From assembly GCA_963674945.2 (NCBI GenBank), contig CAXXWQ010000003.1, positions 96,001 to 160,000 of the forward strand: a stretch of 64,000 bases of DNA, in the 5' to 3' direction. This document shows, piece by piece, positions 1 through 64,000 of this stretch. Both the position numbers and the translations under genes were made by a program. Numbering within the stretch: position 1 is the first letter of the stretch; each line of letters opens with the position of its first letter. The notes below the pieces were generated by a model. It was not told where the DNA came from. It was given only the letters and a program-made list of their open reading frames with translations, and searched no databases. The stretch comes from an uncultured Desulfosarcina sp. Lineage in GTDB: Bacteria; Desulfobacterota; Desulfobacteria; Desulfobacterales; Desulfosarcinaceae.

Positions 1-3000
1 GTTACCGAAAGCAATCCGCCGCCCAGGTTGACGATCCCCTGGGTTCCATATTCGTTGCTCTGTCCGTAATTCGCTGCGTGGGCATAAAATTTTTCTCCGC
101 TGGAATCAGTGAGAAGCAGACTCACATCCCACTCACTTTCATCCCGTGGCACCCCCGTGACATTTCCGCCAACCAGTATATGGATATCGCCCCCGCCCTC
201 GGACCACAGCTGCTGCCTGAGGTCCTCATCGGATGAAGGCAGACCTACGGTGCGGATGGATCCCATCACGTTATTTCGGCCATCCGATCTGCTCTTTAGC
301 TCCAGATCGTCGCCAATCTCCAGAGTAACATCGCCGGTGTAGGACTGGATCGCGCCACCCGATATCTCGAGAGACCCGCCAATTTGCCCACGCACCGTTT
401 TATTGAAGGACATCAAGCTGGATGAAAGATATCCATAAGTCAGGGCCACGCTTTTACCCAATCCGATCACAGTATCCCCCGCAGATGCGAACCAAATCGG
501 TGCGGATTCACTATATATCAACTGCCCGTTAGAGATAACCAGCTGGCCTTCGCCATCATCCAGGGAAGTATCGATGGCCATCACATTCGCGGATTCGAGA
601 TCTGCCCCAGCAGTGATCCGCATGACCCAACTGTTAAATTGCGGATTGTCTTCCGAAGTAAATTGATAAGGTTCGTCGGTGATCGAACCACCGAAGGTGA
701 TGCTTTGTGCGGCTCGCAGGGTCAACGCACCGAAGACCTCATCATCGCCATATCGCTCGGTTGTTAAGGCCCAATCATCAAGGATCGCGAGATCACCGTC
801 GCTGACGATTTCAACGCCCGGAACAACAGTCACTGCAACGCCTTCCGCGTCCAGTTGATCGGCGTTCCAGTCCAGCTCTTCGATGAATCCTTGAGCCGAT
901 TCGGCGATGTCCTTCTGACTGATAACGCCCGCGCCCGATGCCTGCCCTCCTGCCATTGCTGCGATTTCAGCACTCTCGATTCTCTCGAATCCTTCGGCTA
1001 TGATTTGAACGGCACCTTGGATGCGGCCATCCAAGTCCATTTTTACCTCATTGCCTTCCCGTTGCGCTCTGAAATAGACGACGCCCCCCTTGCCGCCCCC
1101 CGTGTTTTCGGCGTCGATGAGGGCCGTCTCGGACAGGGTTATGAACCCGTTGGCGGCGTTCAGGTATACCTCTGCGCCGGTGGATGATGTGCGGGATCCC
1201 GCGATGGAAATGTTGCCCGCCAGCGTCAGGTCGTTGCCCGCATTCAGGGTTATCAGGCTGGATGTATCGTCATTCATGCCGGTAATCGTACCATGGATTT
1301 CGATATTCCCGTCATCCGCCGTCAATTGAACAAGTTGTGCCTGCAGCACGGCATCCGCTGGCAGATACAAATTCGAATCACCGGTGCCATCCTGCCTGCT
1401 GTGCAGGTCGATCTGATGGGTGAACATCCCTTGCGCGAGGATGTTCGCGATATCACCGAGGTCTCCGATATTTTGGGAATCCATCCAGAAACTGCCTCCC
1501 ACACCGGTGCCGGTGGCCAACAGCGTCCCTTCTTCCATTAATACCTTGCCATTTGCGGCAGTCACCTCAACCCCGCCAGCATCCCCCTGTGTACCTGCGG
1601 CGACGGAGATCACCGAACCGCTTTGCAGCCGGACGCCGCCAAGCTCGGAAAGAAGCGCAACGTTTCCACCCGCCACATAGTCGTTGCCATCGACATTGAT
1701 TGTTGCTCCAGGTTGCAGAGCAATGCTGTCCGCCGCGCTGTTACCCATGGATTCAAATATGATCGTGCCGGCCGGAATGTCGATGACGCCGCCATGATGG
1801 ATGGACGCTGCGCGAAAATGCAGCTTGCCGCCGAAACTGTCTGCCGGATCGTACGCATCTTCATTGGATAGGATGGTGATGTTTCCAGCCGTCGACTCCA
1901 CCAGAAAATCGGTGGAGACATAAATTTCCTCACCGACTGCGTCCATACCAAAAAGGCCTTCGGCGCCAATGGCGGATGCTAAGAGTGTGAGGTCGGCATC
2001 GGTCTGCAATTTTCCATCTCCATAAAACACCAATTTGCCGGCAGACTGTAAGTCGACCTGTTTGGTACCGTCGATACGGATCTCGCCTTGCCCCACATCG
2101 ATTGAAGACGCACGGAAGAGTATACGCCCCCTGTCCGTCAAATCGTTTGCATCCGTTTTTTCATGGGTGTTATGCAAAACGATTTGATCCGCGACGACAT
2201 TGGCCGGATGATTCTCCGCAGATGCCTGATGAGCGATCAAGCCGGTATCGATACTCAGCACGCCCTGGACTTGAAGGGTCACATCGTCATGCAAAACCAC
2301 GCTTTCCCGACCTGTGAGCGCGATCGATGCATAGTCGGAAAATGCCGACCATTGAGACTGTGACAGCACCAGGCCATGGGAAACGGAAGCCGTTTGCACA
2401 TCCGGAACGATCTGAATCATATCGCTTCGTAGCGCAAGCATGCCGTTATCGGAAATCATGCTGCCTTCCAGATCCATATGGTTCGTGTCCAACGTAATTG
2501 TATCCGCGGCGTGAACCAGTGCATTTTCCCGAATCGCGATTTCGCCCGAACTGGTCAAAGTGATGGTGCCGCCCGCATCCGTTGCCTGCAGGGCGCTCTC
2601 CTGCTGAAGTTCAATACCGCCCTCTGCCGTTATGGTGATATCTGTAGCTTTCAGTTGTGTCCCTTGGGTCAGTGTCACGCACCCGCCTTTCTCGCTATCG
2701 TCCTCGGCTGCGTTTTTGCGTGCGCTGACCACGATATTGCCGCGATCTGTTTCAAACAAATCGTCCACGACGAGTATCAGGTTGCCGGCGTTCTCGGACA
2801 ACAACGACGCAACCTCGTTGTAGTCTGCCAAAGCCGATACGTCGCTGATCAGCCGTGCATTCACCCCGCTGGCTACCAATGTTCCCGGCGTAAAGCCATC
2901 CAAACCGCCGATGTTCATCGTCCCGCGAATCAAGGTGGTGTCGGATAGCAGATTAATCGTTCCGCCATCGCCTGCGGTATAGCTTTTTACCTCAAACAGG

Positions 3001-6000
3001 CCTTCCTCCAGCACTTCGGAGGCCGGCCGAATCGTAAACAGATGGGGGGTCGCGTCCTGCACATCGGTTCCCACCTCACTCAAATAGCCGATCAGCTGCG
3101 TATAGTTTTCCCGAGAAGATGTACCTTGTTGCACAAAGTCGATGGCGCCTTGATCCTCGATGATCAGGGCACCAGGGACAAAAGCGTACTCAGCGGGAAG
3201 TAGGGCGTACTCACCGGCCTCGAGCATCGATCCGCCGGAAAAATAAACACCGGCCCCATCCAATAGGTCCGGATTATCTGGCAGGATGATCATTCTTCCG
3301 TTGATTTCAAAAGGATTTTCACTGCCTTCGATTCCCGGATCAAAACGGTAGGAGTAGATTTTGCCCGACCCCGAAGCGTCGATGGTGGATGACGGTTCAG
3401 CCAGAAACGCCTGGCTGTAGACGGAAACTGCTGAACTGGGAGCTGCCGCGACATCACTTTTTACGGTGGCAGAAGTGGCATAGGAATGGTCAAATGCTTC
3501 CCAGCTCAGATTGTTTTCCGCAAGCAGGGCACCATAAAATACCGACGCCTCTCCCGTCGTAGAGGTGACACTTTTTTCTCCGAAAACGATCTGCTCGGCT
3601 TGCGTATAATTCTCCTCCCAAATGCCGCTATCGCCTTTTTCTCGTCTGATGTCACCGCAAAAGACGATTTCTCCCATAGGCGCTTTTACCGTTCCGTTCT
3701 GGGAAATGGTGTCGGCCGCGAAGATCAGCGTCCCCCCGGCCGATAAAAGTGCATTGGGGTCGCCGGAATCGCTGTTTTGAATGTGGATGGATCCCTCACT
3801 GGAGTGGAACACAAAACGGGACTGGGATGTGGGATAGATCTGGTCGGACTGCAATAACATACTCGCCGCAGTCTCCAATCCGCCACTCCAACTTCCAGTA
3901 TTTCCTGACACATATGTCAATTCTTCTACTTTGAGATCCTCTTCGGTTTTCAACACGACGTTGGAGAAATTGCTGATGGAAATCGCACCGCTCACATTGA
4001 TTCCCTGAACCCCGTCGATAATAAGTGTCGCGTCGCCAAGCACCGGCGAATCGCTGGAGATGGTGCCGTTGTTGCTGATGTCCACGAATTGAGCCGACAA
4101 TCGGATTTCAGGAATCGCGGGAAAATCATCGCCTGATTCGGAATCGGCGATTTGAATCATCGGGGTGTCGATGCCCAATCGCTCCGATAGGGATAGGGCG
4201 AGATGGTCGTGGTCGAAGACAATTGGTTTGATAGAGATTAATTGGAGACTGGCGATGTCTTTGCCGATCAATGACACCAACTGCGAATCGACCCGCAAAC
4301 CGTCTCCGCCATTGTTCTTAAAAGTCAATGAACCGCCACCGACACCGTCGAGGGCAGCATGACCGGCGTCAATGGTTCCTTTCAAGGCCAACGATCCATC
4401 CTGGGCCTCGGAACGAAGATAGGAAAACGTGACCGAACCAGCGTCACCGGCGATCCAGGTGCCTTGCAGAATACCATCGCCGGTATCCAGATAATGAAGC
4501 GTCTGTTCGGCGGCCGATATGTCGATGGTCGCACCGCTGTCGAACAACAATTGCCCTTCGGATTCCAGAGAGACGGCGCCGGCGTCCAGGGCCGTACCAC
4601 TAGACGGGATACCGGCCCCGCTCTCATCGAGCTTGACGATATTTTTCCCCTTCACCTGAAGCAAGGCGCCGTCTTGAATATGCAGGGTGTTTTCTTCCAG
4701 CGATGAAGCCCTTTTTACCAGGGATATGGCGCCGGCATCCGCTTGAAGCAGACCGCCGATTTCGATTCCGGATGCTTCAATGCGAATCGATCCGTATATG
4801 GCGGCAACCAGGCCGGCCTGGTCGTCGAGGGTGACCGTTGCCGTCGTGTCCAACCAAGAAGCGGTGGCTTCATCGAAATTATGATATTCTTTTTTCTCGT
4901 TAGAAAACAGCGCACCGGCCACGATCGTGATTTCGTTCTCGCCGAGGAAATCGTCGAAAACGGTGATGACGCCTTCGTCCCCGAGGCCCGATCCGATGGC
5001 CGCGTCGGCCGTTTTCATCGGTGTCGGTGCTGTGAGTTTCAGGTTGGAGGGGGTCAGATAGGCGCCGGTTTCAATGGTCACGTCTCCCACACTGATCAAA
5101 TGGATCGAACTGAACCCCGTATCCTCCAATCGATCGTGCGCGAGTCGAAGCGATCCCAGCAGATTCGATGGGATGCCTTCGGAGGGCGTCAAACCGTCGT
5201 TCAGAAAAGACGTTGAAGACTCCGCGACGATGTCGATGGTTTCTGCCTGCAAATCGATCGTTCCGCCCTCCTGCCCGAGCAGGGAAAGGCCGTAAAGATC
5301 GCCATCGAGAATCAAGGCGGTTCCCCGAATATCGACCTTACCGCCGTCTCCGCCGCTGACCGTGCCATCCTCTGCGATCTGGTACCCCCCGTTGACGATG
5401 AGACTGCTGCCCGCTTCCAACACGACGCCTTCGCCTTGATTGGCATAATCGAGAAGTTCGATCTTACCACCATTCAGGCGACCGTTGCGCACCTCGCCTT
5501 TGGTGGCCATGGAGAGGGCGTTGTCGACACGTTCTCCGCCGACTTCGATGACACCGCCTCCGGTTACCTGAATCCGTTCCGGTCCCAATAGCTGCTGCGG
5601 GATATAATCCGGATTGGAGGAACCGCTGGTCGTCGACTCGTCGGTGGTAAAATTACTGGCGGTTTGCAATTTGACCGTGCCACTCGGAATCTGGATGGCG
5701 CCTTCATGCAGAATCCTCCGTGCCGTTCCCACAAGCGTGCCCCCTGCTTGCAGTTGAAGCGTTGCCCCGGATTCGATCTCCAGCGAAGTGGCCGCGTGGA
5801 TCTGAAGTTCACTGAGATTCGCATTGCTCAGCATCTCCGTATTCAGCAGCGTCTTGTAAAAAGGACGCCCGTCATCATAATACTCTGTCGTGTATGGATT
5901 CACGCCGTTCTCGGAGACGATCTCACCGAGCGAGCTGTCCGCCTGGAAAGTATCCGGAAGCGAAGTTTCCGTATCCGTAATGACAACCTCGACGATCCCC

Positions 6001-7841
6001 GGATCGGAGACCTGATAGCTCAGAGAACCTTTCGGTGCGCTGCCGATGGTGAGAGAACCACCAATCGGCAGACTCTTCCCGAGGGTCAAATCATAGCCGA
6101 GTTCGTCTTTCAACTCTTCCGTCTCGGTCTGGTATGGGCCGATGGTAACCGAGCCGTTCAGCAAGCCGTTGAGGACGACGGTCCTTGCATTGATTTGCAG
6201 GCTGCCGGCGTCGGCACCCTCGATATACCCGGATGTCAGGGATTTCAGCGGTGAGGCGCCGCCCGTGTATATCCCGGAGAAGGTTTCAATGATCCCGAAG
6301 CGATCGTATTTGACCACGGTCTCATCCAGGATTCTGTCGTATTGAAGGTTCTCGGGGGCGCTGCTGATATCGTAAATAGTGTTGCCGCATAAAAGCTTGG
6401 TGGTTTGCACCGCGCCGGCTTCATAGACGTAACCGCCTCCACTGAAATCCAATTCGGCGTCGTCCCGGATGATGACTTCACCGACCCCGGCGTCGATGGT
6501 TATGTTGCCTCCCGCGGTCGCCCTTTCGGCAGCGGTTTTTTCCTCGGCATTCAAATAGCCTTCGACGATACCGATGCTGGAACCTTCACTCTTCTTGATC
6601 TGAACGGTTTCCCCTTTTAAATCGGACTCCTTTTGTTGGTAGTCATCCCTTAATTCGACGCTGTTCAGTTGAACGGAGACCACTTGATCCTCGGCCTGAC
6701 GTTGTGTCCATTCACCACTCACATCGATGGAACCGCCGCCACCCATGTAAATGCGGCCCTGGCTGCTCTCGACGGCCGTATCGTCCTCTGGTTGAAGGAA
6801 TAGGGTAACATTCCCGTTAGGCGCCTGTATGGCGCCGTTCAGTTCGATGTTGCTTCCGGCCTGTATCGAAACGGCTCCCGCAGAAAACGAGAAGCTTTCG
6901 TGATAGGCATCGGTCGATTCACTCACCGGCGTGCTGATCACGCTCTCTTCTCCGGTGCGAACCGTATCCGATGCGCGAAGTTCGATGACGCCCTGGTTGA
7001 CAACTGATGTCACGGCTCTTATCAACCCGTCATGGTTAACGACACCGCCATACAAACGGGTCGCACCACCGTCGGTTATGATTGCGCCTTCGGCGGTATT
7101 GGTGACGGTGCCGAAGCCATTCACCTCGAAACTTTCCGTAACCTGGCCTTCGCTGGTGAGTCCTTGGCTGTAATTGGCTTCGGTTCCCGCGCCGATGAAT
7201 ACATCTCCTTGCGGCGCTTCGATGGTTCCGCCGTTCACCACGTTGGGCGCCATCAGGAATACCTTGCCCGATGAGTCGGTCTCGATATGGCCGAAATTGG
7301 CAACGACTGCATCGGATTCCACTTCATCGCCGGAAAAATTCATGATTCCGTTCGTAAAATCGTCTTCCGCCATCATCAGGGCCGACGCTGCCAGGATATG
7401 CACATTGACCTGGGCATCTTTTGAAAACAGTATCCCGTTGGGATTGATCAGATAAACGGCACCGTCGGCGGTCAATCTCCCGTAGATCTGGCTAGGGTTT
7501 TGATCGAAAATTCGATTCAATGCAGCCCAGTTCGTGTTGTCCTGCTGGTCAAAGTGAACCATGGCGTCGGCGCCGATGTCGAATGATTCCCAGTCCAGCA
7601 TCGCCTTGGATTGGTTTTGGTGCACCACAAGCGTGTCGCTGCCCACCTTTTCAAGGTCTTTTACGCCGCTGATGATGTTCTGGATCACCGGCAACTGGTT
7701 TGCTGATGGCTGCACCAAGTTGCCCATGTTCCCATAGAAACCGGGGATGTTAGCTCCGGCAAAACTAACTGCCGGAAGAAAGGTCAAATCGAAGACCAGG
7801 AGAAGAAGCAGTATTTGTTTTCTTATCGTCGTTGGTTTCAT
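1..7841 (-). CDS. Filamentous-haemagglutinin-like TpsA exoprotein (partial, >2600 aa, 3' end beyond left edge)
   Basis: Manual translation from ATG 7841: MKPTTIRKQILLLLLVFDLTFLPAVSFAG (signal peptide)...AMLDWESFDIG...LNRIFDQNPSQIYGRLTADGAVYLINPNGILF (TPS secretion domain, NPNG motif). The same frame reads ...TQGIVNLGGGLLSV at positions 3-44. Absence from the ORF track fits a frame with no stop in the window. Adjacent to TpsB. Confidence 0.92.
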   Translation of the reverse strand, partial: MKPTTIRKQILLLLLVFDLTFLPAVSFAGANIPGFYGNMGNLVQPSANQLPVIQNIISGVKDLEKVGSDTLVVHQNQSKAMLDWESFDIGADAMVHFDQQDNTNWAALNRIFDQNPSQIYGRLTADGAVYLINPNGILFSKDAQVNVHILAASALMMAEDDFTNGIMNFSGDEVESDAVVANFGHIETDSSGKVFLMAPNVVNGGTIEAPQGDVFIGAGTEANYSQGLTSEGQVTESFEVNGFGTVTNTAEGAIITDGGATRLYGGVVNHDGLIRAVTSVVNQGVIELRASDTVRTGEESVISTPVSESTDAYHESFSFSAGAVSIQAGSNIELNGAIQAPNGNVTLFLQPEDDTAVESSQGRIYMGGGGSIDVSGEWTQRQAEDQVVSVQLNSVELRDDYQQKESDLKGETVQIKKSEGSSIGIVEGYLNAEEKTAAERATAGGNITIDAGVGEVIIRDDAELDFSGGGYVYEAGAVQTTKLLCGNTIYDISSAPENLQYDRILDETVVKYDRFGIIETFSGIYTGGASPLKSLTSGYIEGADAGSLQINARTVVLNGLLNGSVTIGPYQTETEELKDELGYDLTLGKSLPIGGSLTIGSAPKGSLSYQVSDPGIVEVVITDTETSLPDTFQADSSLGEIVSENGVNPYTTEYYDDGRPFYKTLLNTEMLSNANLSELQIHAATSLEIESGATLQLQAGGTLVGTARRILHEGAIQIPSGTVKLQTASNFTTDESTTSGSSNPDYIPQQLLGPERIQVTGGGVIEVGGERVDNALSMATKGEVRNGRLNGGKIELLDYANQGEGVVLEAGSSLIVNGGYQIAEDGTVSGGDGGKVDIRGTALILDGDLYGLSLLGQEGGTIDLQAETIDIVAESSTSFLNDGLTPSEGIPSNLLGSLRLAHDRLEDTGFSSIHLISVGDVTIETGAYLTPSNLKLTAPTPMKTADAAIGSGLGDEGVITVFDDFLGENEITIVAGALFSNEKKEYHNFDEATASWLDTTATVTLDDQAGLVAAIYGSIRIEASGIEIGGLLQADAGAISLVKRASSLEENTLHIQDGALLQVKGKNIVKLDESGAGIPSSGTALDAGAVSLESEGQLLFDSGATIDISAAEQTLHYLDTGDGILQGTWIAGDAGSVTFSYLRSEAQDGSLALKGTIDAGHAALDGVGGGSLTFKNNGGDGLRVDSQLVSLIGKDIASLQLISIKPIVFDHDHLALSLSERLGIDTPMIQIADSESGDDFPAIPEIRLSAQFVDISNNGTISSDSPVLGDATLIIDGVQGINVSGAISISNFSNVVLKTEEDLKVEELTYVSGNTGSWSGGLETAASMLLQSDQIYPTSQSRFVFHSSEGSIHIQNSDSGDPNALLSAGGTLIFAADTISQNGTVKAPMGEIVFCGDIRREKGDSGIWEENYTQAEQIVFGEKSVTSTTGEASVFYGALLAENNLSWEAFDHSYATSATVKSDVAAAPSSAVSVYSQAFLAEPSSTIDASGSGKIYSYRFDPGIEGSENPFEINGRMIILPDNPDLLDGAGVYFSGGSMLEAGEYALLPAEYAFVPGALIIEDQGAIDFVQQGTSSRENYTQLIGYLSEVGTDVQDATPHLFTIRPASEVLEEGLFEVKSYTAGDGGTINLLSDTTLIRGTMNIGGLDGFTPGTLVASGVNARLISDVSALADYNEVASLLSENAGNLILVVDDLFETDRGNIVVSARKNAAEDDSEKGGCVTLTQGTQLKATDITITAEGGIELQQESALQATDAGGTITLTSSGEIAIRENALVHAADTITLDTNHMDLEGSMISDNGMLALRSDMIQIVPDVQTASVSHGLVLSQSQWSAFSDYASIALTGRESVVLHDDVTLQVQGVLSIDTGLIAHQASAENHPANVVADQIVLHNTHEKTDANDLTDRGRILFRASSIDVGQGEIRIDGTKQVDLQSAGKLVFYGDGKLQTDADLTLLASAIGAEGLFGMDAVGEEIYVSTDFLVESTAGNITILSNEDAYDPADSFGGKLHFRAASIHHGGVIDIPAGTIIFESMGNSAADSIALQPGATINVDGNDYVAGGNVALLSELGGVRLQSGSVISVAAGTQGDAGGVEVTAANGKVLMEEGTLLATGTGVGGSFWMDSQNIGDLGDIANILAQGMFTHQIDLHSRQDGTGDSNLYLPADAVLQAQLVQLTADDGNIEIHGTITGMNDDTSSLITLNAGNDLTLAGNISIAGSRTSSTGAEVYLNAANGFITLSETALIDAENTGGGKGGVVYFRAQREGNEVKMDLDGRIQGAVQIIAEGFERIESAEIAAMAGGQASGAGVISQKDIAESAQGFIEELDWNADQLDAEGVAVTVVPGVEIVSDGDLAILDDWALTTERYGDDEVFGALTLRAAQSITFGGSITDEPYQFTSEDNPQFNSWVMRITAGADLESANVMAIDTSLDDGEGQLVISNGQLIYSESAPIWFASAGDTVIGLGKSVALTYGYLSSSLMSFNKTVRGQIGGSLEISGGAIQSYTGDVTLEIGDDLELKSRSDGRNNVMGSIRTVGLPSSDEDLRQQLWSEGGGDIHILVGGNVTGVPRDESEWDVSLLLTDSSGEKFYAHAANYGQSNEYGTQGIVNLGGGLLSV

Positions 7842-7898
7842 AATTCAACACTGTGTTAAGTATTAAGTGTTAAGAAAATGTGGAATGGCTTTTAATCA

Positions 7899-7937
7899 CC
7901 CCTCTCCCCTCAAGGAGAGAGGGTCGGGGTGAGGGGG
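7899..7937. repeat. REP-like palindromic element CCCCTCTCCC..GAGAGAGGG..GGGGTGAGGG
   Basis: cccctctcccctcaaggagagagggtcggggtgaggggg; a related degenerate copy lies at 12072-12110. Confidence 0.6.
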
Positions 7938-7992
7938 CAAAAATACCAAACAGTAAAATTCATCCCAGCGGCCGAAGACCATGGGATAAATT

Positions 7993-9603
7993 TTAAAATT
8001 GAAACTTGACCTCGAAATACCACTGCTGGTCACCTTTCTCCGTATTTTCCGTCGCCTTCAACGCGTATCCCCAAACAAATTCATAGATGAGGTATTCGGA
8101 AAGCTTTCCACGCACGCCACCTCCCGTTCCGGAAATGAATAGCGATGCGTCCTCTTGAGGAAGCGGGTGGATCAGGCGGAGATTAGCGAAGTCATAGAAT
8201 GCATAGAACGAAAGGTCCAAGGGTTCCCAAAGACCAAGCAGGCTTTCCATGTCCGGCGACCGCCATTCGAACATGCCGTGGACTGCCTTGTCACCTGCCA
8301 CTTCACTTTCCATATAGCCGCGAACACTTTTCATTCCCCCGGCGATATACTGCTCATTGGAAATCAACGGCTGGTCGGCGATCTGTCCATCGAGTCTAAT
8401 GAAAAGGCTGGAGTCCCATGGCATCTGCTGCACTCTATCCAGTCCGAGGGCCATGCAGATGTAATTGCCTCTGGCTTTAAAACGTTTGTCTTTGAATTCT
8501 TCTTCCTTGGTGGCCACACCTCGAAAGGCCAGATTTAGCGAACCGTTCAAGCTAGTGGATCCCCATTTGTCCGGCAAGGATGCGCCGTAAGAAAGCGTCA
8601 TGGGCATGTAGGTGACGGGAGTGCTCTCCGACTCGCCACCCTCCTCAGAGAAACTCAAGTCCTCGTCAAAATCCTTGTAGTCAAGGCCAAGGGTCAGGTT
8701 ATGACGAAAATTCCCCCGGGCGCCTAAGGGGATGATGTTGCGCAATCCGAGGATATACCCTTTTCCAATCACCTCGAAGCCCTGGCCGAATGCGGTATCA
8801 CTGTCTGAAATAACCCCATAAAGGGCCATCATATGGTTGTCGAACAAGGGGGACGGCATCACGTAGGAACCGGCGATGGCGCGGACCTCCTTCGTATCCT
8901 CGGGGCTCGTCTGGTATTGCAGGCTGATAGAGTGGTCACGTTGCCACAGATTGTCGTAGCGCAGCGACGTGTTCAGCCGAAGATCGGTCGTGGCATGTGT
9001 GGATCGGTTGTTGAGTTCCATGCTGCCGTGCAGTGGCAGCTTGTCTTTGACGCGCAATTCGATATCGATCGTTCCCAGATCCTTGCCAGGCATCAAAACG
9101 GGCGCCACTTTCATGTCCGGATTCCGATTGATCGCCGCCAACTCTTTTTGCACATTGGGAAGATGCAGGAACTGGCCCTGCTCCATGGAAGGCAGTTCCT
9201 TGAGGATCTTCTCCATGGTAAAATAGCGGTTGCCCACCACCCGCACCCGCCGCACCGTGCTCTCGATGACTTCCAGCCGAATCGTTCCGTTTTCCACGGA
9301 CTGTTCAGGAATGTTGACCAAGACGGTGGGGTATCCGTTCACGTGATAGTACTTTTCCAGAACGCTACGGGCTCTTTCGACGTCCTGAGAAGTTTTATTT
9401 TCACCAATGAACGCTTGCAGTTCGTTGGACAATGCTGCGTCGTCGAATATGGTGTTGCCACTGAGTTCATACAATTTTATGGGAAAACGGATTTCCTCCT
9501 GGCCCTCTTTGCAGGCCGCATCCTTGACGCCGATATGTGACATCGTAAAGCCCAAAAAAAAGACGAGAATAACAAGAGGCTGAAAAAAAAGTTTATCCGT
9601 CAT
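7993..9603 (-). CDS. TpsB outer-membrane transporter (ShlB/FhaC/HecB family)
   Basis: POTRA-like N-terminus (LEKYYHVNGYPTVLVNIPEQ), SVRGY motif of the L6 loop, C-terminal aromatic EVKFQF; directly upstream of TpsA. Confidence 0.93.
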   Translation of the reverse strand: MTDKLFFQPLVILVFFLGFTMSHIGVKDAACKEGQEEIRFPIKLYELSGNTIFDDAALSNELQAFIGENKTSQDVERARSVLEKYYHVNGYPTVLVNIPEQSVENGTIRLEVIESTVRRVRVVGNRYFTMEKILKELPSMEQGQFLHLPNVQKELAAINRNPDMKVAPVLMPGKDLGTIDIELRVKDKLPLHGSMELNNRSTHATTDLRLNTSLRYDNLWQRDHSISLQYQTSPEDTKEVRAIAGSYVMPSPLFDNHMMALYGVISDSDTAFGQGFEVIGKGYILGLRNIIPLGARGNFRHNLTLGLDYKDFDEDLSFSEEGGESESTPVTYMPMTLSYGASLPDKWGSTSLNGSLNLAFRGVATKEEEFKDKRFKARGNYICMALGLDRVQQMPWDSSLFIRLDGQIADQPLISNEQYIAGGMKSVRGYMESEVAGDKAVHGMFEWRSPDMESLLGLWEPLDLSFYAFYDFANLRLIHPLPQEDASLFISGTGGGVRGKLSEYLIYEFVWGYALKATENTEKGDQQWYFEVKFQF

Positions 9604-9665
9604 GAGCCGTTAACTTTCCGCTTGGAATGATGTCACTTGACGTAGGATCGCAAGAGCAGTCGGAA

Positions 9666-10949
9666 CTACCCCAATAGTGCATTATTGAAGGTATTCAGAA
9701 GATTCATCAGATTCGTTCGAACATCCCTCGACTCCTTATACCCGGACCATTTATCCAATACCTGACCGTCGGGGGTCATGAGTACGGTCATGGGGAATCC
9801 CTCTTGCCCGAAATATTTCATGAAAGCCTTGTTTTCGTCGGAATTGACTTTTATCCATACGTATTCATCCTTGAAATAGCGCACCCAGGGATCCTCAAAA
9901 ACACCGGCAAGCATTTTTTTGCAGTACTGGCACCAGTCGGCATAGAGAAACAGCAAAATGGGTTTGTTTAGATCGACTGCACTGGATGTACCAAATTCGA
10001 AGTCGTCGAACCACTCGACTTTCTGGTTGCCGAAAACGCTGGGTTTGACGATCTTCTCGATGGTATAGGTGACAATCACCTCGCGGTCGGTGTATTGGTG
10101 ATTCATGTCGACGATGACCTTTTCGTCTTCGACGCCGGTCACCACACCATGGCTAAATGGCGTACCGACCACCGGATTCATTTGAATGCGGATTTCACCC
10201 GCGGCTTCGTCCACCGTAACGATGACCTCACCGTAACTTTCTTCAATGGACTGATCGCTTTTGGGGAATAGCGTCAGATGAACCTGGGTCTCTTCGATTT
10301 CATCGATACGTGCCATTAAATAAGGATTGTAGGGTATCACCTGATCAAGGACCGGAAACGTCTTAAAACGTTTGAAAAAGCCGTCGGCATCAAACGTCAC
10401 ACGGGTCGGAAGTGTCCGGACGCGATCGATGGTGATGATTTTTCGCGGATCGTACGTACCGAAGGCGTTTTCCGGGGCCACCGTCACCTTGGTTTTCGTT
10501 CCGACGACGCCGTCTACCACTTTGGTGCCGAGCCCCATGGGGCTTGAGGGATCGCCGGCCAGCACGAGCACTTTCATTTTCTTGGCGGCGGCTTCCTTTT
10601 TTTCCTTCTCGGAAGTTATCGTTTCGGAAGAGTCTTCGTCGCGGCTGTTGGAGAAGGAGACGAAGGTACCATCGGTAAGTTGCGCCTGATACGCAAGGAT
10701 CACGTAGTCACCGTTTTGGACAACATCCTTTTTCTCTCCAACAAACAGATTCAGACTTTCTGAGCCGTCGCTCTCCATCTGCCGGAGGGCATCTTGAAGT
10801 TCTTTGGCCACGACTTCCTTTTCTTTTGTTTCGCTGTGCGCCGCCGTTTCCCCGGATGTTGTCATAGCCCGGTTTTCGGTCGCACAAGCGGCTATCACAG
10901 AAAGCCCCACAAGAATTGCCATCGCGATACACCATGTACGTTGAGACAT
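9666..10949 (-). CDS. Lipoprotein with FKBP/SlyD-like PPIase region fused to a C-terminal thioredoxin-fold domain
   Basis: Lipobox VIAAC; FKBP-like segments (VTVAPENAFGTYDP, VIVDMNHQ); FLYADWCQYCKKM CxxC motif. Confidence 0.8.
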   Translation of the reverse strand: MSQRTWCIAMAILVGLSVIAACATENRAMTTSGETAAHSETKEKEVVAKELQDALRQMESDGSESLNLFVGEKKDVVQNGDYVILAYQAQLTDGTFVSFSNSRDEDSSETITSEKEKKEAAAKKMKVLVLAGDPSSPMGLGTKVVDGVVGTKTKVTVAPENAFGTYDPRKIITIDRVRTLPTRVTFDADGFFKRFKTFPVLDQVIPYNPYLMARIDEIEETQVHLTLFPKSDQSIEESYGEVIVTVDEAAGEIRIQMNPVVGTPFSHGVVTGVEDEKVIVDMNHQYTDREVIVTYTIEKIVKPSVFGNQKVEWFDDFEFGTSSAVDLNKPILLFLYADWCQYCKKMLAGVFEDPWVRYFKDEYVWIKVNSDENKAFMKYFGQEGFPMTVLMTPDGQVLDKWSGYKESRDVRTNLMNLLNTFNNALLG

Positions 10950-10989
10950 CGTCCGTTCTCCTTCTACCTTGTGCTATGGTTGATGGCCA

Positions 10990-11856
10990 CTAGGGCCGCG
11001 TTTTGTCCGGCTGCAGATTATGAACATACACATCGCAATCGAGCGGTTTTCCGCCAAAGGGATGCCCCCAGTCGATCCAAAACCATTCTTCCTCGATGCG
11101 ATCGACCCGGCCTATCAGTTGGCCAGCCCGGACGATTTCGCCGACCCTGTTCTCGGTGATCATCCAGTAGTTTTTTTCGTCGATTTTCACCAAATGTTTG
11201 TGCCCCAATGGGTCCGGAATCATCAGACCATCTTCAAACAACAGGTTGCAAGTGATCCACTCGCCCTTGATCTCACCGAAACGGAGTTGGGTACCGGGCA
11301 AAACTTCGAAATCCACCGTATCGCCGGGTCCAATATTCTCGCCGTATCTTTGCCTGGTGACAGCCAGCCCGGAATCGAATACCAACGGCAGCCTGCGCCT
11401 GCGTTTTATTTTGGTGTAGCGCTCGTTTTTCTGAATATTCGGCGGAATTTCTCCCTGAATGGAAATTTGCATTCTTCTGTCGTAGGGCTTGTTCACGATG
11501 CCGTTGGCGAGATAAGCGGGAACTGAAAATTCCAAAAACTCCGCCACGTCCCGCTGGAGCATATAGTTAAGGGCCTTGTCGCCCGCCGTTGCGGACACGG
11601 GACCGTACTCACGCAGAGGCATGAAGTTTTTGTTGGCCGCCTTTTTCCCCTCGGCCGCTATGGCTTTTGCCGCATCGGTGGTGATCATCAGGGACCCATC
11701 GGGAAGGTAGCAACTGTAGTCGATCATCACTGCGTCACCCGGTTGGACCAACACATCCGGTTTCACCATGCCCGCGCATCCATATACGCTCGCGATGCAT
11801 ACCGCTGCCGCCATTGCCAGCCATCTCATGCGCATGTTACCCATTGCCTGTATCAT
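10990..11856 (-). CDS. FKBP/SlyD-like lipoprotein (true start may be a few codons downstream)
   Basis: Lipobox VYGC; VQPGDAVMIDYSC at N-terminus and WIDWGHPFGGKPLDCDV at C-terminus resemble SlyD DxNHPLAGK. Confidence 0.75.
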   Translation of the reverse strand: MIQAMGNMRMRWLAMAAAVCIASVYGCAGMVKPDVLVQPGDAVMIDYSCYLPDGSLMITTDAAKAIAAEGKKAANKNFMPLREYGPVSATAGDKALNYMLQRDVAEFLEFSVPAYLANGIVNKPYDRRMQISIQGEIPPNIQKNERYTKIKRRRRLPLVFDSGLAVTRQRYGENIGPGDTVDFEVLPGTQLRFGEIKGEWITCNLLFEDGLMIPDPLGHKHLVKIDEKNYWMITENRVGEIVRAGQLIGRVDRIEEEWFWIDWGHPFGGKPLDCDVYVHNLQPDKTRP

Positions 11857-12071
11857 AATTCCGATCCCACTGTGTTGTACTTTGATGTTGGTTGCCGGAT
11901 TGCATTGAAAATGCCCTTCGAAAAGAAAAGTCTTTTATGAACAAGGTTTGTTAGATATCAATTAGAAAAGATAAGAATTTCGATCGCGGGACGATGATTT
12001 TTTGTGGTGTGGATTTTCCGCGAAATAAGGGATCCTGTTTTACAGCATGTGCATCGCAGATCAGACGGTGT

Positions 12072-12110
12072 CCCCTCACCACTTTAGGGAGATGGGGACA
12101 GGGTGAGGGG
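12072..12110. repeat. Degenerate REP-like element (same family as 7899-7937)
   Basis: cccctcaccactttagggagatggggacagggtgagggg. Confidence 0.45.
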
Positions 12111-12186
12111 AGAAAAAGATTCTCATGCCCATGGAAAGGTTCGCCCGATGTCATGCGCCGACGGTTCACCGGGAATTCAGATAAGT

Positions 12187-12216
12187 ACGGGGCCGCACTG
12201 CTACGTGCGGCCCCGT
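12187..12216 (-). terminator. 12-bp GC-rich hairpin after the PstS-like gene (terminator or mRNA stabiliser)
   Basis: acggggccgcac-tgctac-gtgcggccccgt perfect inverted repeat; only a weak U tract on the minus strand. Confidence 0.6.
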
Positions 12217-12278
12217 GGTACGAACAATTTCGCCATAAGGTATTCGTCCGGATGACGAAACACCTTCGGATGCGGTAA

Positions 12279-13694
12279 TTATTTTACGCTAATACCGGTT
12301 TTGCAGCTGTCACGGATGACCTTCATCTCATCCTGGGAAGCCCAGAATTCGTATTTCGAGGTGGCGTCCAGGTTGGTCGGGTTGGACATGTAGGCCATCA
12401 GAGCGGCGACGTGCGTTTGAGCGGCATCGGCGTTGGTGGCGATGACGTAGTTGGCGCCCCAGAAGTCGTAGCGGCCGTTTCTGATGTTGTCACGTTTACC
12501 GATGTAGCCCTGGTAGTTGACGCGGCAGGCGCCGCTTTCGCAAGGATTGGTGAGGTCTCCCTTCTTGTCCGAATCGGCGTAACCCACGGCGCCGGCGTAA
12601 GAACCGACACATTCGATTTCGTCAGAGGAGCCTTTGTTGGTGAGAGTGCGGGGGACGACACCGGAGGTGACGGCAGATTCGTCGTAGGCGTAGGCGATCT
12701 GGGCCAGCGATTGGGGACGCACGACGGACCAGTCGAGGGTGGCGTGGGTACCGGAACCGGCATGGCGGATACACACTACGACATCTTGGCTGCTGTATCC
12801 GAAAGTATTCCAGTCGGTGACCTGCTGGGAGAAGAGCATCTGAGCCTGGGGTCTGCTCAGGTTGGTAACCTCGCCGCCGAGGGAGGCTTCATTGACGAAG
12901 AAAGAGAAGGGCACGATGATCGGCTCGAAAACGGTGAACAGGTCCAGATCGGGTTCGATCGGGGTGAAGATTCTGATCCACCATTTCGCGTCATCGGCTA
13001 CGGGAAACGCGGTTTTGCTCTTTCCGAAGATGCCACCGCCCATGGCGGTTTCCCAATCGCTGATGCGACCGCCTTCCGGGCCCCAGGTGTCGTGATTCTT
13101 GGGTCCGTAGGTGGACTGGTCGAAGCAAATCGGATCGATATCGGAGGTACCCAGGGTGATCTCCTTACAGGTCAAACCGATGGTCACGCCGGTGTCGGCG
13201 GGAGCCGGAATTGTGTTGATGTCAGACCAGGCGCTGACGGCGGCCTCATTGGCCATCAGTCGCTGGGTTGCCGTGCAACCGGTGTCGGGAGTACCACAAT
13301 CGGTTGCCGCACCCGTATCGATCGCGGCGCAGACGCCTTCGGCAGAGGCGAAGGTGGTATACCGGATGGCGATGGTGTCGCCGACGTATCCGGTACGCCG
13401 GGCGCCGGCCTGAGATCCGCCGATACCGATGTTGCCGAAATCGCCGCCGTCGCAAATGGCGATACCGGCGTCACGGTCTGCGGCAGGTCCTGCGTCTTCC
13501 ATCTGGGCGTGACCGATGTCGGAGGTCCCACACTGCATATAGTCTCTCAGGAACTGGGGCGCACCTTCCGTCCAGTATGCGTACTGGGCCGAGGCACCGA
13601 AGATATTGACTTCGCGAAGTTGGGCGGCGGCGGGTACGGCCATCGCCACGGCCATGGAACCGATCATCAGACCCTTAACGATTTTACCTAACAT
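12279..13694 (-). CDS. Secreted Cys-rich PstS/PBP-fold substrate-binding-like protein
   Basis: Signal peptide (AVPAAA); VNIFGASA, GTSDID, CIRHAGSGTHATLD and GAVGYAD motifs typical of the PstS-like fold; 12 Cys. Confidence 0.75.
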   Translation of the reverse strand: MLGKIVKGLMIGSMAVAMAVPAAAQLREVNIFGASAQYAYWTEGAPQFLRDYMQCGTSDIGHAQMEDAGPAADRDAGIAICDGGDFGNIGIGGSQAGARRTGYVGDTIAIRYTTFASAEGVCAAIDTGAATDCGTPDTGCTATQRLMANEAAVSAWSDINTIPAPADTGVTIGLTCKEITLGTSDIDPICFDQSTYGPKNHDTWGPEGGRISDWETAMGGGIFGKSKTAFPVADDAKWWIRIFTPIEPDLDLFTVFEPIIVPFSFFVNEASLGGEVTNLSRPQAQMLFSQQVTDWNTFGYSSQDVVVCIRHAGSGTHATLDWSVVRPQSLAQIAYAYDESAVTSGVVPRTLTNKGSSDEIECVGSYAGAVGYADSDKKGDLTNPCESGACRVNYQGYIGKRDNIRNGRYDFWGANYVIATNADAAQTHVAALMAYMSNPTNLDATSKYEFWASQDEMKVIRDSCKTGISVK

Positions 13695-13765
13695 TTCTTT
13701 TCTCCTTGTATGGTGTTGAGATACTCACGCAACATGCATGGGCTGTTTACATTGGCTTGCCGACG

Positions 13766-14446
13766 TTAGATTTTTTTACGACGAACGCCGATCAAGCCCA
13801 GAAGACCGGAACCCATCAACCAGGCGGCGGCGGGAACGGGAACTTCGCTTACATCGGTGGGTCCCTCGATAATGAAATCGGCGGTACCGTTGCCATTGTT
13901 GATCATCTTGATGGTGGCATAGTTCAACGGGTCGCCGGTGACGCCTATTTGAGTCCAGAGGTACATCTCATCTTCGGCGTCCGTCAGGTTGCCTTTTCCA
14001 TCTCCCAGGGCGATCAGCCCCTTCAAGGACGGAGTCATCATGTTCATGAAAGAGTTTTGGTCGGCGGTGAGGTGTTCGACGCCGTAGTCGTTGTTTTTGG
14101 ATACGTAGTCTGCTGAGGACCAGAATGAGTTGATGAAGGTGGGTTTGGCTGCGCCGTCCGCCTGCTGCTCATTGATACCCCAGCCCAACCATCCGCCGTT
14201 GTAGGTTGCAAACAAAGAAAAACCGGTGTAGCTGCCGATTGAGACGTCGTCCAGCAAGGTCGCGCCAAAGTTGTCGGCGATGTCGCCACTACCGGTGTCA
14301 TAGCCGGCGCCGAGGTCGTAGATGATTTCGTGGGTGTCGTTGTACATTACCAGGTTCACTGCAAGGGGGGCGAGATCGGCGGAAGCGGTGCCGGCGACGC
14401 CAACCATGACCATAACACCTAAAACAGCTGCGAAAACCTTTTTCAT
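13766..14446 (-). CDS. VPLPA-CTERM (PEP-CTERM-like) sorted surface protein
   Basis: GGAGGT RBS before ATG 14446, signal peptide MKKVFAAVLG...ASA, C-terminus VPVPAAAWLMGSGLLGLIGVRRKKI. Confidence 0.9.
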   Translation of the reverse strand: MKKVFAAVLGVMVMVGVAGTASADLAPLAVNLVMYNDTHEIIYDLGAGYDTGSGDIADNFGATLLDDVSIGSYTGFSLFATYNGGWLGWGINEQQADGAAKPTFINSFWSSADYVSKNNDYGVEHLTADQNSFMNMMTPSLKGLIALGDGKGNLTDAEDEMYLWTQIGVTGDPLNYATIKMINNGNGTADFIIEGPTDVSEVPVPAAAWLMGSGLLGLIGVRRKKI

Positions 14447-14772
14447 TGAATCTACCTCCAAAAATAGTCGATTGATTGTTTTCCAGGCAGATCAGCCATC
14501 CGGCACACGCCTCGTGTTTTCGGTCCCGTAGGCGAGGCTCGTCTCGCCTTCACTTTAATTCCCGTTGGACTCGAACCGGTTACATGGTACTGTTTGTCGG
14601 ACCTGTATCTTTCCGCCCTCCGGTCTCCCGGAGTTTGGCTTTTTCTGGAGGTTGACTGCGAAAAATAAGAAACAAATGGATTACACGGATGATCTTACCA
14701 AGGGTGAAACATGCACTTTTCTTTTCTCAAGAGTTTTCTGCATCACCTCCCCTCTCGGATTTTGTAATAGTC

Positions 14773-14817
14773 AAAAAAAATAGCCCTGAGAACGATTGAC
14801 TTCTTGTTCTCAGGGCT
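14773..14817 (-). terminator. Strong intrinsic terminator overlapping the RNA motif
   Basis: Minus strand AGCCCUGAGAAC-12-nt loop-GUUCUCAGGGCU-A-U8 (perfect 12-bp stem). Confidence 0.88.
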
Positions 14818-14855
14818 TTCTGGTGCCTATATACTTCAGGTCAGCAAAGTACCCC
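14813..14855 (-). promoter_or_regulatory. Candidate cis-regulatory RNA hairpin (antiterminator-like), single copy
   Basis: GGGG-UA-CUUU-G-CUG-A-CC-loop-GG-CAC-CAG-AAAG-CCC; matches the array units at 20033-20379; its 3' strand is shared with the terminator stem. Confidence 0.7.
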
Positions 14856-14983
14856 GCTGTTTGTTTTTTGTTTTTACGGATTGAATGTTAGCTGATTATG
14901 AGTGCGATATTATAATTCAATTAACTTCCGAGTTTCTGGCGCAAAGCCCGAATATTACAATTGTGATGGGTTTCCTGTTCTGC

Positions 14984-17900
14984 TCATCTTGCTTGATGCT
15001 GGATGATTTTTATAGCCGATACGGCCATGGCAACGAACAGACAGGCAACAAACCCCATAATCCACGAGGTGCCGGCCGGCAGCGACCCGACTGTGCCGAC
15101 AAAACAGGATGATCCGCCGTCACCGCTGCCATTGTTCTGTCCACTCAACCGTCCGCTTTCGTTGGTAGCGGCAATCGTATACAAGGAGAAATGCTCGATT
15201 TCGCAAACCAGCATGTTGTTCTCTTCGTCCACCTTTTTCACGGCGATCGTTTCCCAGCGGCGATCGACTTTATCGTACGTATAGGCCATGAGGAACGCAG
15301 GATTGATCCCACCGGCCGCCTTTAAAGCGGCTTCGGTATAAGGAATGTTAATGGTGATCGGCATGTTGAACCAGGTACCCGATGGGCCAAAATCGATTAC
15401 CTTGCCCACAGGCACTAAATCGGAATCCATGGTTGGTATGCCGAGTCCAGTTGCCTCGCCGATGGAAATGGTTGTCGTTGTTCGTAAGGCACCGGCAGGA
15501 ATGATGACTTGCGTGCCGTTTATGGCGCTGCCAGCATCGGTAACTTTTATAATCGTGTTATAGGGAACCGTAAGATCGTAGATGCCTTCCTCCACGACCA
15601 TGATTTCAGGCTCGGTGCTACCGTCCAGGTCCACCGTGAAGCTGAATACCGATGTCCACCACGAATCATCATTGACGATCCGGGCACGCCAATAATAGGT
15701 GGTTTCATCTTCGAGATCTTCATCGACCCGCCATGCGGTCTTGCCGACAGTGGTTTGGCCGACCGCGACCCTTCCCGTTATCGCGCTGTCACGGTACACC
15801 TCAAATTCGACTTGAATGGACGATTTATTGTCTTCCGACACTACCATTACGCCGATCACCGGCGTCTGTGTGTTGACGGTTCCGCCGTTGAATGGCACAG
15901 TGGGAATTATTCCCGGTGTTGCCGTGGCCGCCTGGCTCACGCTCACATTCACATCCCGAAAGACCGTGTCCGTTCCGTCGCCTACCGTCAGGGTGAAGGT
16001 ATAGTCGTTGGCGCCGTTATCCGCATAGGCTGGCGCAGTGAAAGTCACCGACACCCCTGTTTTGGGGAAATCATCGATATCATCGGACGTGGACCAGATG
16101 TAGGTCAGATCATCCCCATCGGCATCGCCAGCCGTTCCGCTCAAGGTCACCGTGGTGCCCTCAACGGCCGGATTGGGGGAGGCCGTGATACCGGATATTA
16201 CCGGCGCAGTATTGTTCTGGCTGACGGTGAAGGTGACGTCCCGGGCGGCCGAGTCCGTGCCGTCGCTTACCGTCAGGGTGAAAGTGTAGTCGTTGTCTCC
16301 ACCCTCAACGTATGCCGGCGCGGCAAAGCTCGCCGTAGCACCGGTCTGCGGAAACCCGCCAACCCCTTCTTCCGTGCTCCAGGTGTAAGTCAAGGCATCC
16401 CCGTCGCCATCGCTGGCCGCGCCGCTCAAGGTTACTGTGGCGCCTTCGGCGGCCGGGTTGGGGGATGCCGTTGCGCTGGATATTGTCGGAGCCGTATTTT
16501 CCGAGGTGACGGTGAAGGTGAAAGTCTGGGTAACCGAATCTGTGCCGTCGCTCACCGTCAGCGTGATAATATATTCATTATCACCACCATTAATGAAGGC
16601 CGGCGCCGTAAAGGACCACAGTTGCTTGTCCGTGGGCAATCCGGCGAGGGGCCTGGCCGAAGACCATGCGTACGTCAGCGCATCTGTCACATCGACGTCG
16701 ATCGCCTCTCCGGATATCAACACCCGCGTTCCCTCGGTGCCCGAATCGGGATCTATTGTTGCATTCAAAATCACGGGGGCAGTGTTGCCCTGGGTGACGG
16801 TAAAAGTGACGGCCGCGGTGTCCGTGTCCGTGCCGTCGCTCACCGTCAACTTGAAGGTGTAGACGTTATCCCCGCCGTCCACGTAGGCCGGTGCGGTGAA
16901 GCTCGCAGTGGCGCTGGCCTGCGGAAAGCCGCCGAGCCCGTCGCCCGTGCTCCAGGTGTAAGTCAAGCCGTCCCCATCGCCGTCGCTGGCCGTTCCACTC
17001 AGGGTTACTGCTGTTCCTCCGGGGCCCGACACGGGCGACGCCGTCGCACTCTTGATTTCGGGGGGCTCGTTGGTCTGGGAGGCGGTGACGGTAAAAGTGA
17101 CGGCCGCGGTGTCCGTGTCCGTGCCGTCGCTCACCGTCAACTTGAAGGTGTAGACGTTATCCCCGCCGTCCACGTAGGCCGGTGCGGTGAAGCTCGCAGT
17201 GGCGCTGGCCTGCGGAAAGCCGCCGAGCCCGTCGTCCGTGCTCCAGGTGTAAGTCAAGCCGTCCCCATCGCCATCGCTGGCCGTTCCACTCAGGGTTACT
17301 GCTGTTCCTCCGGGGCCCGACACGGGCGACGCCGTCGCATTCTTGATTTCGGGGGGCTCGTTGGTCACCGGAGGATTTAGAATGACGCTGCCGTCGGGAT
17401 CGATTCGTAGCGCCGCGCAGTAGTCCGTACTCTGATCCGGGCCCCGGTTTAGAGAGAATTCGCCATCAAGAAGTATGTTGTGGTATAAGTACATGGTTAC
17501 GGATTGGCCTTCGGCCAGGGGGGCCAGATTTACCTCTCCGGTTTCGGCATTACGGTTAAAACCGGCGAAGAATCCCCCAGGAAAAACGCCTCTGTTCATT
17601 TGGGTATGATAGGCGTTATCTCCGGCCGCCTGCCCCACAAAGATACCGCATTGTGGGTTATCTATACAATTTAAGTACATCTTGTTTGCTGAACTGAGAA
17701 AATTACTCATTTGGCTTTTGCTGATATTCGGCTCTACTTTTGATGTGGTCGCAAATATCATGTGTGACCCAAAAGTACTAGATGATGATAAAAATGAAAA
17801 AAAAGTGGCATTTAACTGGCTCCAATCGCTTACTGCGGAAAAATCTTCCAGTCCAAAGCCTTGTTCGACAAGTGGATAATCACGCTCACTGTAAAAGAGG

Positions 17901-18130
17901 TTGTAGCCGGGGGTAACTTCATCCCATGTAAAAAAAAATCCCAAGTCCATTAACATTTCATTCGTACTGGGGTCATATATCACCATTATAAGATGAAAGT
18001 CTGTAAAATCAGGAGTTTCGGAATGAACTTTTGTGACAAACAGAAAGAGGAATGCGAAAAGGAAAACGGATACCCTTTTTGCTATATCATCTTGGAATGC
18101 TTTCAATTTATCCTCTTGATATATCGCCAA
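14984..18130 (-). CDS. Surface protein: N-terminal domain, five PKD/Ig-like repeats, ZU5-like region and GGxxCF-type C-terminal membrane anchor
   Basis: Repeats of the type N(E/T)xPxI..ATASP...VTLSG.ASD.DGD.LTYTWS...F.AP...YTF.LTVSDGTD; ends GDGGSSCFVGTV + TM helix + basic tail. TTG start uncertain. Confidence 0.85.
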   Translation of the reverse strand: MAIYQEDKLKAFQDDIAKRVSVFLFAFLFLFVTKVHSETPDFTDFHLIMVIYDPSTNEMLMDLGFFFTWDEVTPGYNLFYSERDYPLVEQGFGLEDFSAVSDWSQLNATFFSFLSSSSTFGSHMIFATTSKVEPNISKSQMSNFLSSANKMYLNCIDNPQCGIFVGQAAGDNAYHTQMNRGVFPGGFFAGFNRNAETGEVNLAPLAEGQSVTMYLYHNILLDGEFSLNRGPDQSTDYCAALRIDPDGSVILNPPVTNEPPEIKNATASPVSGPGGTAVTLSGTASDGDGDGLTYTWSTDDGLGGFPQASATASFTAPAYVDGGDNVYTFKLTVSDGTDTDTAAVTFTVTASQTNEPPEIKSATASPVSGPGGTAVTLSGTASDGDGDGLTYTWSTGDGLGGFPQASATASFTAPAYVDGGDNVYTFKLTVSDGTDTDTAAVTFTVTQGNTAPVILNATIDPDSGTEGTRVLISGEAIDVDVTDALTYAWSSARPLAGLPTDKQLWSFTAPAFINGGDNEYIITLTVSDGTDSVTQTFTFTVTSENTAPTISSATASPNPAAEGATVTLSGAASDGDGDALTYTWSTEEGVGGFPQTGATASFAAPAYVEGGDNDYTFTLTVSDGTDSAARDVTFTVSQNNTAPVISGITASPNPAVEGTTVTLSGTAGDADGDDLTYIWSTSDDIDDFPKTGVSVTFTAPAYADNGANDYTFTLTVGDGTDTVFRDVNVSVSQAATATPGIIPTVPFNGGTVNTQTPVIGVMVVSEDNKSSIQVEFEVYRDSAITGRVAVGQTTVGKTAWRVDEDLEDETTYYWRARIVNDDSWWTSVFSFTVDLDGSTEPEIMVVEEGIYDLTVPYNTIIKVTDAGSAINGTQVIIPAGALRTTTTISIGEATGLGIPTMDSDLVPVGKVIDFGPSGTWFNMPITINIPYTEAALKAAGGINPAFLMAYTYDKVDRRWETIAVKKVDEENNMLVCEIEHFSLYTIAATNESGRLSGQNNGSGDGGSSCFVGTVGSLPAGTSWIMGFVACLFVAMAVSAIKIIQHQAR
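16793..17366 (-). repeat. Near-perfect tandem duplication, 291-bp period (97 aa)
   Basis: 16793-17075 and 17084-17366 are identical apart from about three substitutions seen by eye. Confidence 0.92.
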
Positions 18131-18267
18131 TCGGCGGCGTGCCTATTGGTGGAAAAGTGTATTGCATATTATCGTATCGATAATGTTCTCGAGATCGTAT
18201 TGTAACCAAGAATAAAGTAAACCATCATGATAAGGTTATAAGCCTGACGATGAACTGGGCGTCACCT

Positions 18268-18450
18268 TCATTTTTTTAAAATTTCCTCAAACTTCTCTAC
18301 CCGCCCGACATTGCCCTGGGTGTAGTTGATCTTGATGTAACCGGTAAAATTGCTACTCCGTATACTCATCAAGTACTCGAACAGCCTCTTAATCTTTTCA
18401 CCCTGAGGGGACTTTGGTTTTTCAATGACTTTTGCCGGCATATTTGACAT
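18268..18450 (-). CDS. Small basic protein, DUF2292/YezD-like
   Basis: 60 aa; helix followed by FTGYIKINYTQGNVGRVEKFEEILKK, resembling the G-x-hydrophobic strand-G-strand-E pattern of DUF2292. Family assignment by eye only. Confidence 0.6.
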   Translation of the reverse strand: MSNMPAKVIEKPKSPQGEKIKRLFEYLMSIRSSNFTGYIKINYTQGNVGRVEKFEEILKK

Positions 18451-18741
18451 CTGTTTTCAGAGCTCACGCAATTTTTCAGGTGAAAATCTTTCTCCATGAC
18501 CCGGCCAAAAGCCATTGAAAACTTCTGGTGCGTTTTTTATGTTGATGATGACAGGCCGAGCGCAAGACCGTTTTTTCCCAAATGAAGTGATATATTTAAA
18601 TTCACCTTGTTAGCCGTTCATTAGAAAATGATAAATATTGTGTTTATTTTATATCTATTTGTTTTAACAAGACAAATTGATGTAAAACCCGAAACATCGA
18701 TCTGCTCGGGGTTTCCGATCCCGATATCCATTGAATGGATT

Positions 18742-19494
18742 TCAATTTGCTCCCGTTCCTCTAAGGCGTTGTCTACCTACCACCAATACCAAACCGCTGG
18801 CGAACATGATCGCCGCACCGGGAAGCGGCACCTCGCTGGTCCGGGAGACGACGGCCACAAGATCGTTAAAATCTGCGTCTCCGATGTTGAGCTCTTCGAA
18901 CCCGATGAGCCACACGTCATTGGTGTCGGCGGTGTAATCGGTGCCGAAGAGCAGATTGAAGTTGCCGAGCAGTTCGTCATCCTCTATGGCAAAGGCCACG
19001 AAGTGGTCCTTGTTTCCCAGGATGTTTTGCGAACGGTCGGCGGACCAGCGCTCCTGGGCCTCGCCGACCCATTCTCGCCGGGTGTCGGCAAAGGTATACC
19101 CGTCCAGCATGGTGAAAGTCGTATCCTGCTGGATGATGGTGTTCCTTACAAAAGCTTCGCTTCCCAGTACCTTCTGGTACCCCGGGTCTCCGGCGCTGCT
19201 GTCTCCGTTCCAGAGGCCCAGTTCTCCTCCCCATCCCGACTCCCGGTAGGTTGCATCCACGCGGAAGGTGTCTCCGGTCTTGCCGAAAACAATATCAGAA
19301 CCATCTTTCAGGTAATAATCAGACATGCTAAGTTCCCACGTGCTGTCCATCGTCTTGGTGCTTCCCTCTGGCACGAACAACTCATTGAAAACCTGGTAAA
19401 GTTCTGCGTTCTCCAGTGTTACACTCATGCTGGCTTGACTTTGGGAGGCAACCAGCAGCAATCCCGACAAAAACAATACGAAAACTCTGTTCAT
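18742..19494 (-). CDS. DUF4114-containing VPLPA-CTERM surface protein
   Basis: AGGAG RBS before ATG 19494, signal peptide, WLIGFEELNIGDADFNDLVAVV (DUF4114-like), C-terminus VPLPGAAIMFASGLVLVVGRQRLR. Confidence 0.85.
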   Translation of the reverse strand: MNRVFVLFLSGLLLVASQSQASMSVTLENAELYQVFNELFVPEGSTKTMDSTWELSMSDYYLKDGSDIVFGKTGDTFRVDATYRESGWGGELGLWNGDSSAGDPGYQKVLGSEAFVRNTIIQQDTTFTMLDGYTFADTRREWVGEAQERWSADRSQNILGNKDHFVAFAIEDDELLGNFNLLFGTDYTADTNDVWLIGFEELNIGDADFNDLVAVVSRTSEVPLPGAAIMFASGLVLVVGRQRLRGTGAN

Positions 19495-19552
19495 TGATTT
19501 TCTCCTTATTATCATTTTCCAAAAAGAGTTGTTTGATAGACAACCTTTTAAT

Positions 19553-19939
19553 TTACGCTGTTTCCTCGCAAGAGACTTTCACCTTGGTAATCCGTTCCAA
19601 TCGCATTTTCTGAAAATCAAACACCTTTGGAACTCGAAAAATCCGATATTCCTTGTCGAAAGACAGTGCCATGCCGCAACCATTGGCACGAATCACATGG
19701 CCACTTAGTTTGATACAGCTGTTGTGGGTCGTTCCGAACAATTCATCGCGCTGAACCAATAACTCGATCGACACCTTTTTTCCAATGGGAAGTTGAAGAT
19801 CGGTCTCTACCAACGCGCCGCCGACACTCACGTTGGAAGTAACCGTCTGGCATTGCACGTTTCCGTTCAAATCGTCCGAAGCAAAGATCAAGCAGGGTAA
19901 TTTCAGGTTGAACCGTCTTTCGGTTCGGCACTCTTCCAT
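19553..19939 (-). CDS. PilZ-domain protein (c-di-GMP receptor)
   Basis: RTERR (RxxxR) and NVSVGG (D/NxSxxG) motifs; AGGAG RBS. Confidence 0.85.
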   Translation of the reverse strand: MEECRTERRFNLKLPCLIFASDDLNGNVQCQTVTSNVSVGGALVETDLQLPIGKKVSIELLVQRDELFGTTHNSCIKLSGHVIRANGCGMALSFDKEYRIFRVPKVFDFQKMRLERITKVKVSCEETA

Positions 19940-20032
19940 GGACGACTCCTTTACCTTTTACGCTTTGTCGATAATTCCGGTTCATCGAAAGTTCAAAAAA
20001 GATGCACGAAGAGCCCTTCGCGGCACTTCCCG

Positions 20033-20379
20033 CGGGTTTTCCGGTCCCAACAAAAAACGATGGTCGGCAAAAATCCCGGGTAAGTTTTCAAAAGGGCTCT
20101 CCGGTCCCGAAAAAAATGCGGTCGGCAAAGGTCCCGTATGGATGTGGAAAAGGGCTTTCCGGTGCCGGATATACCGGTCGGCAAAGGTCCCGGTTGAAAT
20201 CACCCCGGAGTTTTCTGATACCGGCGTGACGCCGGTTGGTAAAAGTTCCGGGTAGAAATTCGGGGTTGGAGGCAGATATCTCGTCCCAATCTTTGTATTT
20301 GGAGGCCAACAAAGTATCCGTGGTGCTTTTCCGTTGGACTTTCTGGTGCCCCTTTTGTCCAAGATCGACGAAATATCCA
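20033..20379 (-). ncRNA. Tandem array of six copies of a candidate structured RNA motif (53-68 bp period)
   Basis: Units at 20033-20078, 20094-20135, 20152-20191, 20205-20251, 20273-20320 and 20335-20379; plus-strand consensus GGGCTTTCYGGTSCC-N(variable)-GGTCGGCAAARKWCCC; compensatory changes between units. Confidence 0.72.
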
Positions 20380-20657
20380 TCGAATGAGCCTTCAAGGGGT
20401 AATTCGATGTATTGTTTTGGACCTATTAACCATATTTTTATATTCTCCGATATCCCTCGCGAGTGGGTTTGTTTCGCTATTTTTTTGCTTTATTTGGTGC
20501 GATCAAAGGTATGACTATATCAATCGTATAGTTTGAAGATGTGGCGATAGTACGGCGTCATGGGTATGAGATTGGTATGAAAAATATGCGTGGAAAAGGG
20601 GTGAGATAAGTTTGATGGATTATAGGTGAGTGTTATAAAGGTAATACCTTGGGATAG

Positions 20658-20673
20658 TGCAAAAAGAACGCCT
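20658..20673 (-). promoter_or_regulatory. Possible sigma54 (-24/-12) promoter
   Basis: Minus strand AGGCGTTCTTTTTGCA, GG-N10-GC spacing; points into the array and the PilZ/VPLPA genes. Confidence 0.45.
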
Positions 20674-21074
20674 TATGCGATCCCTGCTTGTCGAGGATAT
20701 CAAAATTGCATGATACGATGATCGATTAAAATACAATACTTCCAATAGGGACTGTTTTGCCACTTCCCTGGCCCGGCTGCTGACAAAGGCGGTTATCGGT
20801 GATTAAGAATTCAGCACCGCCGCCGACCTTTGGCCGTTTTGACCGAAAACTGAAACTATGCCATTTTGGCGTAGTTTCATACGAGAAAGCTTTGATCAGA
20901 TATGGATGCAGGATGGATTTTTTAATCAGATTTTCGTTAGAGACTATCACTGAGACGAAAAGCGAGTGGCAGAAGGAGTTGAACAGCCTAAGCTTGAATC
21001 GTTTGATACTTGGCCATTTATCTTTGTCGCTAATTTGTCATTTGGTTCTTGTTTTTTTTGATTTCCCCGATCTC

Positions 21075-21776
21075 TTACATGTATCGCGCCACCCACAATG
21101 TTGCTTCCAGACGGTTTTTCACTTCGATTTTCCTGTAGATGTTGAAAATGTGGCTTTTCACGGTGTTCAGACTGATAAAATATTCGGTGGCGATTTCACT
21201 GTTGGTGGCACCGGCGGCGATAGCGATTAAGATCTCCTTTTCACGTCGGGTCAGTTTGACTTCGGCCGTCACAATACTCGCCCGATAGGCCCGTGAGTCC
21301 ATGAGAATTTCGGAAGTGGTTTTACGGGAATACCACAACTCGCCATTTAATATTTTCTTAATCCCCTTGAGGAAGTACTGTGGCTTCTCATCGGCATAAA
21401 AGACACCGCGAATTCGTTTCTCAATGGCTTGTCGTTCAAAGGCAGCACCGACTTTCGGATCGATATTGAATAGTGCAATGGGCTGATCCAGTGGATTGGG
21501 CACCCCGCCAAGGTTGAGTTTGAACCAGATTGCATTGGCATCCATGGAAAAACTGTCCCATAGGATAAGATCAAAAGGGCAGGCTTCATCGCTGCAGCTC
21601 CAATGTTCCATTATTTCAAAATCGCTGTTTTGTTCCATTCCATCGTTCAATACCGCCTTGAGCAAACAGTTCTGAAAGGCATTTTGGCCGACCAAACCAA
21701 TTCTCCAACGGGCACCATCCGGTTCCAAGGTTTGTTTGTCTTCCATTGTGGCGCGTGTCTCAAATTCTGGCAGCAT
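21075..21776 (-). CDS. LuxR-family regulator, VpsT/CsgD-like
   Basis: Degenerate REC domain, GIRGVFY-like segment (RIRGVFY), GELWYSRK, C-terminal LTRREKEIL...TVKSHIFNIYRKI HTH. Confidence 0.88.
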   Translation of the reverse strand: MLPEFETRATMEDKQTLEPDGARWRIGLVGQNAFQNCLLKAVLNDGMEQNSDFEIMEHWSCSDEACPFDLILWDSFSMDANAIWFKLNLGGVPNPLDQPIALFNIDPKVGAAFERQAIEKRIRGVFYADEKPQYFLKGIKKILNGELWYSRKTTSEILMDSRAYRASIVTAEVKLTRREKEILIAIAAGATNSEIATEYFISLNTVKSHIFNIYRKIEVKNRLEATLWVARYM

Positions 21777-21847
21777 AGGTACCTTTCAAAATCGGATGTT
21801 TATGTAAAAGACAATTCACAAAACGTCTGTAACGGGCTTGGGTGATG

Positions 21848-22537
21848 CTATTTCTCAACACCCCGAAAACGGTAGCCAACACCGCGAACCGTTTCGATAT
21901 AGCCGGCGCAAGCTCCCATCTTGCGTCGTAGGTTGACGATGTGCATACCGATACTGGTTACGGCACAATTTTCCCCATGAATCGATTTGGCAATTTCCGA
22001 ACGGTTGAATACCCAGCCGGGTTTTGACATCAGAATTTTGAGCAGTTTGAATTCACTGGCAGTCAGGTGAATGGGTTGGCTTTCAATACAAACCTTGTGC
22101 CTTCGCAAGTCGATGTGCAATCCATTATATCGTATCGTGGTGTCGTTGTTTTTCGGTTTATCAGATCGTGAGCGAAGCACGGCCCGTACACGTGCGGTCA
22201 GGACGACAGGATTGAACGGTTTGGTGATAAAATCAGCGGCCCCTGAATCCAAATACGTTATGATGTCCTGCTCGCTGCTGCTGCCTGAGAGCATCACCAC
22301 CAGAATATGCATCGTATGCATGTTTCCTTTTAGCCGCCTGATTACCGACAACCCATCCATGCCCGGCAATATGGTATCTACGATCAATAGATCAATCGAA
22401 TTCGACTTGACGACTTCCAGTGCCTCTTCCCCGGAATCGACTGCAATTACCTGAAACTTCAACCTGCGAAGGCACTGATAGATCAAATCACGATACACTT
22501 CATCAGCGTCAGCGACCAGTATCAAATCTTTTCCCAT
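21848..22537 (-). CDS. OmpR/PhoB-family response regulator (no adjacent kinase)
   Basis: REC (LLIVDTILPGMDG, ITKPF) and winged helix ending IETVRGVGYRF. Confidence 0.92.
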   Translation of the reverse strand: MGKDLILVADADEVYRDLIYQCLRRLKFQVIAVDSGEEALEVVKSNSIDLLIVDTILPGMDGLSVIRRLKGNMHTMHILVVMLSGSSSEQDIITYLDSGAADFITKPFNPVVLTARVRAVLRSRSDKPKNNDTTIRYNGLHIDLRRHKVCIESQPIHLTASEFKLLKILMSKPGWVFNRSEIAKSIHGENCAVTSIGMHIVNLRRKMGACAGYIETVRGVGYRFRGVEK

Positions 22538-22589
22538 GGATCACCAATCGGAACCTTTATGAAGTAACGCCAACAGATACCAGTGCGAT

Positions 22590-22620
22590 GATAAGATTTG
22601 GTTAGAAACTTGTTAGAAAA
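22590..22620 (-). promoter_or_regulatory. 11-bp-period direct repeats upstream of the OmpR/PhoB-type gene
   Basis: GTTAGAAA at 22601 and 22612, with a weaker GATAAGAT at 22590. Confidence 0.4.
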
Positions 22621-23104
22621 AAATAAAGGAACCAAACTTTGAAAGGAACATTGATTGGTTGTGTTAAAATCGGGTTTGATCCCCGCTACAACCCGAACGA
22701 TGGAGGTGCTGACGTGCTTTTAGATTTGCGTTTCGACAATCGTGAGATGTGTCAGTGAACTGAATGGTTGGATAACATTCCGTGTTGAATTATCCGTTGA
22801 GTAGTCCGATGGTTGATATGCCATGTGAGGACTCTAATTTGGAACGATGTTTTCTCTAAAAAGATACGCAAAAAAAGAGAAATTACCTCTCTCATCAGCC
22901 GTCCGATCAAGTTTAAAATTATCAAATGTTGAAGGTTATCCTCGCTTTCTGCCGCTGAAAATCGCTGTCAACCTTCCCGGTTTCTGAACTTTTTACATGA
23001 GGATTTCTTAAAACGCTCTTTCTGGCCCTAAAAACATCGATTCAAGGCCTGAAAACGGCCCTGTTTTTAACATAACCCCTCGATTTTTTGACGTTCTGCT
23101 TGGT

Positions 23105-23126
23105 CCGACCCTCGGTCGGCTTTTTT
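23105..23126 (+). terminator. Possible intrinsic terminator
   Basis: ccgacc-ctc-ggtcgg-c-tttttt. Confidence 0.4.
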
Positions 23127-23693
23127 GATCCTTTTTTCAATTTTCTCTACTTCTTCCTCAAATGACTATCTGTCTTTATCTCATTCAGAAACCGCGACAG
23201 CATAGGCGACGATAGCGAAAAAGACATCTTTCTCGCACCTGCGGCAAGCCCCCCAGCTCGACTGGAGCAACTTAGGGTCTTTTTTGTCAATAGTTTATTA
23301 TTTGACCTTGTTGAGAATTAGAGGGACATATTTAACTCACACACTTTCCGCAAATTTTGGCAATCAGATGTCATAATAATCACGCCGAAAATGATGATAT
23401 ATCCGTTAAAACATAATCGCTGCTTTTACGTGCTGGCATTGTACAATTAACATGAACGTCATTATACTTGACACGTTACATATTGCCTCCTACGCTGAAT
23501 TGATTGGCTTTGAAACCTCTAAAATCCATAGGAATGGCATGGCAAAAATAATAAAGGACATCTTCAGATATTTCGGTGGTGATGAGACGGCCAAGAAAAA
23601 ACCATCTGAAAAGAAATCTGCAAGGGGAAAGACTTCGAAGAAGAAATCCACTGTGAAGAACAAATAACCTGAATCTAAGCGGATAGGCACATT

Positions 23694-24011
23694 TTAAGTG
23701 GCTCTATAAAAATCTACATCATGATCCTGTTCAGCAAGCATGTACAATATCGACTCAATATTTGATGCAGGACCGCTTATATCGAATGTGCAGTCTTCAA
23801 ATCGGATATCGCCTTTTAACTCAAAAAATCCGAGTTTAACAAAGATGCGACAATTCTGGAACTTTCAATCATTAAACGATCTGCCATCAAGATAGACATC
23901 ATTCCCTACAAAGGTGTGATACTTAATTTGGTTTGGCTCCAATTTTTCCATTTCAATCAGCATGTCATTTATTCTTTGATCTGGCTTTGTTACTATATCA
24001 ATAGGTGTCAT
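23694..24011 (-). pseudogene. 105-codon ORF with in-frame TGA at codon 49 (nonsense pseudogene or selenoprotein)
   Basis: AAAGGA RBS, MTPIDIV...VYLDGRSFND*KFQNCRIFVKLG...FEDCTFDISGPASNI...RAT-TAA; TGA at 23865-23867. Confidence 0.65.
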
Positions 24012-24508
24012 GACGAATTCCTTTCATTGAGGTCATTAAAAATTAATCGTCACCATTCTTGATTGGATAGTATGCTTACACCCTGTCTTGATTCATATTA
24101 TCGTTGCATTACACCACCTTTTAGAACCTTCGATGGTTGAAAATTGCTATGATACCAAATGATCCACTGATTTCATTTGAAAATCATATGGAAAGCAAAA
24201 ATAGGATGGAGCAAATCCAATCATTATGGTTTTAAAATAATTTTATGGAAAATCGAAATTGAAAAAATCATTACAAGAAAAGAGAGAGCTGAAACTACGT
24301 ATGATACGAGAAGATATTAAAAGATTACAAGAACAGCGTGAAAGAGCGCCGGAACCGCCTATCTTATTATATCCACCACAAGAGCGGGATGAACCAGTTC
24401 ACCACCCGGAGGGAGTTCTACCGATTCAAAAAAAATAATTTAAAATAATAAAATTAGAACTTCTTATCCACCCTTTCTTAATGGTGAAGTCCACCATCGG
24501 GTCTATCT

Positions 24509-26695
24509 TCAGTCCGGATTTTCTTTTTCAATATTGCATAACAATGCAGAGTGGGGCCAGCTTCCGATCTCCGGACTGCAGAACTCGTGGTCATCCGGGC
24601 AGAGAAGATTGGCGTTGGACGCAAACACCCTGAAAAGCTCCGGCAGCTTCTCTTCACTCTCCGGGAACCACCATCCGTGCTGCAGGTCGACCATGTCCTC
24701 TCGGATGGAATCCGAAGTCCGGACCTTCTGGCGTATCTTCCCCGAAGGCGTGGATATGACAGCCCAGTCGTCGGCGGCAAGGCCTAATTTTTCTGCAGTG
24801 GACGGATGGATTGTGACAACAGGGTCGGGATGTTTCTTGCGGGCCTTTTCGATCTGTCTTTGCTCGGAATGGTACATGGGCATAAAGCGGCTCCCTGTGA
24901 TGAGAACAAATGGATACTCCTTTGCCAAGTCGGGACTGCCCACAGGAGTTAATACCGGTTCGCGGTACACCGGAAGGGGCGACAGGTTCAATTCCTCAAA
25001 AATCGAAGATTTAAGCTCCACCTTGCCCGAAGGCGTGCCGAAGCCGAGCTTTTCGTATCGGCGGAACTCCCGTTCGCCGAAAATGCCGTACTGATCGCAA
25101 AACGCTTTGAACGTCAGTCCTATGGGCTCCAGGCAGTAATCATAGACCTGTTCCACGGTTTCCCAGGGCCAGTGTTCTTCCTGGCCCAGACGGATGCCGA
25201 GGCCGCGGTAGAAATCGTAACTGTTGCGGCGCTCGTAAAGGGGCTCGATTCCCTGGGGACAAGGCATACAGAAATCCCGGGTCAGCCAGAGTTCCGGCTG
25301 TTCTACGGTGGAAGAGGCCGGGAACACGTAATCGGCCAGTGCAGCCGAAGGGGTCAGGTAGTATTCCATAACCACATAGAGCGCAAGGGACTGTAACGCC
25401 TCAAACACCTTCATTGTATTGGGAAAGGAGAGCAGTGGATTGCTAGCAAGGGATATGGCGGCTTTCACGGGATAGGGTTTGCCGGTGATCATGGCGTTCA
25501 CCACCTCCCTGGCATGGGCCAGGTTGGAGTGCCAGGCCTCCGGGGCGGCCAGGTAGCCTTCGGGCAGTTTTTTGTTGGCCGCCTGGTTTCTTTCCCATCC
25601 GGGAAATCCGAAAAAGGGATAGAGGTCGGCGCCTAGCTGCTTTTTCCGTTGATCTGCGGGGATGGCCGCATTCATCTCGAGGGCTTCCCAATCGATGATT
25701 TTGCCGATGTCCCCTGCCATACTGAGGATTTCCCCGCCCGGTATCTCGAGGTTGCCGGTGATGGCCCGTAAGATGGCCCGGGCACGGGCGCACTGGGTGG
25801 CATTGATGCCCTGTTTGTCCAGGCCGTAGCCCCAGGGAATGATTGCGGGCTTGGCAGTGGCATACATGCGGGCTGCGTTTACGATAAGATCCGCGGGGAT
25901 GCCGGTGATCTTCACCACCTTTTCAGGATGATAGTCCGCCGCGGCGGCTTTCAGGTCCTCAAAGCCGACGGTCCAGTTGTCCACGAACGCTTTGTCGTAC
26001 AGGCCCTCCTCGATAATCAGACGGATCCAGCACAGCATCAGGGCCACATCCGTACCCGGCCGGATCTGAAGCCAGAGATCCGCCATTTCAGCCTCTTTTG
26101 TGCGCCTGGGTTCAATCACGATCAGTCGGGCACCCTGCTTTTTGGCACGAACCAGCTTGGGATAGAGACCGACGGGATCGGAATTGACCGGATTGGCGCC
26201 CCAGAGGACAATACAGGACGCATCGATGAACCCGGGCATGATCATGCCGCCGTAGGTGGCGTATTCGGTGGCGTAGCTCGGGCACATACAGACGTTGTTC
26301 ACCCCGCAGGCGTTCGGTGATCCGAACAGGTTGAAGAACCTGCGGCAGTCCCAATGGTAGGTCCGCTTTGTCCCGTGGGTGAATGCAAGGGTTTCGGCAC
26401 CGTACCTGTCTTTAAGCCCGGACAGTTGTTCCGCCACCTCGTCCAGCGCCTGATCCCATGTCAGCCGCTGCCATTGTCCGCCACCTTTTTCGCCCTTCCG
26501 TTTCAAAGGGTAGTTCAGGCGCTGGGGGTGATGGACATGATCCGGCATCAGTCGTCCCCTCTCGCAGATAAGGCCCCGGGTGACCGGGTGGTCCGGGTCT
26601 CCCTTCACTTTGACGACCTTGCCGTTTTCAATGTGTAGCAAGGTACCGCATCGCGGATGGCAAAGACCGCAATAACTTTTTTTAATTTCGACCAT
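24509..26695 (-). CDS. DMSO-reductase-family Mo/W-bisPGD enzyme, acetylene-hydratase-like clade
   Basis: CGLCHPRC...C [4Fe-4S] motif, NVCMC ligand region, PGTDVAL, TPSGKVEL, C-terminal molydop-binding domain; no Tat signal. Confidence 0.9.
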   Translation of the reverse strand: MVEIKKSYCGLCHPRCGTLLHIENGKVVKVKGDPDHPVTRGLICERGRLMPDHVHHPQRLNYPLKRKGEKGGGQWQRLTWDQALDEVAEQLSGLKDRYGAETLAFTHGTKRTYHWDCRRFFNLFGSPNACGVNNVCMCPSYATEYATYGGMIMPGFIDASCIVLWGANPVNSDPVGLYPKLVRAKKQGARLIVIEPRRTKEAEMADLWLQIRPGTDVALMLCWIRLIIEEGLYDKAFVDNWTVGFEDLKAAAADYHPEKVVKITGIPADLIVNAARMYATAKPAIIPWGYGLDKQGINATQCARARAILRAITGNLEIPGGEILSMAGDIGKIIDWEALEMNAAIPADQRKKQLGADLYPFFGFPGWERNQAANKKLPEGYLAAPEAWHSNLAHAREVVNAMITGKPYPVKAAISLASNPLLSFPNTMKVFEALQSLALYVVMEYYLTPSAALADYVFPASSTVEQPELWLTRDFCMPCPQGIEPLYERRNSYDFYRGLGIRLGQEEHWPWETVEQVYDYCLEPIGLTFKAFCDQYGIFGEREFRRYEKLGFGTPSGKVELKSSIFEELNLSPLPVYREPVLTPVGSPDLAKEYPFVLITGSRFMPMYHSEQRQIEKARKKHPDPVVTIHPSTAEKLGLAADDWAVISTPSGKIRQKVRTSDSIREDMVDLQHGWWFPESEEKLPELFRVFASNANLLCPDDHEFCSPEIGSWPHSALLCNIEKENPD

Positions 26696-27691
26696 TTTAC
26701 ATCCTTCCTCTATTTCAGTTCACCGGATTATATTTCGACTTGAAACAAGATTCGGATAGAAGACCGGCACAATGACAAGGGGCAGCAGGATTCCGAACAT
26801 CGATGTTGGAAAGCAGTGGCGATAAATATCCGCCCAGGGGCGTTCCTTCTATCCCACGGCTGACGCATTTTTCCATCATAGGGTAAGATCATTCAACCGC
26901 GCAAGGGAAAACCCGTTCATGTGGTCTCATTGCGTCGACAAGCATAAAAGTTGACTTACCGATGAACTTGCCGTAAAAAAACCGTTTCAAAACAGGTTAT
27001 TGCTCAAATGTTCAAAAGTTCTGGTAAAAAATGTCCGGCTCGAATTTCCATCAACAACATGTACTGAAAATATTAGGTTTTTTGCCCATCATCGGATTGC
27101 TCGTTGTAACGCTTGCCCTTCTCTTGAACTGCGACACCGGTGATCCATCATCACAAAATGAGAACAAAACCCGGAAACAGATGAAGGATTGCTGCATGCA
27201 GGTAACCGGCCGCAAGTTTATCATTGATTATCAAACTACTCAGCCACCCAACCATTCGGTGATACAGCAAACTACGATCATATTGAACAATACGAAGTAA
27301 CCCGAGGAACAAAGGATACCGGGTATTATCTTCACCTGACGGCAACCCTTTACTATCGTTGTGACAGCCCGGACGTTGTGGCGGTCGAAAAGGTTTGCTG
27401 ACGATGAAAATCTGTGGCGAGGTAATAAAATCGGACGACCAGGCTGCCAGTCTTTTAAAGTTGATCCATATTCTCGGCATTGAAACGACGACCACGGACG
27501 GACTTGCGCGAACCTTGTGCTTACGCCGGAGGACACAACGGTTGGGGCGGAGAATGAATACCTTGCCCGAATCCTCTATTGTCCACAACACTTGTCCACT
27601 TAGGATAGATTGTGTAACGTGTCACCTGTTTGAAATCATCTTACACTTGGCTCGAAACGACATAAACGGCGGTAAAGGGAATTTCATTGAT

Positions 27692-28222
27692 ATGCGGAAA
27701 TTCACTGAAGGCTTGATCGACACGCAGCTTATTGTCAACACGTTGGATATCAGATCAGGACAAACGATTATCGATGCTGGTTGCGGCACTGGGTATATGG
27801 CAAAGATATTTTCACGGGCGGTATCATCATCAGGAAAAGTGTATGCCATTGACCGGGACAGCTACTTTATCGGACAGCTCACTGATGATGTCAAAAGCAC
27901 CAATATCGAGGCCATTGAAGGGGATATTACCAATCTTGATCGAATAACGGATCATTCGGTTGATCTTCTTTTTGCATCAACAGTGATACATTCCATTCCG
28001 AAAAAGAAAATGATAGATTTCGTGAAAGAGGCCAAGCGGTTATTAAAACCCAATGCCGCTTTGGCAATTGTTGAGATCGAAAAGAAGGAAACACCTTTTG
28101 GGCCGGCCATGGAAAATAGATACTCACCGGAAGAACTCATACAAAAGATTTCGATGATGCCGGAAAAAACGATAAGGGTGGGGGAACACTTTTACATGCA
28201 GGTATTTCTGAACGCCGAGTAA
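27692..28222 (+). CDS. Class I SAM-dependent methyltransferase
   Basis: IIDAGCGTGY motif I, VYAID, RLLKPNA, TPFGP; start chosen at ATG 27692 rather than the longer ORF-track start. Confidence 0.85.
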   Translation: MRKFTEGLIDTQLIVNTLDIRSGQTIIDAGCGTGYMAKIFSRAVSSSGKVYAIDRDSYFIGQLTDDVKSTNIEAIEGDITNLDRITDHSVDLLFASTVIHSIPKKKMIDFVKEAKRLLKPNAALAIVEIEKKETPFGPAMENRYSPEELIQKISMMPEKTIRVGEHFYMQVFLNAE

Positions 28223-28756
28223 TAAATAACACAACATCTTGGAAGATTCAAACGATGTCGGATGAATATGTCATTTTTTGGCGCCACGTTTCCATAGATC
28301 TCTAAAAAATACCGGCAAAAAAGAGTTGCAGTATTCGCTGCGGAAAGGATATTTGTCTGAGGCACGGCACAAAGCCCGTTTCTGTGCGGCGGGCGTTCAA
28401 CTTTTCTTTAGGAGGTTGGCCGGACCAGCCACAATGACCCGACGTTTGCCAACCGCAGGGCGGTGTCTTCCAAAGGTACCGGTTTTGGGCACATCATCTT
28501 CCATAGGCTCGGCATCCACAATGTGTGGATTTATAGCCCAGGGCTCTGGGAAATTCGCCTTTTGTGTTGTATCCGGCAACGTATGCATGAGATGAATGCC
28601 GAATAAAACGTTTACCTGGTTATCGAAACCAGTTTTCGGGAACGACCGATGGAATCGAAACCGTCTTATTCGCTGGATGGCATAACCGGTTCGCAGGCAG
28701 TACCATCGCCTTTGACTACTGTCGGGCACACCTTATCGCACGAAAGGAAGTTGAAA

Positions 28757-29422
28757 ATGAGCAAAACCCAAACAGTCTTCAACTTTTTTTCGATCACACT
28801 CCTGTCCGTCATCTATCTTTGTCTGGCGCCCCCCTGCTTTGCTGAAAATTTTACTACCCCCGGCGGCTACATCATTGTCAGTGGATTGACAGGCTTCGAA
28901 AATTTCAAGGACACCGGCGTGGATGATTTCAAAGATGCCTGGGGGCTCGGAATCAGGATCGGTAACAGGTTCAACGAACAATGGTCGCTGGAAGGAGACC
29001 TTGGCATGATGAACGGTTTCGATGCCACCGTCGATCTTTCCGAAATAAATCCAGACCTTTCAGGCACCGAAAAAATTATCCTCGATACGTTGCTTCTGAC
29101 AGCCAACCTCAAAGCCCATTGGCCACTCGGAAGATTCGAACCGTATGCTCTGGTTGGTGCGGGGATCATGTACGTCAGAGTCCGTTCGGCCGATCCTACG
29201 GGCTACGTCTGTTGGCCAAGCGATTACGGCTGGTATTGCCGAGGAACATATTCCAAAATCAATGACGCAGCGGAGTTTGTTACCAAGTTCGGTTTCGGAA
29301 GCGAAATCCACATTGACGACCAATGGGCGATAACCCTGGATTTATCATACGTCGTTCCATATTCGGACCTGTCTGACATGACGTATACATTATTTTCCTG
29401 GGGTTTCCGTCACGCTTTTTAG
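28757..29422 (+). CDS. Small outer-membrane beta-barrel protein (OmpA-like transmembrane/porin family)
   Basis: AAGGAAG RBS, signal peptide, amphipathic strands, EPYALVGAG, C-terminal GFRHAF. Confidence 0.82.
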   Translation: MSKTQTVFNFFSITLLSVIYLCLAPPCFAENFTTPGGYIIVSGLTGFENFKDTGVDDFKDAWGLGIRIGNRFNEQWSLEGDLGMMNGFDATVDLSEINPDLSGTEKIILDTLLLTANLKAHWPLGRFEPYALVGAGIMYVRVRSADPTGYVCWPSDYGWYCRGTYSKINDAAEFVTKFGFGSEIHIDDQWAITLDLSYVVPYSDLSDMTYTLFSWGFRHAF

Positions 29423-29829
29423 GCGCCGGTAAAGGTGGACCATGCTGGACTGGAGGACACACTGGGCCGAAGCAAGTGTCGGGTGGAGCGAGTCTCCTGC
29501 CGAATCTGTCAAACAATCGATTGACATGGCGAACAAGGCTGCGGCGATCGATAACACCCTTCCTGATGCCCATTCTCTCTGGAGCAATATCTTGGTCCCG
29601 CGGGCTTAATTCCGGACGAGTGGAAGGTAAAAATCGTGGAATTTTTGTGACGTTCTTTTCAGGATTTCCAATCCCTCATCGGCTCTTCCCTATATTGCCC
29701 TTCAGGGCTTTTCCTTGGGAAGAACCTACTATCACATTATCGTCTCGCCGTACCGATCCGAACCTCTTTGGATCGGAAGGACAGCGCCCTATGTTTTATT
29801 ATCGCTAATTATCGGGGAGTTATATCAAC

Positions 29830-32277
29830 ATGAAACTGCGCAGTATTCTGCTCGTTCTGTCGGTACTGGCATTCTTATCTGCTTCAACAGGTGGATATCT
29901 TTACTATTTGTCCTTAAAGGAGGCTGCGGTTAAGGAAGCCGACAGGCAGGCGCTAACCAATGTTGAAATGATCACAAGGAATCTTTCGTTTTTTCTGTCC
30001 GAATATATAAAACCGGTCAGGACGCTGGCAGGTATGTCTGCGCTCACAGATGTCCTGCTTCAAAGGGATGATGCATTTCTTGCAGCATCAAACAATGTAT
30101 TGGATCATTTCAAAGAAACCTTGGATGTGGAAGTCTGTTATTTAATGGATCAGCTGGGAAATACAATCGCCTCCAGCAACCGCAACGATCCGGATAGCTT
30201 TTTGGGGAACAATTTCGGCTTTCGTCCGTACTTCCAGCAAGCCATGGATGGTGCCCCTTCCACATACCTCGCCCTCGGAACGACATCGAGCAGACGCGGT
30301 GTTTACTTCAGTCATCCGATATACGAAACAGGTAGGGATGCACCGGTTGGTGTCGTGGTCATCAAGGCATCTATCGAACTCATTGAAAAAGAGTTGTTTT
30401 CCGGCATAGATGAAATAGTAATGCTGGCCGACCCGTTAGGGGTAGTTTTCATATCGAACAAACAAAACTGGCTGTACCATACGCTGGAAAAACTGTCTGG
30501 ACGTGATACGGCCAGAATTGCCAGATCTCAGCAGTTTGGAAGCGGGCCATGGAAATGGACCGGTCTTCGTCAAATTGATAAAAACCATATGAGTGATTCC
30601 GATGAAAACGAATACCTGATGCATATGATCGGTATTGATAATTACCCCGGATGGCATGTTCTTTATCTGAGCAACCTCGAAGATATTTATAAAAAGGTCG
30701 TCGATCCGCTTATCAGAACCACCGGCCCCATCATCTTGATATTATGCGTTTTGATCGGCTTGTCGGTATTATCCCTCTTCAGGAAGGCGAGTCATGAAAT
30801 CCATCGGCGCAAGGCGGTTGAAAGAACACTGCGTGAGAGTGAAGAGCGCTATCGCAATATCTATCACAATGCACCGGCGATGCTGCATTCAATCAATAGA
30901 GGAGGCAATCTTGTCAGGGTGAGTGACCACTGGCTTACCGCGCTCGGCTACACCCGAGATGAAGTCATTGGGAAAAGGCTAGTCCGCTTCTTGTCTGAAG
31001 AATCGGGCCTTTATGTCCAGGAAACAATTATGCCTGAATTTTTCAGAACGGGATTTGCCAAAGATGTCCCCTTTCGGTTTGTAAAAAAAAGCGGGGCTAC
31101 CATTGATGCACTCGTTTCCGCTATCGGTGAACGGGACGAACAGGGTAATGTCGTTCGTTCTTTGGCAGTATCGGTCGATATCACCGAACGCAAACAGGCC
31201 GAAAAGGCCCTTAGACTTGCCAAGGAAAAGTTGGCGGGTTACTCTAGAGAATTAGAAGAGCAGGTCAGGATGCGAACCAGAGAGATCTCAAGTATACTCG
31301 CATACACCCCGGCCGTCGTTTACATGAAAGATACGGATGGTCGGTATATTTTAATCAATCCCCGTTTCGAAGAATTGTTCGGCATCACCAATGAAGAGAT
31401 CCGCGGAAAAACCGATGAAGACATTTTTCCAAATGAGTTTGCTGCGATCATCCGTAGCAACGACCTCAAAGTCCTGGCCAATAAACGATCATGTCAGGTA
31501 GAGGAGCATATCCCCCAGAAAGACGGTGTCCGTATTTATCTCTCTGTCAAATTTCCTATCTATGAAGATTCCGATACACCAAAAATTTGCGGAATTTCAA
31601 CAGATATCACGGATGTTAAGAAAGCGCAGAATCAACTCAAACGACTTTCGGGTGCCATCATCGACAGTCAGGAAAAAGAGCGTTCCATTATCGCCAGAGA
31701 ACTTCACGATGAACTGGGGCAAATACTCACTGCCTTGCATATGGATTCGGCTTGGATTCAAAGTCGCCTCAAGACAACAAATCCCGAAGCTTCGCAGCGA
31801 GCACAGAGCATGTGCGATCTGATCGACGATTCCATTGAATCCGTCCGCAGCATAGCAACACGCTTGCGGCCAAGCGTGCTCGACAGCTTAGGCCTCGTTG
31901 ATGCCCTGGAATGGTATACCACCGATTTTGAAAGACGAACCAATATTACCTGTGTATTCAAGCATGAAAGCATTCCAATCATCGATGATGCCTTGGCCAC
32001 GGCGGCGTACCGAATAACCCAAGAGGCGCTCACCAATGTTGCCCGTCATGCCGATGCCGGCAAGGTGGAAGTAATGCTGAATTACGGGCAAAACCGGTTG
32101 ATCCTTTCGGTTGTTGATAATGGTTGCGGATTCAAAACCGAGATTCTGTCGGATTCCGAAGGTCTTGGTGTGGCCGGCATGCGCGAACGTGCCGGCCTGG
32201 CCGGCGGCGTCCTTGAAGTTGAATCCCAACCGGATCAGGGAACCCGTATCCATTTCAAAGTGCCCTTTGAACATTGA
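29830..32277 (+). CDS. Sensor histidine kinase (DctB-like dCache, two PAS, HisKA_3, HATPase)
   Basis: GNNFGFRPYF Cache motif, ERSIIARELHDELGQ H-box, QEALTNVARH, DNGCGF. Confidence 0.93.
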   Translation: MKLRSILLVLSVLAFLSASTGGYLYYLSLKEAAVKEADRQALTNVEMITRNLSFFLSEYIKPVRTLAGMSALTDVLLQRDDAFLAASNNVLDHFKETLDVEVCYLMDQLGNTIASSNRNDPDSFLGNNFGFRPYFQQAMDGAPSTYLALGTTSSRRGVYFSHPIYETGRDAPVGVVVIKASIELIEKELFSGIDEIVMLADPLGVVFISNKQNWLYHTLEKLSGRDTARIARSQQFGSGPWKWTGLRQIDKNHMSDSDENEYLMHMIGIDNYPGWHVLYLSNLEDIYKKVVDPLIRTTGPIILILCVLIGLSVLSLFRKASHEIHRRKAVERTLRESEERYRNIYHNAPAMLHSINRGGNLVRVSDHWLTALGYTRDEVIGKRLVRFLSEESGLYVQETIMPEFFRTGFAKDVPFRFVKKSGATIDALVSAIGERDEQGNVVRSLAVSVDITERKQAEKALRLAKEKLAGYSRELEEQVRMRTREISSILAYTPAVVYMKDTDGRYILINPRFEELFGITNEEIRGKTDEDIFPNEFAAIIRSNDLKVLANKRSCQVEEHIPQKDGVRIYLSVKFPIYEDSDTPKICGISTDITDVKKAQNQLKRLSGAIIDSQEKERSIIARELHDELGQILTALHMDSAWIQSRLKTTNPEASQRAQSMCDLIDDSIESVRSIATRLRPSVLDSLGLVDALEWYTTDFERRTNITCVFKHESIPIIDDALATAAYRITQEALTNVARHADAGKVEVMLNYGQNRLILSVVDNGCGFKTEILSDSEGLGVAGMRERAGLAGGVLEVESQPDQGTRIHFKVPFEH

Positions 32278-32320
32278 CATCCGAATAGTATGAAACCTAC
32301 TATCTTATTGGGAGTACGTA

Positions 32321-32959
32321 ATGATCAAAGTTTTATTGGCGGATGACCATAGTCTTGTTCGCGCCGGTCTCCGGCGTCTTATTGAAGAATGCAAAGATAT
32401 GGAAGTGGTAACCGAAGCAACCGATGGCAGAGAAGCGATTAAGAAAGCTCGGGAGAATTTACCTGATGTTGCCGTCATTGATATTTCCATGCCGGGTATG
32501 GATGGATTGGAAGCCATCCGTCAGCTTCTCAACTCTTATCCGAACTTACCGATCCTCGTTTTAACCATGTACGAAGAAGAGCAATTTGTGGTTCGTGCGA
32601 TTGAAGCGGGCGCCATGGGATATATAACCAAAAAGTCAGCACCGGAGAAGCTCGTTAAAGCCATCCGCATGGTGCATACGGGCCAGCGTTATTTGGATTC
32701 CGGAGCTGCCGAATTGCTTGCGCTCAGGATCGCCAGGGGGGCAAATGGCAAAACTGCGCTGGATTCTTTGTCCACCAGAGAGCTTCAGGTGCTCAGGAAA
32801 TTAGCCCAGGGCCGGACCAACCGTGAAATCGCAGAAGCCTACTGCATCAGCGTTAAAACGGTCGACACCTATCGATACCGCCTTTTAAAGAAACTTAATT
32901 TACGAAACAATGCCGAACTGTCGCGTTTTGCCATCCAAAACCGTCTGATTGAATCGTGA
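32321..32959 (+). CDS. NarL/UvrY-family response regulator
   Basis: LADDH, DISMPGMDG, LuxR HTH LSTRELQV...KTVDTYR. Confidence 0.94.
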   Translation: MIKVLLADDHSLVRAGLRRLIEECKDMEVVTEATDGREAIKKARENLPDVAVIDISMPGMDGLEAIRQLLNSYPNLPILVLTMYEEEQFVVRAIEAGAMGYITKKSAPEKLVKAIRMVHTGQRYLDSGAAELLALRIARGANGKTALDSLSTRELQVLRKLAQGRTNREIAEAYCISVKTVDTYRYRLLKKLNLRNNAELSRFAIQNRLIES

Positions 32960-33246
32960 CATCATCACAATCAGAAGGCACTTCCTTTGTAAGAAAAACT
33001 ACTACAACAAAATCAGAAATAGTCCAATTGATCGCCCCTTTTTGTTCTGTTAGTGTCAGATACGCTAATCAGAATATCGCATGAGTCCGCGGCGTAATCC
33101 GGATCTTTCCCGAACAGCGATGCAACCATTACTCTATTAGCAGTCACGATACATCGCATGAGAATGGAAAAATGAGTTTCTTTCGTAATACCGTTTGGTC
33201 ATCTATGGCCTGGAAAAGATTTTTACGAAGTGTGCAGGGAGGTTCC

Positions 33247-34449
33247 ATGAAATCATTAGGCAAACTCATCGGCTGCTTTCTTATCTCGATGCTTTGCAAT
33301 GGAGTTATTACTACCGGTGAAATTTGTGAGGCTTCTGAACCGCTGGTTGTTGGCATACTCCATTCGGAAGCATATACTTATGCAACAATGATGAAAAACT
33401 CATTTGAGATGGCCGAAACGGTCGTGAATAGCCAAGGCGGCATCAAGGGCCGTCCGCTCAAACTTGTGTACGCAAACGATCAGGGTAACCAGAGGCAAGG
33501 TGAAAAAGCCGTTGCGGATCTGGTGAAAAAAACCAAGGCCGTCATGCTGGTAGGAGCGTATCAAAGCAGTAATACCATCCACATGGCCAGAGTGGCCAAT
33601 AAACTTGACAAGCCGCTTCTCGTTTGTACGGCTGCCGATGACCGTATTACCCAACGGAAATGGCAAAACGTTTATCGGCTGAATCCTCCCGCCAAAGGCT
33701 ATACCAATGGGTTGGAAGATCTCTTTCTGAAAAAAATCAAACCGAAATCCATGGCCATCGTTTACGAAAACAGTCCCTATGGCACCGGTGTTGCGGAACG
33801 AATGATGTGGTTCTGCCGGGAGAACGATATCGATATAACTGCCATCGAGCCCTATCACAAAGAAAGGCTTCGAGAAGACTATTTCCAAAAAATTGTCGAT
33901 CGATTGAAAGAGGAACCACCCGATGTGATATATATGGTATCCTACCTCAAGGATGCGGCGTTACTGGTCAAAACGATCCGACAGTCAAATCTGAACTCCT
34001 TGCTGGTGGGTAGTGCCGGCGGTTTTACGAGTCAGAAGTTCATCGATACGGCCGGAAACGATGCAACGCATCTGTTGACCGCAACACTGTGGACGCCCTG
34101 TTTGAAGTATCCGGGTGCAAAGGCCTACTATGACCTATATATTGAAAAATATGCCTCGCCACCAGACTATCATGGCGCCGAGGCTTACTCAGCCCTGTTG
34201 GTTGCAGCCGATGTATTGAAACGGACTGATTCATATGATGCGGCGAGTATCCGCAGGGCCCTGGACAACACCCACCTGATCACTCCTTTCGGACCGGTCC
34301 AGTTTATATCCTACGAAAAATTTGAGAGACAGAATCGTCTGCCCGCGCAGGTTCTGCAAATTATCGACGGCAAATTCGAGTGTGTATGGCCTGAAACCCT
34401 TGCAGTTTCAAGTTTCATCCCGCCATCCGACTGGCGTGTCGCTGATTAG
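33247..34449 (+). CDS. LivK-type (branched-chain amino acid family) periplasmic binding protein
   Basis: NSQGGIKGRPLKLVYAND, GAYQSS, TPFGPVQF; GGAGG RBS before ATG 33247. Confidence 0.88.
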   Translation: MKSLGKLIGCFLISMLCNGVITTGEICEASEPLVVGILHSEAYTYATMMKNSFEMAETVVNSQGGIKGRPLKLVYANDQGNQRQGEKAVADLVKKTKAVMLVGAYQSSNTIHMARVANKLDKPLLVCTAADDRITQRKWQNVYRLNPPAKGYTNGLEDLFLKKIKPKSMAIVYENSPYGTGVAERMMWFCRENDIDITAIEPYHKERLREDYFQKIVDRLKEEPPDVIYMVSYLKDAALLVKTIRQSNLNSLLVGSAGGFTSQKFIDTAGNDATHLLTATLWTPCLKYPGAKAYYDLYIEKYASPPDYHGAEAYSALLVAADVLKRTDSYDAASIRRALDNTHLITPFGPVQFISYEKFERQNRLPAQVLQIIDGKFECVWPETLAVSSFIPPSDWRVAD

Positions 34450-34550
34450 AAAATAGGACATGCCGCGCCCATTGGAAGGAGGTGGTTGAACAATCAACAG
34501 CTATTATAGAAAAAATCACTTTTATACGTATATTTTATAGGAGATTTATA

Positions 34551-35525
34551 ATGAAAAACAGATTTTTCATCATAGTTGTAAGCGTTTGCGCGGCATTCGC
34601 GCTGACCATTGCCTTCGCGACCGAATCACATGCCCGTAAAAAACGTATCATTTTCGGTGGGGGGCCGGCCGGTGGAACATTTCAGGTAGTAGCCAACGGC
34701 ATTCAGGTATATGGCCCTGTGAAAGCGATGGAAGAAATTAGCGTAAAAGCGCAAACCTCCGCCGGTTCAGTGGAAAACCTGCGAAAGACGAATGCCGGCC
34801 GCCAACAGATGAGTGTGGTCTATTCCGGGCATGTCTGGCTGGGCCGAAACGGCATGATGAAAGGCGACAAAAAGAAATATGAAAATGTGCTGGCCGTGGC
34901 CTGGTTGTATGGTGCGCCGGCACAGTTGGTGGTTCGACAAAGCGCGGGTATCAAAAGCGTCAAAGATCTGGTTGGAAAAAAGGTGGGTGTCGGCAATGCC
35001 GGCTCCGGCGCCTTTGCCAATTGCGAGCTGTTCTTCAGCCATATGGGCGTCTGGGATAAGATTGAGCGCAATGCCATGGGGTATAACGATGCCGCCGCCG
35101 CCTTTGGGAACCGGCAGTTGGATGCCTTCTGGCTGTTTACGGCGTTCCCCAGCGGTGCGGTCATTATGGCGGCCCAAACGAATAAAATTAATCTGATTGA
35201 CCTGGGGGCGGATGCCGAAGAATCTGGATTTTTCAAGAAATATCCATATTTTGGAAAACTTTCTGTTCCAGTCGGCACTTACAGGGGTGTCGATACCAAC
35301 ATACCTTCATTCCAGGATAGTGCCCTGTGGGTGGCCAATTCCAAGACTCCTGCGGATGTCGTTTACAAGCTTCTTTCAACGATTTACACGGATGAAGGCC
35401 TCAAACACATGGTCAGCCAGAAAAAAACCTTTAAAAATATGAGCCTGGACACCGGCGCCACCAATATCGTCACGCCGTTTCATCCCGGAGCCACACAGTT
35501 CTGGAAGGAGAAAGGCAAGATGTAA
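34551..35525 (+). CDS. TAXI-family TRAP solute-binding protein
   Basis: GGPAGGTF, TSAGSVEN, VGNAGSGA, PFHPGA motifs; AGGAG RBS. Confidence 0.92.
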   Translation: MKNRFFIIVVSVCAAFALTIAFATESHARKKRIIFGGGPAGGTFQVVANGIQVYGPVKAMEEISVKAQTSAGSVENLRKTNAGRQQMSVVYSGHVWLGRNGMMKGDKKKYENVLAVAWLYGAPAQLVVRQSAGIKSVKDLVGKKVGVGNAGSGAFANCELFFSHMGVWDKIERNAMGYNDAAAAFGNRQLDAFWLFTAFPSGAVIMAAQTNKINLIDLGADAEESGFFKKYPYFGKLSVPVGTYRGVDTNIPSFQDSALWVANSKTPADVVYKLLSTIYTDEGLKHMVSQKKTFKNMSLDTGATNIVTPFHPGATQFWKEKGKM

Positions 35526-35600
35526 GGATGATCTCCAAATTCGTTGGGGTAAAAGGACGGGATAAAGGCCTAAGGAAATTTCAAATATGGGGGTAAAAAA

Positions 35601-37331
35601 GTGTACGAAAAGTTAAATAAATTTGAAAAAATCGTATTTGATGTCCTATCCGTCTGTCTCGTCCTTTTTTACTCCTATTCGGCTGTATTACAACCCGCCT
35701 CGACGCAGTATCATCGTGGGATTTACGTCATCATTACCTATGTCCTCGTTTTTCTGCTCTACAAATCAAGGCATAAGCTGCTGCGAATACTCGACTATGT
35801 GCTCATTTTTCTTTCCATTTTCTGCATCGGATACTGGATACTCAATTTCGAAGCCATCAACTACCGCACAGGAGCGGAGACGCCCTTCGACATGGCCGTG
35901 GCCATCGTCGGGGTGCTGATCGGCATCGAACTGGCCCGACGGGTGGTGGGCAATGTATTTGTTATCATTGGCGTGGTGATGCTGGCTTACGGGGTCTATG
36001 GTGATTATGCCCCCGAGCTTTTTTCCCATGCGGGCGATACCTTTCCGGGGGTGTGTACCAGCATTTTCTATAAAAGCGACGGTGTATTCGGCATTATGGC
36101 CAATGTACTGGCGACCTATGTGATTTTGTTTGTGCTTTTCGGAGCCTTTTTGGAAAAATCCGGAGCCCAGCGGTTTTTTATCGATTACCCTTTGGCCGCT
36201 GTCGGGCACCGAATCGGAGGCCCGGCAAAAGTCTCCGTTATCGCCAGTGGTCTGTTCGGCTCCATTTCCGGCAGCGCCATTGCCAACACGGTTTCCACCG
36301 GGGCATTCACCATACCCATGATGAAAAAAGCCGGATTCAAACCGCATATTGCCGGCGGTATCGAACCAGCGGCCTCCATTTCAGGAATGTTTATGCCCCC
36401 GATCATGGGTGCCGGCGGTTTTATTATGGCGGAACTCACCGGTGTCCCCTATTCCAAAATCATGCTGGTGGCCATTTACCCTGCCATTATGTATGTTTTC
36501 AGCGTATTCATTATGGTGCATTACGAGGCCAAGAAGCATAATATCAGGGGAGAAAAGAGTGAGCACAGTGCCAGCCAGATCCTCAAAACAGAGTGGTACT
36601 ATACCTTGCCGCTGGTCATCATTACCTTTCTCATGCTGGCAGGCTTCTCGCCGGGTTACTCGGCCATTTTGGGCATCGTCACCTGTATCGTCATCAGCTG
36701 GTTCAAAAAAGATACGCGCATTACCCCCAAACGATTCGTGGAAGCGTCCCGGGCAGGCACTGAAAATGGCCTCAAAATCGGTGCCACGGTGGGAGTCATC
36801 GGCATCATCATTGGCGTGCTCACCTTTAGCGGTTTGGTGCTCACCTTTGCCGATATCGTTATCGAACTGGCCGGTGGATCTTTGCTGCTAACCATTGTAT
36901 TGATTGCCCTGGCATCGCTGGTGCTGGGAATGGGCGTACCGGTTACCGCCGCCTATCTGATCACCGCGGTCGTTGCCGTGCCGGCCCTGATCCATCTCGG
37001 CGTAAATGAGATCGCGGCCCATATGATCGTATACTGGCTTTCGCAGGATTCCAATATTACCCCGCCGGTATGCATCGCTGCTTTTGCAGGCGCCACCATC
37101 GCCAAAGCCAATATGTGGAAAACCGCTTGGGCTTCGTTCAAGTTTGCCAAATTCCTGTATCTGGGACCGATTCTATTCGGCTATGTCCCTGGTTTCTCCC
37201 TGGACGGTAGCGCCTGGGATATCGCAAAGGCCTTTGTGTTGATTCTCTTCGGCACCTACCTCTACTCCTATATATTGAGCGGAATATGGTTTAAATATTT
37301 AAAGCGGTCTAAGAAAGAAGCCACTGTCTGA
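35601..37331 (+). CDS. TRAP transporter fused permease (TAXI type)
   Basis: GGPAKVSV, GSISGSAIAN, MPPIMGAGGF, ITPPV; highly hydrophobic. Confidence 0.93.
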   Translation: MYEKLNKFEKIVFDVLSVCLVLFYSYSAVLQPASTQYHRGIYVIITYVLVFLLYKSRHKLLRILDYVLIFLSIFCIGYWILNFEAINYRTGAETPFDMAVAIVGVLIGIELARRVVGNVFVIIGVVMLAYGVYGDYAPELFSHAGDTFPGVCTSIFYKSDGVFGIMANVLATYVILFVLFGAFLEKSGAQRFFIDYPLAAVGHRIGGPAKVSVIASGLFGSISGSAIANTVSTGAFTIPMMKKAGFKPHIAGGIEPAASISGMFMPPIMGAGGFIMAELTGVPYSKIMLVAIYPAIMYVFSVFIMVHYEAKKHNIRGEKSEHSASQILKTEWYYTLPLVIITFLMLAGFSPGYSAILGIVTCIVISWFKKDTRITPKRFVEASRAGTENGLKIGATVGVIGIIIGVLTFSGLVLTFADIVIELAGGSLLLTIVLIALASLVLGMGVPVTAAYLITAVVAVPALIHLGVNEIAAHMIVYWLSQDSNITPPVCIAAFAGATIAKANMWKTAWASFKFAKFLYLGPILFGYVPGFSLDGSAWDIAKAFVLILFGTYLYSYILSGIWFKYLKRSKKEATV

Positions 37332-37381
37332 TTGATTTTTTGATTTCAGACATTTTCCCTTGTGTATGAAGAGGCGTAGAA

Positions 37382-37915
37382 ATGGCACTACCAAAAATTG
37401 AGGTCAAAAAAATATTGTATGCGACGGACCTTTCTGAAAATGCCCGCTTTGCGTTTGCATACGCAGTGAGCCTGGCCAAACTTTACGGTGCAAACATCAC
37501 CCTGCTACATATACTGCCGGAAGGTTCGGAACTGATGGAAAAGCACATCATCGGATATATTGATCCCGGCAAATGGGAGGAGATAAAGACGCGGCATTTC
37601 GATGAAGCCCGCAAGGCGCTTATCGGGAAACGTAGAGACCATCTGGCCGTCAGAGAGGTGCTGCATCATTTCAGTGAGAAATCAATGAAATCCGAAGACA
37701 ACGAAGGAATTGGCTCAGGCGAAATCATTGTGGAAAGAGGAAATCCGGTCGAAGAAATCATTAATCAGTCTAGGAAGCAAAATTGTGATCTGATTGTGAT
37801 GGGTACCCACGGACACGGCACGCTGGAAGATGCGATGATTGGAAACACAGCACGGCGTGTGATTCGGCGTTCCAAAATACCGGTCCTGGTGGTGAGATTG
37901 CCGGAAGAATATTAG
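37382..37915 (+). CDS. Universal stress protein
   Basis: KILYATDLS, DLIVMGTHG, IPVLVV; typical TRAP-associated USP. Confidence 0.92.
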   Translation: MALPKIEVKKILYATDLSENARFAFAYAVSLAKLYGANITLLHILPEGSELMEKHIIGYIDPGKWEEIKTRHFDEARKALIGKRRDHLAVREVLHHFSEKSMKSEDNEGIGSGEIIVERGNPVEEIINQSRKQNCDLIVMGTHGHGTLEDAMIGNTARRVIRRSKIPVLVVRLPEEY

Positions 37916-38889
37916 ATGATTTCACGTATGGCTGATATCAGATTCTCCTCATTTGGGATATAGAAAGTTTCCAGAGGCGGACTGGATGGGACGGGGATGT
38001 CCGGTCCCGCTACTCGCTTCAAAGGCGCTTTCAGACTTGACAATGCCTCCTCCATGACGATTGCCGAGATCTCGCCGGCGAATCCTCCCGTGCGGTTCGC
38101 CTCATGGATCACAACCAGACGTCCGGTTTTTCGAACCGATGCGAGTATGGGCTCTCTGTCCAGTGGCGCCAACGTACGCACATCCACGATTTCTACGTCC
38201 ACGCCCTCCTGCGAGAGTTGATCGGCCGCTCTCATCGCCACACCCACCATGCTGGACCATGCGACTACGGTGACGTCTTTTCCCTGTCGTTTCACGTCAG
38301 CCTTGCCGATGGGAAGGAGAAACTCCTCCTCCGGAACCGGCCCCGGTTGAAAGTAAAGCCCCATGTTTTCGATGAATATGACGGGGTTGTCATCCCGAAT
38401 GGCGGACTTGAGCAGACCTTTGGCATCGGCCGGCGTCGAAGGCATCACCACCTTCAGACCCGGACAGTGCGCCGCCCAGGCTTCCAGATTATGCGAGTGT
38501 TGACACCCGGCCCCGTGGCCTGATCCATTTTTCATGCGCACGACTAGGGGAAACCTCGACTTTCCGCCGGAAAGGTATCTGAGCTTTGCGGCATGATTTA
38601 CGATCATGTCCGATGCGAGAGTGAAAAAGGGGTTAAACATGATTTCGACCACGGGCCTCAAACCTGCGGCGGCGGCCCCGACAGCCAGCCCAGCGATGGC
38701 CGCTTCCGATACCGGCGTGTCTTTCACTCTTTCCGGACCGAACTCTTTCAGCAATCCAAATGTAGGGAGCATTGGACTTTCCATGATGCCGACGCCGACA
38801 CCTTCGCCGGCGATGAATACACCGGAGTCCCTTTTCATTTCCTCTCTGAGGGCTTGATTGACAGCTTGTCCCATTCCTAATTGATTCAT
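37912..38889 (-). CDS. 2-oxoacid/acetoin dehydrogenase E1 beta subunit
   Basis: DTPVSEAAIAG, RPVVEIMF, QHSHNLE, TLAPLD. Confidence 0.93.
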   Translation of the reverse strand: MNQLGMGQAVNQALREEMKRDSGVFIAGEGVGVGIMESPMLPTFGLLKEFGPERVKDTPVSEAAIAGLAVGAAAAGLRPVVEIMFNPFFTLASDMIVNHAAKLRYLSGGKSRFPLVVRMKNGSGHGAGCQHSHNLEAWAAHCPGLKVVMPSTPADAKGLLKSAIRDDNPVIFIENMGLYFQPGPVPEEEFLLPIGKADVKRQGKDVTVVAWSSMVGVAMRAADQLSQEGVDVEIVDVRTLAPLDREPILASVRKTGRLVVIHEANRTGGFAGEISAIVMEEALSSLKAPLKRVAGPDIPVPSSPPLETFYIPNEENLISAIREII

Positions 38890-38936
38890 GGCGTTTTATC
38901 ACTTATTTATTGGTTTTTGGTGTCTGGATCTCTCAA

Positions 38937-39899
38937 TTAAACAAAGACGTCTTCCAACGCTTCCTCCGGATTTGGATAAGGGCTCTCCTCCGCGAATCGC
39001 ACAGCGTCTTCCACAATCTGGTTGACTTCCGCGTTCATCTTCTCGAGCTCTTTTTCGCTGATCAGCCCCTCGGCGAGCGCCTCGTCTCGCAGTCTCGGGA
39101 TTGGACATTTTTCCACCCATGCTGCGATCTCTTCCTTGGGTTGATAAAGCTGGGAATCGGCCTCACCGTGTCCATGGCAACGATACGTCTTGCATTCGAT
39201 CAGCGTCGGGCCCGCGCCGGAAACCGCCCGATTCCTTGCTTTGCATGCGACTTTGTAAACCGCCGTCGCGTCATTGCCGTCGACAATCTCTCCCGGCATG
39301 GCATAGGCAACGGCTCTGTCGGCGATATCTTTTACTTTGGTGTGCTCCTCAAGCCGTTGGGCGCCCGCATAAAGGTTATTTTCACAAACAAATATCACAG
39401 GAAGGTTCCAGAGGCTCGCAAGATTCAACGCTTCATGGAAAGAGCCTTCGTCTGCGGAGCCGTCTCCGAAGAAGCAGACCGTCACGCTATCCTCCTTCCG
39501 ATAATGTTGGGCGAAGGCCGTCCCAACGGAAATGGGAAGTCCACCACCCACCACGGTTGTCGTGCACAGGGCGTTGACTTCCGGTGCCGCGAGATGCAGC
39601 GTGCCGCTCTTCCCTTTGTTACAGCCCGTTTTCTTTCCGTAAATCTCGGCCATAAGGGTTTTGGGATCGGCACCTTTGGCCAGAAGATGGTTATGGCTCC
39701 TGTGGTTTGAAACGATGATATCCTGCGGCGCGAGAGCGGCGCAAACGCCTGATCCCACAGCCTCCTGTCCCGTGCACAGGATCATCATCCCGGGAATTTT
39801 ACCCTGAATTTTGCATAGTGCCGTCAGTTTATCTTCGAATTGACGGGAGAGGAGCATTGACCGAAGCATTTCGACTTTTTTCTCTTTGGTGACTTGCAT
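38937..39899 (-). CDS. 2-oxoacid/acetoin dehydrogenase E1 alpha subunit (TPP)
   Basis: GQEAVG, HRSH, FFGDGS...CENN TPP motif, TYRCHGH. Confidence 0.93.
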   Translation of the reverse strand: MQVTKEKKVEMLRSMLLSRQFEDKLTALCKIQGKIPGMMILCTGQEAVGSGVCAALAPQDIIVSNHRSHNHLLAKGADPKTLMAEIYGKKTGCNKGKSGTLHLAAPEVNALCTTTVVGGGLPISVGTAFAQHYRKEDSVTVCFFGDGSADEGSFHEALNLASLWNLPVIFVCENNLYAGAQRLEEHTKVKDIADRAVAYAMPGEIVDGNDATAVYKVACKARNRAVSGAGPTLIECKTYRCHGHGEADSQLYQPKEEIAAWVEKCPIPRLRDEALAEGLISEKELEKMNAEVNQIVEDAVRFAEESPYPNPEEALEDVFV

Positions 39900-40036
39900 G
39901 ATTCTTCCTAGTAAGAAAAATTGTTTGATAAAATGTCGCCCTGTAGTAAAAACATTCCAGCGCAATTCTGTTCTTCGGAAATTTTATTACGTGGAAACGC
40001 ACCCAAGTAGTATGATCGAGCCATTGTAAGCATCGG

Positions 40037-40882
40037 TTAATCGCTCTCTCCCCAGACCTGCGCGCTGCGGGCTACCTTCTTGCGCACTGTTTCCCATTCT
40101 CCACTCACGTTGAACATGGATTCCGGTAGGGCCGCCAACATTTTTTTGTACAGAGACCAGGGGACCGTAAAGGTTAACTCATCGGTTTTCATATATTTCC
40201 TGGCCGAAGGGTCAAGACCTCCAAGTACAGCCTTCTCTATTCCTTGTTCCTTGTAATAGAGAGGCCAAGCGATCATGTTGGTACACCCTGCCCCAAAGGG
40301 AGAGGCCACGCAATCCACATCGCCGGTGGTGAAAGTCGTTTGGATGAAAAGACCGGTCAACACTTCGGGTCGTGCGAAAAAGATGACGAACTCCGGCTCC
40401 TCATTGTCGGTAAACAGAGAAAGCGGTTTAAAAATACAGTATTTTGCAGGAGCCTTGCGAGGATCGACCTTGGCGAGAAATTTCCTCATGGCTTCGGGCG
40501 AAGGCAAAAAACGCTCTCCATGCACTGGCGTACCACTGAACCCCGTGGTCACATAATGCTCAATGAATCTGACGTTGGGTTTCATCATGGAACAGTAGAA
40601 CACGCCTCCGGGGCATCCATATTCTTCCGAAGAAATGTAGGCGGCACGACGCTTTTTCCTCGCCAGCCAGATATTGCCCATGACGCAGGAAAAAGTCTTG
40701 AAAACCTCTTGCATATCCACCTTTCCCTGGTCTTCCAACTCGCGTGACATGGGTACGCCGGGCTTTGGCCCGAACGCTTTTTCGGGTTTGGTGTCATCGT
40801 AATATACGCCGAATGGCTCTTCGCTCAAACCGAGATGTTCAAGAAATTTGTTGTTGTCTTCGAGTATCGATTTTACGGTCAT
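40037..40882 (-). CDS. DUF169-family protein
   Basis: FSCVMG, YGCPGG, SPFGAGC, GGLDPSAR, ELTFTVP; GGGAGGG RBS before ATG 40882. Confidence 0.8.
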   Translation of the reverse strand: MTVKSILEDNNKFLEHLGLSEEPFGVYYDDTKPEKAFGPKPGVPMSRELEDQGKVDMQEVFKTFSCVMGNIWLARKKRRAAYISSEEYGCPGGVFYCSMMKPNVRFIEHYVTTGFSGTPVHGERFLPSPEAMRKFLAKVDPRKAPAKYCIFKPLSLFTDNEEPEFVIFFARPEVLTGLFIQTTFTTGDVDCVASPFGAGCTNMIAWPLYYKEQGIEKAVLGGLDPSARKYMKTDELTFTVPWSLYKKMLAALPESMFNVSGEWETVRKKVARSAQVWGESD

Positions 40883-40992
40883 GGTATTTTCCCTCCCTTT
40901 TTGGGTAGTACTGCCGGGGTCATACGTGACGTGACAGTCATGGAATGAAAACCGAACGATAGGATCACATTCCATAATCCTGCCTCCATCAT

Positions 40993-41008
40993 GTTGTATA
41001 CGCAACTA
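40993..41008. promoter_or_regulatory. Putative MarR operator, copy 1
   Basis: GTTGTATACGCAACTA, imperfect palindrome, identical to 41483-41498. Confidence 0.75.
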
Positions 41009-41473
41009 TATTGACTGGTTTTTTGTTCCTATGGCGGGGTCTCCTATGTTCGCTATGATTCTGGACAAAAACGATCGACAGACCAACCGTTCATCCTCGG
41101 TCATGCCGCGTTGCGCCTCCTCCAGAACGCCCCTCGCGATGGATGCGCAGCGCTCGGCCGTTTCCAGGGCCTTTGGTGTCGGTGACACGATTTTGTGTCT
41201 GTTGTCCCCGGGGAATTTCGTTCGTACGACCCAGCCACGCCTCTCAAGTCCGCCCACCAGACGGCTCACGCTGGATTTTTCGAGAAATAGCCGCTCGCCA
41301 AGCTGCCCCTGGGACATGGCATCACAATTGAGCAATAAAATAATTCCCCCCCATTGTTCGGCGGTCATCTCGATACCTGCTTCGTGGAACCGCTTGCCAA
41401 GCACATTGCTTAACAACCTGTTTACCAAGCCGGCCAGGTACCCCAAAGATTGATTATGGTCATATGAAAACAT
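41006..41473 (-). CDS. MarR-family regulator
   Basis: MTAEQW, SQGQLGERLFLEKSSVSRLV..LERRGWV.R...DNR. Confidence 0.92.
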   Translation of the reverse strand: MFSYDHNQSLGYLAGLVNRLLSNVLGKRFHEAGIEMTAEQWGGIILLLNCDAMSQGQLGERLFLEKSSVSRLVGGLERRGWVVRTKFPGDNRHKIVSPTPKALETAERCASIARGVLEEAQRGMTEDERLVCRSFLSRIIANIGDPAIGTKNQSI

Positions 41474-41482
41474 CGTTTTTTG

Positions 41483-41512
41483 GTTGTATACGCAACTAAA
41501 AAACAATGTCAA
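41483..41512 (-). promoter_or_regulatory. marR promoter (-35 TTGACA) overlapped by operator copy 2
   Basis: Minus strand TTGACAttgttttttAGTTGCGTATACAAC just upstream of the marR ATG. Confidence 0.7.
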
Positions 41513-41590
41513 GTGCATTTTTGCCATCGCGAAAAAGATGAATTTGGAAAACGCTCTATAGGATTTGCATGTTTTGTCTTACGGCCGGCA

Positions 41591-42973
41591 TCATTGCAGC
41601 TTGAACTCGATGCCGAAGCGCTTCATGCGGTTCCAGACGGTAACCCGGGAAACCCCCAGCAGCCTTGCGGCTTCGGTTCGGTTTCCACGGGTTTGCTGGA
41701 GTGCACTGATCAATTGATTGCGTTTTTGTGTTTCACGGCTTGTGCGCGTCGCTCCCCGGTCCCAACGGGTGTCGACCGTTTTTCGGCTGTCCTGAATGTT
41801 GGGGGGGAAATGGTAGGGCTCCAGTCGATCCTCCCGGCAAGTCACAAAGGCATACTCGAAAGCACTTTTCAGTTCCCTGACATTGCCGGGCCAGTCATGG
41901 TCGACCAAAAGTGCCATGGCTTCCGGGCTGATGGTGTGAATCGATTTACCGGTTTTCAGACCCACCCGGCGGATAAACGCCTCGGCCAGCAAAGGAATGT
42001 CTTCGGTCCTTTCCCGCAAAGGCGGTATCCAGATGGGAATCACGTTGATGCGATAGAAAAGATCCTTCCGGAAGGTCCCTTCTCGCACCAGTCTCTCCAA
42101 ATTACGGTTGGTTGCCGATATGATCCGTGCGTTGATCGGGATTGACGCGTTTTCCCCCACCCGTTCAATGACTTTCTCCTCCAGCACCCGGAGCAGTTTG
42201 ATCTGGATGTGGGGAGGCAGATCACCGATCTCGTCCAGAAAGATGTCCCCCTTGTATGCCGCTTCGAAACGGCCTTGACGATCCCGATAGGCGCCGGTGA
42301 ATGCACCCTTCACATGGCCGAAAAGTTCACTTTCCAGCAAGGACTCGTTCAGGGCGGCACAATTGACTTTGACAAACGGGTGCTCCCTGCGGGTACCGAT
42401 ATCATGTATCGAACGGGCAACCAGTTCCTTGCCGGTGCCGCTTTCACCCAGAATGATGACCGGTGCATCGGACCGGGCCGCGTTGCGTACCTGTTCGAAG
42501 ACCTGGTGAATGACCGGGGAAGCCCCTATCAGTTTGCTGAAACCGTCTTCATGTTGCAGCTCCTGTCGGAACGCCTTGATCTGGTTGTCCTTTCTGACCA
42601 ATTCGGTGATATCGGTGATGGTTTCAACGGCACCGATCACCTTGTTGGTGCGGCTGTGCAGCAACGAGGCGTTCTTGATAAAATGGACGCGGCGACCGTC
42701 TTTTCTGTTCAAGGTGCACTGGGTCATGCTAACCCTACCGGTGACAAACAGATCACACCACCGCCCTTCCGATCCGTTACGAACGCTTTTACACTGATCG
42801 CAGCTGAGCAGTTGACACGGCTTGCCCACGACTTCGTCCTGCCGATAGCCCGTGATACGTTCGAATGCACGGTTGACGGAGACGATTTTCCCGCCGCGAT
42901 CGACAATCATGACGCCGTCTTGAATCGTGTTCACAACTGTTTTCCAATGAAAATTCAGATCTTTCTCGAGCAT
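41591..42973 (-). CDS. PAS-domain sigma54-dependent transcriptional activator
   Basis: PAS with Cys cluster, GESGTGKE, GAFTGA, WPGNVREL, Fis HTH. Confidence 0.95.
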   Translation of the reverse strand: MLEKDLNFHWKTVVNTIQDGVMIVDRGGKIVSVNRAFERITGYRQDEVVGKPCQLLSCDQCKSVRNGSEGRWCDLFVTGRVSMTQCTLNRKDGRRVHFIKNASLLHSRTNKVIGAVETITDITELVRKDNQIKAFRQELQHEDGFSKLIGASPVIHQVFEQVRNAARSDAPVIILGESGTGKELVARSIHDIGTRREHPFVKVNCAALNESLLESELFGHVKGAFTGAYRDRQGRFEAAYKGDIFLDEIGDLPPHIQIKLLRVLEEKVIERVGENASIPINARIISATNRNLERLVREGTFRKDLFYRINVIPIWIPPLRERTEDIPLLAEAFIRRVGLKTGKSIHTISPEAMALLVDHDWPGNVRELKSAFEYAFVTCREDRLEPYHFPPNIQDSRKTVDTRWDRGATRTSRETQKRNQLISALQQTRGNRTEAARLLGVSRVTVWNRMKRFGIEFKLQ

Positions 42974-42983
42974 CTTCCCCGCC

Positions 42984-43034
42984 TGTTAAAATTGATGTTA
43001 AAATTGATCGTTTGTTAAATTTTTCTTTAACAAA
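42984..43034. promoter_or_regulatory. Probable upstream activator sites
   Basis: Direct repeat TGTTAAAATTGA x2 (42984-43007) and palindrome TTTGTTAAA-N6-TTTAACAAA (43011-43034). Confidence 0.6.
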
Positions 43035-43154
43035 TTTAACACACCCCGTAAAGCTTTCAAACAGGTGGCGACCATTGTCCACGGATACTTAACATATTGT
43101 TTTAAAATATAATAGCAGCGTATTTGAATCCAGCTCATTACTCAATCTTAAGGA

Positions 43155-43170
43155 TGGCAACATTATTGCT
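43155..43170 (+). promoter_or_regulatory. Sigma54 promoter (-24/-12)
   Basis: TGGCAACATTATTGCT, GG-N10-GC, about 100 bp before ATG 43269. Confidence 0.82.
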
Positions 43171-43268
43171 CAATATGCGGGGACTGCAGCTGATAACCAG
43201 CCGCTAACGTTGAAATTGGACAGTTACCCGGTTCTTACCAAGTAGAATGCTGACAGAGGAGGCACACA

Positions 43269-44648
43269 ATGAGTATGGAAAGCACAGACATTTTGATCGT
43301 CGGCGGATCGGCTGCCGGCCTGATGGCGGCGATGACAGCGAAGAAACGCCACCCCCAAAAGAGAGTGACGATCTTGCGCAAAGCGCCCAAAACACCGGTC
43401 CCGTGCGGGATCCCCTACATTTATGGCACCATTAAGCATGTAGAAAAAAATGTGATCCCCGACGATGGCTTTATTCAGCAGGGCGTCGACATTCGCTCTG
43501 TGGAAGTGCAGGCAATCGATCGCAAGGCCAAGACGGTGCTCTTGGCAGACGGCTCCCGTATCGCCTACGGCAAGCTGATTCTGGCAACCGGGTCGAGCCC
43601 CTGCCTACCGCCGATTCCGGGAATCGATACCGGCAATGTCTTTGGGATTCAGAAAAATTCGGAGTACCTGCAAAAATTGCTGGGAACGCTTGCGTCTTCC
43701 GGCCGGGTCGTCGTGATCGGCGGTGGGTTTATCGGCGTGGAGATGGCGGAGCAAATTGCCAAGATGAATGAAGACAACGGAACCCAAAAAGAGGTCAGCC
43801 TCATTGAAATGCTCCCCCACTGCCTGATGCTGGCCTGCGAGCAGGAATTCTGCATCGACACCGAAAACGAGTTGCGTGAATTGGGTGTCAACGTCGTGAC
43901 CGGCGCCGGTGTAAAGGCCATCGAAGGAAATGGCAAAGTGACCGGCGTCAAACTGGCCTCCGGCGAAACCTTGGCTGCGGATGCCGTTGTGGTGGGGATC
44001 GGTGTAATGCCCAATATTGAACTGGCCCAGCAGGCTGGTCTCACTGCTGATTCACGTCTGGGAATCCAGGTGAACGCCCACATGCAGACTGAGGATCCGG
44101 ATATTTTTGCCGCCGGCGATTGCGCTTCCAAATTTTCATTTTTCGACGGCCAACCTTCCACCATCCGACTGGCTTCCGTAGCCAGCAGCGAAGGCATGAT
44201 CGCCGCCAGCAATCTCTATCGCTCAGAGCGTAAGAGTATTGGTACCATTGGTGCCTTCGGGACGTGTGTCGGCAACTGCAGCATCGGCTCAGCCGGACTG
44301 ACCAGCCATGCCGCTTCAAAAGCCGGCATTTCCTACGTAGTGGGTGAAGCCGTTTCGCCGAACCGCCATCCGGGTTGTTTGCCCGGCGTCATACCAAACA
44401 TGAAGGCCAAGGTACTGGTAAGAGAAGATGATGGTCGCATCATCGGCGGACATGTGCGTGGCGGCGAGGCGACTGCGGATATGGTCAATATCATCGCCAC
44501 GGCCATCCAGTCCCGCCTGACCGCCGAACAGTTGGCCACCATGCAGTATGCCACCCATCCATTGCTGACGGCATCGCCGCTGTTCTATCATGTGATGCTG
44601 GCAGCCGAAAATGCCACCGTTCACCTACAGAAAAACGGAGGCAACTGA
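43269..44648 (+). CDS. FAD-dependent NADH oxidase / CoA-disulfide-reductase-family protein
   Basis: IVGGSAAG, PCGIPY redox Cys, IGGGFIG, IFAAGDC. Confidence 0.9.
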   Translation: MSMESTDILIVGGSAAGLMAAMTAKKRHPQKRVTILRKAPKTPVPCGIPYIYGTIKHVEKNVIPDDGFIQQGVDIRSVEVQAIDRKAKTVLLADGSRIAYGKLILATGSSPCLPPIPGIDTGNVFGIQKNSEYLQKLLGTLASSGRVVVIGGGFIGVEMAEQIAKMNEDNGTQKEVSLIEMLPHCLMLACEQEFCIDTENELRELGVNVVTGAGVKAIEGNGKVTGVKLASGETLAADAVVVGIGVMPNIELAQQAGLTADSRLGIQVNAHMQTEDPDIFAAGDCASKFSFFDGQPSTIRLASVASSEGMIAASNLYRSERKSIGTIGAFGTCVGNCSIGSAGLTSHAASKAGISYVVGEAVSPNRHPGCLPGVIPNMKAKVLVREDDGRIIGGHVRGGEATADMVNIIATAIQSRLTAEQLATMQYATHPLLTASPLFYHVMLAAENATVHLQKNGGN

Positions 44649-44867
44649 AAATGGTTTGACGGCAGGAAAATAGCCATTGATACCGGCTCTGAAGTTTTCT
44701 CTTTTTGAATGCCCGATTCGGGCCGGGCCGAACCAATCCGGAAAAAGCCCGGAAATTGTAAATGTGTGATCGTCGATCGGGTAGGGCGAAGGCGTCTGTT
44801 TCAGATGATCTTCTCTCTACCCACCGACCCACAAGATAATCCATCACACGCTTCATACAGTTACCGA

Positions 44868-47800
44868 TCAATTCCGATGCTGCTCGCGGATGGCCTTCTC
44901 GAACCCCCGCCGGACAGCCTCTGGAAACGGGTGTGGGACCGGTGTATTGCGTTTATCCCGTCGCACCCAGACGACTTCTTGCTTTCCCGTGGCCAATTTC
45001 ATCCGCTTTCCCGAATGGTCGGGTTTATAGTACTCAAAATGGAGGGTGGCCCGGCACTCCTTGAGTTTTTTCAATGCCATGCGGACTTCGATGCGGTCGA
45101 AGGGCATGGCCTCCCGCAGATGATCCACCCGACAGTTCAGACAGATCAATTCCCCTTTTTCTCCGGTCCCCTTGAAATGGTCGGGAATCAGATCGTAGAA
45201 ATAACGATCGCGGACCCGGCCCTGCCAGGCGTAATAGTTGGCAAAATAAATGTTGCCCACGATATTGGCATCCTCCAGGCAGGTGTCCATCCATTGGGTG
45301 AGAAGGGTCGGCTTGACGATGGGACCGGCCTGTGCCCGAAACAGTTCCCGCTCGCCTTCGCCGGCAAACAGCGGCCTCAGCGGCTCGGCGATGGGCTCGG
45401 GAAGATTGGGTGCCTCATAGCGAGGCAACATATCATCCAGAAAGCGTCCATAATAGTCGGGATAGGGTTCCACCTTGGCCACCCCGTGGTCCAGAATCCT
45501 GACCCATGTGGTCTGTTGCTCCAGCCATGCGAGACGCTGGTAGGTCCCGTCGGGCCGCAGTTTGCGGAAATCGAAGGTCAGATCCAGGACGGCATTTTGG
45601 GCACCGCCGTTGCCCGATGCCCACAACCATACCTCGATCAGGTCGTGGGTGGTCGCCTCGCCCAAAATGGTAAGGTCGGCATAGTTGGTGACGCCGCCCC
45701 ATTGTCCGGTAGCGAACTGGTCGGCAATTTTTCTCAGCACCGGCCAGGCCGATGTCTCCCTTGCCGTCCCGGCCCAGAAAAAATAATGGGAGTAATAAAC
45801 GTTTCGACTCAGTTGACCGGCGGGCATGAAGGTTACCGGAAAACGGTAGACGAATATTCCCTGTCCCTGGGGCCCGCCGGCAATAATTTTATAGTGCTGC
45901 TGGTTGAACAAGCTTTCATACCCGGAATAGTCGATACAAGGGGCCTGTTCGGCCGTGATGGCGGTCGGCAGGTCGGTCAACGACAACGCAACGACCCGTT
46001 CTTCTCCAAGAGTGAGCACCATCCATACGGTCAGTACCTTGATCAGGCCCTTGTCCGTCGTACAGGTAAAAAGAAGGCTTTCTGGCGTGGGCGCTTCGAA
46101 GTCAATGAATATGGTTTCTTGTACGCCCATTTTTTGTAGGACTTCTCGGGCCGACCAAAATGCAGTGCCGTGCCGGTCCAACGCAGGCCCCTCCTTCTGA
46201 TCGTCGAGCAGTCTCCTGCCCAAAGGTCCCAAAAGCCCGGCCCACTGGGAAGCGCTCCGATGGGTCACCGGCGAAAGATCGCACCCAAGGGAGCAAGATC
46301 CCACTGCCACCAAACAGTACCGATCGTCATGGGTAACGGACACATCAACCGGATCATTGAGGATCCAGGCCTCAGGTTTTCCGGAAAATTTCCACCCGAT
46401 CCTGACCGGGCAATCCGGCATACCGTTTTGCCGCCCCCATTGCGCAACGCTTTGTTCGACAAAGGTTTCCACCCGTTCCCGTCGCTGCTCTTTGGACAAG
46501 TCATGCAGTCCCGGAAGGTAGGTTACCCGGATGGCAGGTACCTTCACACGCAATGGTGCGGATACGCCTGCGATCCGGTCCTGAACCATTTGCGTATCGC
46601 GATCGTCCGGATTCAAAAAGTCCGCCACCGTGGGGTAGTCATCATGGTGTTTGAGGATCTTCAGGCGATATCCGGTCAGCCGTTCTACGATACCCCCGGA
46701 TTCATCCAGCGTCTCTACTGCTGTTTCGACCTCCTGATCCTGGATTCCGAGGAGTCGGGTTCGAATCAGGCGCCTATTTTTTCCGGAAGACGATGTTATC
46801 ATCGGAGCGATTTCCCATCGACGAATCGACAATGGCAGCGAGGTGTCCTGGGGAATCAGCAACGCCGCCGACTGGAGCAGATTGTCCCGCAAAAACGGAT
46901 CACCGAGCAAAAAATTCCGCTGCGTTTGTGTGGCGAAGGCCAGCGAAGCACTATCCGGTTCCTCAGGCGGCGTTCCGACGACAACGGTCCCATGATCTGC
47001 GGTGCGTTCCAGCTGGTAGACGCAATCCATGCGTTGAAACCGGGGTCCCTGGAAAAGAAGGGTGTCGCGGTACAGGTCCTTCGTTGGATCCATGGCAAGG
47101 GGCAGGAACGGGTCCATCTGAACCGCCGCGTCGGGCCTCTCCATGGTTCCCATCACGAAGGTAGCAGAAAAAAATTCGGTGTCGGATTCGGCATCAACCT
47201 TGAAAATGCCCGCCTCGACCGCCAGTTCTTCTCCTGCGACGGACCGTTCCCGGGTCTGTGCCCAAATCACGATGTCGGCGCCGCTTTTTGCGTCGACGAT
47301 GATGGGCCGTCTCAGCTTGATATTCTCTATCGTAAGACCGGTAAATCCGGTAACTCCGGTGACGTGGGCCACCACCTGGGCCATGGCTTCAAGACCGAAA
47401 ACCGCCGGAAACAGATACGCCCCTTCATAACAATGATCCTCGAGGTAAAGGTCTTCTTCCAGGGAGAGGTGAACCAAGAATGCGGACTCGACACCCGGGA
47501 TGAAATGGACCCGCCGTTCGAGGAACCGTGCCCCGTCCACGGTCGACCGCGTCGGGATGCCCAGGGTATCCAGCTGCATGATCCGGGCGGCCACGAGCAC
47601 CTGGTGGGTGCCGGGGTTGAAGAGAAAGAGCCGTAGGAATCGATCGACTCCTTCTTTGGTGGGGATCGCCTCGATCCCCTTTCTCTTGAGCGCCGCGACA
47701 CTTCCCAGCCGTGCCCCCATGCCTTCATCGCGCCAGATGCTGTACGCCACGGAAAGGGTTCGCGTTTCCGGATGAGTCGAACCGAATCGACGCAGAATGA

Positions 47801-50800
47801 GATCCAGCGCTTCGTTGGAGAAGGCATACCAGCCGTTTCCCTGCATTCCGGTGATTCCGATGATGGAAGTCAGTCCCACAATGAGCCGGGTAGGCTGGTC
47901 TTCCAGTTGGGAGATAAGGTTCAGAATGCCGATGACCTTGGGTCCCACTTCTTGCAGCGCCTCTTCGGGCGACACCTGGGAGAAACGGCGCGGGGTGTTC
48001 TGGCCGGCACCGTGGATGACGCCGGTGATCGGTCCCAGCTCCCGTTGCACCTGTCGGATGGTTTGGGCAACGGCCTCCTTGTCACACACGTCACAGCGGT
48101 AGTACCGTGCCGAAAGGCCATGACGTTCGTAGCGCCGGAGGGTTCGGGAAACCGGATCCTCTTCCCCATCGCCTGCGCGTGACGTATGTATTGGCGACCT
48201 TCCCACCAGCGCCATCTTTGCGCCAACGGTGCGGGCCAGGGCCAGGGCACACTCGGCGGTGATTCCCTTTGCCCCCCCGGTGACAAGAATCACATCTTCC
48301 TTTGACCAGGTAGTGGGCGTAGGATCGTGTTGGGTCGGCTCGATGGCGCTGGCAACGGTGGTGCGTCGGGTAAGATGATGATCGTATCCGGCTTCGACGA
48401 AGTTTTGCGGTCCACGGATTTCCAATATCGTTTTTTCCGCAATACGGTTCGCGTCGATGCCTGGATCGAAATCGATGACCCGCATCTTCAGATCGTCTCT
48501 TTCCAGGTAGACACTCTTGGCAAGGGCTGTTGCGCAACACTGGTCGAGATAGTCCGCGTTGTCTACGGTTCCGAAATATCCTCCGCCAAACTGGACAAAA
48601 ACCAGACAATTGCGCCGCCGTGGGCCATGGCTGGCCGGCGGTGGAAGGGCCGCGAAAGAAAGCCGCCGGATCATTTTTCGCAGTCGATTTTCGGTAAGAT
48701 CCGAATCCTGGCATACACGGGGCAAAATAGCGATAAAATGGGAAAAATCCTCTGAATCGCCCCCCGTTTTTCCGCTTTCCAGGGCATCGAACGTTTTTAT
48801 GGATACGCCGGCCCCCTGCCGGATCAGATGCGTGTTGAGCGCCCGGCATACCGAATCATCGGCATCGTCTGCCAGTATCAGGACACGGGCGTTACTCCAC
48901 TGGTCTTCCCTTCGTTTGCCATACCATGAGGGCAAGGCGGGTAAGGGGCTTTCGATTACATCGATGCGCAGTTCTCTCACCGTGGTGCGGGGAAGGCGAA
49001 GGGTGGCGAGTGGATCGGCGGGATTGGTGGCATTGGCCATTCGGATGAATATATCGGCAATCTGCGCCAGACTGCGGTGTTGCAGGGGCTCGGGATCGAT
49101 GTTCAACTCGAGTCGCAAGGAATTGGCCGTCGCCGTCAACAGTTCGAGAAGTTGTTTTTCGGAGAGGTGCAAATCCGGTCCGACCAATGATTCTGTGGAA
49201 ATTTGGGCAGCCGCCACGCCGGTGATCGACGCCATTTGGTCCACCAGCAGCGGCAAGACGTCCGATGTCGTCAACATGGGATTATCGGTCGCCGTGTCCG
49301 ACCGGTCTTCGAAACGACGGGCTACATGATCGGCGATTTCTCCCAGGGAGGCATTGGTCCATTGGGCCGGGTCTATTTTTCCGGTCAGATCGAAGCGTTC
49401 GGCATACCTGGCGATGAGATCGCCGGATTTGATGGAGTCCAAATTTAAATCGTCGAGCAGGCGGGCATCCGGGACCAATGTCTGCTTGGGAAATCCTGTG
49501 ATCGTCTCCACTAGGTCATACAACTGTTCAAGATCCGGACGGTCCGCCCGGTTGCCGATAGCGGAATTTTCATCCGCGGCTGCGCTTTCGATGACGGGCG
49601 AGTCATGGGTGGCATGAGGTGACAGCGTCTGATCGGTTATGGCATGTTTCAGGTCGACTTCGATCAAATCTTTTAAAAATGCCCCTCTCTTTTTCAAATA
49701 GGCGTTCGCCGTCTCGGGCGACAAGCCGGACAGTCCCGGTAGATCCAAAAGCCCCTGGGACAGCGCCCGCGTAAGGGAGGACGATATCGGGGTCGCCGCT
49801 TCCCCTGCGGAATTCTCACAGGGATTGGAAAAAAAGGCTCGTCGAGAAGGCGGAACAAAGGGGTAGACCGGTCGGTTGGCATACAACGCCTTCCAGTTGA
49901 TGGTCGTTCCACTGACGAACAACCGGGCCAGAAGGCCATTGAGGTCGTCCGTCTGAAAGGCTGAGACTTCCGTGGGCAGGCAATCGATTCGCCTTTCGGC
50001 GGAGCTGTCGGAAAGGGTTGCGTCCACCAGTCCGCACAACACGCGGCCGGGGCCGACCTCGATAAGCAAATCCGTACACCCTGCAATGGATTCCGCAAGG
50101 GCCATGAAGTTCACTCGGGCCGTTACCTGCCGAACGAAATGATCGGCCAGATCGTGTCCGGCAACGATCTCTTTTCCGTCCATACCGCTGAACAGTCTGA
50201 TGGTTGGTGTCTTCAGGATTGCCGGCAAGGCGGTTCGTCCCGTCAGTTTTTCTGCGGCCGGTGCGGTCAGGCGGCAATGAAAAGCGTTGGAAACGGGAAG
50301 TCGGCGGACGGGAATATCCGCATCTTCTGCCAGACGACGCAATTGTTCGATGGCATCCGATTCTCCGGCGGCGACCATCTGGTTGGGAGCATTGATGTTG
50401 GCCAGGGCCACATACCCGTCGGTAACGTTCTCTAGCAAGCGTTTCGCCTTTGTTTGGGAACAGCCCAACCCGATCATGGTGCCGCTTTTGTCCGGCCGCG
50501 TACTCATGGCCTGCCCTCGCCGAAAAGCAAATCGTAGCAAAGTCGTTTCATCGAAGGCGCCGGACGCGAAAAATGCCGTCGCCTCACCCAGGCTGTGGCC
50601 GCCGACGGCGACCGGAACGATTCCCAACTCGCTCAAGTACCGATGCCAGAGAACAGAAGCCAGGCAGATGGCCGGTTGCGCATTGGCCGTCAGGGATAGT
50701 TCATCGAACCATTGTTTTGTCCGGTCCTCTCCCAAGATCTGTTCATCGGGGGGAAACATGACTTCGCTTGGAAACGTCGCACCACATTCGCCGGCCAACC

Positions 50801-52688
50801 GATCGGCCTGGGCTACCAATGCACGCGCCCATTCGAAACGCTCCACCAAAAGCCTGGCCATATTCAAACGCTGGGATCCTTGGCCGGGAAATAAAAATCC
50901 GATGCGCGGCGATCCACCGGTATGGCCCAGCCAGATGCGGCCCGCTGCATGATGGAGGGTTTTCCCGAACGCCAGCGGATTTGCCTCAATAAAGGATTCC
51001 AGGTTGCGCAACGTATCGACCAGTTCATCGGGGCTGCCCGCCAGAAAAGCTACCCGCCAAGGATGTTCCGATTTCACTTCATCGGCCAAGGATGCGGCCA
51101 GGTCGGTTGTTTCGGCGTAATTGAGTCCGTCGACCTCCTGTACCAGCTGTCGACACCTCTCAACCAGATCGTGTGCGCTATCTGCGCTTACAATGAACAG
51201 CTCACTCTCCTGGGCCGATGCCATAAGCGTCCGTTCATCCATTTCCGTTTGAAACCGGGTACTTGGCGGTCCAGCAGATTCCACGGTGATGTGACTGTTG
51301 ATTCCACCGAACCCCATGGCCGAGACACCGACGCGCAGGGTCTCCGTGGAGGGAAGACATTTGCCGATACGAATGGGAAAAACATGCCGTGCCGATTCGT
51401 CGAATGCCCTGTTGGGATATCGGCAGCCCGCCATGGGGGGACAGATGCGACGATTGACCGCGATTACCGCCTTGATGAAGCCGCCGACACCGCTGGCGGC
51501 CTTGGTGTGTCCAACGATAGACTTCAGCGAGGTGATCCCCAAAAAACGTCCTTTTTCCCCGGCGATGTCGGTATCCTCACCCATCAGCGATGCGATGGCT
51601 TCCAACTCGACACGATCCCCCACTACGGTTCCGGTTCCGTGACCTTCGATGAAATCCAGCTGGTCGATGCCGTAAGGCGCCCTTTCATACGCCCGTTTCA
51701 ACGCCAGGGATTGACCGGGTACGCTCGGTGCGGTGATAGCGGCATTGCTTCCGTCGGATGAGATCCCCCATCCGCGGATCACGGCGTAGATCGGGTTGCC
51801 GTCCTTCAGGGCGTCGGCATGGCGTTTGAGCACAACAAATCCACAACCCTCTCCGGGGATGAATCCACTGGCCCGACGGTCGTATACGTTCATCTCACCA
51901 TCGGTCAGGGCGCCGGTCTTGGAAAACCCGACCATTTCGAAAGGATCAAGACTGATGTCGACACCACCGGCCAGTGCCAGATCAAGATCTTTTGCACAAA
52001 GGCCGGCCGCAGCAGTTGCGATGGCCAGCAGAGATGACGAGCAGGCTCCGTCTACCGTATACCCGCCGCCGTCCAAATTGAAATAGTTACAGATACGGCC
52101 GGCAATCGTATTGGAGAGCCCGCCGGCAAGGGAATCTTCCGTAAAAGCCGGAAACGCCGATTTAAAGTCTGCTTCCAGCCCCTCTTCCAAGGCGGCGACT
52201 TCCTCCGGCGCAAGGTTGCACTGATGGGCGACCCGCAACAAGGCCTTGCGCACATAGGGCCATCGCAAGCGCAAATTATAGGATCGGGAATATTCACCGG
52301 TCAGGCTGTTGCCGACGATCACGCCGGTGCGCTTTCCTGGAAGCGTTTGTTCGGTGAAACCGGCATCGGCAATGGCCTGAAGGACGGTCTCAAGGGCAAG
52401 CCAGTGAACGATATCGGTCGCCTGGTAGGTTGACCGGGGAATTCTCCGCGCAGTCCAGTCGAAATCAAATCCGTCGATCACCGCAGCCATTCGGGCATAG
52501 GATTTATCGACAGTCGTTTTATCCTTATGATAATAGTCCTGTAAAGGGAGACGACAATCGGGCAGGCGCCTGAACTGACGACGACGACCGAGGATATTGG
52601 TCCATAGTTTTTTCGGGTTGTCTGCACCCGGGTACCAACAGCCCATGCCAATTACAGCTACAGAATTCGGATTCGGTTTCTCGTTCAT
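44868..52688 (-). CDS. pksE: Enediyne-type (PKSE-like) iterative type I PKS: KS-AT-ACP-(ACP)-KR-DH-PPTase plus two fused hot-dog thioesterases
   Basis: KS DGACSSS/HGTGT/KSIVGH with the PKSE-type GNSLTGEYSRSYNLRLRWPYVR; AT GHSLG/NAFH; ACP LNLDSIK; KR GGAKGIT/YAFSN; DH HCYEGAYLFP; PPTase SVTHD..GCDL..WSARE; TE DANIVGNIYFANYYAWQGRVRD. GGAGGTG RBS before ATG 52688. Confidence 0.9.
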   Translation of the reverse strand: MNEKPNPNSVAVIGMGCWYPGADNPKKLWTNILGRRRQFRRLPDCRLPLQDYYHKDKTTVDKSYARMAAVIDGFDFDWTARRIPRSTYQATDIVHWLALETVLQAIADAGFTEQTLPGKRTGVIVGNSLTGEYSRSYNLRLRWPYVRKALLRVAHQCNLAPEEVAALEEGLEADFKSAFPAFTEDSLAGGLSNTIAGRICNYFNLDGGGYTVDGACSSSLLAIATAAAGLCAKDLDLALAGGVDISLDPFEMVGFSKTGALTDGEMNVYDRRASGFIPGEGCGFVVLKRHADALKDGNPIYAVIRGWGISSDGSNAAITAPSVPGQSLALKRAYERAPYGIDQLDFIEGHGTGTVVGDRVELEAIASLMGEDTDIAGEKGRFLGITSLKSIVGHTKAASGVGGFIKAVIAVNRRICPPMAGCRYPNRAFDESARHVFPIRIGKCLPSTETLRVGVSAMGFGGINSHITVESAGPPSTRFQTEMDERTLMASAQESELFIVSADSAHDLVERCRQLVQEVDGLNYAETTDLAASLADEVKSEHPWRVAFLAGSPDELVDTLRNLESFIEANPLAFGKTLHHAAGRIWLGHTGGSPRIGFLFPGQGSQRLNMARLLVERFEWARALVAQADRLAGECGATFPSEVMFPPDEQILGEDRTKQWFDELSLTANAQPAICLASVLWHRYLSELGIVPVAVGGHSLGEATAFFASGAFDETTLLRFAFRRGQAMSTRPDKSGTMIGLGCSQTKAKRLLENVTDGYVALANINAPNQMVAAGESDAIEQLRRLAEDADIPVRRLPVSNAFHCRLTAPAAEKLTGRTALPAILKTPTIRLFSGMDGKEIVAGHDLADHFVRQVTARVNFMALAESIAGCTDLLIEVGPGRVLCGLVDATLSDSSAERRIDCLPTEVSAFQTDDLNGLLARLFVSGTTINWKALYANRPVYPFVPPSRRAFFSNPCENSAGEAATPISSSLTRALSQGLLDLPGLSGLSPETANAYLKKRGAFLKDLIEVDLKHAITDQTLSPHATHDSPVIESAAADENSAIGNRADRPDLEQLYDLVETITGFPKQTLVPDARLLDDLNLDSIKSGDLIARYAERFDLTGKIDPAQWTNASLGEIADHVARRFEDRSDTATDNPMLTTSDVLPLLVDQMASITGVAAAQISTESLVGPDLHLSEKQLLELLTATANSLRLELNIDPEPLQHRSLAQIADIFIRMANATNPADPLATLRLPRTTVRELRIDVIESPLPALPSWYGKRREDQWSNARVLILADDADDSVCRALNTHLIRQGAGVSIKTFDALESGKTGGDSEDFSHFIAILPRVCQDSDLTENRLRKMIRRLSFAALPPPASHGPRRRNCLVFVQFGGGYFGTVDNADYLDQCCATALAKSVYLERDDLKMRVIDFDPGIDANRIAEKTILEIRGPQNFVEAGYDHHLTRRTTVASAIEPTQHDPTPTTWSKEDVILVTGGAKGITAECALALARTVGAKMALVGRSPIHTSRAGDGEEDPVSRTLRRYERHGLSARYYRCDVCDKEAVAQTIRQVQRELGPITGVIHGAGQNTPRRFSQVSPEEALQEVGPKVIGILNLISQLEDQPTRLIVGLTSIIGITGMQGNGWYAFSNEALDLILRRFGSTHPETRTLSVAYSIWRDEGMGARLGSVAALKRKGIEAIPTKEGVDRFLRLFLFNPGTHQVLVAARIMQLDTLGIPTRSTVDGARFLERRVHFIPGVESAFLVHLSLEEDLYLEDHCYEGAYLFPAVFGLEAMAQVVAHVTGVTGFTGLTIENIKLRRPIIVDAKSGADIVIWAQTRERSVAGEELAVEAGIFKVDAESDTEFFSATFVMGTMERPDAAVQMDPFLPLAMDPTKDLYRDTLLFQGPRFQRMDCVYQLERTADHGTVVVGTPPEEPDSASLAFATQTQRNFLLGDPFLRDNLLQSAALLIPQDTSLPLSIRRWEIAPMITSSSGKNRRLIRTRLLGIQDQEVETAVETLDESGGIVERLTGYRLKILKHHDDYPTVADFLNPDDRDTQMVQDRIAGVSAPLRVKVPAIRVTYLPGLHDLSKEQRRERVETFVEQSVAQWGRQNGMPDCPVRIGWKFSGKPEAWILNDPVDVSVTHDDRYCLVAVGSCSLGCDLSPVTHRSASQWAGLLGPLGRRLLDDQKEGPALDRHGTAFWSAREVLQKMGVQETIFIDFEAPTPESLLFTCTTDKGLIKVLTVWMVLTLGEERVVALSLTDLPTAITAEQAPCIDYSGYESLFNQQHYKIIAGGPQGQGIFVYRFPVTFMPAGQLSRNVYYSHYFFWAGTARETSAWPVLRKIADQFATGQWGGVTNYADLTILGEATTHDLIEVWLWASGNGGAQNAVLDLTFDFRKLRPDGTYQRLAWLEQQTTWVRILDHGVAKVEPYPDYYGRFLDDMLPRYEAPNLPEPIAEPLRPLFAGEGERELFRAQAGPIVKPTLLTQWMDTCLEDANIVGNIYFANYYAWQGRVRDRYFYDLIPDHFKGTGEKGELICLNCRVDHLREAMPFDRIEVRMALKKLKECRATLHFEYYKPDHSGKRMKLATGKQEVVWVRRDKRNTPVPHPFPEAVRRGFEKAIREQHRN

Positions 52689-52898
52689 GATCACCTCCAC
52701 AGCTTGAATTAACGTACCGGTTCAGATCTTCATGCAAGTTCCAGGAAAACATCAAACCAATGTCGGTATAATGAAAAATGCCGGCCATGGGCCTGCACAT
52801 CGAATCCTCAATGCTGCCGAATCGCGTTTTGCGTATGTCTCTGTTTATGATTTCGAAAAATCCCATGCGGTTGCTGGACCATCCACAGTTGGCTTTCA

Positions 52899-54884
52899 TC
52901 AGGCGGCGATGGCTTTTTTCACGGCCATGCCAATTTTTACCATGTTATAGGGTTTGCGCACATATTCTCCGGCCCCCATCTGCTGCATCTCCTCTACACG
53001 ATCGGTTTCTGAATAGCCGCTGGCAATGATCACCTTCTGACCTGGATGGATGTTGACGATCTCCCTGTAGGTTTCCAGTCCATCCATTCCCGGGTCCATG
53101 ATCATGTCCAAGATGATCAGGTCGGCACAATGATTTTCCATATATTCAACGGCATCTTCTCCACTGGAGACGGTGGTTACGAGATAACCGAGCTTGGTCA
53201 GCATCTTCTGCGCGATGTTGCGTTGTTCTGTCACATCGTCGACCACCAGAATCGATTCTCCGTTGCCCTTGTACCGTTCCATTGAAAAAGTTTCGGAGGC
53301 CTTTGAAATTTGCTGATCCGTAGAGGGAAAATAGAGCAAAAAGGTCGACCCTTTGCCGGGCGTACTTTTAATATCGATATACCCATTATGATCATGAACG
53401 GTTCCCCAAACCACTGCCATCCCCAGGCCCGTGCCACTGCGCCCCATGACTTTTTTGGTATAAAAGGGCTCGAAAATCCGTGTCATCTCATCGGAGGAGA
53501 TTCCAACGCCCGTATCGGAGACGGTAATCAGGTTGTAATTGCCGGGTTTACAATTTCGATAACCGCTGATGGGGCGGCGAACAAGAGTGTTTTTGGAGGA
53601 TATCCGAATCACGCCACCGTCGGGCATCGATTCGGCCGCATTGGAAATGAGGTTCATGAACGTCTTGGAAAGATGAACTGCCGATCCCATGATATTGGGC
53701 AGTTGGTTTTCTAAATCGATTCGGACATCGACCCTTGGATGATAGCTCTTTAATTTATAAAATTCCGGACTGTTAAGATACTCTTGGATGATGGTGTTAA
53801 GGTTCACCACACTGGAAATGGCCACACCCCGGCGAGCCAGGGTCAACAGATCCTGGACGATTGCAGCGGCTTTCTCACCGGACTTTTTGATGACCAATAA
53901 CGCCTCTTTGAAGGGACTGTCTTCGGATACTTCGGTCAGCAGCAGGTCCGGATAGCTGACAACACCGGTGAGGATGTTGTTTAGATCGTGCGCCACCCCG
54001 CCGGCCAGTGTTCCAAGTGATTCCATCTTCTGGGCACGCTGCAGAGAGAGTTCGAGTTCTATCTTCTGTTTTTCCGCTTTTTGGTGGGCCTCTATTTCCC
54101 GTTTCAAACGAAGGTTGGTTTTGGTCAAATCCAGCGTCCGCGCCTCGACGCGTTTTTCCAATTCCCGGTTCACCGCGGCGACCTTTTCCCGTTCTTCTCG
54201 GTAAAGATGGACCAGAACAAAGTCCCTTCGGGCGGAGTATTCGATGAAATAGCAAATCATCATCCCCAAAAAGGTAGCGATGAAGATGTACATTGTGTTA
54301 TGAAGGAGAATCTTGACGGGAGTTTCGATGATCCAAACAGATGTCCAGAGGTAGGCAATCAAAAGAAAAAGGCCGGCTGCGGAGGCATAGATGAATCTTT
54401 CCCGAATAAACGTATAGCCGAAAAACAGACAGATGATGATGCCGACATAATATGAATAGACCGCCGGTTTTGGCCCCAACGCGATCATCGTGATAAATCC
54501 ACCTCCGGTAACCAGGATGTAGATCACCGACACGGCATACCAGGATTTTTTATAATATGGCGTGTAGGTAAAACAATAACCCATTAAAAACAATGGGATG
54601 ACAACCCCGTACCGAATGGCCCACAAAACCGACTTGCCTTCGGGAACCACAAAACCTTCCAATATACCGGTCAGTCCGTAAAACAGAATGGTAATCCAGT
54701 GGCATAATCTGACATGGGCCAGGTTGGCTTGGAAATATTGTTGATGGAAAGGCTTTTCCAGATGTTTGAGATCACCGCGAAAAGAAAGAGACAGCGGGTT
54801 AACCGTGATTCCTATCGAACCTGGAACATTAATTTCAGACGGGTTATCTCTGGTGGGCAGCATCGGGCACAGTCTCGTGAGCAA
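52899..54884 (-). CDS. Hybrid histidine kinase (multi-TM sensor, HisKA, HATPase, REC)
   Basis: GGVAHDLNN, DTGVG, GTGLG, LDMIMDPGMDG; start uncertain. Confidence 0.93.
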   Translation of the reverse strand: MLTRLCPMLPTRDNPSEINVPGSIGITVNPLSLSFRGDLKHLEKPFHQQYFQANLAHVRLCHWITILFYGLTGILEGFVVPEGKSVLWAIRYGVVIPLFLMGYCFTYTPYYKKSWYAVSVIYILVTGGGFITMIALGPKPAVYSYYVGIIICLFFGYTFIRERFIYASAAGLFLLIAYLWTSVWIIETPVKILLHNTMYIFIATFLGMMICYFIEYSARRDFVLVHLYREEREKVAAVNRELEKRVEARTLDLTKTNLRLKREIEAHQKAEKQKIELELSLQRAQKMESLGTLAGGVAHDLNNILTGVVSYPDLLLTEVSEDSPFKEALLVIKKSGEKAAAIVQDLLTLARRGVAISSVVNLNTIIQEYLNSPEFYKLKSYHPRVDVRIDLENQLPNIMGSAVHLSKTFMNLISNAAESMPDGGVIRISSKNTLVRRPISGYRNCKPGNYNLITVSDTGVGISSDEMTRIFEPFYTKKVMGRSGTGLGMAVVWGTVHDHNGYIDIKSTPGKGSTFLLYFPSTDQQISKASETFSMERYKGNGESILVVDDVTEQRNIAQKMLTKLGYLVTTVSSGEDAVEYMENHCADLIILDMIMDPGMDGLETYREIVNIHPGQKVIIASGYSETDRVEEMQQMGAGEYVRKPYNMVKIGMAVKKAIAA

Positions 54885-55103
54885 ATCGGGTTCAATTGAG
54901 AATTGCGTGCCTTATCGGTATTTTTTCAAAAAACTTTAGAAAACAAAGGCTTTCTCTGTGTCTTTAATAACACAATCCATGTGAGAAGAGATTCTTTCCC
55001 AGAAAAAATCCCTTATAAGCGACAGAGGTGGAGTTGAGGCGTCGGGTGATACAATTATGCGTCATTCTTTGAAAAACATAACAAGCGCATAAAACAATCA
55101 GAA

Positions 55104-55460
55104 TCAACGGATTGGAAGTGTATTTTTAAATATTTCAAAACAATTTTTGATCGTTATCGAATTTTTTTTTGTGAGATCCACAAATTGACAACCAACACCC
55201 CTTCTGTTGATGTTGACAATCTTCACTTTTTGTAAAAAGGCGTTTTCCTCCATGGGAAGTTTGATTGCAACATTTGTCATCATCCCCAATTCCAATCCCG
55301 TTATGTCTGATATTTCAGCAAAAAAACCGCCCATACTAAAATCAGTCATTTCAGCCGTCCCATTTATCCGATCAAAAAAGACCTTGCAACGGATTTCCAG
55401 CCGTGGATTCTGACGCTTATCTTGGCTGACTTCCATAAGGCGGCTTCGAACGTCGAGCAT
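55104..55460 (-). CDS. PilZ-domain protein
   Basis: KRQNPR and DFSMGG motifs, GVGCQF; start 55460 or 55436. Confidence 0.82.
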   Translation of the reverse strand: MLDVRSRLMEVSQDKRQNPRLEIRCKVFFDRINGTAEMTDFSMGGFFAEISDITGLELGMMTNVAIKLPMEENAFLQKVKIVNINRRGVGCQFVDLTKKNSITIKNCFEIFKNTLPIR

Positions 55461-55722
55461 TGTTACCTTCTCCCATTCATCGTTTTCATTTTTTCGATCA
55501 CACGCACCGTACAACCATGTTATCGACATATCATCGCGTCTTCTTTAGCGCATTATGGAACAGCATCCATCCGTTCATCTCAGGCCTGCATTGGGCATCA
55601 CACATGATAAAAGAATCGATGCTCACGGGAAAAATGCCCTGTTTCAAGCCTTTGTGTTTCACATGCCATGTGGTGGCCACAGCCAGGGGCAATCCGAAAC
55701 GTCGGGTCATTCACAAAAAGAG

Positions 55723-58700
55723 TCAAGCACCGACTTGATTCAACGCCCCCAATAAATGCTTGAAAATACAGGTATTTGCTCCGAGGTCTTCTGCCAGTTC
55801 GACGACCCTTCGATGATGGGTAAACACCAAAACCTGGGTGTGTGCTGCAAGTTCAACCAATACTTCCAAGCAAACCCTGGTTCGGTCATCATCAAATCCA
55901 ATGAGGATATCGTCCACCACAAAAGGCATCGGCTCACCTTTCTCCATATATTGCTCGAGGGTCGCAAGCCGAAGCGCAAGATAGAGTTGATCGCGGGTTC
56001 CATCGCTCATTTGATCGATCGCCACCTCTATTTCGTTTGGTCGAACGCCCTGCAGGATCGGTGTACCGCTTTCGCTCACTTCATCCCGCAGTTTTTCAAA
56101 AGAGCCGAGGGTGAGTCTGGCAAACAACTCACCGGCCCGCGCGAGAACCGGCGCCTGGTTCTTCTGACGATACTCCTCCACACGTTGTTCTAGTATGAGT
56201 GATGCGATTTGCAGGCGAAGGTATTTTTCAATACCGGAAGCCATTGCGGCAAGATGCTGCTCCGCCTCCTCCGATGCCTTGGCAGCCATATCGCTTCCAT
56301 CTTTGGCCTGCATCTCGTTTTGCACCGTTTGTTTCTGGTCGCGTAACTTGTCACGGGTCGCCTGCAAATCCTCCAACTCGGCCGAGACGCGACCGAGTTC
56401 ATCTTCGACGGCATCGGCATCGAGTTCATCGGCTTCATTCTCGAGTTCTTGAATGTGCAAACCATCACCATTGCGTCTCAGTTCTCGTTCAACCGTCTCA
56501 AGCCGCTGCAGCAGATCGCGCATGTTTCGGGAACGATCCCAGGCTGCTTCGAGTTCATCGTCTGTTTTGACACGCGCCTGATCTCGCAAAGCGGCAAGCT
56601 GCTCTTCTATTGAATGAATTGTCAGGCCGGCATCTTCGATTTCCGCCGTCGTTTCTTTATCCTGGGCCTTTATTTTTGTAAGCCCCGCTCTTTCTTCACG
56701 CGCCTCCGTCAATTCCCTGTTCAACTGTGCGACGATGGCGACCGCCGTTTGCCCGTCCCCATTGACACCGATGCCATCGGCGAACGCCATAACCTTTCGA
56801 CGAAATTGCTCGCAAACCTGGTCAATGCCGTAAATCCGGCGGCGCAGCTCTTCAGATTTGTCGAATTTATCGAAAAACAAAAGCAGCCGATCGAAGACCT
56901 CCGTCACCCGTTCCGGATTGTCATCGGTTGTCAATCCCATCCCGGTAATGGCCTGAGACCATTCGGTGGACCAACCGGCCTTGTCCCTCTCGATCGATGC
57001 AAGATCTTTAGATGCTCTTTTGATGCGAACAGATAGATCTCTTACTGAATGCTCCAACTGACGCTTTCGTTCAAGGGCCGCCGTCTCCTGTGCGATACGC
57101 TGTTCGCACAGGTTGATCATTGCCTCCAGAGGCATCGGGTCCGGATCGACGGTCTCATCGAATCTTGCAATTTGCAGGGCAATGGCTTCTCTTAGCGATT
57201 TACAAGCACTTGCCAATTTGTGCGCCTCTTTGGAAACGAGCCGGGCCGATCGTACATTTGATAAAAGATGGTCTACCCTTAGCAGCCATTGTTTCATCTC
57301 CCTGGGCGTTCCGGGTTCTATCTCCAACTTCCTCCAAATATCGTTCCATTTTTTTTCACAAGCGGCTTTGCCGGCAAGAACGTTGTCAGCTTCATCGGTT
57401 TTACTTTTAAGACGGAATTTCAGATCTTCAATTTTTGCTTCGAGATCCGCCCTTTTCACTACTTTATCGGATGCCAGTCGGAGTTGATCCGATAGGTGAT
57501 CCGCTTCATCCACATGTTGCTCGTACAGCGATGGCAGCTCAAGATCATGGGCAAATGCGGCAATTTCATCTTCTGCATCGGTTTTTTCAATATATTTGCG
57601 CTTGATGAGATGCCATCCGGTGTTGCGTATTGTTCGCGATTCTTCGAGCTCGGTTATTGTCGGTACTTCGCCGGTCATCAGCAACGCGTTTAAATCCTTT
57701 TTTGCCTGGTTACACGCCTCTGCAAGTTCTTTTTGTATACGCTCAAGATCTTTTTCTTCATCATACAACGCATCGAACTTTTTTTCGAATGTGTCCAGGG
57801 TTTCGGAAAGTGGCATGGCCAATTGCATAAGTGTATCAATGGTTCCAGAAAACCGCCCGAGCCGGGAGAACTCGGTTTGACATGCTTCTTCGTCTTCCGA
57901 GGCATGTTGTTGCGTTTCATCCAGACGTTGTTCCAGATCGCCGGCCTTGCGAGCTGCTGCAACCGCCGCTTTCAGTTCGCCCAAATCCAAGCTCGATGTC
58001 ACCTGTTCATCAAGCTCTTTCGCAATTGCCGCACGCTCGTCTTCCATATCCTTCACGGCACGTTGCGTGTTTTCCTGCTTTTGTTGTAAAAGACTGTGCT
58101 GCCTGACCAAGTCGGCGATCCATTTTTTATTGTTTGTCAAAGGCCGTAATTGTTCGGCATCGGAAACGTTGAAGTCCGGACGCACCCCCTTGAGAAGTTG
58201 TTCTGCTTCACTGCGAAAAAGCCGCCTTTTAGCATCTTGCTGGGGACGATCCAGGATCGCTTTCTCAATGCCACCGACTTCTTTGTAAAGAGACAGAATT
58301 TCCTCTTCATTTTCCAACAACTCGTTCCTGACGATAATTTTCCCGGCATCTTCTTTCAAGCGTGCCAATTTTGCTTCGGCTTTGGTTTTCATTTCTTTGA
58401 TTGATCGCAGGCTATTTTGGGCAGACTTGAAGATTTCACCAAAATCTTCCGGCAATAAAAGCACTTGACCCAGTGCATCGATGCGCTCTCTCACGGCGCG
58501 TCGTTCGGCCAAAGCTCCTTTTACACGATTGAATCGATCCATGCGGCTTTTTTCTTTTCTTTTCTCTTTAATCTTTTCTTCCACCGTTTCGATGGCGGCT
58601 TTCGTTCCTGCCAGTTCTTTTTTCAACCGTTTCCATTGTGCAACGGGAAGACTCGCCTCTTTTATTCGTCTTTTCGCATCTTTGAAATCGGCGATCGCCC

Positions 58701-59256
58701 GATTGACCAACTTTGTGGACGCCCTCGGTTTGAAAAGGGCTTCGGCGCTGTTTTGCAGATCGGACAAAATCTCACGGAGGCTTGCGGTGCCCATCGCCGC
58801 AGTGAAAAGGGCCTGGCCAAGGTCACCGGACTGGTTCAGCAACTCTTTACCGCCCTCCACCAGCCTTACATGATCGATGCCATATAATTTCTTGAATAGG
58901 TTCTCATCCAGACCATTCGGCAAGAATGGAATCAAAACCGAGTCATCAAGGGGCATGCCGGTCTTCGGATCCAACAGTGTTCCTTTCGTCCCCTTCCTTC
59001 TAACGAATTCAAAGGCGGATCCGTCGGAAAGTCTGAGTTTTCCGCCGATTCGCAACTGGGGGTTGGCGTGGAAAAAATTGTCGTTTGTCCGTACCGGTAT
59101 TCCGAACAGCAATCCGATGAGTGCTCTCAGGGAAGTGCTTTTGCCCGCTTCATTGTCTCCGTATATCAAATGCAGGCCGTACTCCCCTTCCGAAAGGTCC
59201 AATACAGTGCCGGTGAATATGCCATATGCGATCAAGTCGAGTCGATCGATTCTCAT
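55723..59256 (-). CDS. yhaN: YhaN-family SMC/Rad50-like ATPase (AAA_27)
   Basis: GDNEAGKST Walker A, long coiled coil, MSDGTRDQLYLALR signature, VVDDILIGFDD, FTHH. Confidence 0.88.
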   Translation of the reverse strand: MRIDRLDLIAYGIFTGTVLDLSEGEYGLHLIYGDNEAGKSTSLRALIGLLFGIPVRTNDNFFHANPQLRIGGKLRLSDGSAFEFVRRKGTKGTLLDPKTGMPLDDSVLIPFLPNGLDENLFKKLYGIDHVRLVEGGKELLNQSGDLGQALFTAAMGTASLREILSDLQNSAEALFKPRASTKLVNRAIADFKDAKRRIKEASLPVAQWKRLKKELAGTKAAIETVEEKIKEKRKEKSRMDRFNRVKGALAERRAVRERIDALGQVLLLPEDFGEIFKSAQNSLRSIKEMKTKAEAKLARLKEDAGKIIVRNELLENEEEILSLYKEVGGIEKAILDRPQQDAKRRLFRSEAEQLLKGVRPDFNVSDAEQLRPLTNNKKWIADLVRQHSLLQQKQENTQRAVKDMEDERAAIAKELDEQVTSSLDLGELKAAVAAARKAGDLEQRLDETQQHASEDEEACQTEFSRLGRFSGTIDTLMQLAMPLSETLDTFEKKFDALYDEEKDLERIQKELAEACNQAKKDLNALLMTGEVPTITELEESRTIRNTGWHLIKRKYIEKTDAEDEIAAFAHDLELPSLYEQHVDEADHLSDQLRLASDKVVKRADLEAKIEDLKFRLKSKTDEADNVLAGKAACEKKWNDIWRKLEIEPGTPREMKQWLLRVDHLLSNVRSARLVSKEAHKLASACKSLREAIALQIARFDETVDPDPMPLEAMINLCEQRIAQETAALERKRQLEHSVRDLSVRIKRASKDLASIERDKAGWSTEWSQAITGMGLTTDDNPERVTEVFDRLLLFFDKFDKSEELRRRIYGIDQVCEQFRRKVMAFADGIGVNGDGQTAVAIVAQLNRELTEAREERAGLTKIKAQDKETTAEIEDAGLTIHSIEEQLAALRDQARVKTDDELEAAWDRSRNMRDLLQRLETVERELRRNGDGLHIQELENEADELDADAVEDELGRVSAELEDLQATRDKLRDQKQTVQNEMQAKDGSDMAAKASEEAEQHLAAMASGIEKYLRLQIASLILEQRVEEYRQKNQAPVLARAGELFARLTLGSFEKLRDEVSESGTPILQGVRPNEIEVAIDQMSDGTRDQLYLALRLATLEQYMEKGEPMPFVVDDILIGFDDDRTRVCLEVLVELAAHTQVLVFTHHRRVVELAEDLGANTCIFKHLLGALNQVGA

Positions 59257-60524
59257 TTCACACCTCCGACCGTCAACAACCTTCCGGCCAGCATTTGTTT
59301 GGCTTCATCAACCAGGCGGTTGAGCGTCTGAGGATCATCAATATGCAATATCGAATCATCACCAAATGCCTCTGATGGAATCTTGAGCTTTACTCCGGCA
59401 ACCACCTCTTTTAAACCGGAAATTTCTTCCGGCTTTGCGGGTGTCGCCAATATACCTTCTAACAGTTTACCGAATATGCTGCCTTCGGTTAATACCACAT
59501 CCATTTCTAGTTTGCTGGTTGTTGCGATCTCAACTTTTTCTATCCACAAATCATCTCCGGCAATTTCTGCACCAAGCGCTTTAATTCTTTGTTCGAATCG
59601 TTCGGGATAGGATGCGAGCTCATTTGAAACCGACGTGGCGCCTTCGAAACGAATACGCATGGCCATTGGCCTTCCGTCGGCCAATACTTTTTCATTGGCA
59701 ATGGAACTCCGCGCCCGCTCGAGCACCTGTGTCATATCGGATACATCCGAAAGGTCCACGGGGCAATTGACCCAACGCAAAACATCTAACGGATAGCTTT
59801 CGATTTCGCTTACGATGCCGTTCGCAACAGTTACGAGCACGCACCCCTTTGCACCGGTTTCGCGAATATGACGCCCCTGGATGCAGCCGGGGAAAACGAT
59901 ATGGGGGTCCTCGGACACGAATTCCTGCTTGTGAACGTGTCCCAAAGCCCAATATTGATAACCTTTTGCGCGCAGATCATCTGGGGTACACGGTGCATAG
60001 GGTGCATGGCCTTCGCGACCGTTGAGACTGGTGTGTAGGAGCCCGATGTTGAACATTCCTTTTTCAGCAGGGCCAAATTCAACCACGATGTTTTTATCCA
60101 CGTGCTGGGTACCAAAACTGCGCCCATGAATCGAAACCTTACACCTGTCCAACCTTATTGTTTCAACCTTTCTGGGCGAAAACATTTTCATGTTGGCCGG
60201 ATTATCAAGCGCTTTGGTCATGCGATTGGCCGCATCATGATTACCCGCAACCCCAAAAACTTGGATGCCATTTTGGCCAAGCCTTCCGATCTGTCGACTC
60301 AGAAATATTCCAGTGCTGTAGTCTTTCCAGTCTCCGTCGTACAGATCGCCTGCCAATAAAACAAATTCAACGTTTTCCTCTATCGCTACGTCTATGAGAT
60401 TTTTAAATGCGTTCCGGCAGGCATTGCGGAGAGAATCGACGGGGGCGGATTCGTATTTTGACAAACCACGCAATGGGCTGTCCAAGTGCACATCTGCCGC
60501 GTGGATAAATTTAAACATTTCCAT
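59253..60524 (-). CDS. yhaO: YhaO-family Mre11/SbcD-like metallophosphoesterase
   Basis: HAADVHLDSP, AGDLYD, GNHD, ALGHVH; 4-bp overlap with yhaN; exact start uncertain. Confidence 0.88.
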   Translation of the reverse strand: MEMFKFIHAADVHLDSPLRGLSKYESAPVDSLRNACRNAFKNLIDVAIEENVEFVLLAGDLYDGDWKDYSTGIFLSRQIGRLGQNGIQVFGVAGNHDAANRMTKALDNPANMKMFSPRKVETIRLDRCKVSIHGRSFGTQHVDKNIVVEFGPAEKGMFNIGLLHTSLNGREGHAPYAPCTPDDLRAKGYQYWALGHVHKQEFVSEDPHIVFPGCIQGRHIRETGAKGCVLVTVANGIVSEIESYPLDVLRWVNCPVDLSDVSDMTQVLERARSSIANEKVLADGRPMAMRIRFEGATSVSNELASYPERFEQRIKALGAEIAGDDLWIEKVEIATTSKLEMDVVLTEGSIFGKLLEGILATPAKPEEISGLKEVVAGVKLKIPSEAFGDDSILHIDDPQTLNRLVDEAKQMLAGRLLTVGGVK

Positions 60525-61360
60525 CTTTTCATCCATCCTGTTTCGTAGGCCAACAGCGGGAAAGTTTTCGCTAACCAATTGACATTACATAGATTATACC
60601 CTATAAAAAGGCATGGCACAAGCGTAATCCAATATGAAAGACCTTTTATCAGATGTTTCCTTTCTCTTCCCAGCCGTTTGTGATGAAATATTCATAAATG
60701 AGAAAATCATGACAATTTGTGTGGTGAATTACATGGACTGCGGAGGTTATTGCTGCCAGGCTGGAAAATGCATCGGATGCTTTTGAGCATCGCATTGTTC
60801 ATAAAACGGACGGACAATTGTGGGTACAAGGCCGCATCTACAAACTGGAAAGGGAGATCGCCGACCAAATCAATCTTGCGCGTCGCATCGTAGACAATCT
60901 CCGAACCAATATCCACAGGAAACTATGCGGCAGCAATACATTTGCATTGAGAAAAACGCTTCATCCTATAAGATTTGATTCAGATTTTAAGAGCCCATCC
61001 GTTTATCCTGCGTCCCCATTCAAATCTATTGAGCACAACGATCATTACAAATGCCAAACCGGCGGCAATACACGCTGAAATGAATTTAATCTTATGCATC
61101 TCGCCCCCTTTTCCGAAAATTTGCTGATAAAGTTCAGTCTGTTGATGCCTCCTCCACGGAATACTTTGTTTATCATTTTAGAAAGCAAAAAATATTCCAT
61201 AGACATTTTTTCCTTTTATTGTAAACTGTTACTGAAGATTAGAAATGTGATCAGAATAGGAAGTCGGTATAATGAGAGAAATTGCGATAAAAATATAACT
61301 TTTTTTACACAAATATTGAGAATTGGAAGAAATAAAGTAACAGCTCCGCAGTGTGATACG

Positions 61361-61387
61361 GGCAGAGCCACTTGGGGAGGCTCTGCC
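61361..61387. terminator. 9-bp hairpin after the aqpZ fragment
   Basis: ggcagagcc-acttgggga-ggctctgcc. Confidence 0.4.
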
Positions 61388-61423
61388 GTTGTTATGGTTC
61401 AGGCAGGATCGATTTCATTGAAT

Positions 61424-61678
61424 TTAGATGTAAGGGAAAAGCTCTTTTGCCTGGAAGCGGCCACCGGCCCATAAACCAATGGATACAGCCGGATTAGGAT
61501 GACAACCGGAGATATGTCCGATGGCAAAAGCCATGGTTAGGACAGTCAAACCAAATGCCAGCGAAACGCCAAGGAACCCTATACCCAAATCCGGGAATGC
61601 CGCCGCCAGCACCGCACTGCCACACCCACCCAAAACCAGCCAAAATGTCCCAAAGAACTCCGCACCATACTTCTTCAT
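61424..61678 (-). pseudogene. aqpZ: Truncated aquaporin Z (N-terminal 84 aa only)
   Basis: [21 protein letters not shown]...[13 protein letters not shown]; stops after the first NPA; I see no continuation in the downstream sequence. Confidence 0.88.
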
Positions 61679-62002
61679 ATTTCTCTCCTTTTACAAGTGG
61701 CCCCGCAGAAAAATTGTTAGGTGGAACTTTTCGCCCTGTGACAATAAAAGGAAAGGAGAATGAGGCCAAATTTCAGCTCTCGCTGGCGGTCAATACCACC
61801 TCATTACTTCCGTTTCGAAAGAGGATCAGGTTGGAATGATGCAATTAAAATGAAAAATCGAGCATCCGTCAACAATAAATAGGGGCAACAGTCGGTTGAA
61901 GCTTCTGTACACCTGTGACTTCGAAGATTCTAATTGCGCAATTATGGAGGCGTCCTGCAAGCCAAAGTGCCTCAAAATTATTCTTCTTGAGAGTGTAGCG
62001 TT

Positions 62003-63172
62003 TTATCGGTATCGCTCCATCACCCGCTTAAATCCCGGCATGGAATTGACGATGGTATCGTCATCTACGCAAAAGGCGATGCGAAAATACCCCGGATAGA
62101 GAAATCCTCTTCCCGGAACGGTAAGGATCAACTCCTTTTGCAGTTCCTGGACAAATGCCACATCGTCTTCGATGGGTGATTTTGGAAAAAGGTAAAACGC
62201 CCCCAAAGGTTCGAAAAATTCGTAGCCGGCATCACCGAGTCCATCGCACAGGAGTTTCCGCTTTCTGGCATAGGCATCGATATCCACATTGACCCCCTGC
62301 AGCTTGGAGATGACCCGCTGCATGATAGCCGGTGCGTTGACGAATCCCAAAATCTTCGAAGCCAACTTCATGCCCGCCATGACCTCCTTTTTGAAGGTTG
62401 CAGCGGGATTGATGGCGGCAAAACCGATTCGCTCTCCCGGTATGGACAGATCCTTGGAATAGGATGTGGCGATGATACTCTCCGGATAGGCCTTGAAAAT
62501 ACTCGGCACAGAATGGTTATCGAAAACGATTTTGCGATACGGCTCGTCCGATAACAGATAAATGGTACGACCGAAAGATTTGGCGCGCGATGCCAACAGT
62601 TCTCCCAAGGCGTTCAGATTCTTTTCTGAATAGATCTGACCGGAAGGATTGTTTGGCGAGTTGATGATCATAGCCTTTGTTTTTTCATTGATTGCCGAAG
62701 AGATGGCATCCAGATCCAGCTGGAAATCGGGCCGGCAATCGACAACCCTGCTGATGCCGTCATGATTGTCCACATACACCTGGTAATCCACAAACACCGG
62801 TTTGGTTAAAATCACCTCGTCGCCCGGATCGATCAGCGTTTTCAAAATGACATTCAGCGCACCGGCCGCGCCGAAAGTCATCATCACCTCATCGGCCGTC
62901 ACCGCCACTGCCTGCTCCTCACACAGGTATGCGGCTACGGCTTGACGAACGTGCTGATGATTTTCTGAATACATGGTACAATCATATTGCACTGCCGTTT
63001 CCCGCAAGGTCACGGTGAATTCGTCGGGTGGCGGCAGATTGGGATTTCCAAGGCTGAAATCGAATACATTTTTTTCACCGTGTTTTTCCTTTAACTTCCT
63101 ACCCTCTTCGAACATCTTACGGATCCATGAGGATCCTTTCATGGAGACTTCGATCTTCTTGGCGACGGTCAT
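62003..63172 (-). CDS. PLP-dependent class I/II aminotransferase (aspartate aminotransferase-like)
   Basis: SWIRKMFEEG, FSLGNP, NSPNNPSG, SDEPY, SYSKDLSIPGERIG. Confidence 0.93.
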   Translation of the reverse strand: MTVAKKIEVSMKGSSWIRKMFEEGRKLKEKHGEKNVFDFSLGNPNLPPPDEFTVTLRETAVQYDCTMYSENHQHVRQAVAAYLCEEQAVAVTADEVMMTFGAAGALNVILKTLIDPGDEVILTKPVFVDYQVYVDNHDGISRVVDCRPDFQLDLDAISSAINEKTKAMIINSPNNPSGQIYSEKNLNALGELLASRAKSFGRTIYLLSDEPYRKIVFDNHSVPSIFKAYPESIIATSYSKDLSIPGERIGFAAINPAATFKKEVMAGMKLASKILGFVNAPAIMQRVISKLQGVNVDIDAYARKRKLLCDGLGDAGYEFFEPLGAFYLFPKSPIEDDVAFVQELQKELILTVPGRGFLYPGYFRIAFCVDDDTIVNSMPGFKRVMERYR

Positions 63173-63361
63173 GTTTTTTCACCCCTTATCTGAATATCTG
63201 GAAAAATGATCATTTCTTGATGGGCACGGACTATACACTATTTTCATCAAAAAATTCCAAGGATTTTCTGTGCTTGTCCTCTTAATCCAAAAATCATGGC
63301 ATTCACGTCGATGCAGATCAATGGAGGGGTTTGACGCTGCACCATAGTTATCCGCCATCGA

Positions 63362-64000
63362 TTACGACATATCATGACCAGAAGACGGCGATCGCAGAAA
63401 ATGGGCCAAAAAGACGGCAAACAGGGTCAAGCAGGCGCACCCGACGAAGGCCACGTTGAAACTTCCGGTAAGATCGGCGATGGCGCCGGCCAACATTGGT
63501 CCGGTGATCTGCCCTACCCCGAAGAAAAGGGTCACGAAACCGAAAGCACGTACGGCCTGATCGGGTCCTGCATAGTCACCCACGGCGGCTGACATAATGG
63601 TGGGAATACTCCACGCAGCCAATCCGAAAATGGTAATGGAACCGAAAAGAAAAGGGTTGGAGAGGTTGGCTCCCACAAGGAAATAGGAGATGGTAAACAA
63701 GACGTAGACCACCTGCATTCCCACCTTGCGTCCCATGCGATCCGAAAGCCATCCGAAAAGGGGTCCGGAAAAAATGGAAAGCCCGCCAACAAAGGCCCAG
63801 AAGGTACCCGCGGCATCCTCCCCGAAACCCCGCTCATTTACCATGGTGGTTACGATAAAAGTGGCATAGACGGCATATGTCGCCCCGAACAGGGCGTAGA
63901 TACAGCCTAAATGAACCATGGTCCGCCGATGGACCTTTTTCTCTTTCACGGTCTTGCCCGGCAAAGGAACGTGGCGTCCCCCCATTTTGTCCAATGATTG
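63362..64000 (-). CDS. MFS transporter, YbfB/YjiJ-like (partial, 5' end beyond right edge)
   Basis: GWLSDRMGRK MFS motif, GQITGPMLAGAIAD; frame open to the window edge. Confidence 0.88.
   Translation of the reverse strand, partial: QSLDKMGGRHVPLPGKTVKEKKVHRRTMVHLGCIYALFGATYAVYATFIVTTMVNERGFGEDAAGTFWAFVGGLSIFSGPLFGWLSDRMGRKVGMQVVYVLFTISYFLVGANLSNPFLFGSITIFGLAAWSIPTIMSAAVGDYAGPDQAVRAFGFVTLFFGVGQITGPMLAGAIADLTGSFNVAFVGCACLTLFAVFLAHFLRSPSSGHDMS

Follow-up and report, generated by a model that had tools for sequence, protein, structure and literature searches.

A conserved hairpin overlapping an intrinsic terminator as a candidate protein-dependent attenuator of PEP-CTERM surface-protein genes in an uncultured Desulfosarcina

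In the BglG/SacY/LicT systems, as outlined in the available part of PMC4347634, a protein stabilizes a RAT hairpin, part of which is shared with an intrinsic terminator; the default state is OFF, and the RAT sequence comprises 23 to 30 nt. ANTAR proteins, according to the same part of that source, act in trans as antiterminators at several leaders, each with two tandem stem-loops. Tandem riboswitch logic gates also are known, including AND gates in which the elements are arranged serially before adhesion or surface genes (PMC9481103, in its available part).

We analyzed a stretch of 64,000 nt (the window; contig CAXXWQ010000003.1, positions 96,001 to 160,000) from the genome of an uncultured Desulfosarcina sp. 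(GCA_963674945.2). An element on its minus strand (Table 1) resembles the BglG/SacY RAT arrangement in that a hairpin partly overlaps an intrinsic terminator and the default state is predicted to be OFF. The RNA-binding unit would likewise be of about 55 to 60 aa, given that the Pfam model of the CAT domain has 57 positions. However, the hairpin is longer than a RAT (42 to 55 nt across homologues), the candidate protein stands alone with no sensor domain, and its targets are surface-protein and polysaccharide genes rather than genes for sugar utilization. The CAT domain (PF03123) had no match in the source genome, which is 98.7% complete, and 4 of 14 control genomes were positive. Because of the missing CAT domain and the longer hairpin, we do not regard the element as a member of the BglG/SacY RAT group. 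The likeness to riboswitch expression platforms and RAT-type antiterminators drawn in a preliminary description of this DNA stands for the overlap geometry but not for membership in a described family, as the CAT domain is absent from the genome and no Rfam model matched the hairpin, either in the window (at gathering cutoffs or at E ≤ 10) or in 20 + 20 homologous loci. As far as the available part of PMC4347634 permits comparison, the element would share with ANTAR systems the trans-acting protein antitermination at several leaders, but it uses a single irregular hairpin with bulges and is not an ANTAR target; the one ANTAR gene of the source genome (G000) is unlinked, about 340 kb away on C3.

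We consider it fairly probable that the element is a local, protein-dependent attenuator that gates a PEP-CTERM surface-protein regulon by antitermination, in series with c-di-GMP, and that it is similar to but not one of the BglG/RAT systems. The RNA family, the protein family, and the regulon are new, whereas the mechanism is of a known kind, and a protein of 60 aa encoded nearby is a strong candidate for the trans factor. No description of the hairpin with this protein was found in the databases and literature searched, from which most subscription papers were absent. The main texts of PMC5737381 and PMC11109978, in their available parts, hold no matching motif, and their supplements may include an unnamed or terminator-class motif; PMC9788692, judged from its available part, proved not relevant. 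With this system, the few protein-dependent antiterminators would gain an RNA family and an RNA-binding protein family, both undescribed so far, and a minimal 60-aa protein with a 45-nt RNA makes for easy testing in vitro. It would also give a handle on PEP-CTERM/VPLPA-CTERM gene switching in sulfate reducers, Geobacteraceae, syntrophs, and Nitrospirota, and would exemplify a two-input leader that responds to a protein plus c-di-GMP.

Table 1. Features of the window that bear on the candidate attenuator
Feature	Positions	Strand	Evidence or remark
Conserved irregular hairpin (candidate antiterminator)	14813..14856	-	R1 57.4 bits, covariation
Intrinsic terminator: 12-bp stem, 12-nt loop, A, U8	14773..14817	-	base pairing, folding, terminator scan
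Extended Shine-Dalgarno (SD)-like box, no start codon at suitable spacing	14743..14750	-	recurs 3′ of terminator in homologues
c-di-GMP-I riboswitch aptamer with 92-nt insertion	14482..14648	-	RF03167 52.8 bits, E 1.4e-10
VPLPA-CTERM (PEP-CTERM type) surface protein gene, putative first gated gene	13766..14446	-	TIGR03370 27.7 bits, cut-off 25.35
PstS-like/PBP-superfamily secreted protein gene	12279..13694	-	next to VPLPA gene at homologous loci as well, on its 3′ side
Two lipoprotein-like genes, of which one has a thioredoxin-like domain, plus an ShlB/FhaC transporter gene	7993..11856	-	
TPS (filamentous haemagglutinin-type) passenger gene, extends past window edge	3..7844	-	
PKD-repeat surface protein gene, between small gene and attenuator	14984..18130	-	same order in relatives
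60-aa gene (small gene), candidate RNA-binding antiterminator	18268..18450	-	helix 15-31, beta-hairpin 37-55
PilZ-domain gene directly past array	19553..19939	-	PF07238
Three clear tandem hairpin copies (array) without overlapping terminators	20031..20195	-	R1 43.9-53.8 bits
Three degenerate tandem copies	20207..20379 (about)	-	k-mer/pattern scan and alignment
CsgD/VpsT-like LuxR regulator and OmpR-type regulator, upstream of array	21075..22537	-	

Architecture of the leader and the putatively gated genes

The hairpin at this site comprises 42 nt (14854 to 14813, minus strand) and is built from a 3-bp base, a 2-nt bulge, a 4-bp stem, a bulged G, a 3-bp stem, a 1x3 internal loop, and a variable top stem-loop. 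It had been proposed that the AGCCC at the 3′ end of the motif also begins the 5′ arm of a perfect 12-bp terminator stem with U8. Indeed, the five bases 14817 to 14813 are common to the 3′ end of the hairpin and the base of the 5′ terminator arm, and the arms (14817 to 14806 and 14793 to 14782, minus strand) form 12 of 12 Watson–Crick pairs, followed by a single A (14781) and then U8 (14780 to 14773).

The terminator region folds with a z score of -5.7, and none of 200 shuffles was equally good. The hairpin by itself is no more stable than its shuffles (z -0.6), and so the evidence for it is comparative. When the region was folded, the terminator formed the MFE structure at -30.0 kcal/mol, compared with -17.9 kcal/mol for the hairpin-enforced state, which places the terminator state ahead by 12.1 kcal/mol. 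Folding of partial transcripts predicts that the hairpin persists until the 3′ arm of the terminator emerges. In our own scan, this terminator is the cleanest within positions 1 to 23000; a generic terminator scan missed it because its loop exceeds 8 nt.

Two additional features were observed on either side of the element. A perfect -10 hexamer at 14909 to 14914 of the minus strand, about 55 nt upstream of the hairpin and without a good -35, is possibly an activator-dependent leader promoter. On the other side, the SD-like box 3′ of the terminator has counterparts in 39 of 142 homologous copies, against an expectation of 0.011 per 180 nt; they are located 20 to 200 nt past the hairpin, and a start codon is mostly absent. 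We take a STAB-SD-like stabilizing role to be a candidate function for this box.

The position of the element relative to its neighbors agrees with that reported earlier, in that 128 nt separate the PKD-gene stop (14984) from 14856, where about 130 nt had been given, and 327 nt separate 14773 from the likely ATG of the VPLPA-CTERM gene (14446), where the estimate was about 330 nt. The long ORFs from 14446 to the start of the window are all on the minus strand and cover 14.4 kb, in keeping with the more than 14 kb of co-oriented genes previously noted. These genes may form one transcript, and control may extend as far as the TPS gene. Within this stretch are a 422-nt gap (11857 to 12278) and a hairpin near 7943 to 7990 ahead of the TPS gene, and a REP-like 30-nt element is present in two intergenic copies (7914 to 7943 and 12088 to 12117). 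In the PKD gene, repeats of 285 to 291 nt occupy 15935 to 17366, and two of them are 99% identical, the mark of a recent duplication.

The leader contains a c-di-GMP-I riboswitch aptamer 3′ of the terminator and ahead of the VPLPA-CTERM gene. Like the 60-aa gene, it had been missed in the preliminary description, which allowed for an internal promoter in this interval. Its match to RF03167 spans model positions 1 to 80 of 80 and scores below the gathering cutoff of 59 bits; RF01051 matches the same element in part (32.9 versus 35 bits). Orthologous riboswitches at the same position pass the cutoff, with 64.2 bits at locus L158 and 60.0 bits at L162. In the predicted unbound fold, the 5′ strand of P1 pairs with the SD of the VPLPA-CTERM gene (14459 to 14455), and enforcing P1 largely frees this SD. 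From folding, we therefore predict that it acts as a translational ON switch. Eighteen loci carry both elements, and the riboswitch is downstream of the hairpin in 16 of them and upstream in two. It begins only 17 nt past the U-run in three loci and is 16 to 17 nt upstream of the hairpin in two, a close spacing which indicates that both belong to one leader. The serial arrangement before surface genes is the same as in the tandem riboswitch AND gates described in the available part of PMC9481103, except that here an undescribed hairpin, probably read by a protein, provides the first input.

Conservation of the hairpin and occurrence of the 60-aa protein

A pattern representing the hairpin, with no terminator included, was run on GTDB species genomes and returned 58 loci, labeled mostly as Geobacteraceae, Syntrophobacteraceae, Smithella, Desulfobacterales, and Nitrospirota. 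Two of them (L055 and L059) derive from assemblies labeled Bacteroidota/Pedobacter, yet resemble Geobacteraceae-type loci, which we attribute to misbinning or transfer. An overlapping terminator, defined as a stem that pairs with the last bases of the hairpin and ends in a U-run, is present at 48 of the 58 distinct matches versus 25 of 600 random AAAGCCC sites in the source genome, although the loci are related and partly redundant, and so these counts and their Fisher values overstate independence. Other AAAGYCC sites of the same loci (50 of 128 positive) are invalid as a control, because most of them re-read those terminators from the opposite strand or fall on hairpin variants, and the source-genome control was used instead. 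A covariance model (R1) produced 92 matches in 80 protein-selected loci, three of which were weak or cut and were removed. By an overlap test that is looser than the one applied to the pattern set and that makes false calls on two array copies, 72 of 78 distinct R1 matches with enough flank have an overlapping terminator. Homologous motifs therefore do overlap terminators, which the preliminary description had offered as a check of its proposal. Beyond the five shared pairs, the terminator stems of homologues are unrelated in sequence, and thus it is the geometry that is conserved, not the terminator.

Nucleotide covariation supports the hairpin, with two-sided changes in 8 of 13 pairs, a score matched by none of 500 shuffles, a similar result from a second alignment, and 96.8% of alignment cells paired compared with at most 60% in slid registers, although both alignments lean toward the structure because one (A4) was made with a fixed pattern and the other (A5) was fitted to the model. 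The bases of the bulges and the internal loop are near-invariant, and the top of the hairpin is freely variable. A DNA site, such as one for sigma54 or a transcription factor, was ruled out as an explanation because substitutions on one side of the stem are compensated on the other and because the terminator invariably follows 3′ of the hairpin on its own strand. Folding favors the terminator state in every one of 90 distinct homologues, by a median of -11.8 kcal/mol, which, together with the result at this locus, suggests a default OFF state. The earlier proposals that the two structures are mutually exclusive and that a stabilized motif would switch the downstream genes on are supported by this uniform preference and by an overlap that is conserved across unrelated stems.

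A PEP-CTERM-like tail was recognized by regex among the first two downstream ORFs at 28 of 58 loci, and VPLPA-CTERM or PepA models matched 18 of 55 downstream proteins scanned. Other downstream products include haemagglutinin-type TPS proteins (2), glycosyltransferases, a UDP-GlcNAc epimerase, a subtilase, and an alkaline phosphatase. In most of 8 relatives, the small gene is followed, with or without an intervening large surface gene, by the hairpin-terminator, then by a PEP-CTERM gene and a PstS-like gene, and in some relatives a fused copy precedes both the PilZ gene and the small gene.

The gene for the 60-aa protein is present once in the source genome. A total of 124 homologues and, separately, 244 clusters at 50% identity were found, and the gene shows a coding pattern of 514 synonymous versus 306 non-synonymous codon differences in 53 genes. 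The protein matches no Pfam or NCBIfam family and no recognized RNA-binding fold. It is predicted to consist of a helix and a beta-hairpin (pLDDT 83), and searches with this fold are uninformative because it is so small (Foldseek gave no match at E ≤ 0.001; best VIA Z 3.0). Viral contigs contained no relatives of either protein alignment.

The small gene and the hairpin are frequently neighbors. In 12 of 58 pattern loci, one of which is a duplicate, no more than 70 nt separate the end of the gene from the hairpin core. Conversely, 62 of 80 protein-anchored loci contain a hairpin match of any kind, and among the 71 that are informative (nine were left out as too short), a hairpin follows within 500 nt on the same strand in 53 and is absent within 500 nt in 18; in genome G023, there is none in 14 kb around the small gene. 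The two components also co-occur across genomes. In an order-level sample of 151 genomes, the RNA was detected in 12, the protein in nine, and both in eight, whereas in a family-level sample of 65 genomes the RNA was detected in 16 and the protein in 10, all with the RNA. The phylum-level sample of 151 genomes yielded three with the RNA, and the same three have strong protein matches; one further weak protein match lies inside a longer frame. All five Geobacteraceae genomes with no gene at the motif locus carry it elsewhere, each time beside a hairpin. The protein was undetected in 6 of the 16 RNA-positive genomes of the family sample and in 4 of the 12 of the order sample, and the near-complete genomes G345 and G015 have terminator-coupled hairpins with no protein detected. 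In two of the six family-sample cases, the copies examined include only a subtype whose hairpin does not overlap its terminator.

One protein gene with several hairpins per genome fits a trans factor and not a leader peptide. Leader-peptide attenuation was ruled out, since the gene is single-copy and located 3.4 kb from the 14813 to 14856 hairpin, while the hairpins are multi-copy. Judging from sequence comparison, the 60-aa protein is probably the partner of the hairpin, which it would bind to let transcription read on.

Proposed mechanism and alternative explanations

In the mechanism we propose, RNA polymerase would make the hairpin first, and this structure would fold while the terminator is still incomplete. 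For the unbound RNA, folding predicts that the 3′ arm of the terminator strips away the last five bases of the hairpin and that transcription stops at about 14773 to 14780. The 60-aa protein, made from its gene upstream, may instead bind the conserved bulges and internal loop, hold the base of the hairpin closed, and block invasion by the terminator arm during transcription. The remaining terminator stem would then have 6 to 7 bp and be displaced from the U-run, such that the polymerase reads on. In the read-through RNA, the ribosome site ahead of the VPLPA-CTERM gene is predicted to become accessible only with c-di-GMP, and a protein gate followed by a c-di-GMP gate would make the leader work as an AND gate. 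The same protein could act in trans on further copies, for example a second fused hairpin-terminator in the source genome (G000 C3 15871-15919). More speculatively, terminator-free copies might titrate the protein, and positive feedback might arise where a fused copy lies upstream of the small gene. For a 60-aa protein, 12 kcal/mol is a large gap to overcome, unless switching is under kinetic control.

The presence of terminator-free tandem copies upstream of the whole 20-kb region, the length of surface-protein operons, and a second NusG-domain gene in the source genome would suit processive antitermination, wherein the hairpin is a loading site similar to those of lambda nut or NusG-paralogue systems and the small protein, with or without a NusG paralogue, modifies the polymerase to pass this terminator and later ones. 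We find this unlikely, as most copies are fused to a terminator of their own, which processive systems do not need, every tandem hairpin-terminator unit has its own hairpin, and the window holds no second clean terminator downstream. Moreover, tandem copies in an array were seen in only one other genome (two copies in L030) and in none of 8 related regions examined.

A hairpin that binds a metabolite, an ion, or a signaling nucleotide, with the small gene merely a co-inherited member of the regulon, is an explanation to which we assign a low probability. Such an orphan riboswitch would account for the near-invariant bases and the expression-platform geometry, for the frequent pairing with c-di-GMP riboswitches (tandem riboswitch logic being known), and for the RNA-positive genomes without the protein. 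However, the small gene is usually directly upstream of the hairpin and is thus not its target, and the presence and absence of RNA and protein match across genomes. The tandem copies with no platform, the simplicity of a hairpin whose top varies freely, and target genes that suggest no metabolic ligand also argue against a small-molecule sensor.

Stabilizing the hairpin can only take base pairs away from the terminator, which wins unaided in every homologue, and fused copies precede co-oriented genes. These facts make it very improbable that the protein binds for another outcome (RNA processing, stability, or the promotion of termination) or that the hairpin marks short stand-alone RNAs with the overlap being secondary, even though the non-overlapping subtype, with its separate terminator about 30 nt later, and the start-codon-free SD-like box past many terminators would be in accord with such a role. 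Finally, the absence of any switch, in which a plain terminator ends the PKD transcript and the VPLPA operon has its own promoter at 14770 to 14650, is scarcely credible, since, although riboswitches often have their own promoter and the 124 nt from the U-run to the riboswitch leave room for one, a weak scan found no sigma70-like site there on the minus strand, the spacing is only 17 nt in three homologues and the order reversed in two, and a plain terminator would not keep a 42-nt covarying hairpin.

Additional hairpin copies and a possible relationship to DUF2292

The element had been called the seventh copy of a motif. Four copies in the window pass R1 (14810-14858, 20149-20195, 20091-20139, and 20031-20081), whereas the three upstream copies needed to reach seven are degenerate and have no R1 match at E ≤ 10. 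The terminator-free array is a candidate decoy or loading array. CsrA/CsrB operate by decoy logic, with one small protein and many sites, and the tandem copies could similarly titrate the small protein as putative decoys; unlike CsrA/CsrB, the action here would be on termination, and the site and fold are unrelated. A weak terminator-like hairpin with U6 (19975-20030, minus strand, -10.2 kcal/mol) is situated past the array and does not overlap its last copy.

The source genome contains nine R1 matches at E ≤ 1. The second fused hairpin-terminator lies ahead of another PEP-CTERM-type gene, and by regex two of the seven PEP-CTERM-type genes of this genome are preceded by a fused hairpin. Another hairpin (L002 10463-10590; G000 C3 40462 on) has a bidirectional terminator 35 nt further on, beyond which no gene lies in the same orientation, and is a candidate decoy RNA of about 130 nt. 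The non-overlapping subtype, found at L004 12792-12835 minus (G000 C3 1888791-1888834), L166, L171, L181, L182, L183, and L184, is preceded by a conserved stretch of 50 nt, is present in genomes that lack the small protein as well, and looks like a stand-alone small RNA. Three paralogous small Cys-rich ORFs with two CxxC motifs (L001 9247-9507 plus, L002 10045-10269 minus, and G000 C3 2343750) were also noted, two of which adjoin hairpin copies; they did not recur at the other loci examined and were discarded as a component of the system.

The DUF2292/YezD/OscA family offers a parallel, in that a small gene is followed by a hairpin able to overlap a terminator, and the proteins have a similar helix-Gly-strand-Gly-strand-EK pattern. 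A shorter hairpin lies 3′ of the gene in five of seven DUF2292 loci, with terminator overlap in one (L151), and the words CUGACC and AC(C/U)(A/G)G are common to the hairpins of both systems; we found no description of the DUF2292/YezD/OscA downstream hairpin in print. The present hairpin differs by an extra 7-bp lower stem, and the regulon is different. Profile comparison of the two protein families gave a weak match (hhalign probability 16%, E 0.0016), the Atlas DUF2292 cluster ranked 20 in similarity to the 60-aa protein (0.79), and the A3 profile scored five of six DUF2292 members above at least 98% of their own shuffles, at only 0.7 to 8.2 bits. PF10055 (DUF2292) matched none of 96 members of the 60-aa family at E ≤ 1 among the families listed and has no match in the source genome, R1 found no match at DUF2292 hairpins, and none of seven DUF2292 genomes in the phylum sample carries the hairpin RNA or the 60-aa protein. 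The DUF2292/YezD hairpin system may include the present one as a distant branch, and a true link would suggest what a widespread but functionally uncharacterized family does.

A broader proposal, which we advance tentatively and think more doubtful than the local mechanism, is that this is one branch of an unrecognized superfamily of micro-antiterminators, comprising stand-alone helix/beta-hairpin proteins of 45 to 60 aa, including DUF2292/YezD/OscA, each with its own hairpin. This branch would be the master switch of a PEP-CTERM surface-protein and polysaccharide (floc/biofilm) program in Desulfobacterota and Nitrospirota, would act in series with c-di-GMP riboswitches, would be self-amplifying where a gated copy is upstream of the protein gene, and would be thresholded by decoy arrays.

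Tandem hairpin-terminator pairs were observed directly 3′ of the small gene at a number of loci (L013, L019, L026, L058, L066, L082, L102, L104, L107, L115, and others), with such units found in Smithella and Nitrospirota, where they could sharpen the response.

Follow-up and report, generated by a model that had tools for sequence, protein, structure and literature searches.

Ahead of a run of surface-protein genes in an uncultured Desulfosarcina sp. lies a tandem array of six similar units, and the locus raises the question of what such a repeated RNA motif is, what it may bind and what it may do there. We analyzed a 64,000-nt stretch of DNA around it (the window), and positions given without a contig name are those of the window. 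The array was confirmed: it comprises six copies of a bulged hairpin of ~45 nt, all on the minus strand, of which three are intact and three have decayed. The six unit starts reported in the first-pass annotation were reproduced to within 1 nt, and so was its division into three conserved gene-proximal units (20152, 20094 and 20034) and three degenerate ones (20336, 20274 and 20205). Read along the minus strand, the array and the element that follows it are:

20336-20378, minus strand: array unit 1, half-decayed, with a perfect 3' half (half-site profile score 15.5; nhmmer E 0.0009)
20274-20319, minus strand: array unit 2, decayed, 5' half kept (profile score -1.1)
20205-20251, minus strand: array unit 3, decayed yet a stable hairpin (profile score -3.5; fold z -5.75)
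20152-20191, minus strand: array unit 4, intact hairpin (covariance model 52.8 bits, as a member of its training set; profile score 39.5)
20094-20135, minus strand: array unit 5, intact hairpin (covariance model and profile)
20034-20077, minus strand: array unit 6, intact hairpin (covariance model and profile)
19995-20026, minus strand: weak terminator-like hairpin with a U run, containing the strand 20008-20018

The training set of the covariance model, 43 copies in all, contains the three intact units and a further copy at 14.8 kb, so these four match it by construction; within the window the model scores only them (46.7-60 bits), and the distal units are absent from its matches at E<=5. For these we used a half-site profile from 77 independent copies, with 1,938 tiled 66-nt windows as the null (99.5th percentile -5.1, maximum 0.5). 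Since it scores 15.5 against a null maximum of 0.5, the unit at 20336 is clearly a half-decayed copy; the units at 20274 and 20205 are weak, yet in register and within the top 0.5% of the null.

Across 77 distinct copies found near the gene of a 57-aa protein (described below), 97% of the cells pair and two-sided changes are observed in 7 of the 13 pairs, values reached by 0-1 of 500 shuffles, in an alignment that is structure-fitted and holds related sequences (in all covariation alignments used here the motif served as anchor or template, and related sequences are included). The fold and the compensatory changes first proposed from the window's own copies are thus borne out across copies. 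Single intact units fold no better than shuffles (z -0.1 to -1.2), so the support for the fold comes from covariation; the apical loop is freely variable, with lengths between about 3 and >20 nt. Rfam 15 has 0 matches at the gathering score in the whole window, two chance matches only (E 2.1 and 7.9) over 19900-20700, and no match over the hairpin at 14 other loci, which places the motif outside that catalogue, as the first-pass annotation had suspected. A description of the hairpin and the 57-aa protein was not found in the literature: a term search of the accessible text of PMC8632094 and PMC5737381 returned neither motif nor protein, the supplement of PMC11109978, a study that analyzed a Geobacter and a Desulfobacteraceae genome, may list the motif unnamed, and subscription papers and bioRxiv supplements were outside the scope. 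Judged from its sequence, we regard the hairpin as a well-supported regulatory RNA that is missing from Rfam.

The main use of the motif appears to be a single hairpin that overlaps a terminator and travels with the 57-aa protein, a use that the first-pass annotation overlooked while getting the fold right. The copy it had reported at 14.8 kb is real and belongs to this type, as seen from the elements around it:

14811-14856, minus strand: canonical single hairpin overlapping a terminator (covariance model 60 bits)
14773-14817, minus strand: intrinsic terminator with a U8 tail, its 5' arm beginning inside the 3' strand of the hairpin
14744-14752, minus strand: strong Shine-Dalgarno-like site without a properly spaced start codon
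14482-14648, minus strand: c-di-GMP-I-like (GGC variant) riboswitch (RF03167, 52.8 bits, E 1.1e-11)

In 64 of the 78 distinct copies near the protein gene, the 3' strand of the hairpin forms the base of the intrinsic terminator that comes next, and an overlapping terminator is found in 96 of 122 distinct copies in a set collected with a simpler pattern. Among the 96 terminator-bearing copies, the overlap is 7 nt long in 88, and the terminator state is favored in 84 (median 4.5 kcal/mol), which predicts an OFF default that a bound ligand could reverse. The riboswitch at 14482-14648 is below the gathering score of 59, carries a ~92-nt insertion and lies in series after the terminator; other hairpin loci are likewise in series with c-di-GMP-I riboswitches. 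At most related loci, as at 14744-14752, a Shine-Dalgarno-like site is seen 20-30 nt past the terminator. The exact heptamer follows 35 of 78 copies as compared to 67 of 2,352 background tiles, and among the 53 distinct strong sites located up to 260 nt past the hairpin, 44 lack a start codon at a distance of 2-10 nt downstream. Shine-Dalgarno-like sites can stabilize mRNA, and these orphan sites are possibly such stabilizers.

A loose pattern of the hairpin matched 9 times in the genome (7.1 Mb) and not once in 3 Mb of sequence generated by an order-5 Markov model. The genome holds six strong copies, 6/6 within C3:15-116 kb, plus weak ones. A strict pattern applied to 61 relatives matched only 2 genomes and was too narrow, as the later covariance-model results indicated. 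An exact pattern scan of one genome per GTDB species yielded 63 loci; 37 of these, in which the outer helix is present, were kept together with one locus from a viral collection (38 in all), and the other 26, lacking the outer helix and scattered over taxa, were rejected as probable chance matches. The kept loci come mostly from Geobacteraceae, Syntrophobacteraceae, Desulfobacterales, other deltaproteobacteria and Nitrospirota (two are labelled just Proteobacteria or Pseudomonadota). A sense ORF begins within 850 nt downstream in 34 of the 38, in line with the sense orientation described earlier for the window. According to profile searches, the downstream genes encode VPLPA/PEP-CTERM, two-partner-secretion and PKD proteins, proteases, metallophosphoesterases, alkaline phosphatase, PstS-like proteins and ornithine-lipid synthase, and many others have no family match. 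The hairpin is widespread in Desulfobacterota and Nitrospirota, and usually single outside this array. At three loci (L013, L021 and L054), the first gene after the terminator encodes a 129-157-aa protein without family match, whose N-terminus looks ribbon-helix-helix-like by eye. The viral-collection locus (L009, a 45-kb contig classed as viral) has a hairpin-terminator copy before a lipoprotein-like ORF.

The array itself is unusual. There are no terminators between its units, and terminator-less repeats were found only here and in one Desulfatitalea orthologue (G337), which has two intact units and remnants of others; wherever else copies occur in tandem, each hairpin comes with its terminator and the pairs stand in series. 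In a third orthologue (G023), the pilZ and 57-aa genes are present without the array, so the array is dispensable. These comparisons indicate that it is a rare, derived, terminator-less form of the motif. A Sigma-70 scan found no promoter-like site before it on the minus strand. The genes on either side of the array, together with one promoter element, are:

22597-22629, minus strand: Pho-box-like 11-bp triple repeat upstream of the next gene (profile score 18.5)
21848-22537, minus strand: orphan OmpR-family regulator (best match PhoB, below cut-off)
21075-21776, minus strand: CsgD/VpsT-like LuxR regulator, upstream of the array (PF21155 and GerE; CsgD model E 8e-35, below cut-off)
19553-19939, minus strand: PilZ-domain gene, first after the array (Pfam PF07238, E 5.9e-7)
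18742-19515, minus strand: PEP-CTERM-like surface protein, from its translation (signal peptide, VPLPGA-hydrophobic-basic tail)
18268-18441, minus strand: 57-aa protein (P0001; helix and beta-hairpin), candidate RNA-binding antiterminator
14984-18130, minus strand: PKD/cadherin-repeat surface protein (Pfam)
13766-14461, minus strand: VPLPA-CTERM surface protein (TIGR03370, 27.7 bits, over cut-off)
12279-13694, minus strand: protein with a PstS-like binding domain (PF12849; TIGR02136 weak)
7993-9603, minus strand: ShlB/TpsB-type outer-membrane transporter
3-7841, minus strand: ORF of >2,613 aa after the ShlB-type gene, running off the window, putatively TpsA

The protein at 18742-19515 has no family match itself, and its L030 orthologue weakly matches VPLPA-CTERM/PepA. 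The true phoB of the genome is at C3:2061905. Within the PKD gene, four ~285-nt repeats are found at 15935-17366, two of them 99% identical.

The 57-aa protein is encoded 1.6 kb downstream of the array and is single-copy in the genome. Its family (67 near homologues; 217 clusters at 50% identity; lengths 36-123 aa) has no Pfam or NCBIfam assignment. In a sample of 151 genomes from the order, 9 have the protein, all within the 15 that have the RNA, and the figures for 65 genomes from the family are 10, all within 21. In a phylum sample of 151 genomes, strong matches to either are limited to the window's genome and G227, with four weak protein matches (E>6e-4) and one weak RNA match that do not coincide. 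A strong protein match implies an RNA-positive genome in all three samples, which overlap, each include the window's genome and contain non-independent kin. Metagenome loci were also selected with the protein as the sole criterion (the best 80 of 222, with several near-duplicates); of these, 60 have the RNA and 20 have no RNA match; in 52 of the 80, the RNA lies within 500 nt downstream of the protein gene on the same strand. Over 57 loci, the median distance from the stop codon to the hairpin is 58 nt.

The protein is modelled as one helix and a beta-hairpin (pLDDT 81.6). This beta-hairpin carries conserved aromatic and basic residues; near-invariant positions in it include Y35, K37, N39, Q42, R47, E49 and F51, among others, and the alternation along the strands would place them on an open sheet face. 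A homodimer model, in which strand 1 pairs with its own copy to give a four-stranded sheet, scores 0.46 as compared to 0.00 for the best control (contacts agree at least 92%, pLDDT at least 74). This level was attained by 20 of 30 solved pairs and by 1 of 23 single chains. No PDB, PDB-wide or viral model was matched significantly in fold searches (best Z 3.2, which is not evidence of a new fold), and a PDB sequence search with the protein had no match.

With these results, we infer that the 57-aa protein binds the hairpin RNA; most likely it is a small antiterminator of a new kind, with the hairpin as its target. The reading that we find probable is an antiterminator that works like LicT/RAT and is unrelated to it, in which a dimeric protein clamps the hairpin and blocks the terminator. 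A promoter, often PhoB-type, would drive transcription into the hairpin and terminator, and without bound protein the terminator would win and transcription would stop. The 57-aa protein, probably a beta-sheet dimer, would bind the bulged stem and sequester the 7 nt that the terminator needs, so that polymerase could enter genes for PEP-CTERM proteins, adhesins, two-partner secretion, phosphatases and PstS-like proteins; readthrough would often pass a cyclic-dinucleotide riboswitch in series. Because its own gene usually lies before the first terminator, the level of the protein, not a sensory domain, would set the switch.

The closest analogue is the LicT/RAT system, in which, according to PMC3575810, a dimeric domain of 56-57 aa recognizes a terminator-overlapping hairpin whose internal loops are asymmetric and whose apical loop is variable. 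The bulged hairpin overlapping an intrinsic terminator and the small protein are shared with these BglG/SacY/LicT CAT-RAT pairs (PMC3575810). However, no CAT_RBD match was found among 135 family members at E<=0.1, the 57-aa protein is a helix plus a beta-hairpin with no PRD domains among its 36-123-aa homologues, the RNA differs in sequence and size and matches no Rfam family, and the genes concerned here are for surface proteins and phosphate scavenging, with decoy-like arrays and sRNA forms. Our system appears to resemble LicT/RAT in its working and not to be a member. DUF2292/YezD is similar to the protein in size and in a GxIxIx-F/Y-xxGxIxxVE-type hairpin pattern, and is its Atlas neighbor at 0.79, but PF10055 is matched by only 2 of 135 members, below the cut-off (best E 0.017), which makes DUF2292 a lead and not a membership. 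The ANTAR proteins (e.g. EutV) also use one trans-acting protein to open several terminators, through twin hexaloop hairpins; here there is a single long bulged hairpin instead, and no ANTAR or receiver domain in the 57-aa family.

As for the array, it would be a derived cluster of binding sites, without terminators, in the leader of the pilZ/PEP-CTERM/57-aa gene run. It most likely soaks up the protein and thereby sets a threshold, and would act as a multi-site decoy or an autoregulatory leader. The first-pass annotation had offered a protein-binding leader or sponge of CsrB-like logic, or a tandem riboswitch. Protein binding is supported and a sponge is plausible, for the 57-aa protein and not for CsrA; since no repeat has an expression platform of its own, a tandem riboswitch is unlikely. 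CsrB and RsmY are sponge RNAs with repeated protein-binding hairpins carrying GGA loops. The array shares the repetition of hairpins in a single RNA, but its loops are variable and without repeated GGA (for which identity with CsrB/RsmY was rejected), its conserved features are stem bulges, and its unit serves elsewhere as a cis attenuator. Bound protein might also turn the array leader OFF. An 11-nt strand after unit 6 (20008-20018) is complementary to the 3' strand of unit 5, and this pairing is 8.9 kcal/mol better than the unit 5 fold and disrupts the weak terminator-like hairpin at 19995-20026, through which protein binding could act on the leader. This would be a negative feedback on the gene run, including the protein's own gene. 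In the Desulfatitalea orthologue a compensatory change matches the pairing, and the U run is missing, for which reason we consider the OFF switch doubtful; simple titration by the array is more economical.

A link to phosphate is suggested by direct repeats with an 11-bp period, for which the half-site was picked after inspecting some of the loci. Of the 57 RNA loci, 24 have such repeats upstream (3.2 on average in shuffles, 3-5 at other spacings, 1 in the downstream control), and so do 31 of the 68 protein genes (none at spacings of 9, 10, 12 or 13; 8 on the reverse strand). A strict triple-box regular expression matched 1 site genome-wide, and a profile trained on the repeats was used instead; by this profile the genome's pstS-phoU-phoB promoter ranks 6th genome-wide and the promoter of the 21848-22537 regulator is the 8th best distinct site. 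The promoters of the family thus have 11-bp boxes in common with pstS. This is not so directly upstream of the array: the sites immediately ahead of the array and of the 57-aa gene score 5.7 and 9.9, respectively, and are not strong Pho-like boxes, and phosphate control of the array would therefore be indirect, e.g. via the upstream OmpR-family and CsgD/VpsT-like genes. PMC3333781 describes a 7+4 pattern for the E. coli Pho box and a 6+4 period for that of D. vulgaris PhoB, and the latter, differing from the 11 observed here, speaks against the link. On balance, the hairpin system most likely acts under phosphate starvation, as far as promoter sequences can tell. More high-scoring Pho-like boxes were seen at G000:C3:8614, 11334, 36095 and 58586 and at C4:1921846, and several of these lie in the 14-116 kb island that also holds the hairpins.

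The hairpin also occurs in a stand-alone form, consisting of the hairpin, a CU-rich anti-Shine-Dalgarno-like linker, a separate terminator and a conserved promoter bearing 11-bp repeats. Three examples are:

G000:C3:40464-40585, plus strand: stand-alone ~100-nt form
C3:1888733-1888832, minus strand: stand-alone ~100-nt form
C3:366561-366668, plus strand: stand-alone ~100-nt form

It is also found at L217-L244, with up to 6 model matches per genome, and has no Rfam match. At E<=0.001 its model has matches in 33 of the 65 family genomes, among them weak matches and cross-matches to the terminator-overlapping form. The middle helix is CUCU/AGAG or CUCC/GGAG, as compared to CUUU/AAAG in the other form. 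Searches around it found no conserved antisense ORF and no convincing local target of the CU-rich tail. Many genomes with this form have no protein match, including the single-contig G009 and G015; a DUF2292 search in 5 such protein-less genomes had no match, and the flanks were without profile match. Because the hairpin occurs in genomes without the protein, a second partner or a small ligand is possible. From its architecture, the stand-alone form seems to behave like a ~100-nt sRNA.

Other explanations have to be weighed against the antiterminator reading. Against this reading, the linkage of gene and hairpin may be shared operon membership, the protein resembles no known RNA-binding fold, and a quarter of the protein-selected metagenome loci have no RNA match. 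It is rather unlikely, in our estimate, that the hairpin is a protein-binding switch with a more widespread cognate factor, or several diverged ones, the 57-aa gene being a linked neighbor in shared Pho/PEP-CTERM operons. Stand-alone copies, and some terminator-overlapping ones (G015, G345, G002, G350, G094 and G155, some of them fragmentary genomes), do lie in genomes without a detectable homologue, but no genome with a strong protein match is without the RNA, the hairpin follows closely on the gene's stop codon, and the stand-alone form is set apart by its middle helix. Somewhat less likely again is a small-molecule ON riboswitch, perhaps a remote relative of the c-di-GMP-I P2 arm, sensing a phosphate-stress or cyclic-nucleotide signal. 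The layout of an aptamer overlapping a terminator would suit it, as would the hairpins without protein, the adjoining c-di-GMP-I riboswitches, PilZ and VpsT-like genes, and the loose pattern that matched the P2 arm of real c-di-GMP-I riboswitches (L016, L018 and L056). The c-di-GMP-I (GEMM) architecture has a GNRA tetraloop arm and a receptor arm. Our motif resembles it in the upper stem and shares its gene neighborhoods, often in series, but is one ~45-nt hairpin with a variable apical loop, without GNRA tetraloop, second arm or receptor, and its next element is a terminator. The covariance model leaves the window's c-di-GMP-I riboswitch unscored, and Rfam clan CL00126 matches that neighbor (14482-14648) and not the hairpin, which agrees with the original remark that the motif is not c-di-GMP-I. 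Repeats without platforms and 5'-capped sRNA-like copies would also ill suit a metabolite sensor, and the tight linkage to one protein gene would be left unexplained.

An improbable variant is that the protein binds the hairpin yet loads a processive antitermination complex, or protects or processes the transcript with the orphan Shine-Dalgarno-like site as stabilizer. The long operons (>20 kb in the window) and the frequent absence of a start codon after that site are in its favor; however, nearly every controlled point has its own hairpin and its own overlapped terminator, sometimes twice in series, which argues for local, non-processive action. Finally, a REP-like or mobile DNA repeat without RNA function is very improbable and largely refuted. 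Several copies per genome, the clustering of strong copies in one island and a patchy distribution would fit such a repeat, but the copy number is low, the terminator overlap is constant, the covariation is G-U-compatible, and the orientation relative to genes, whose randomness the first-pass annotation had named as the mark of a REP-like repeat, is fixed.

Beyond the antiterminator itself, we tentatively propose, with less confidence, a self-contained RNA-protein circuit of Desulfobacterota and Nitrospirota. Its ~45-residue sensor-less helix/beta-hairpin dimer would be a new family of RNA-binding antiterminators. The hairpin would serve as an ON switch overlapping the terminator ahead of surface and phosphate-scavenging genes, as multi-copy decoys in the present array and, in sRNAs of ~100 nt that are driven by Pho boxes and have anti-Shine-Dalgarno tails, as the 5' cap. 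With the cyclic-dinucleotide riboswitches in series, the outcome would be an AND gate with a threshold for a floc or biofilm coat, its inputs being low phosphate, the level of the protein and a second messenger. To our knowledge, the known protein antiterminators fall into just a few families. If true, our reading would add an unrelated RNA-protein pair from anaerobes that have been little studied, assign a function to a family of small proteins without annotation, tie phosphate starvation to PEP-CTERM/adhesin surface coats, and offer a 57-aa protein and a 45-nt RNA as a compact orthogonal switch for synthetic biology. Should the partner be wrong, the hairpin would still be a well-supported regulatory RNA.

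Near the sRNA form, a conserved 44-aa acidic ORF is found on the opposite strand at 380-600 nt (L217, L219, L224, L228 and L238), in a convergent arrangement with the sRNA form; in many cases a hydrophobic ORF of 26-30 aa and a conserved hairpin come after it. In L224 the acidic ORF lies beside a tRNA-like sequence, and the window's genome has four copies of it (C4:2457080, C4:2207684, C4:978010 and C3:386073).
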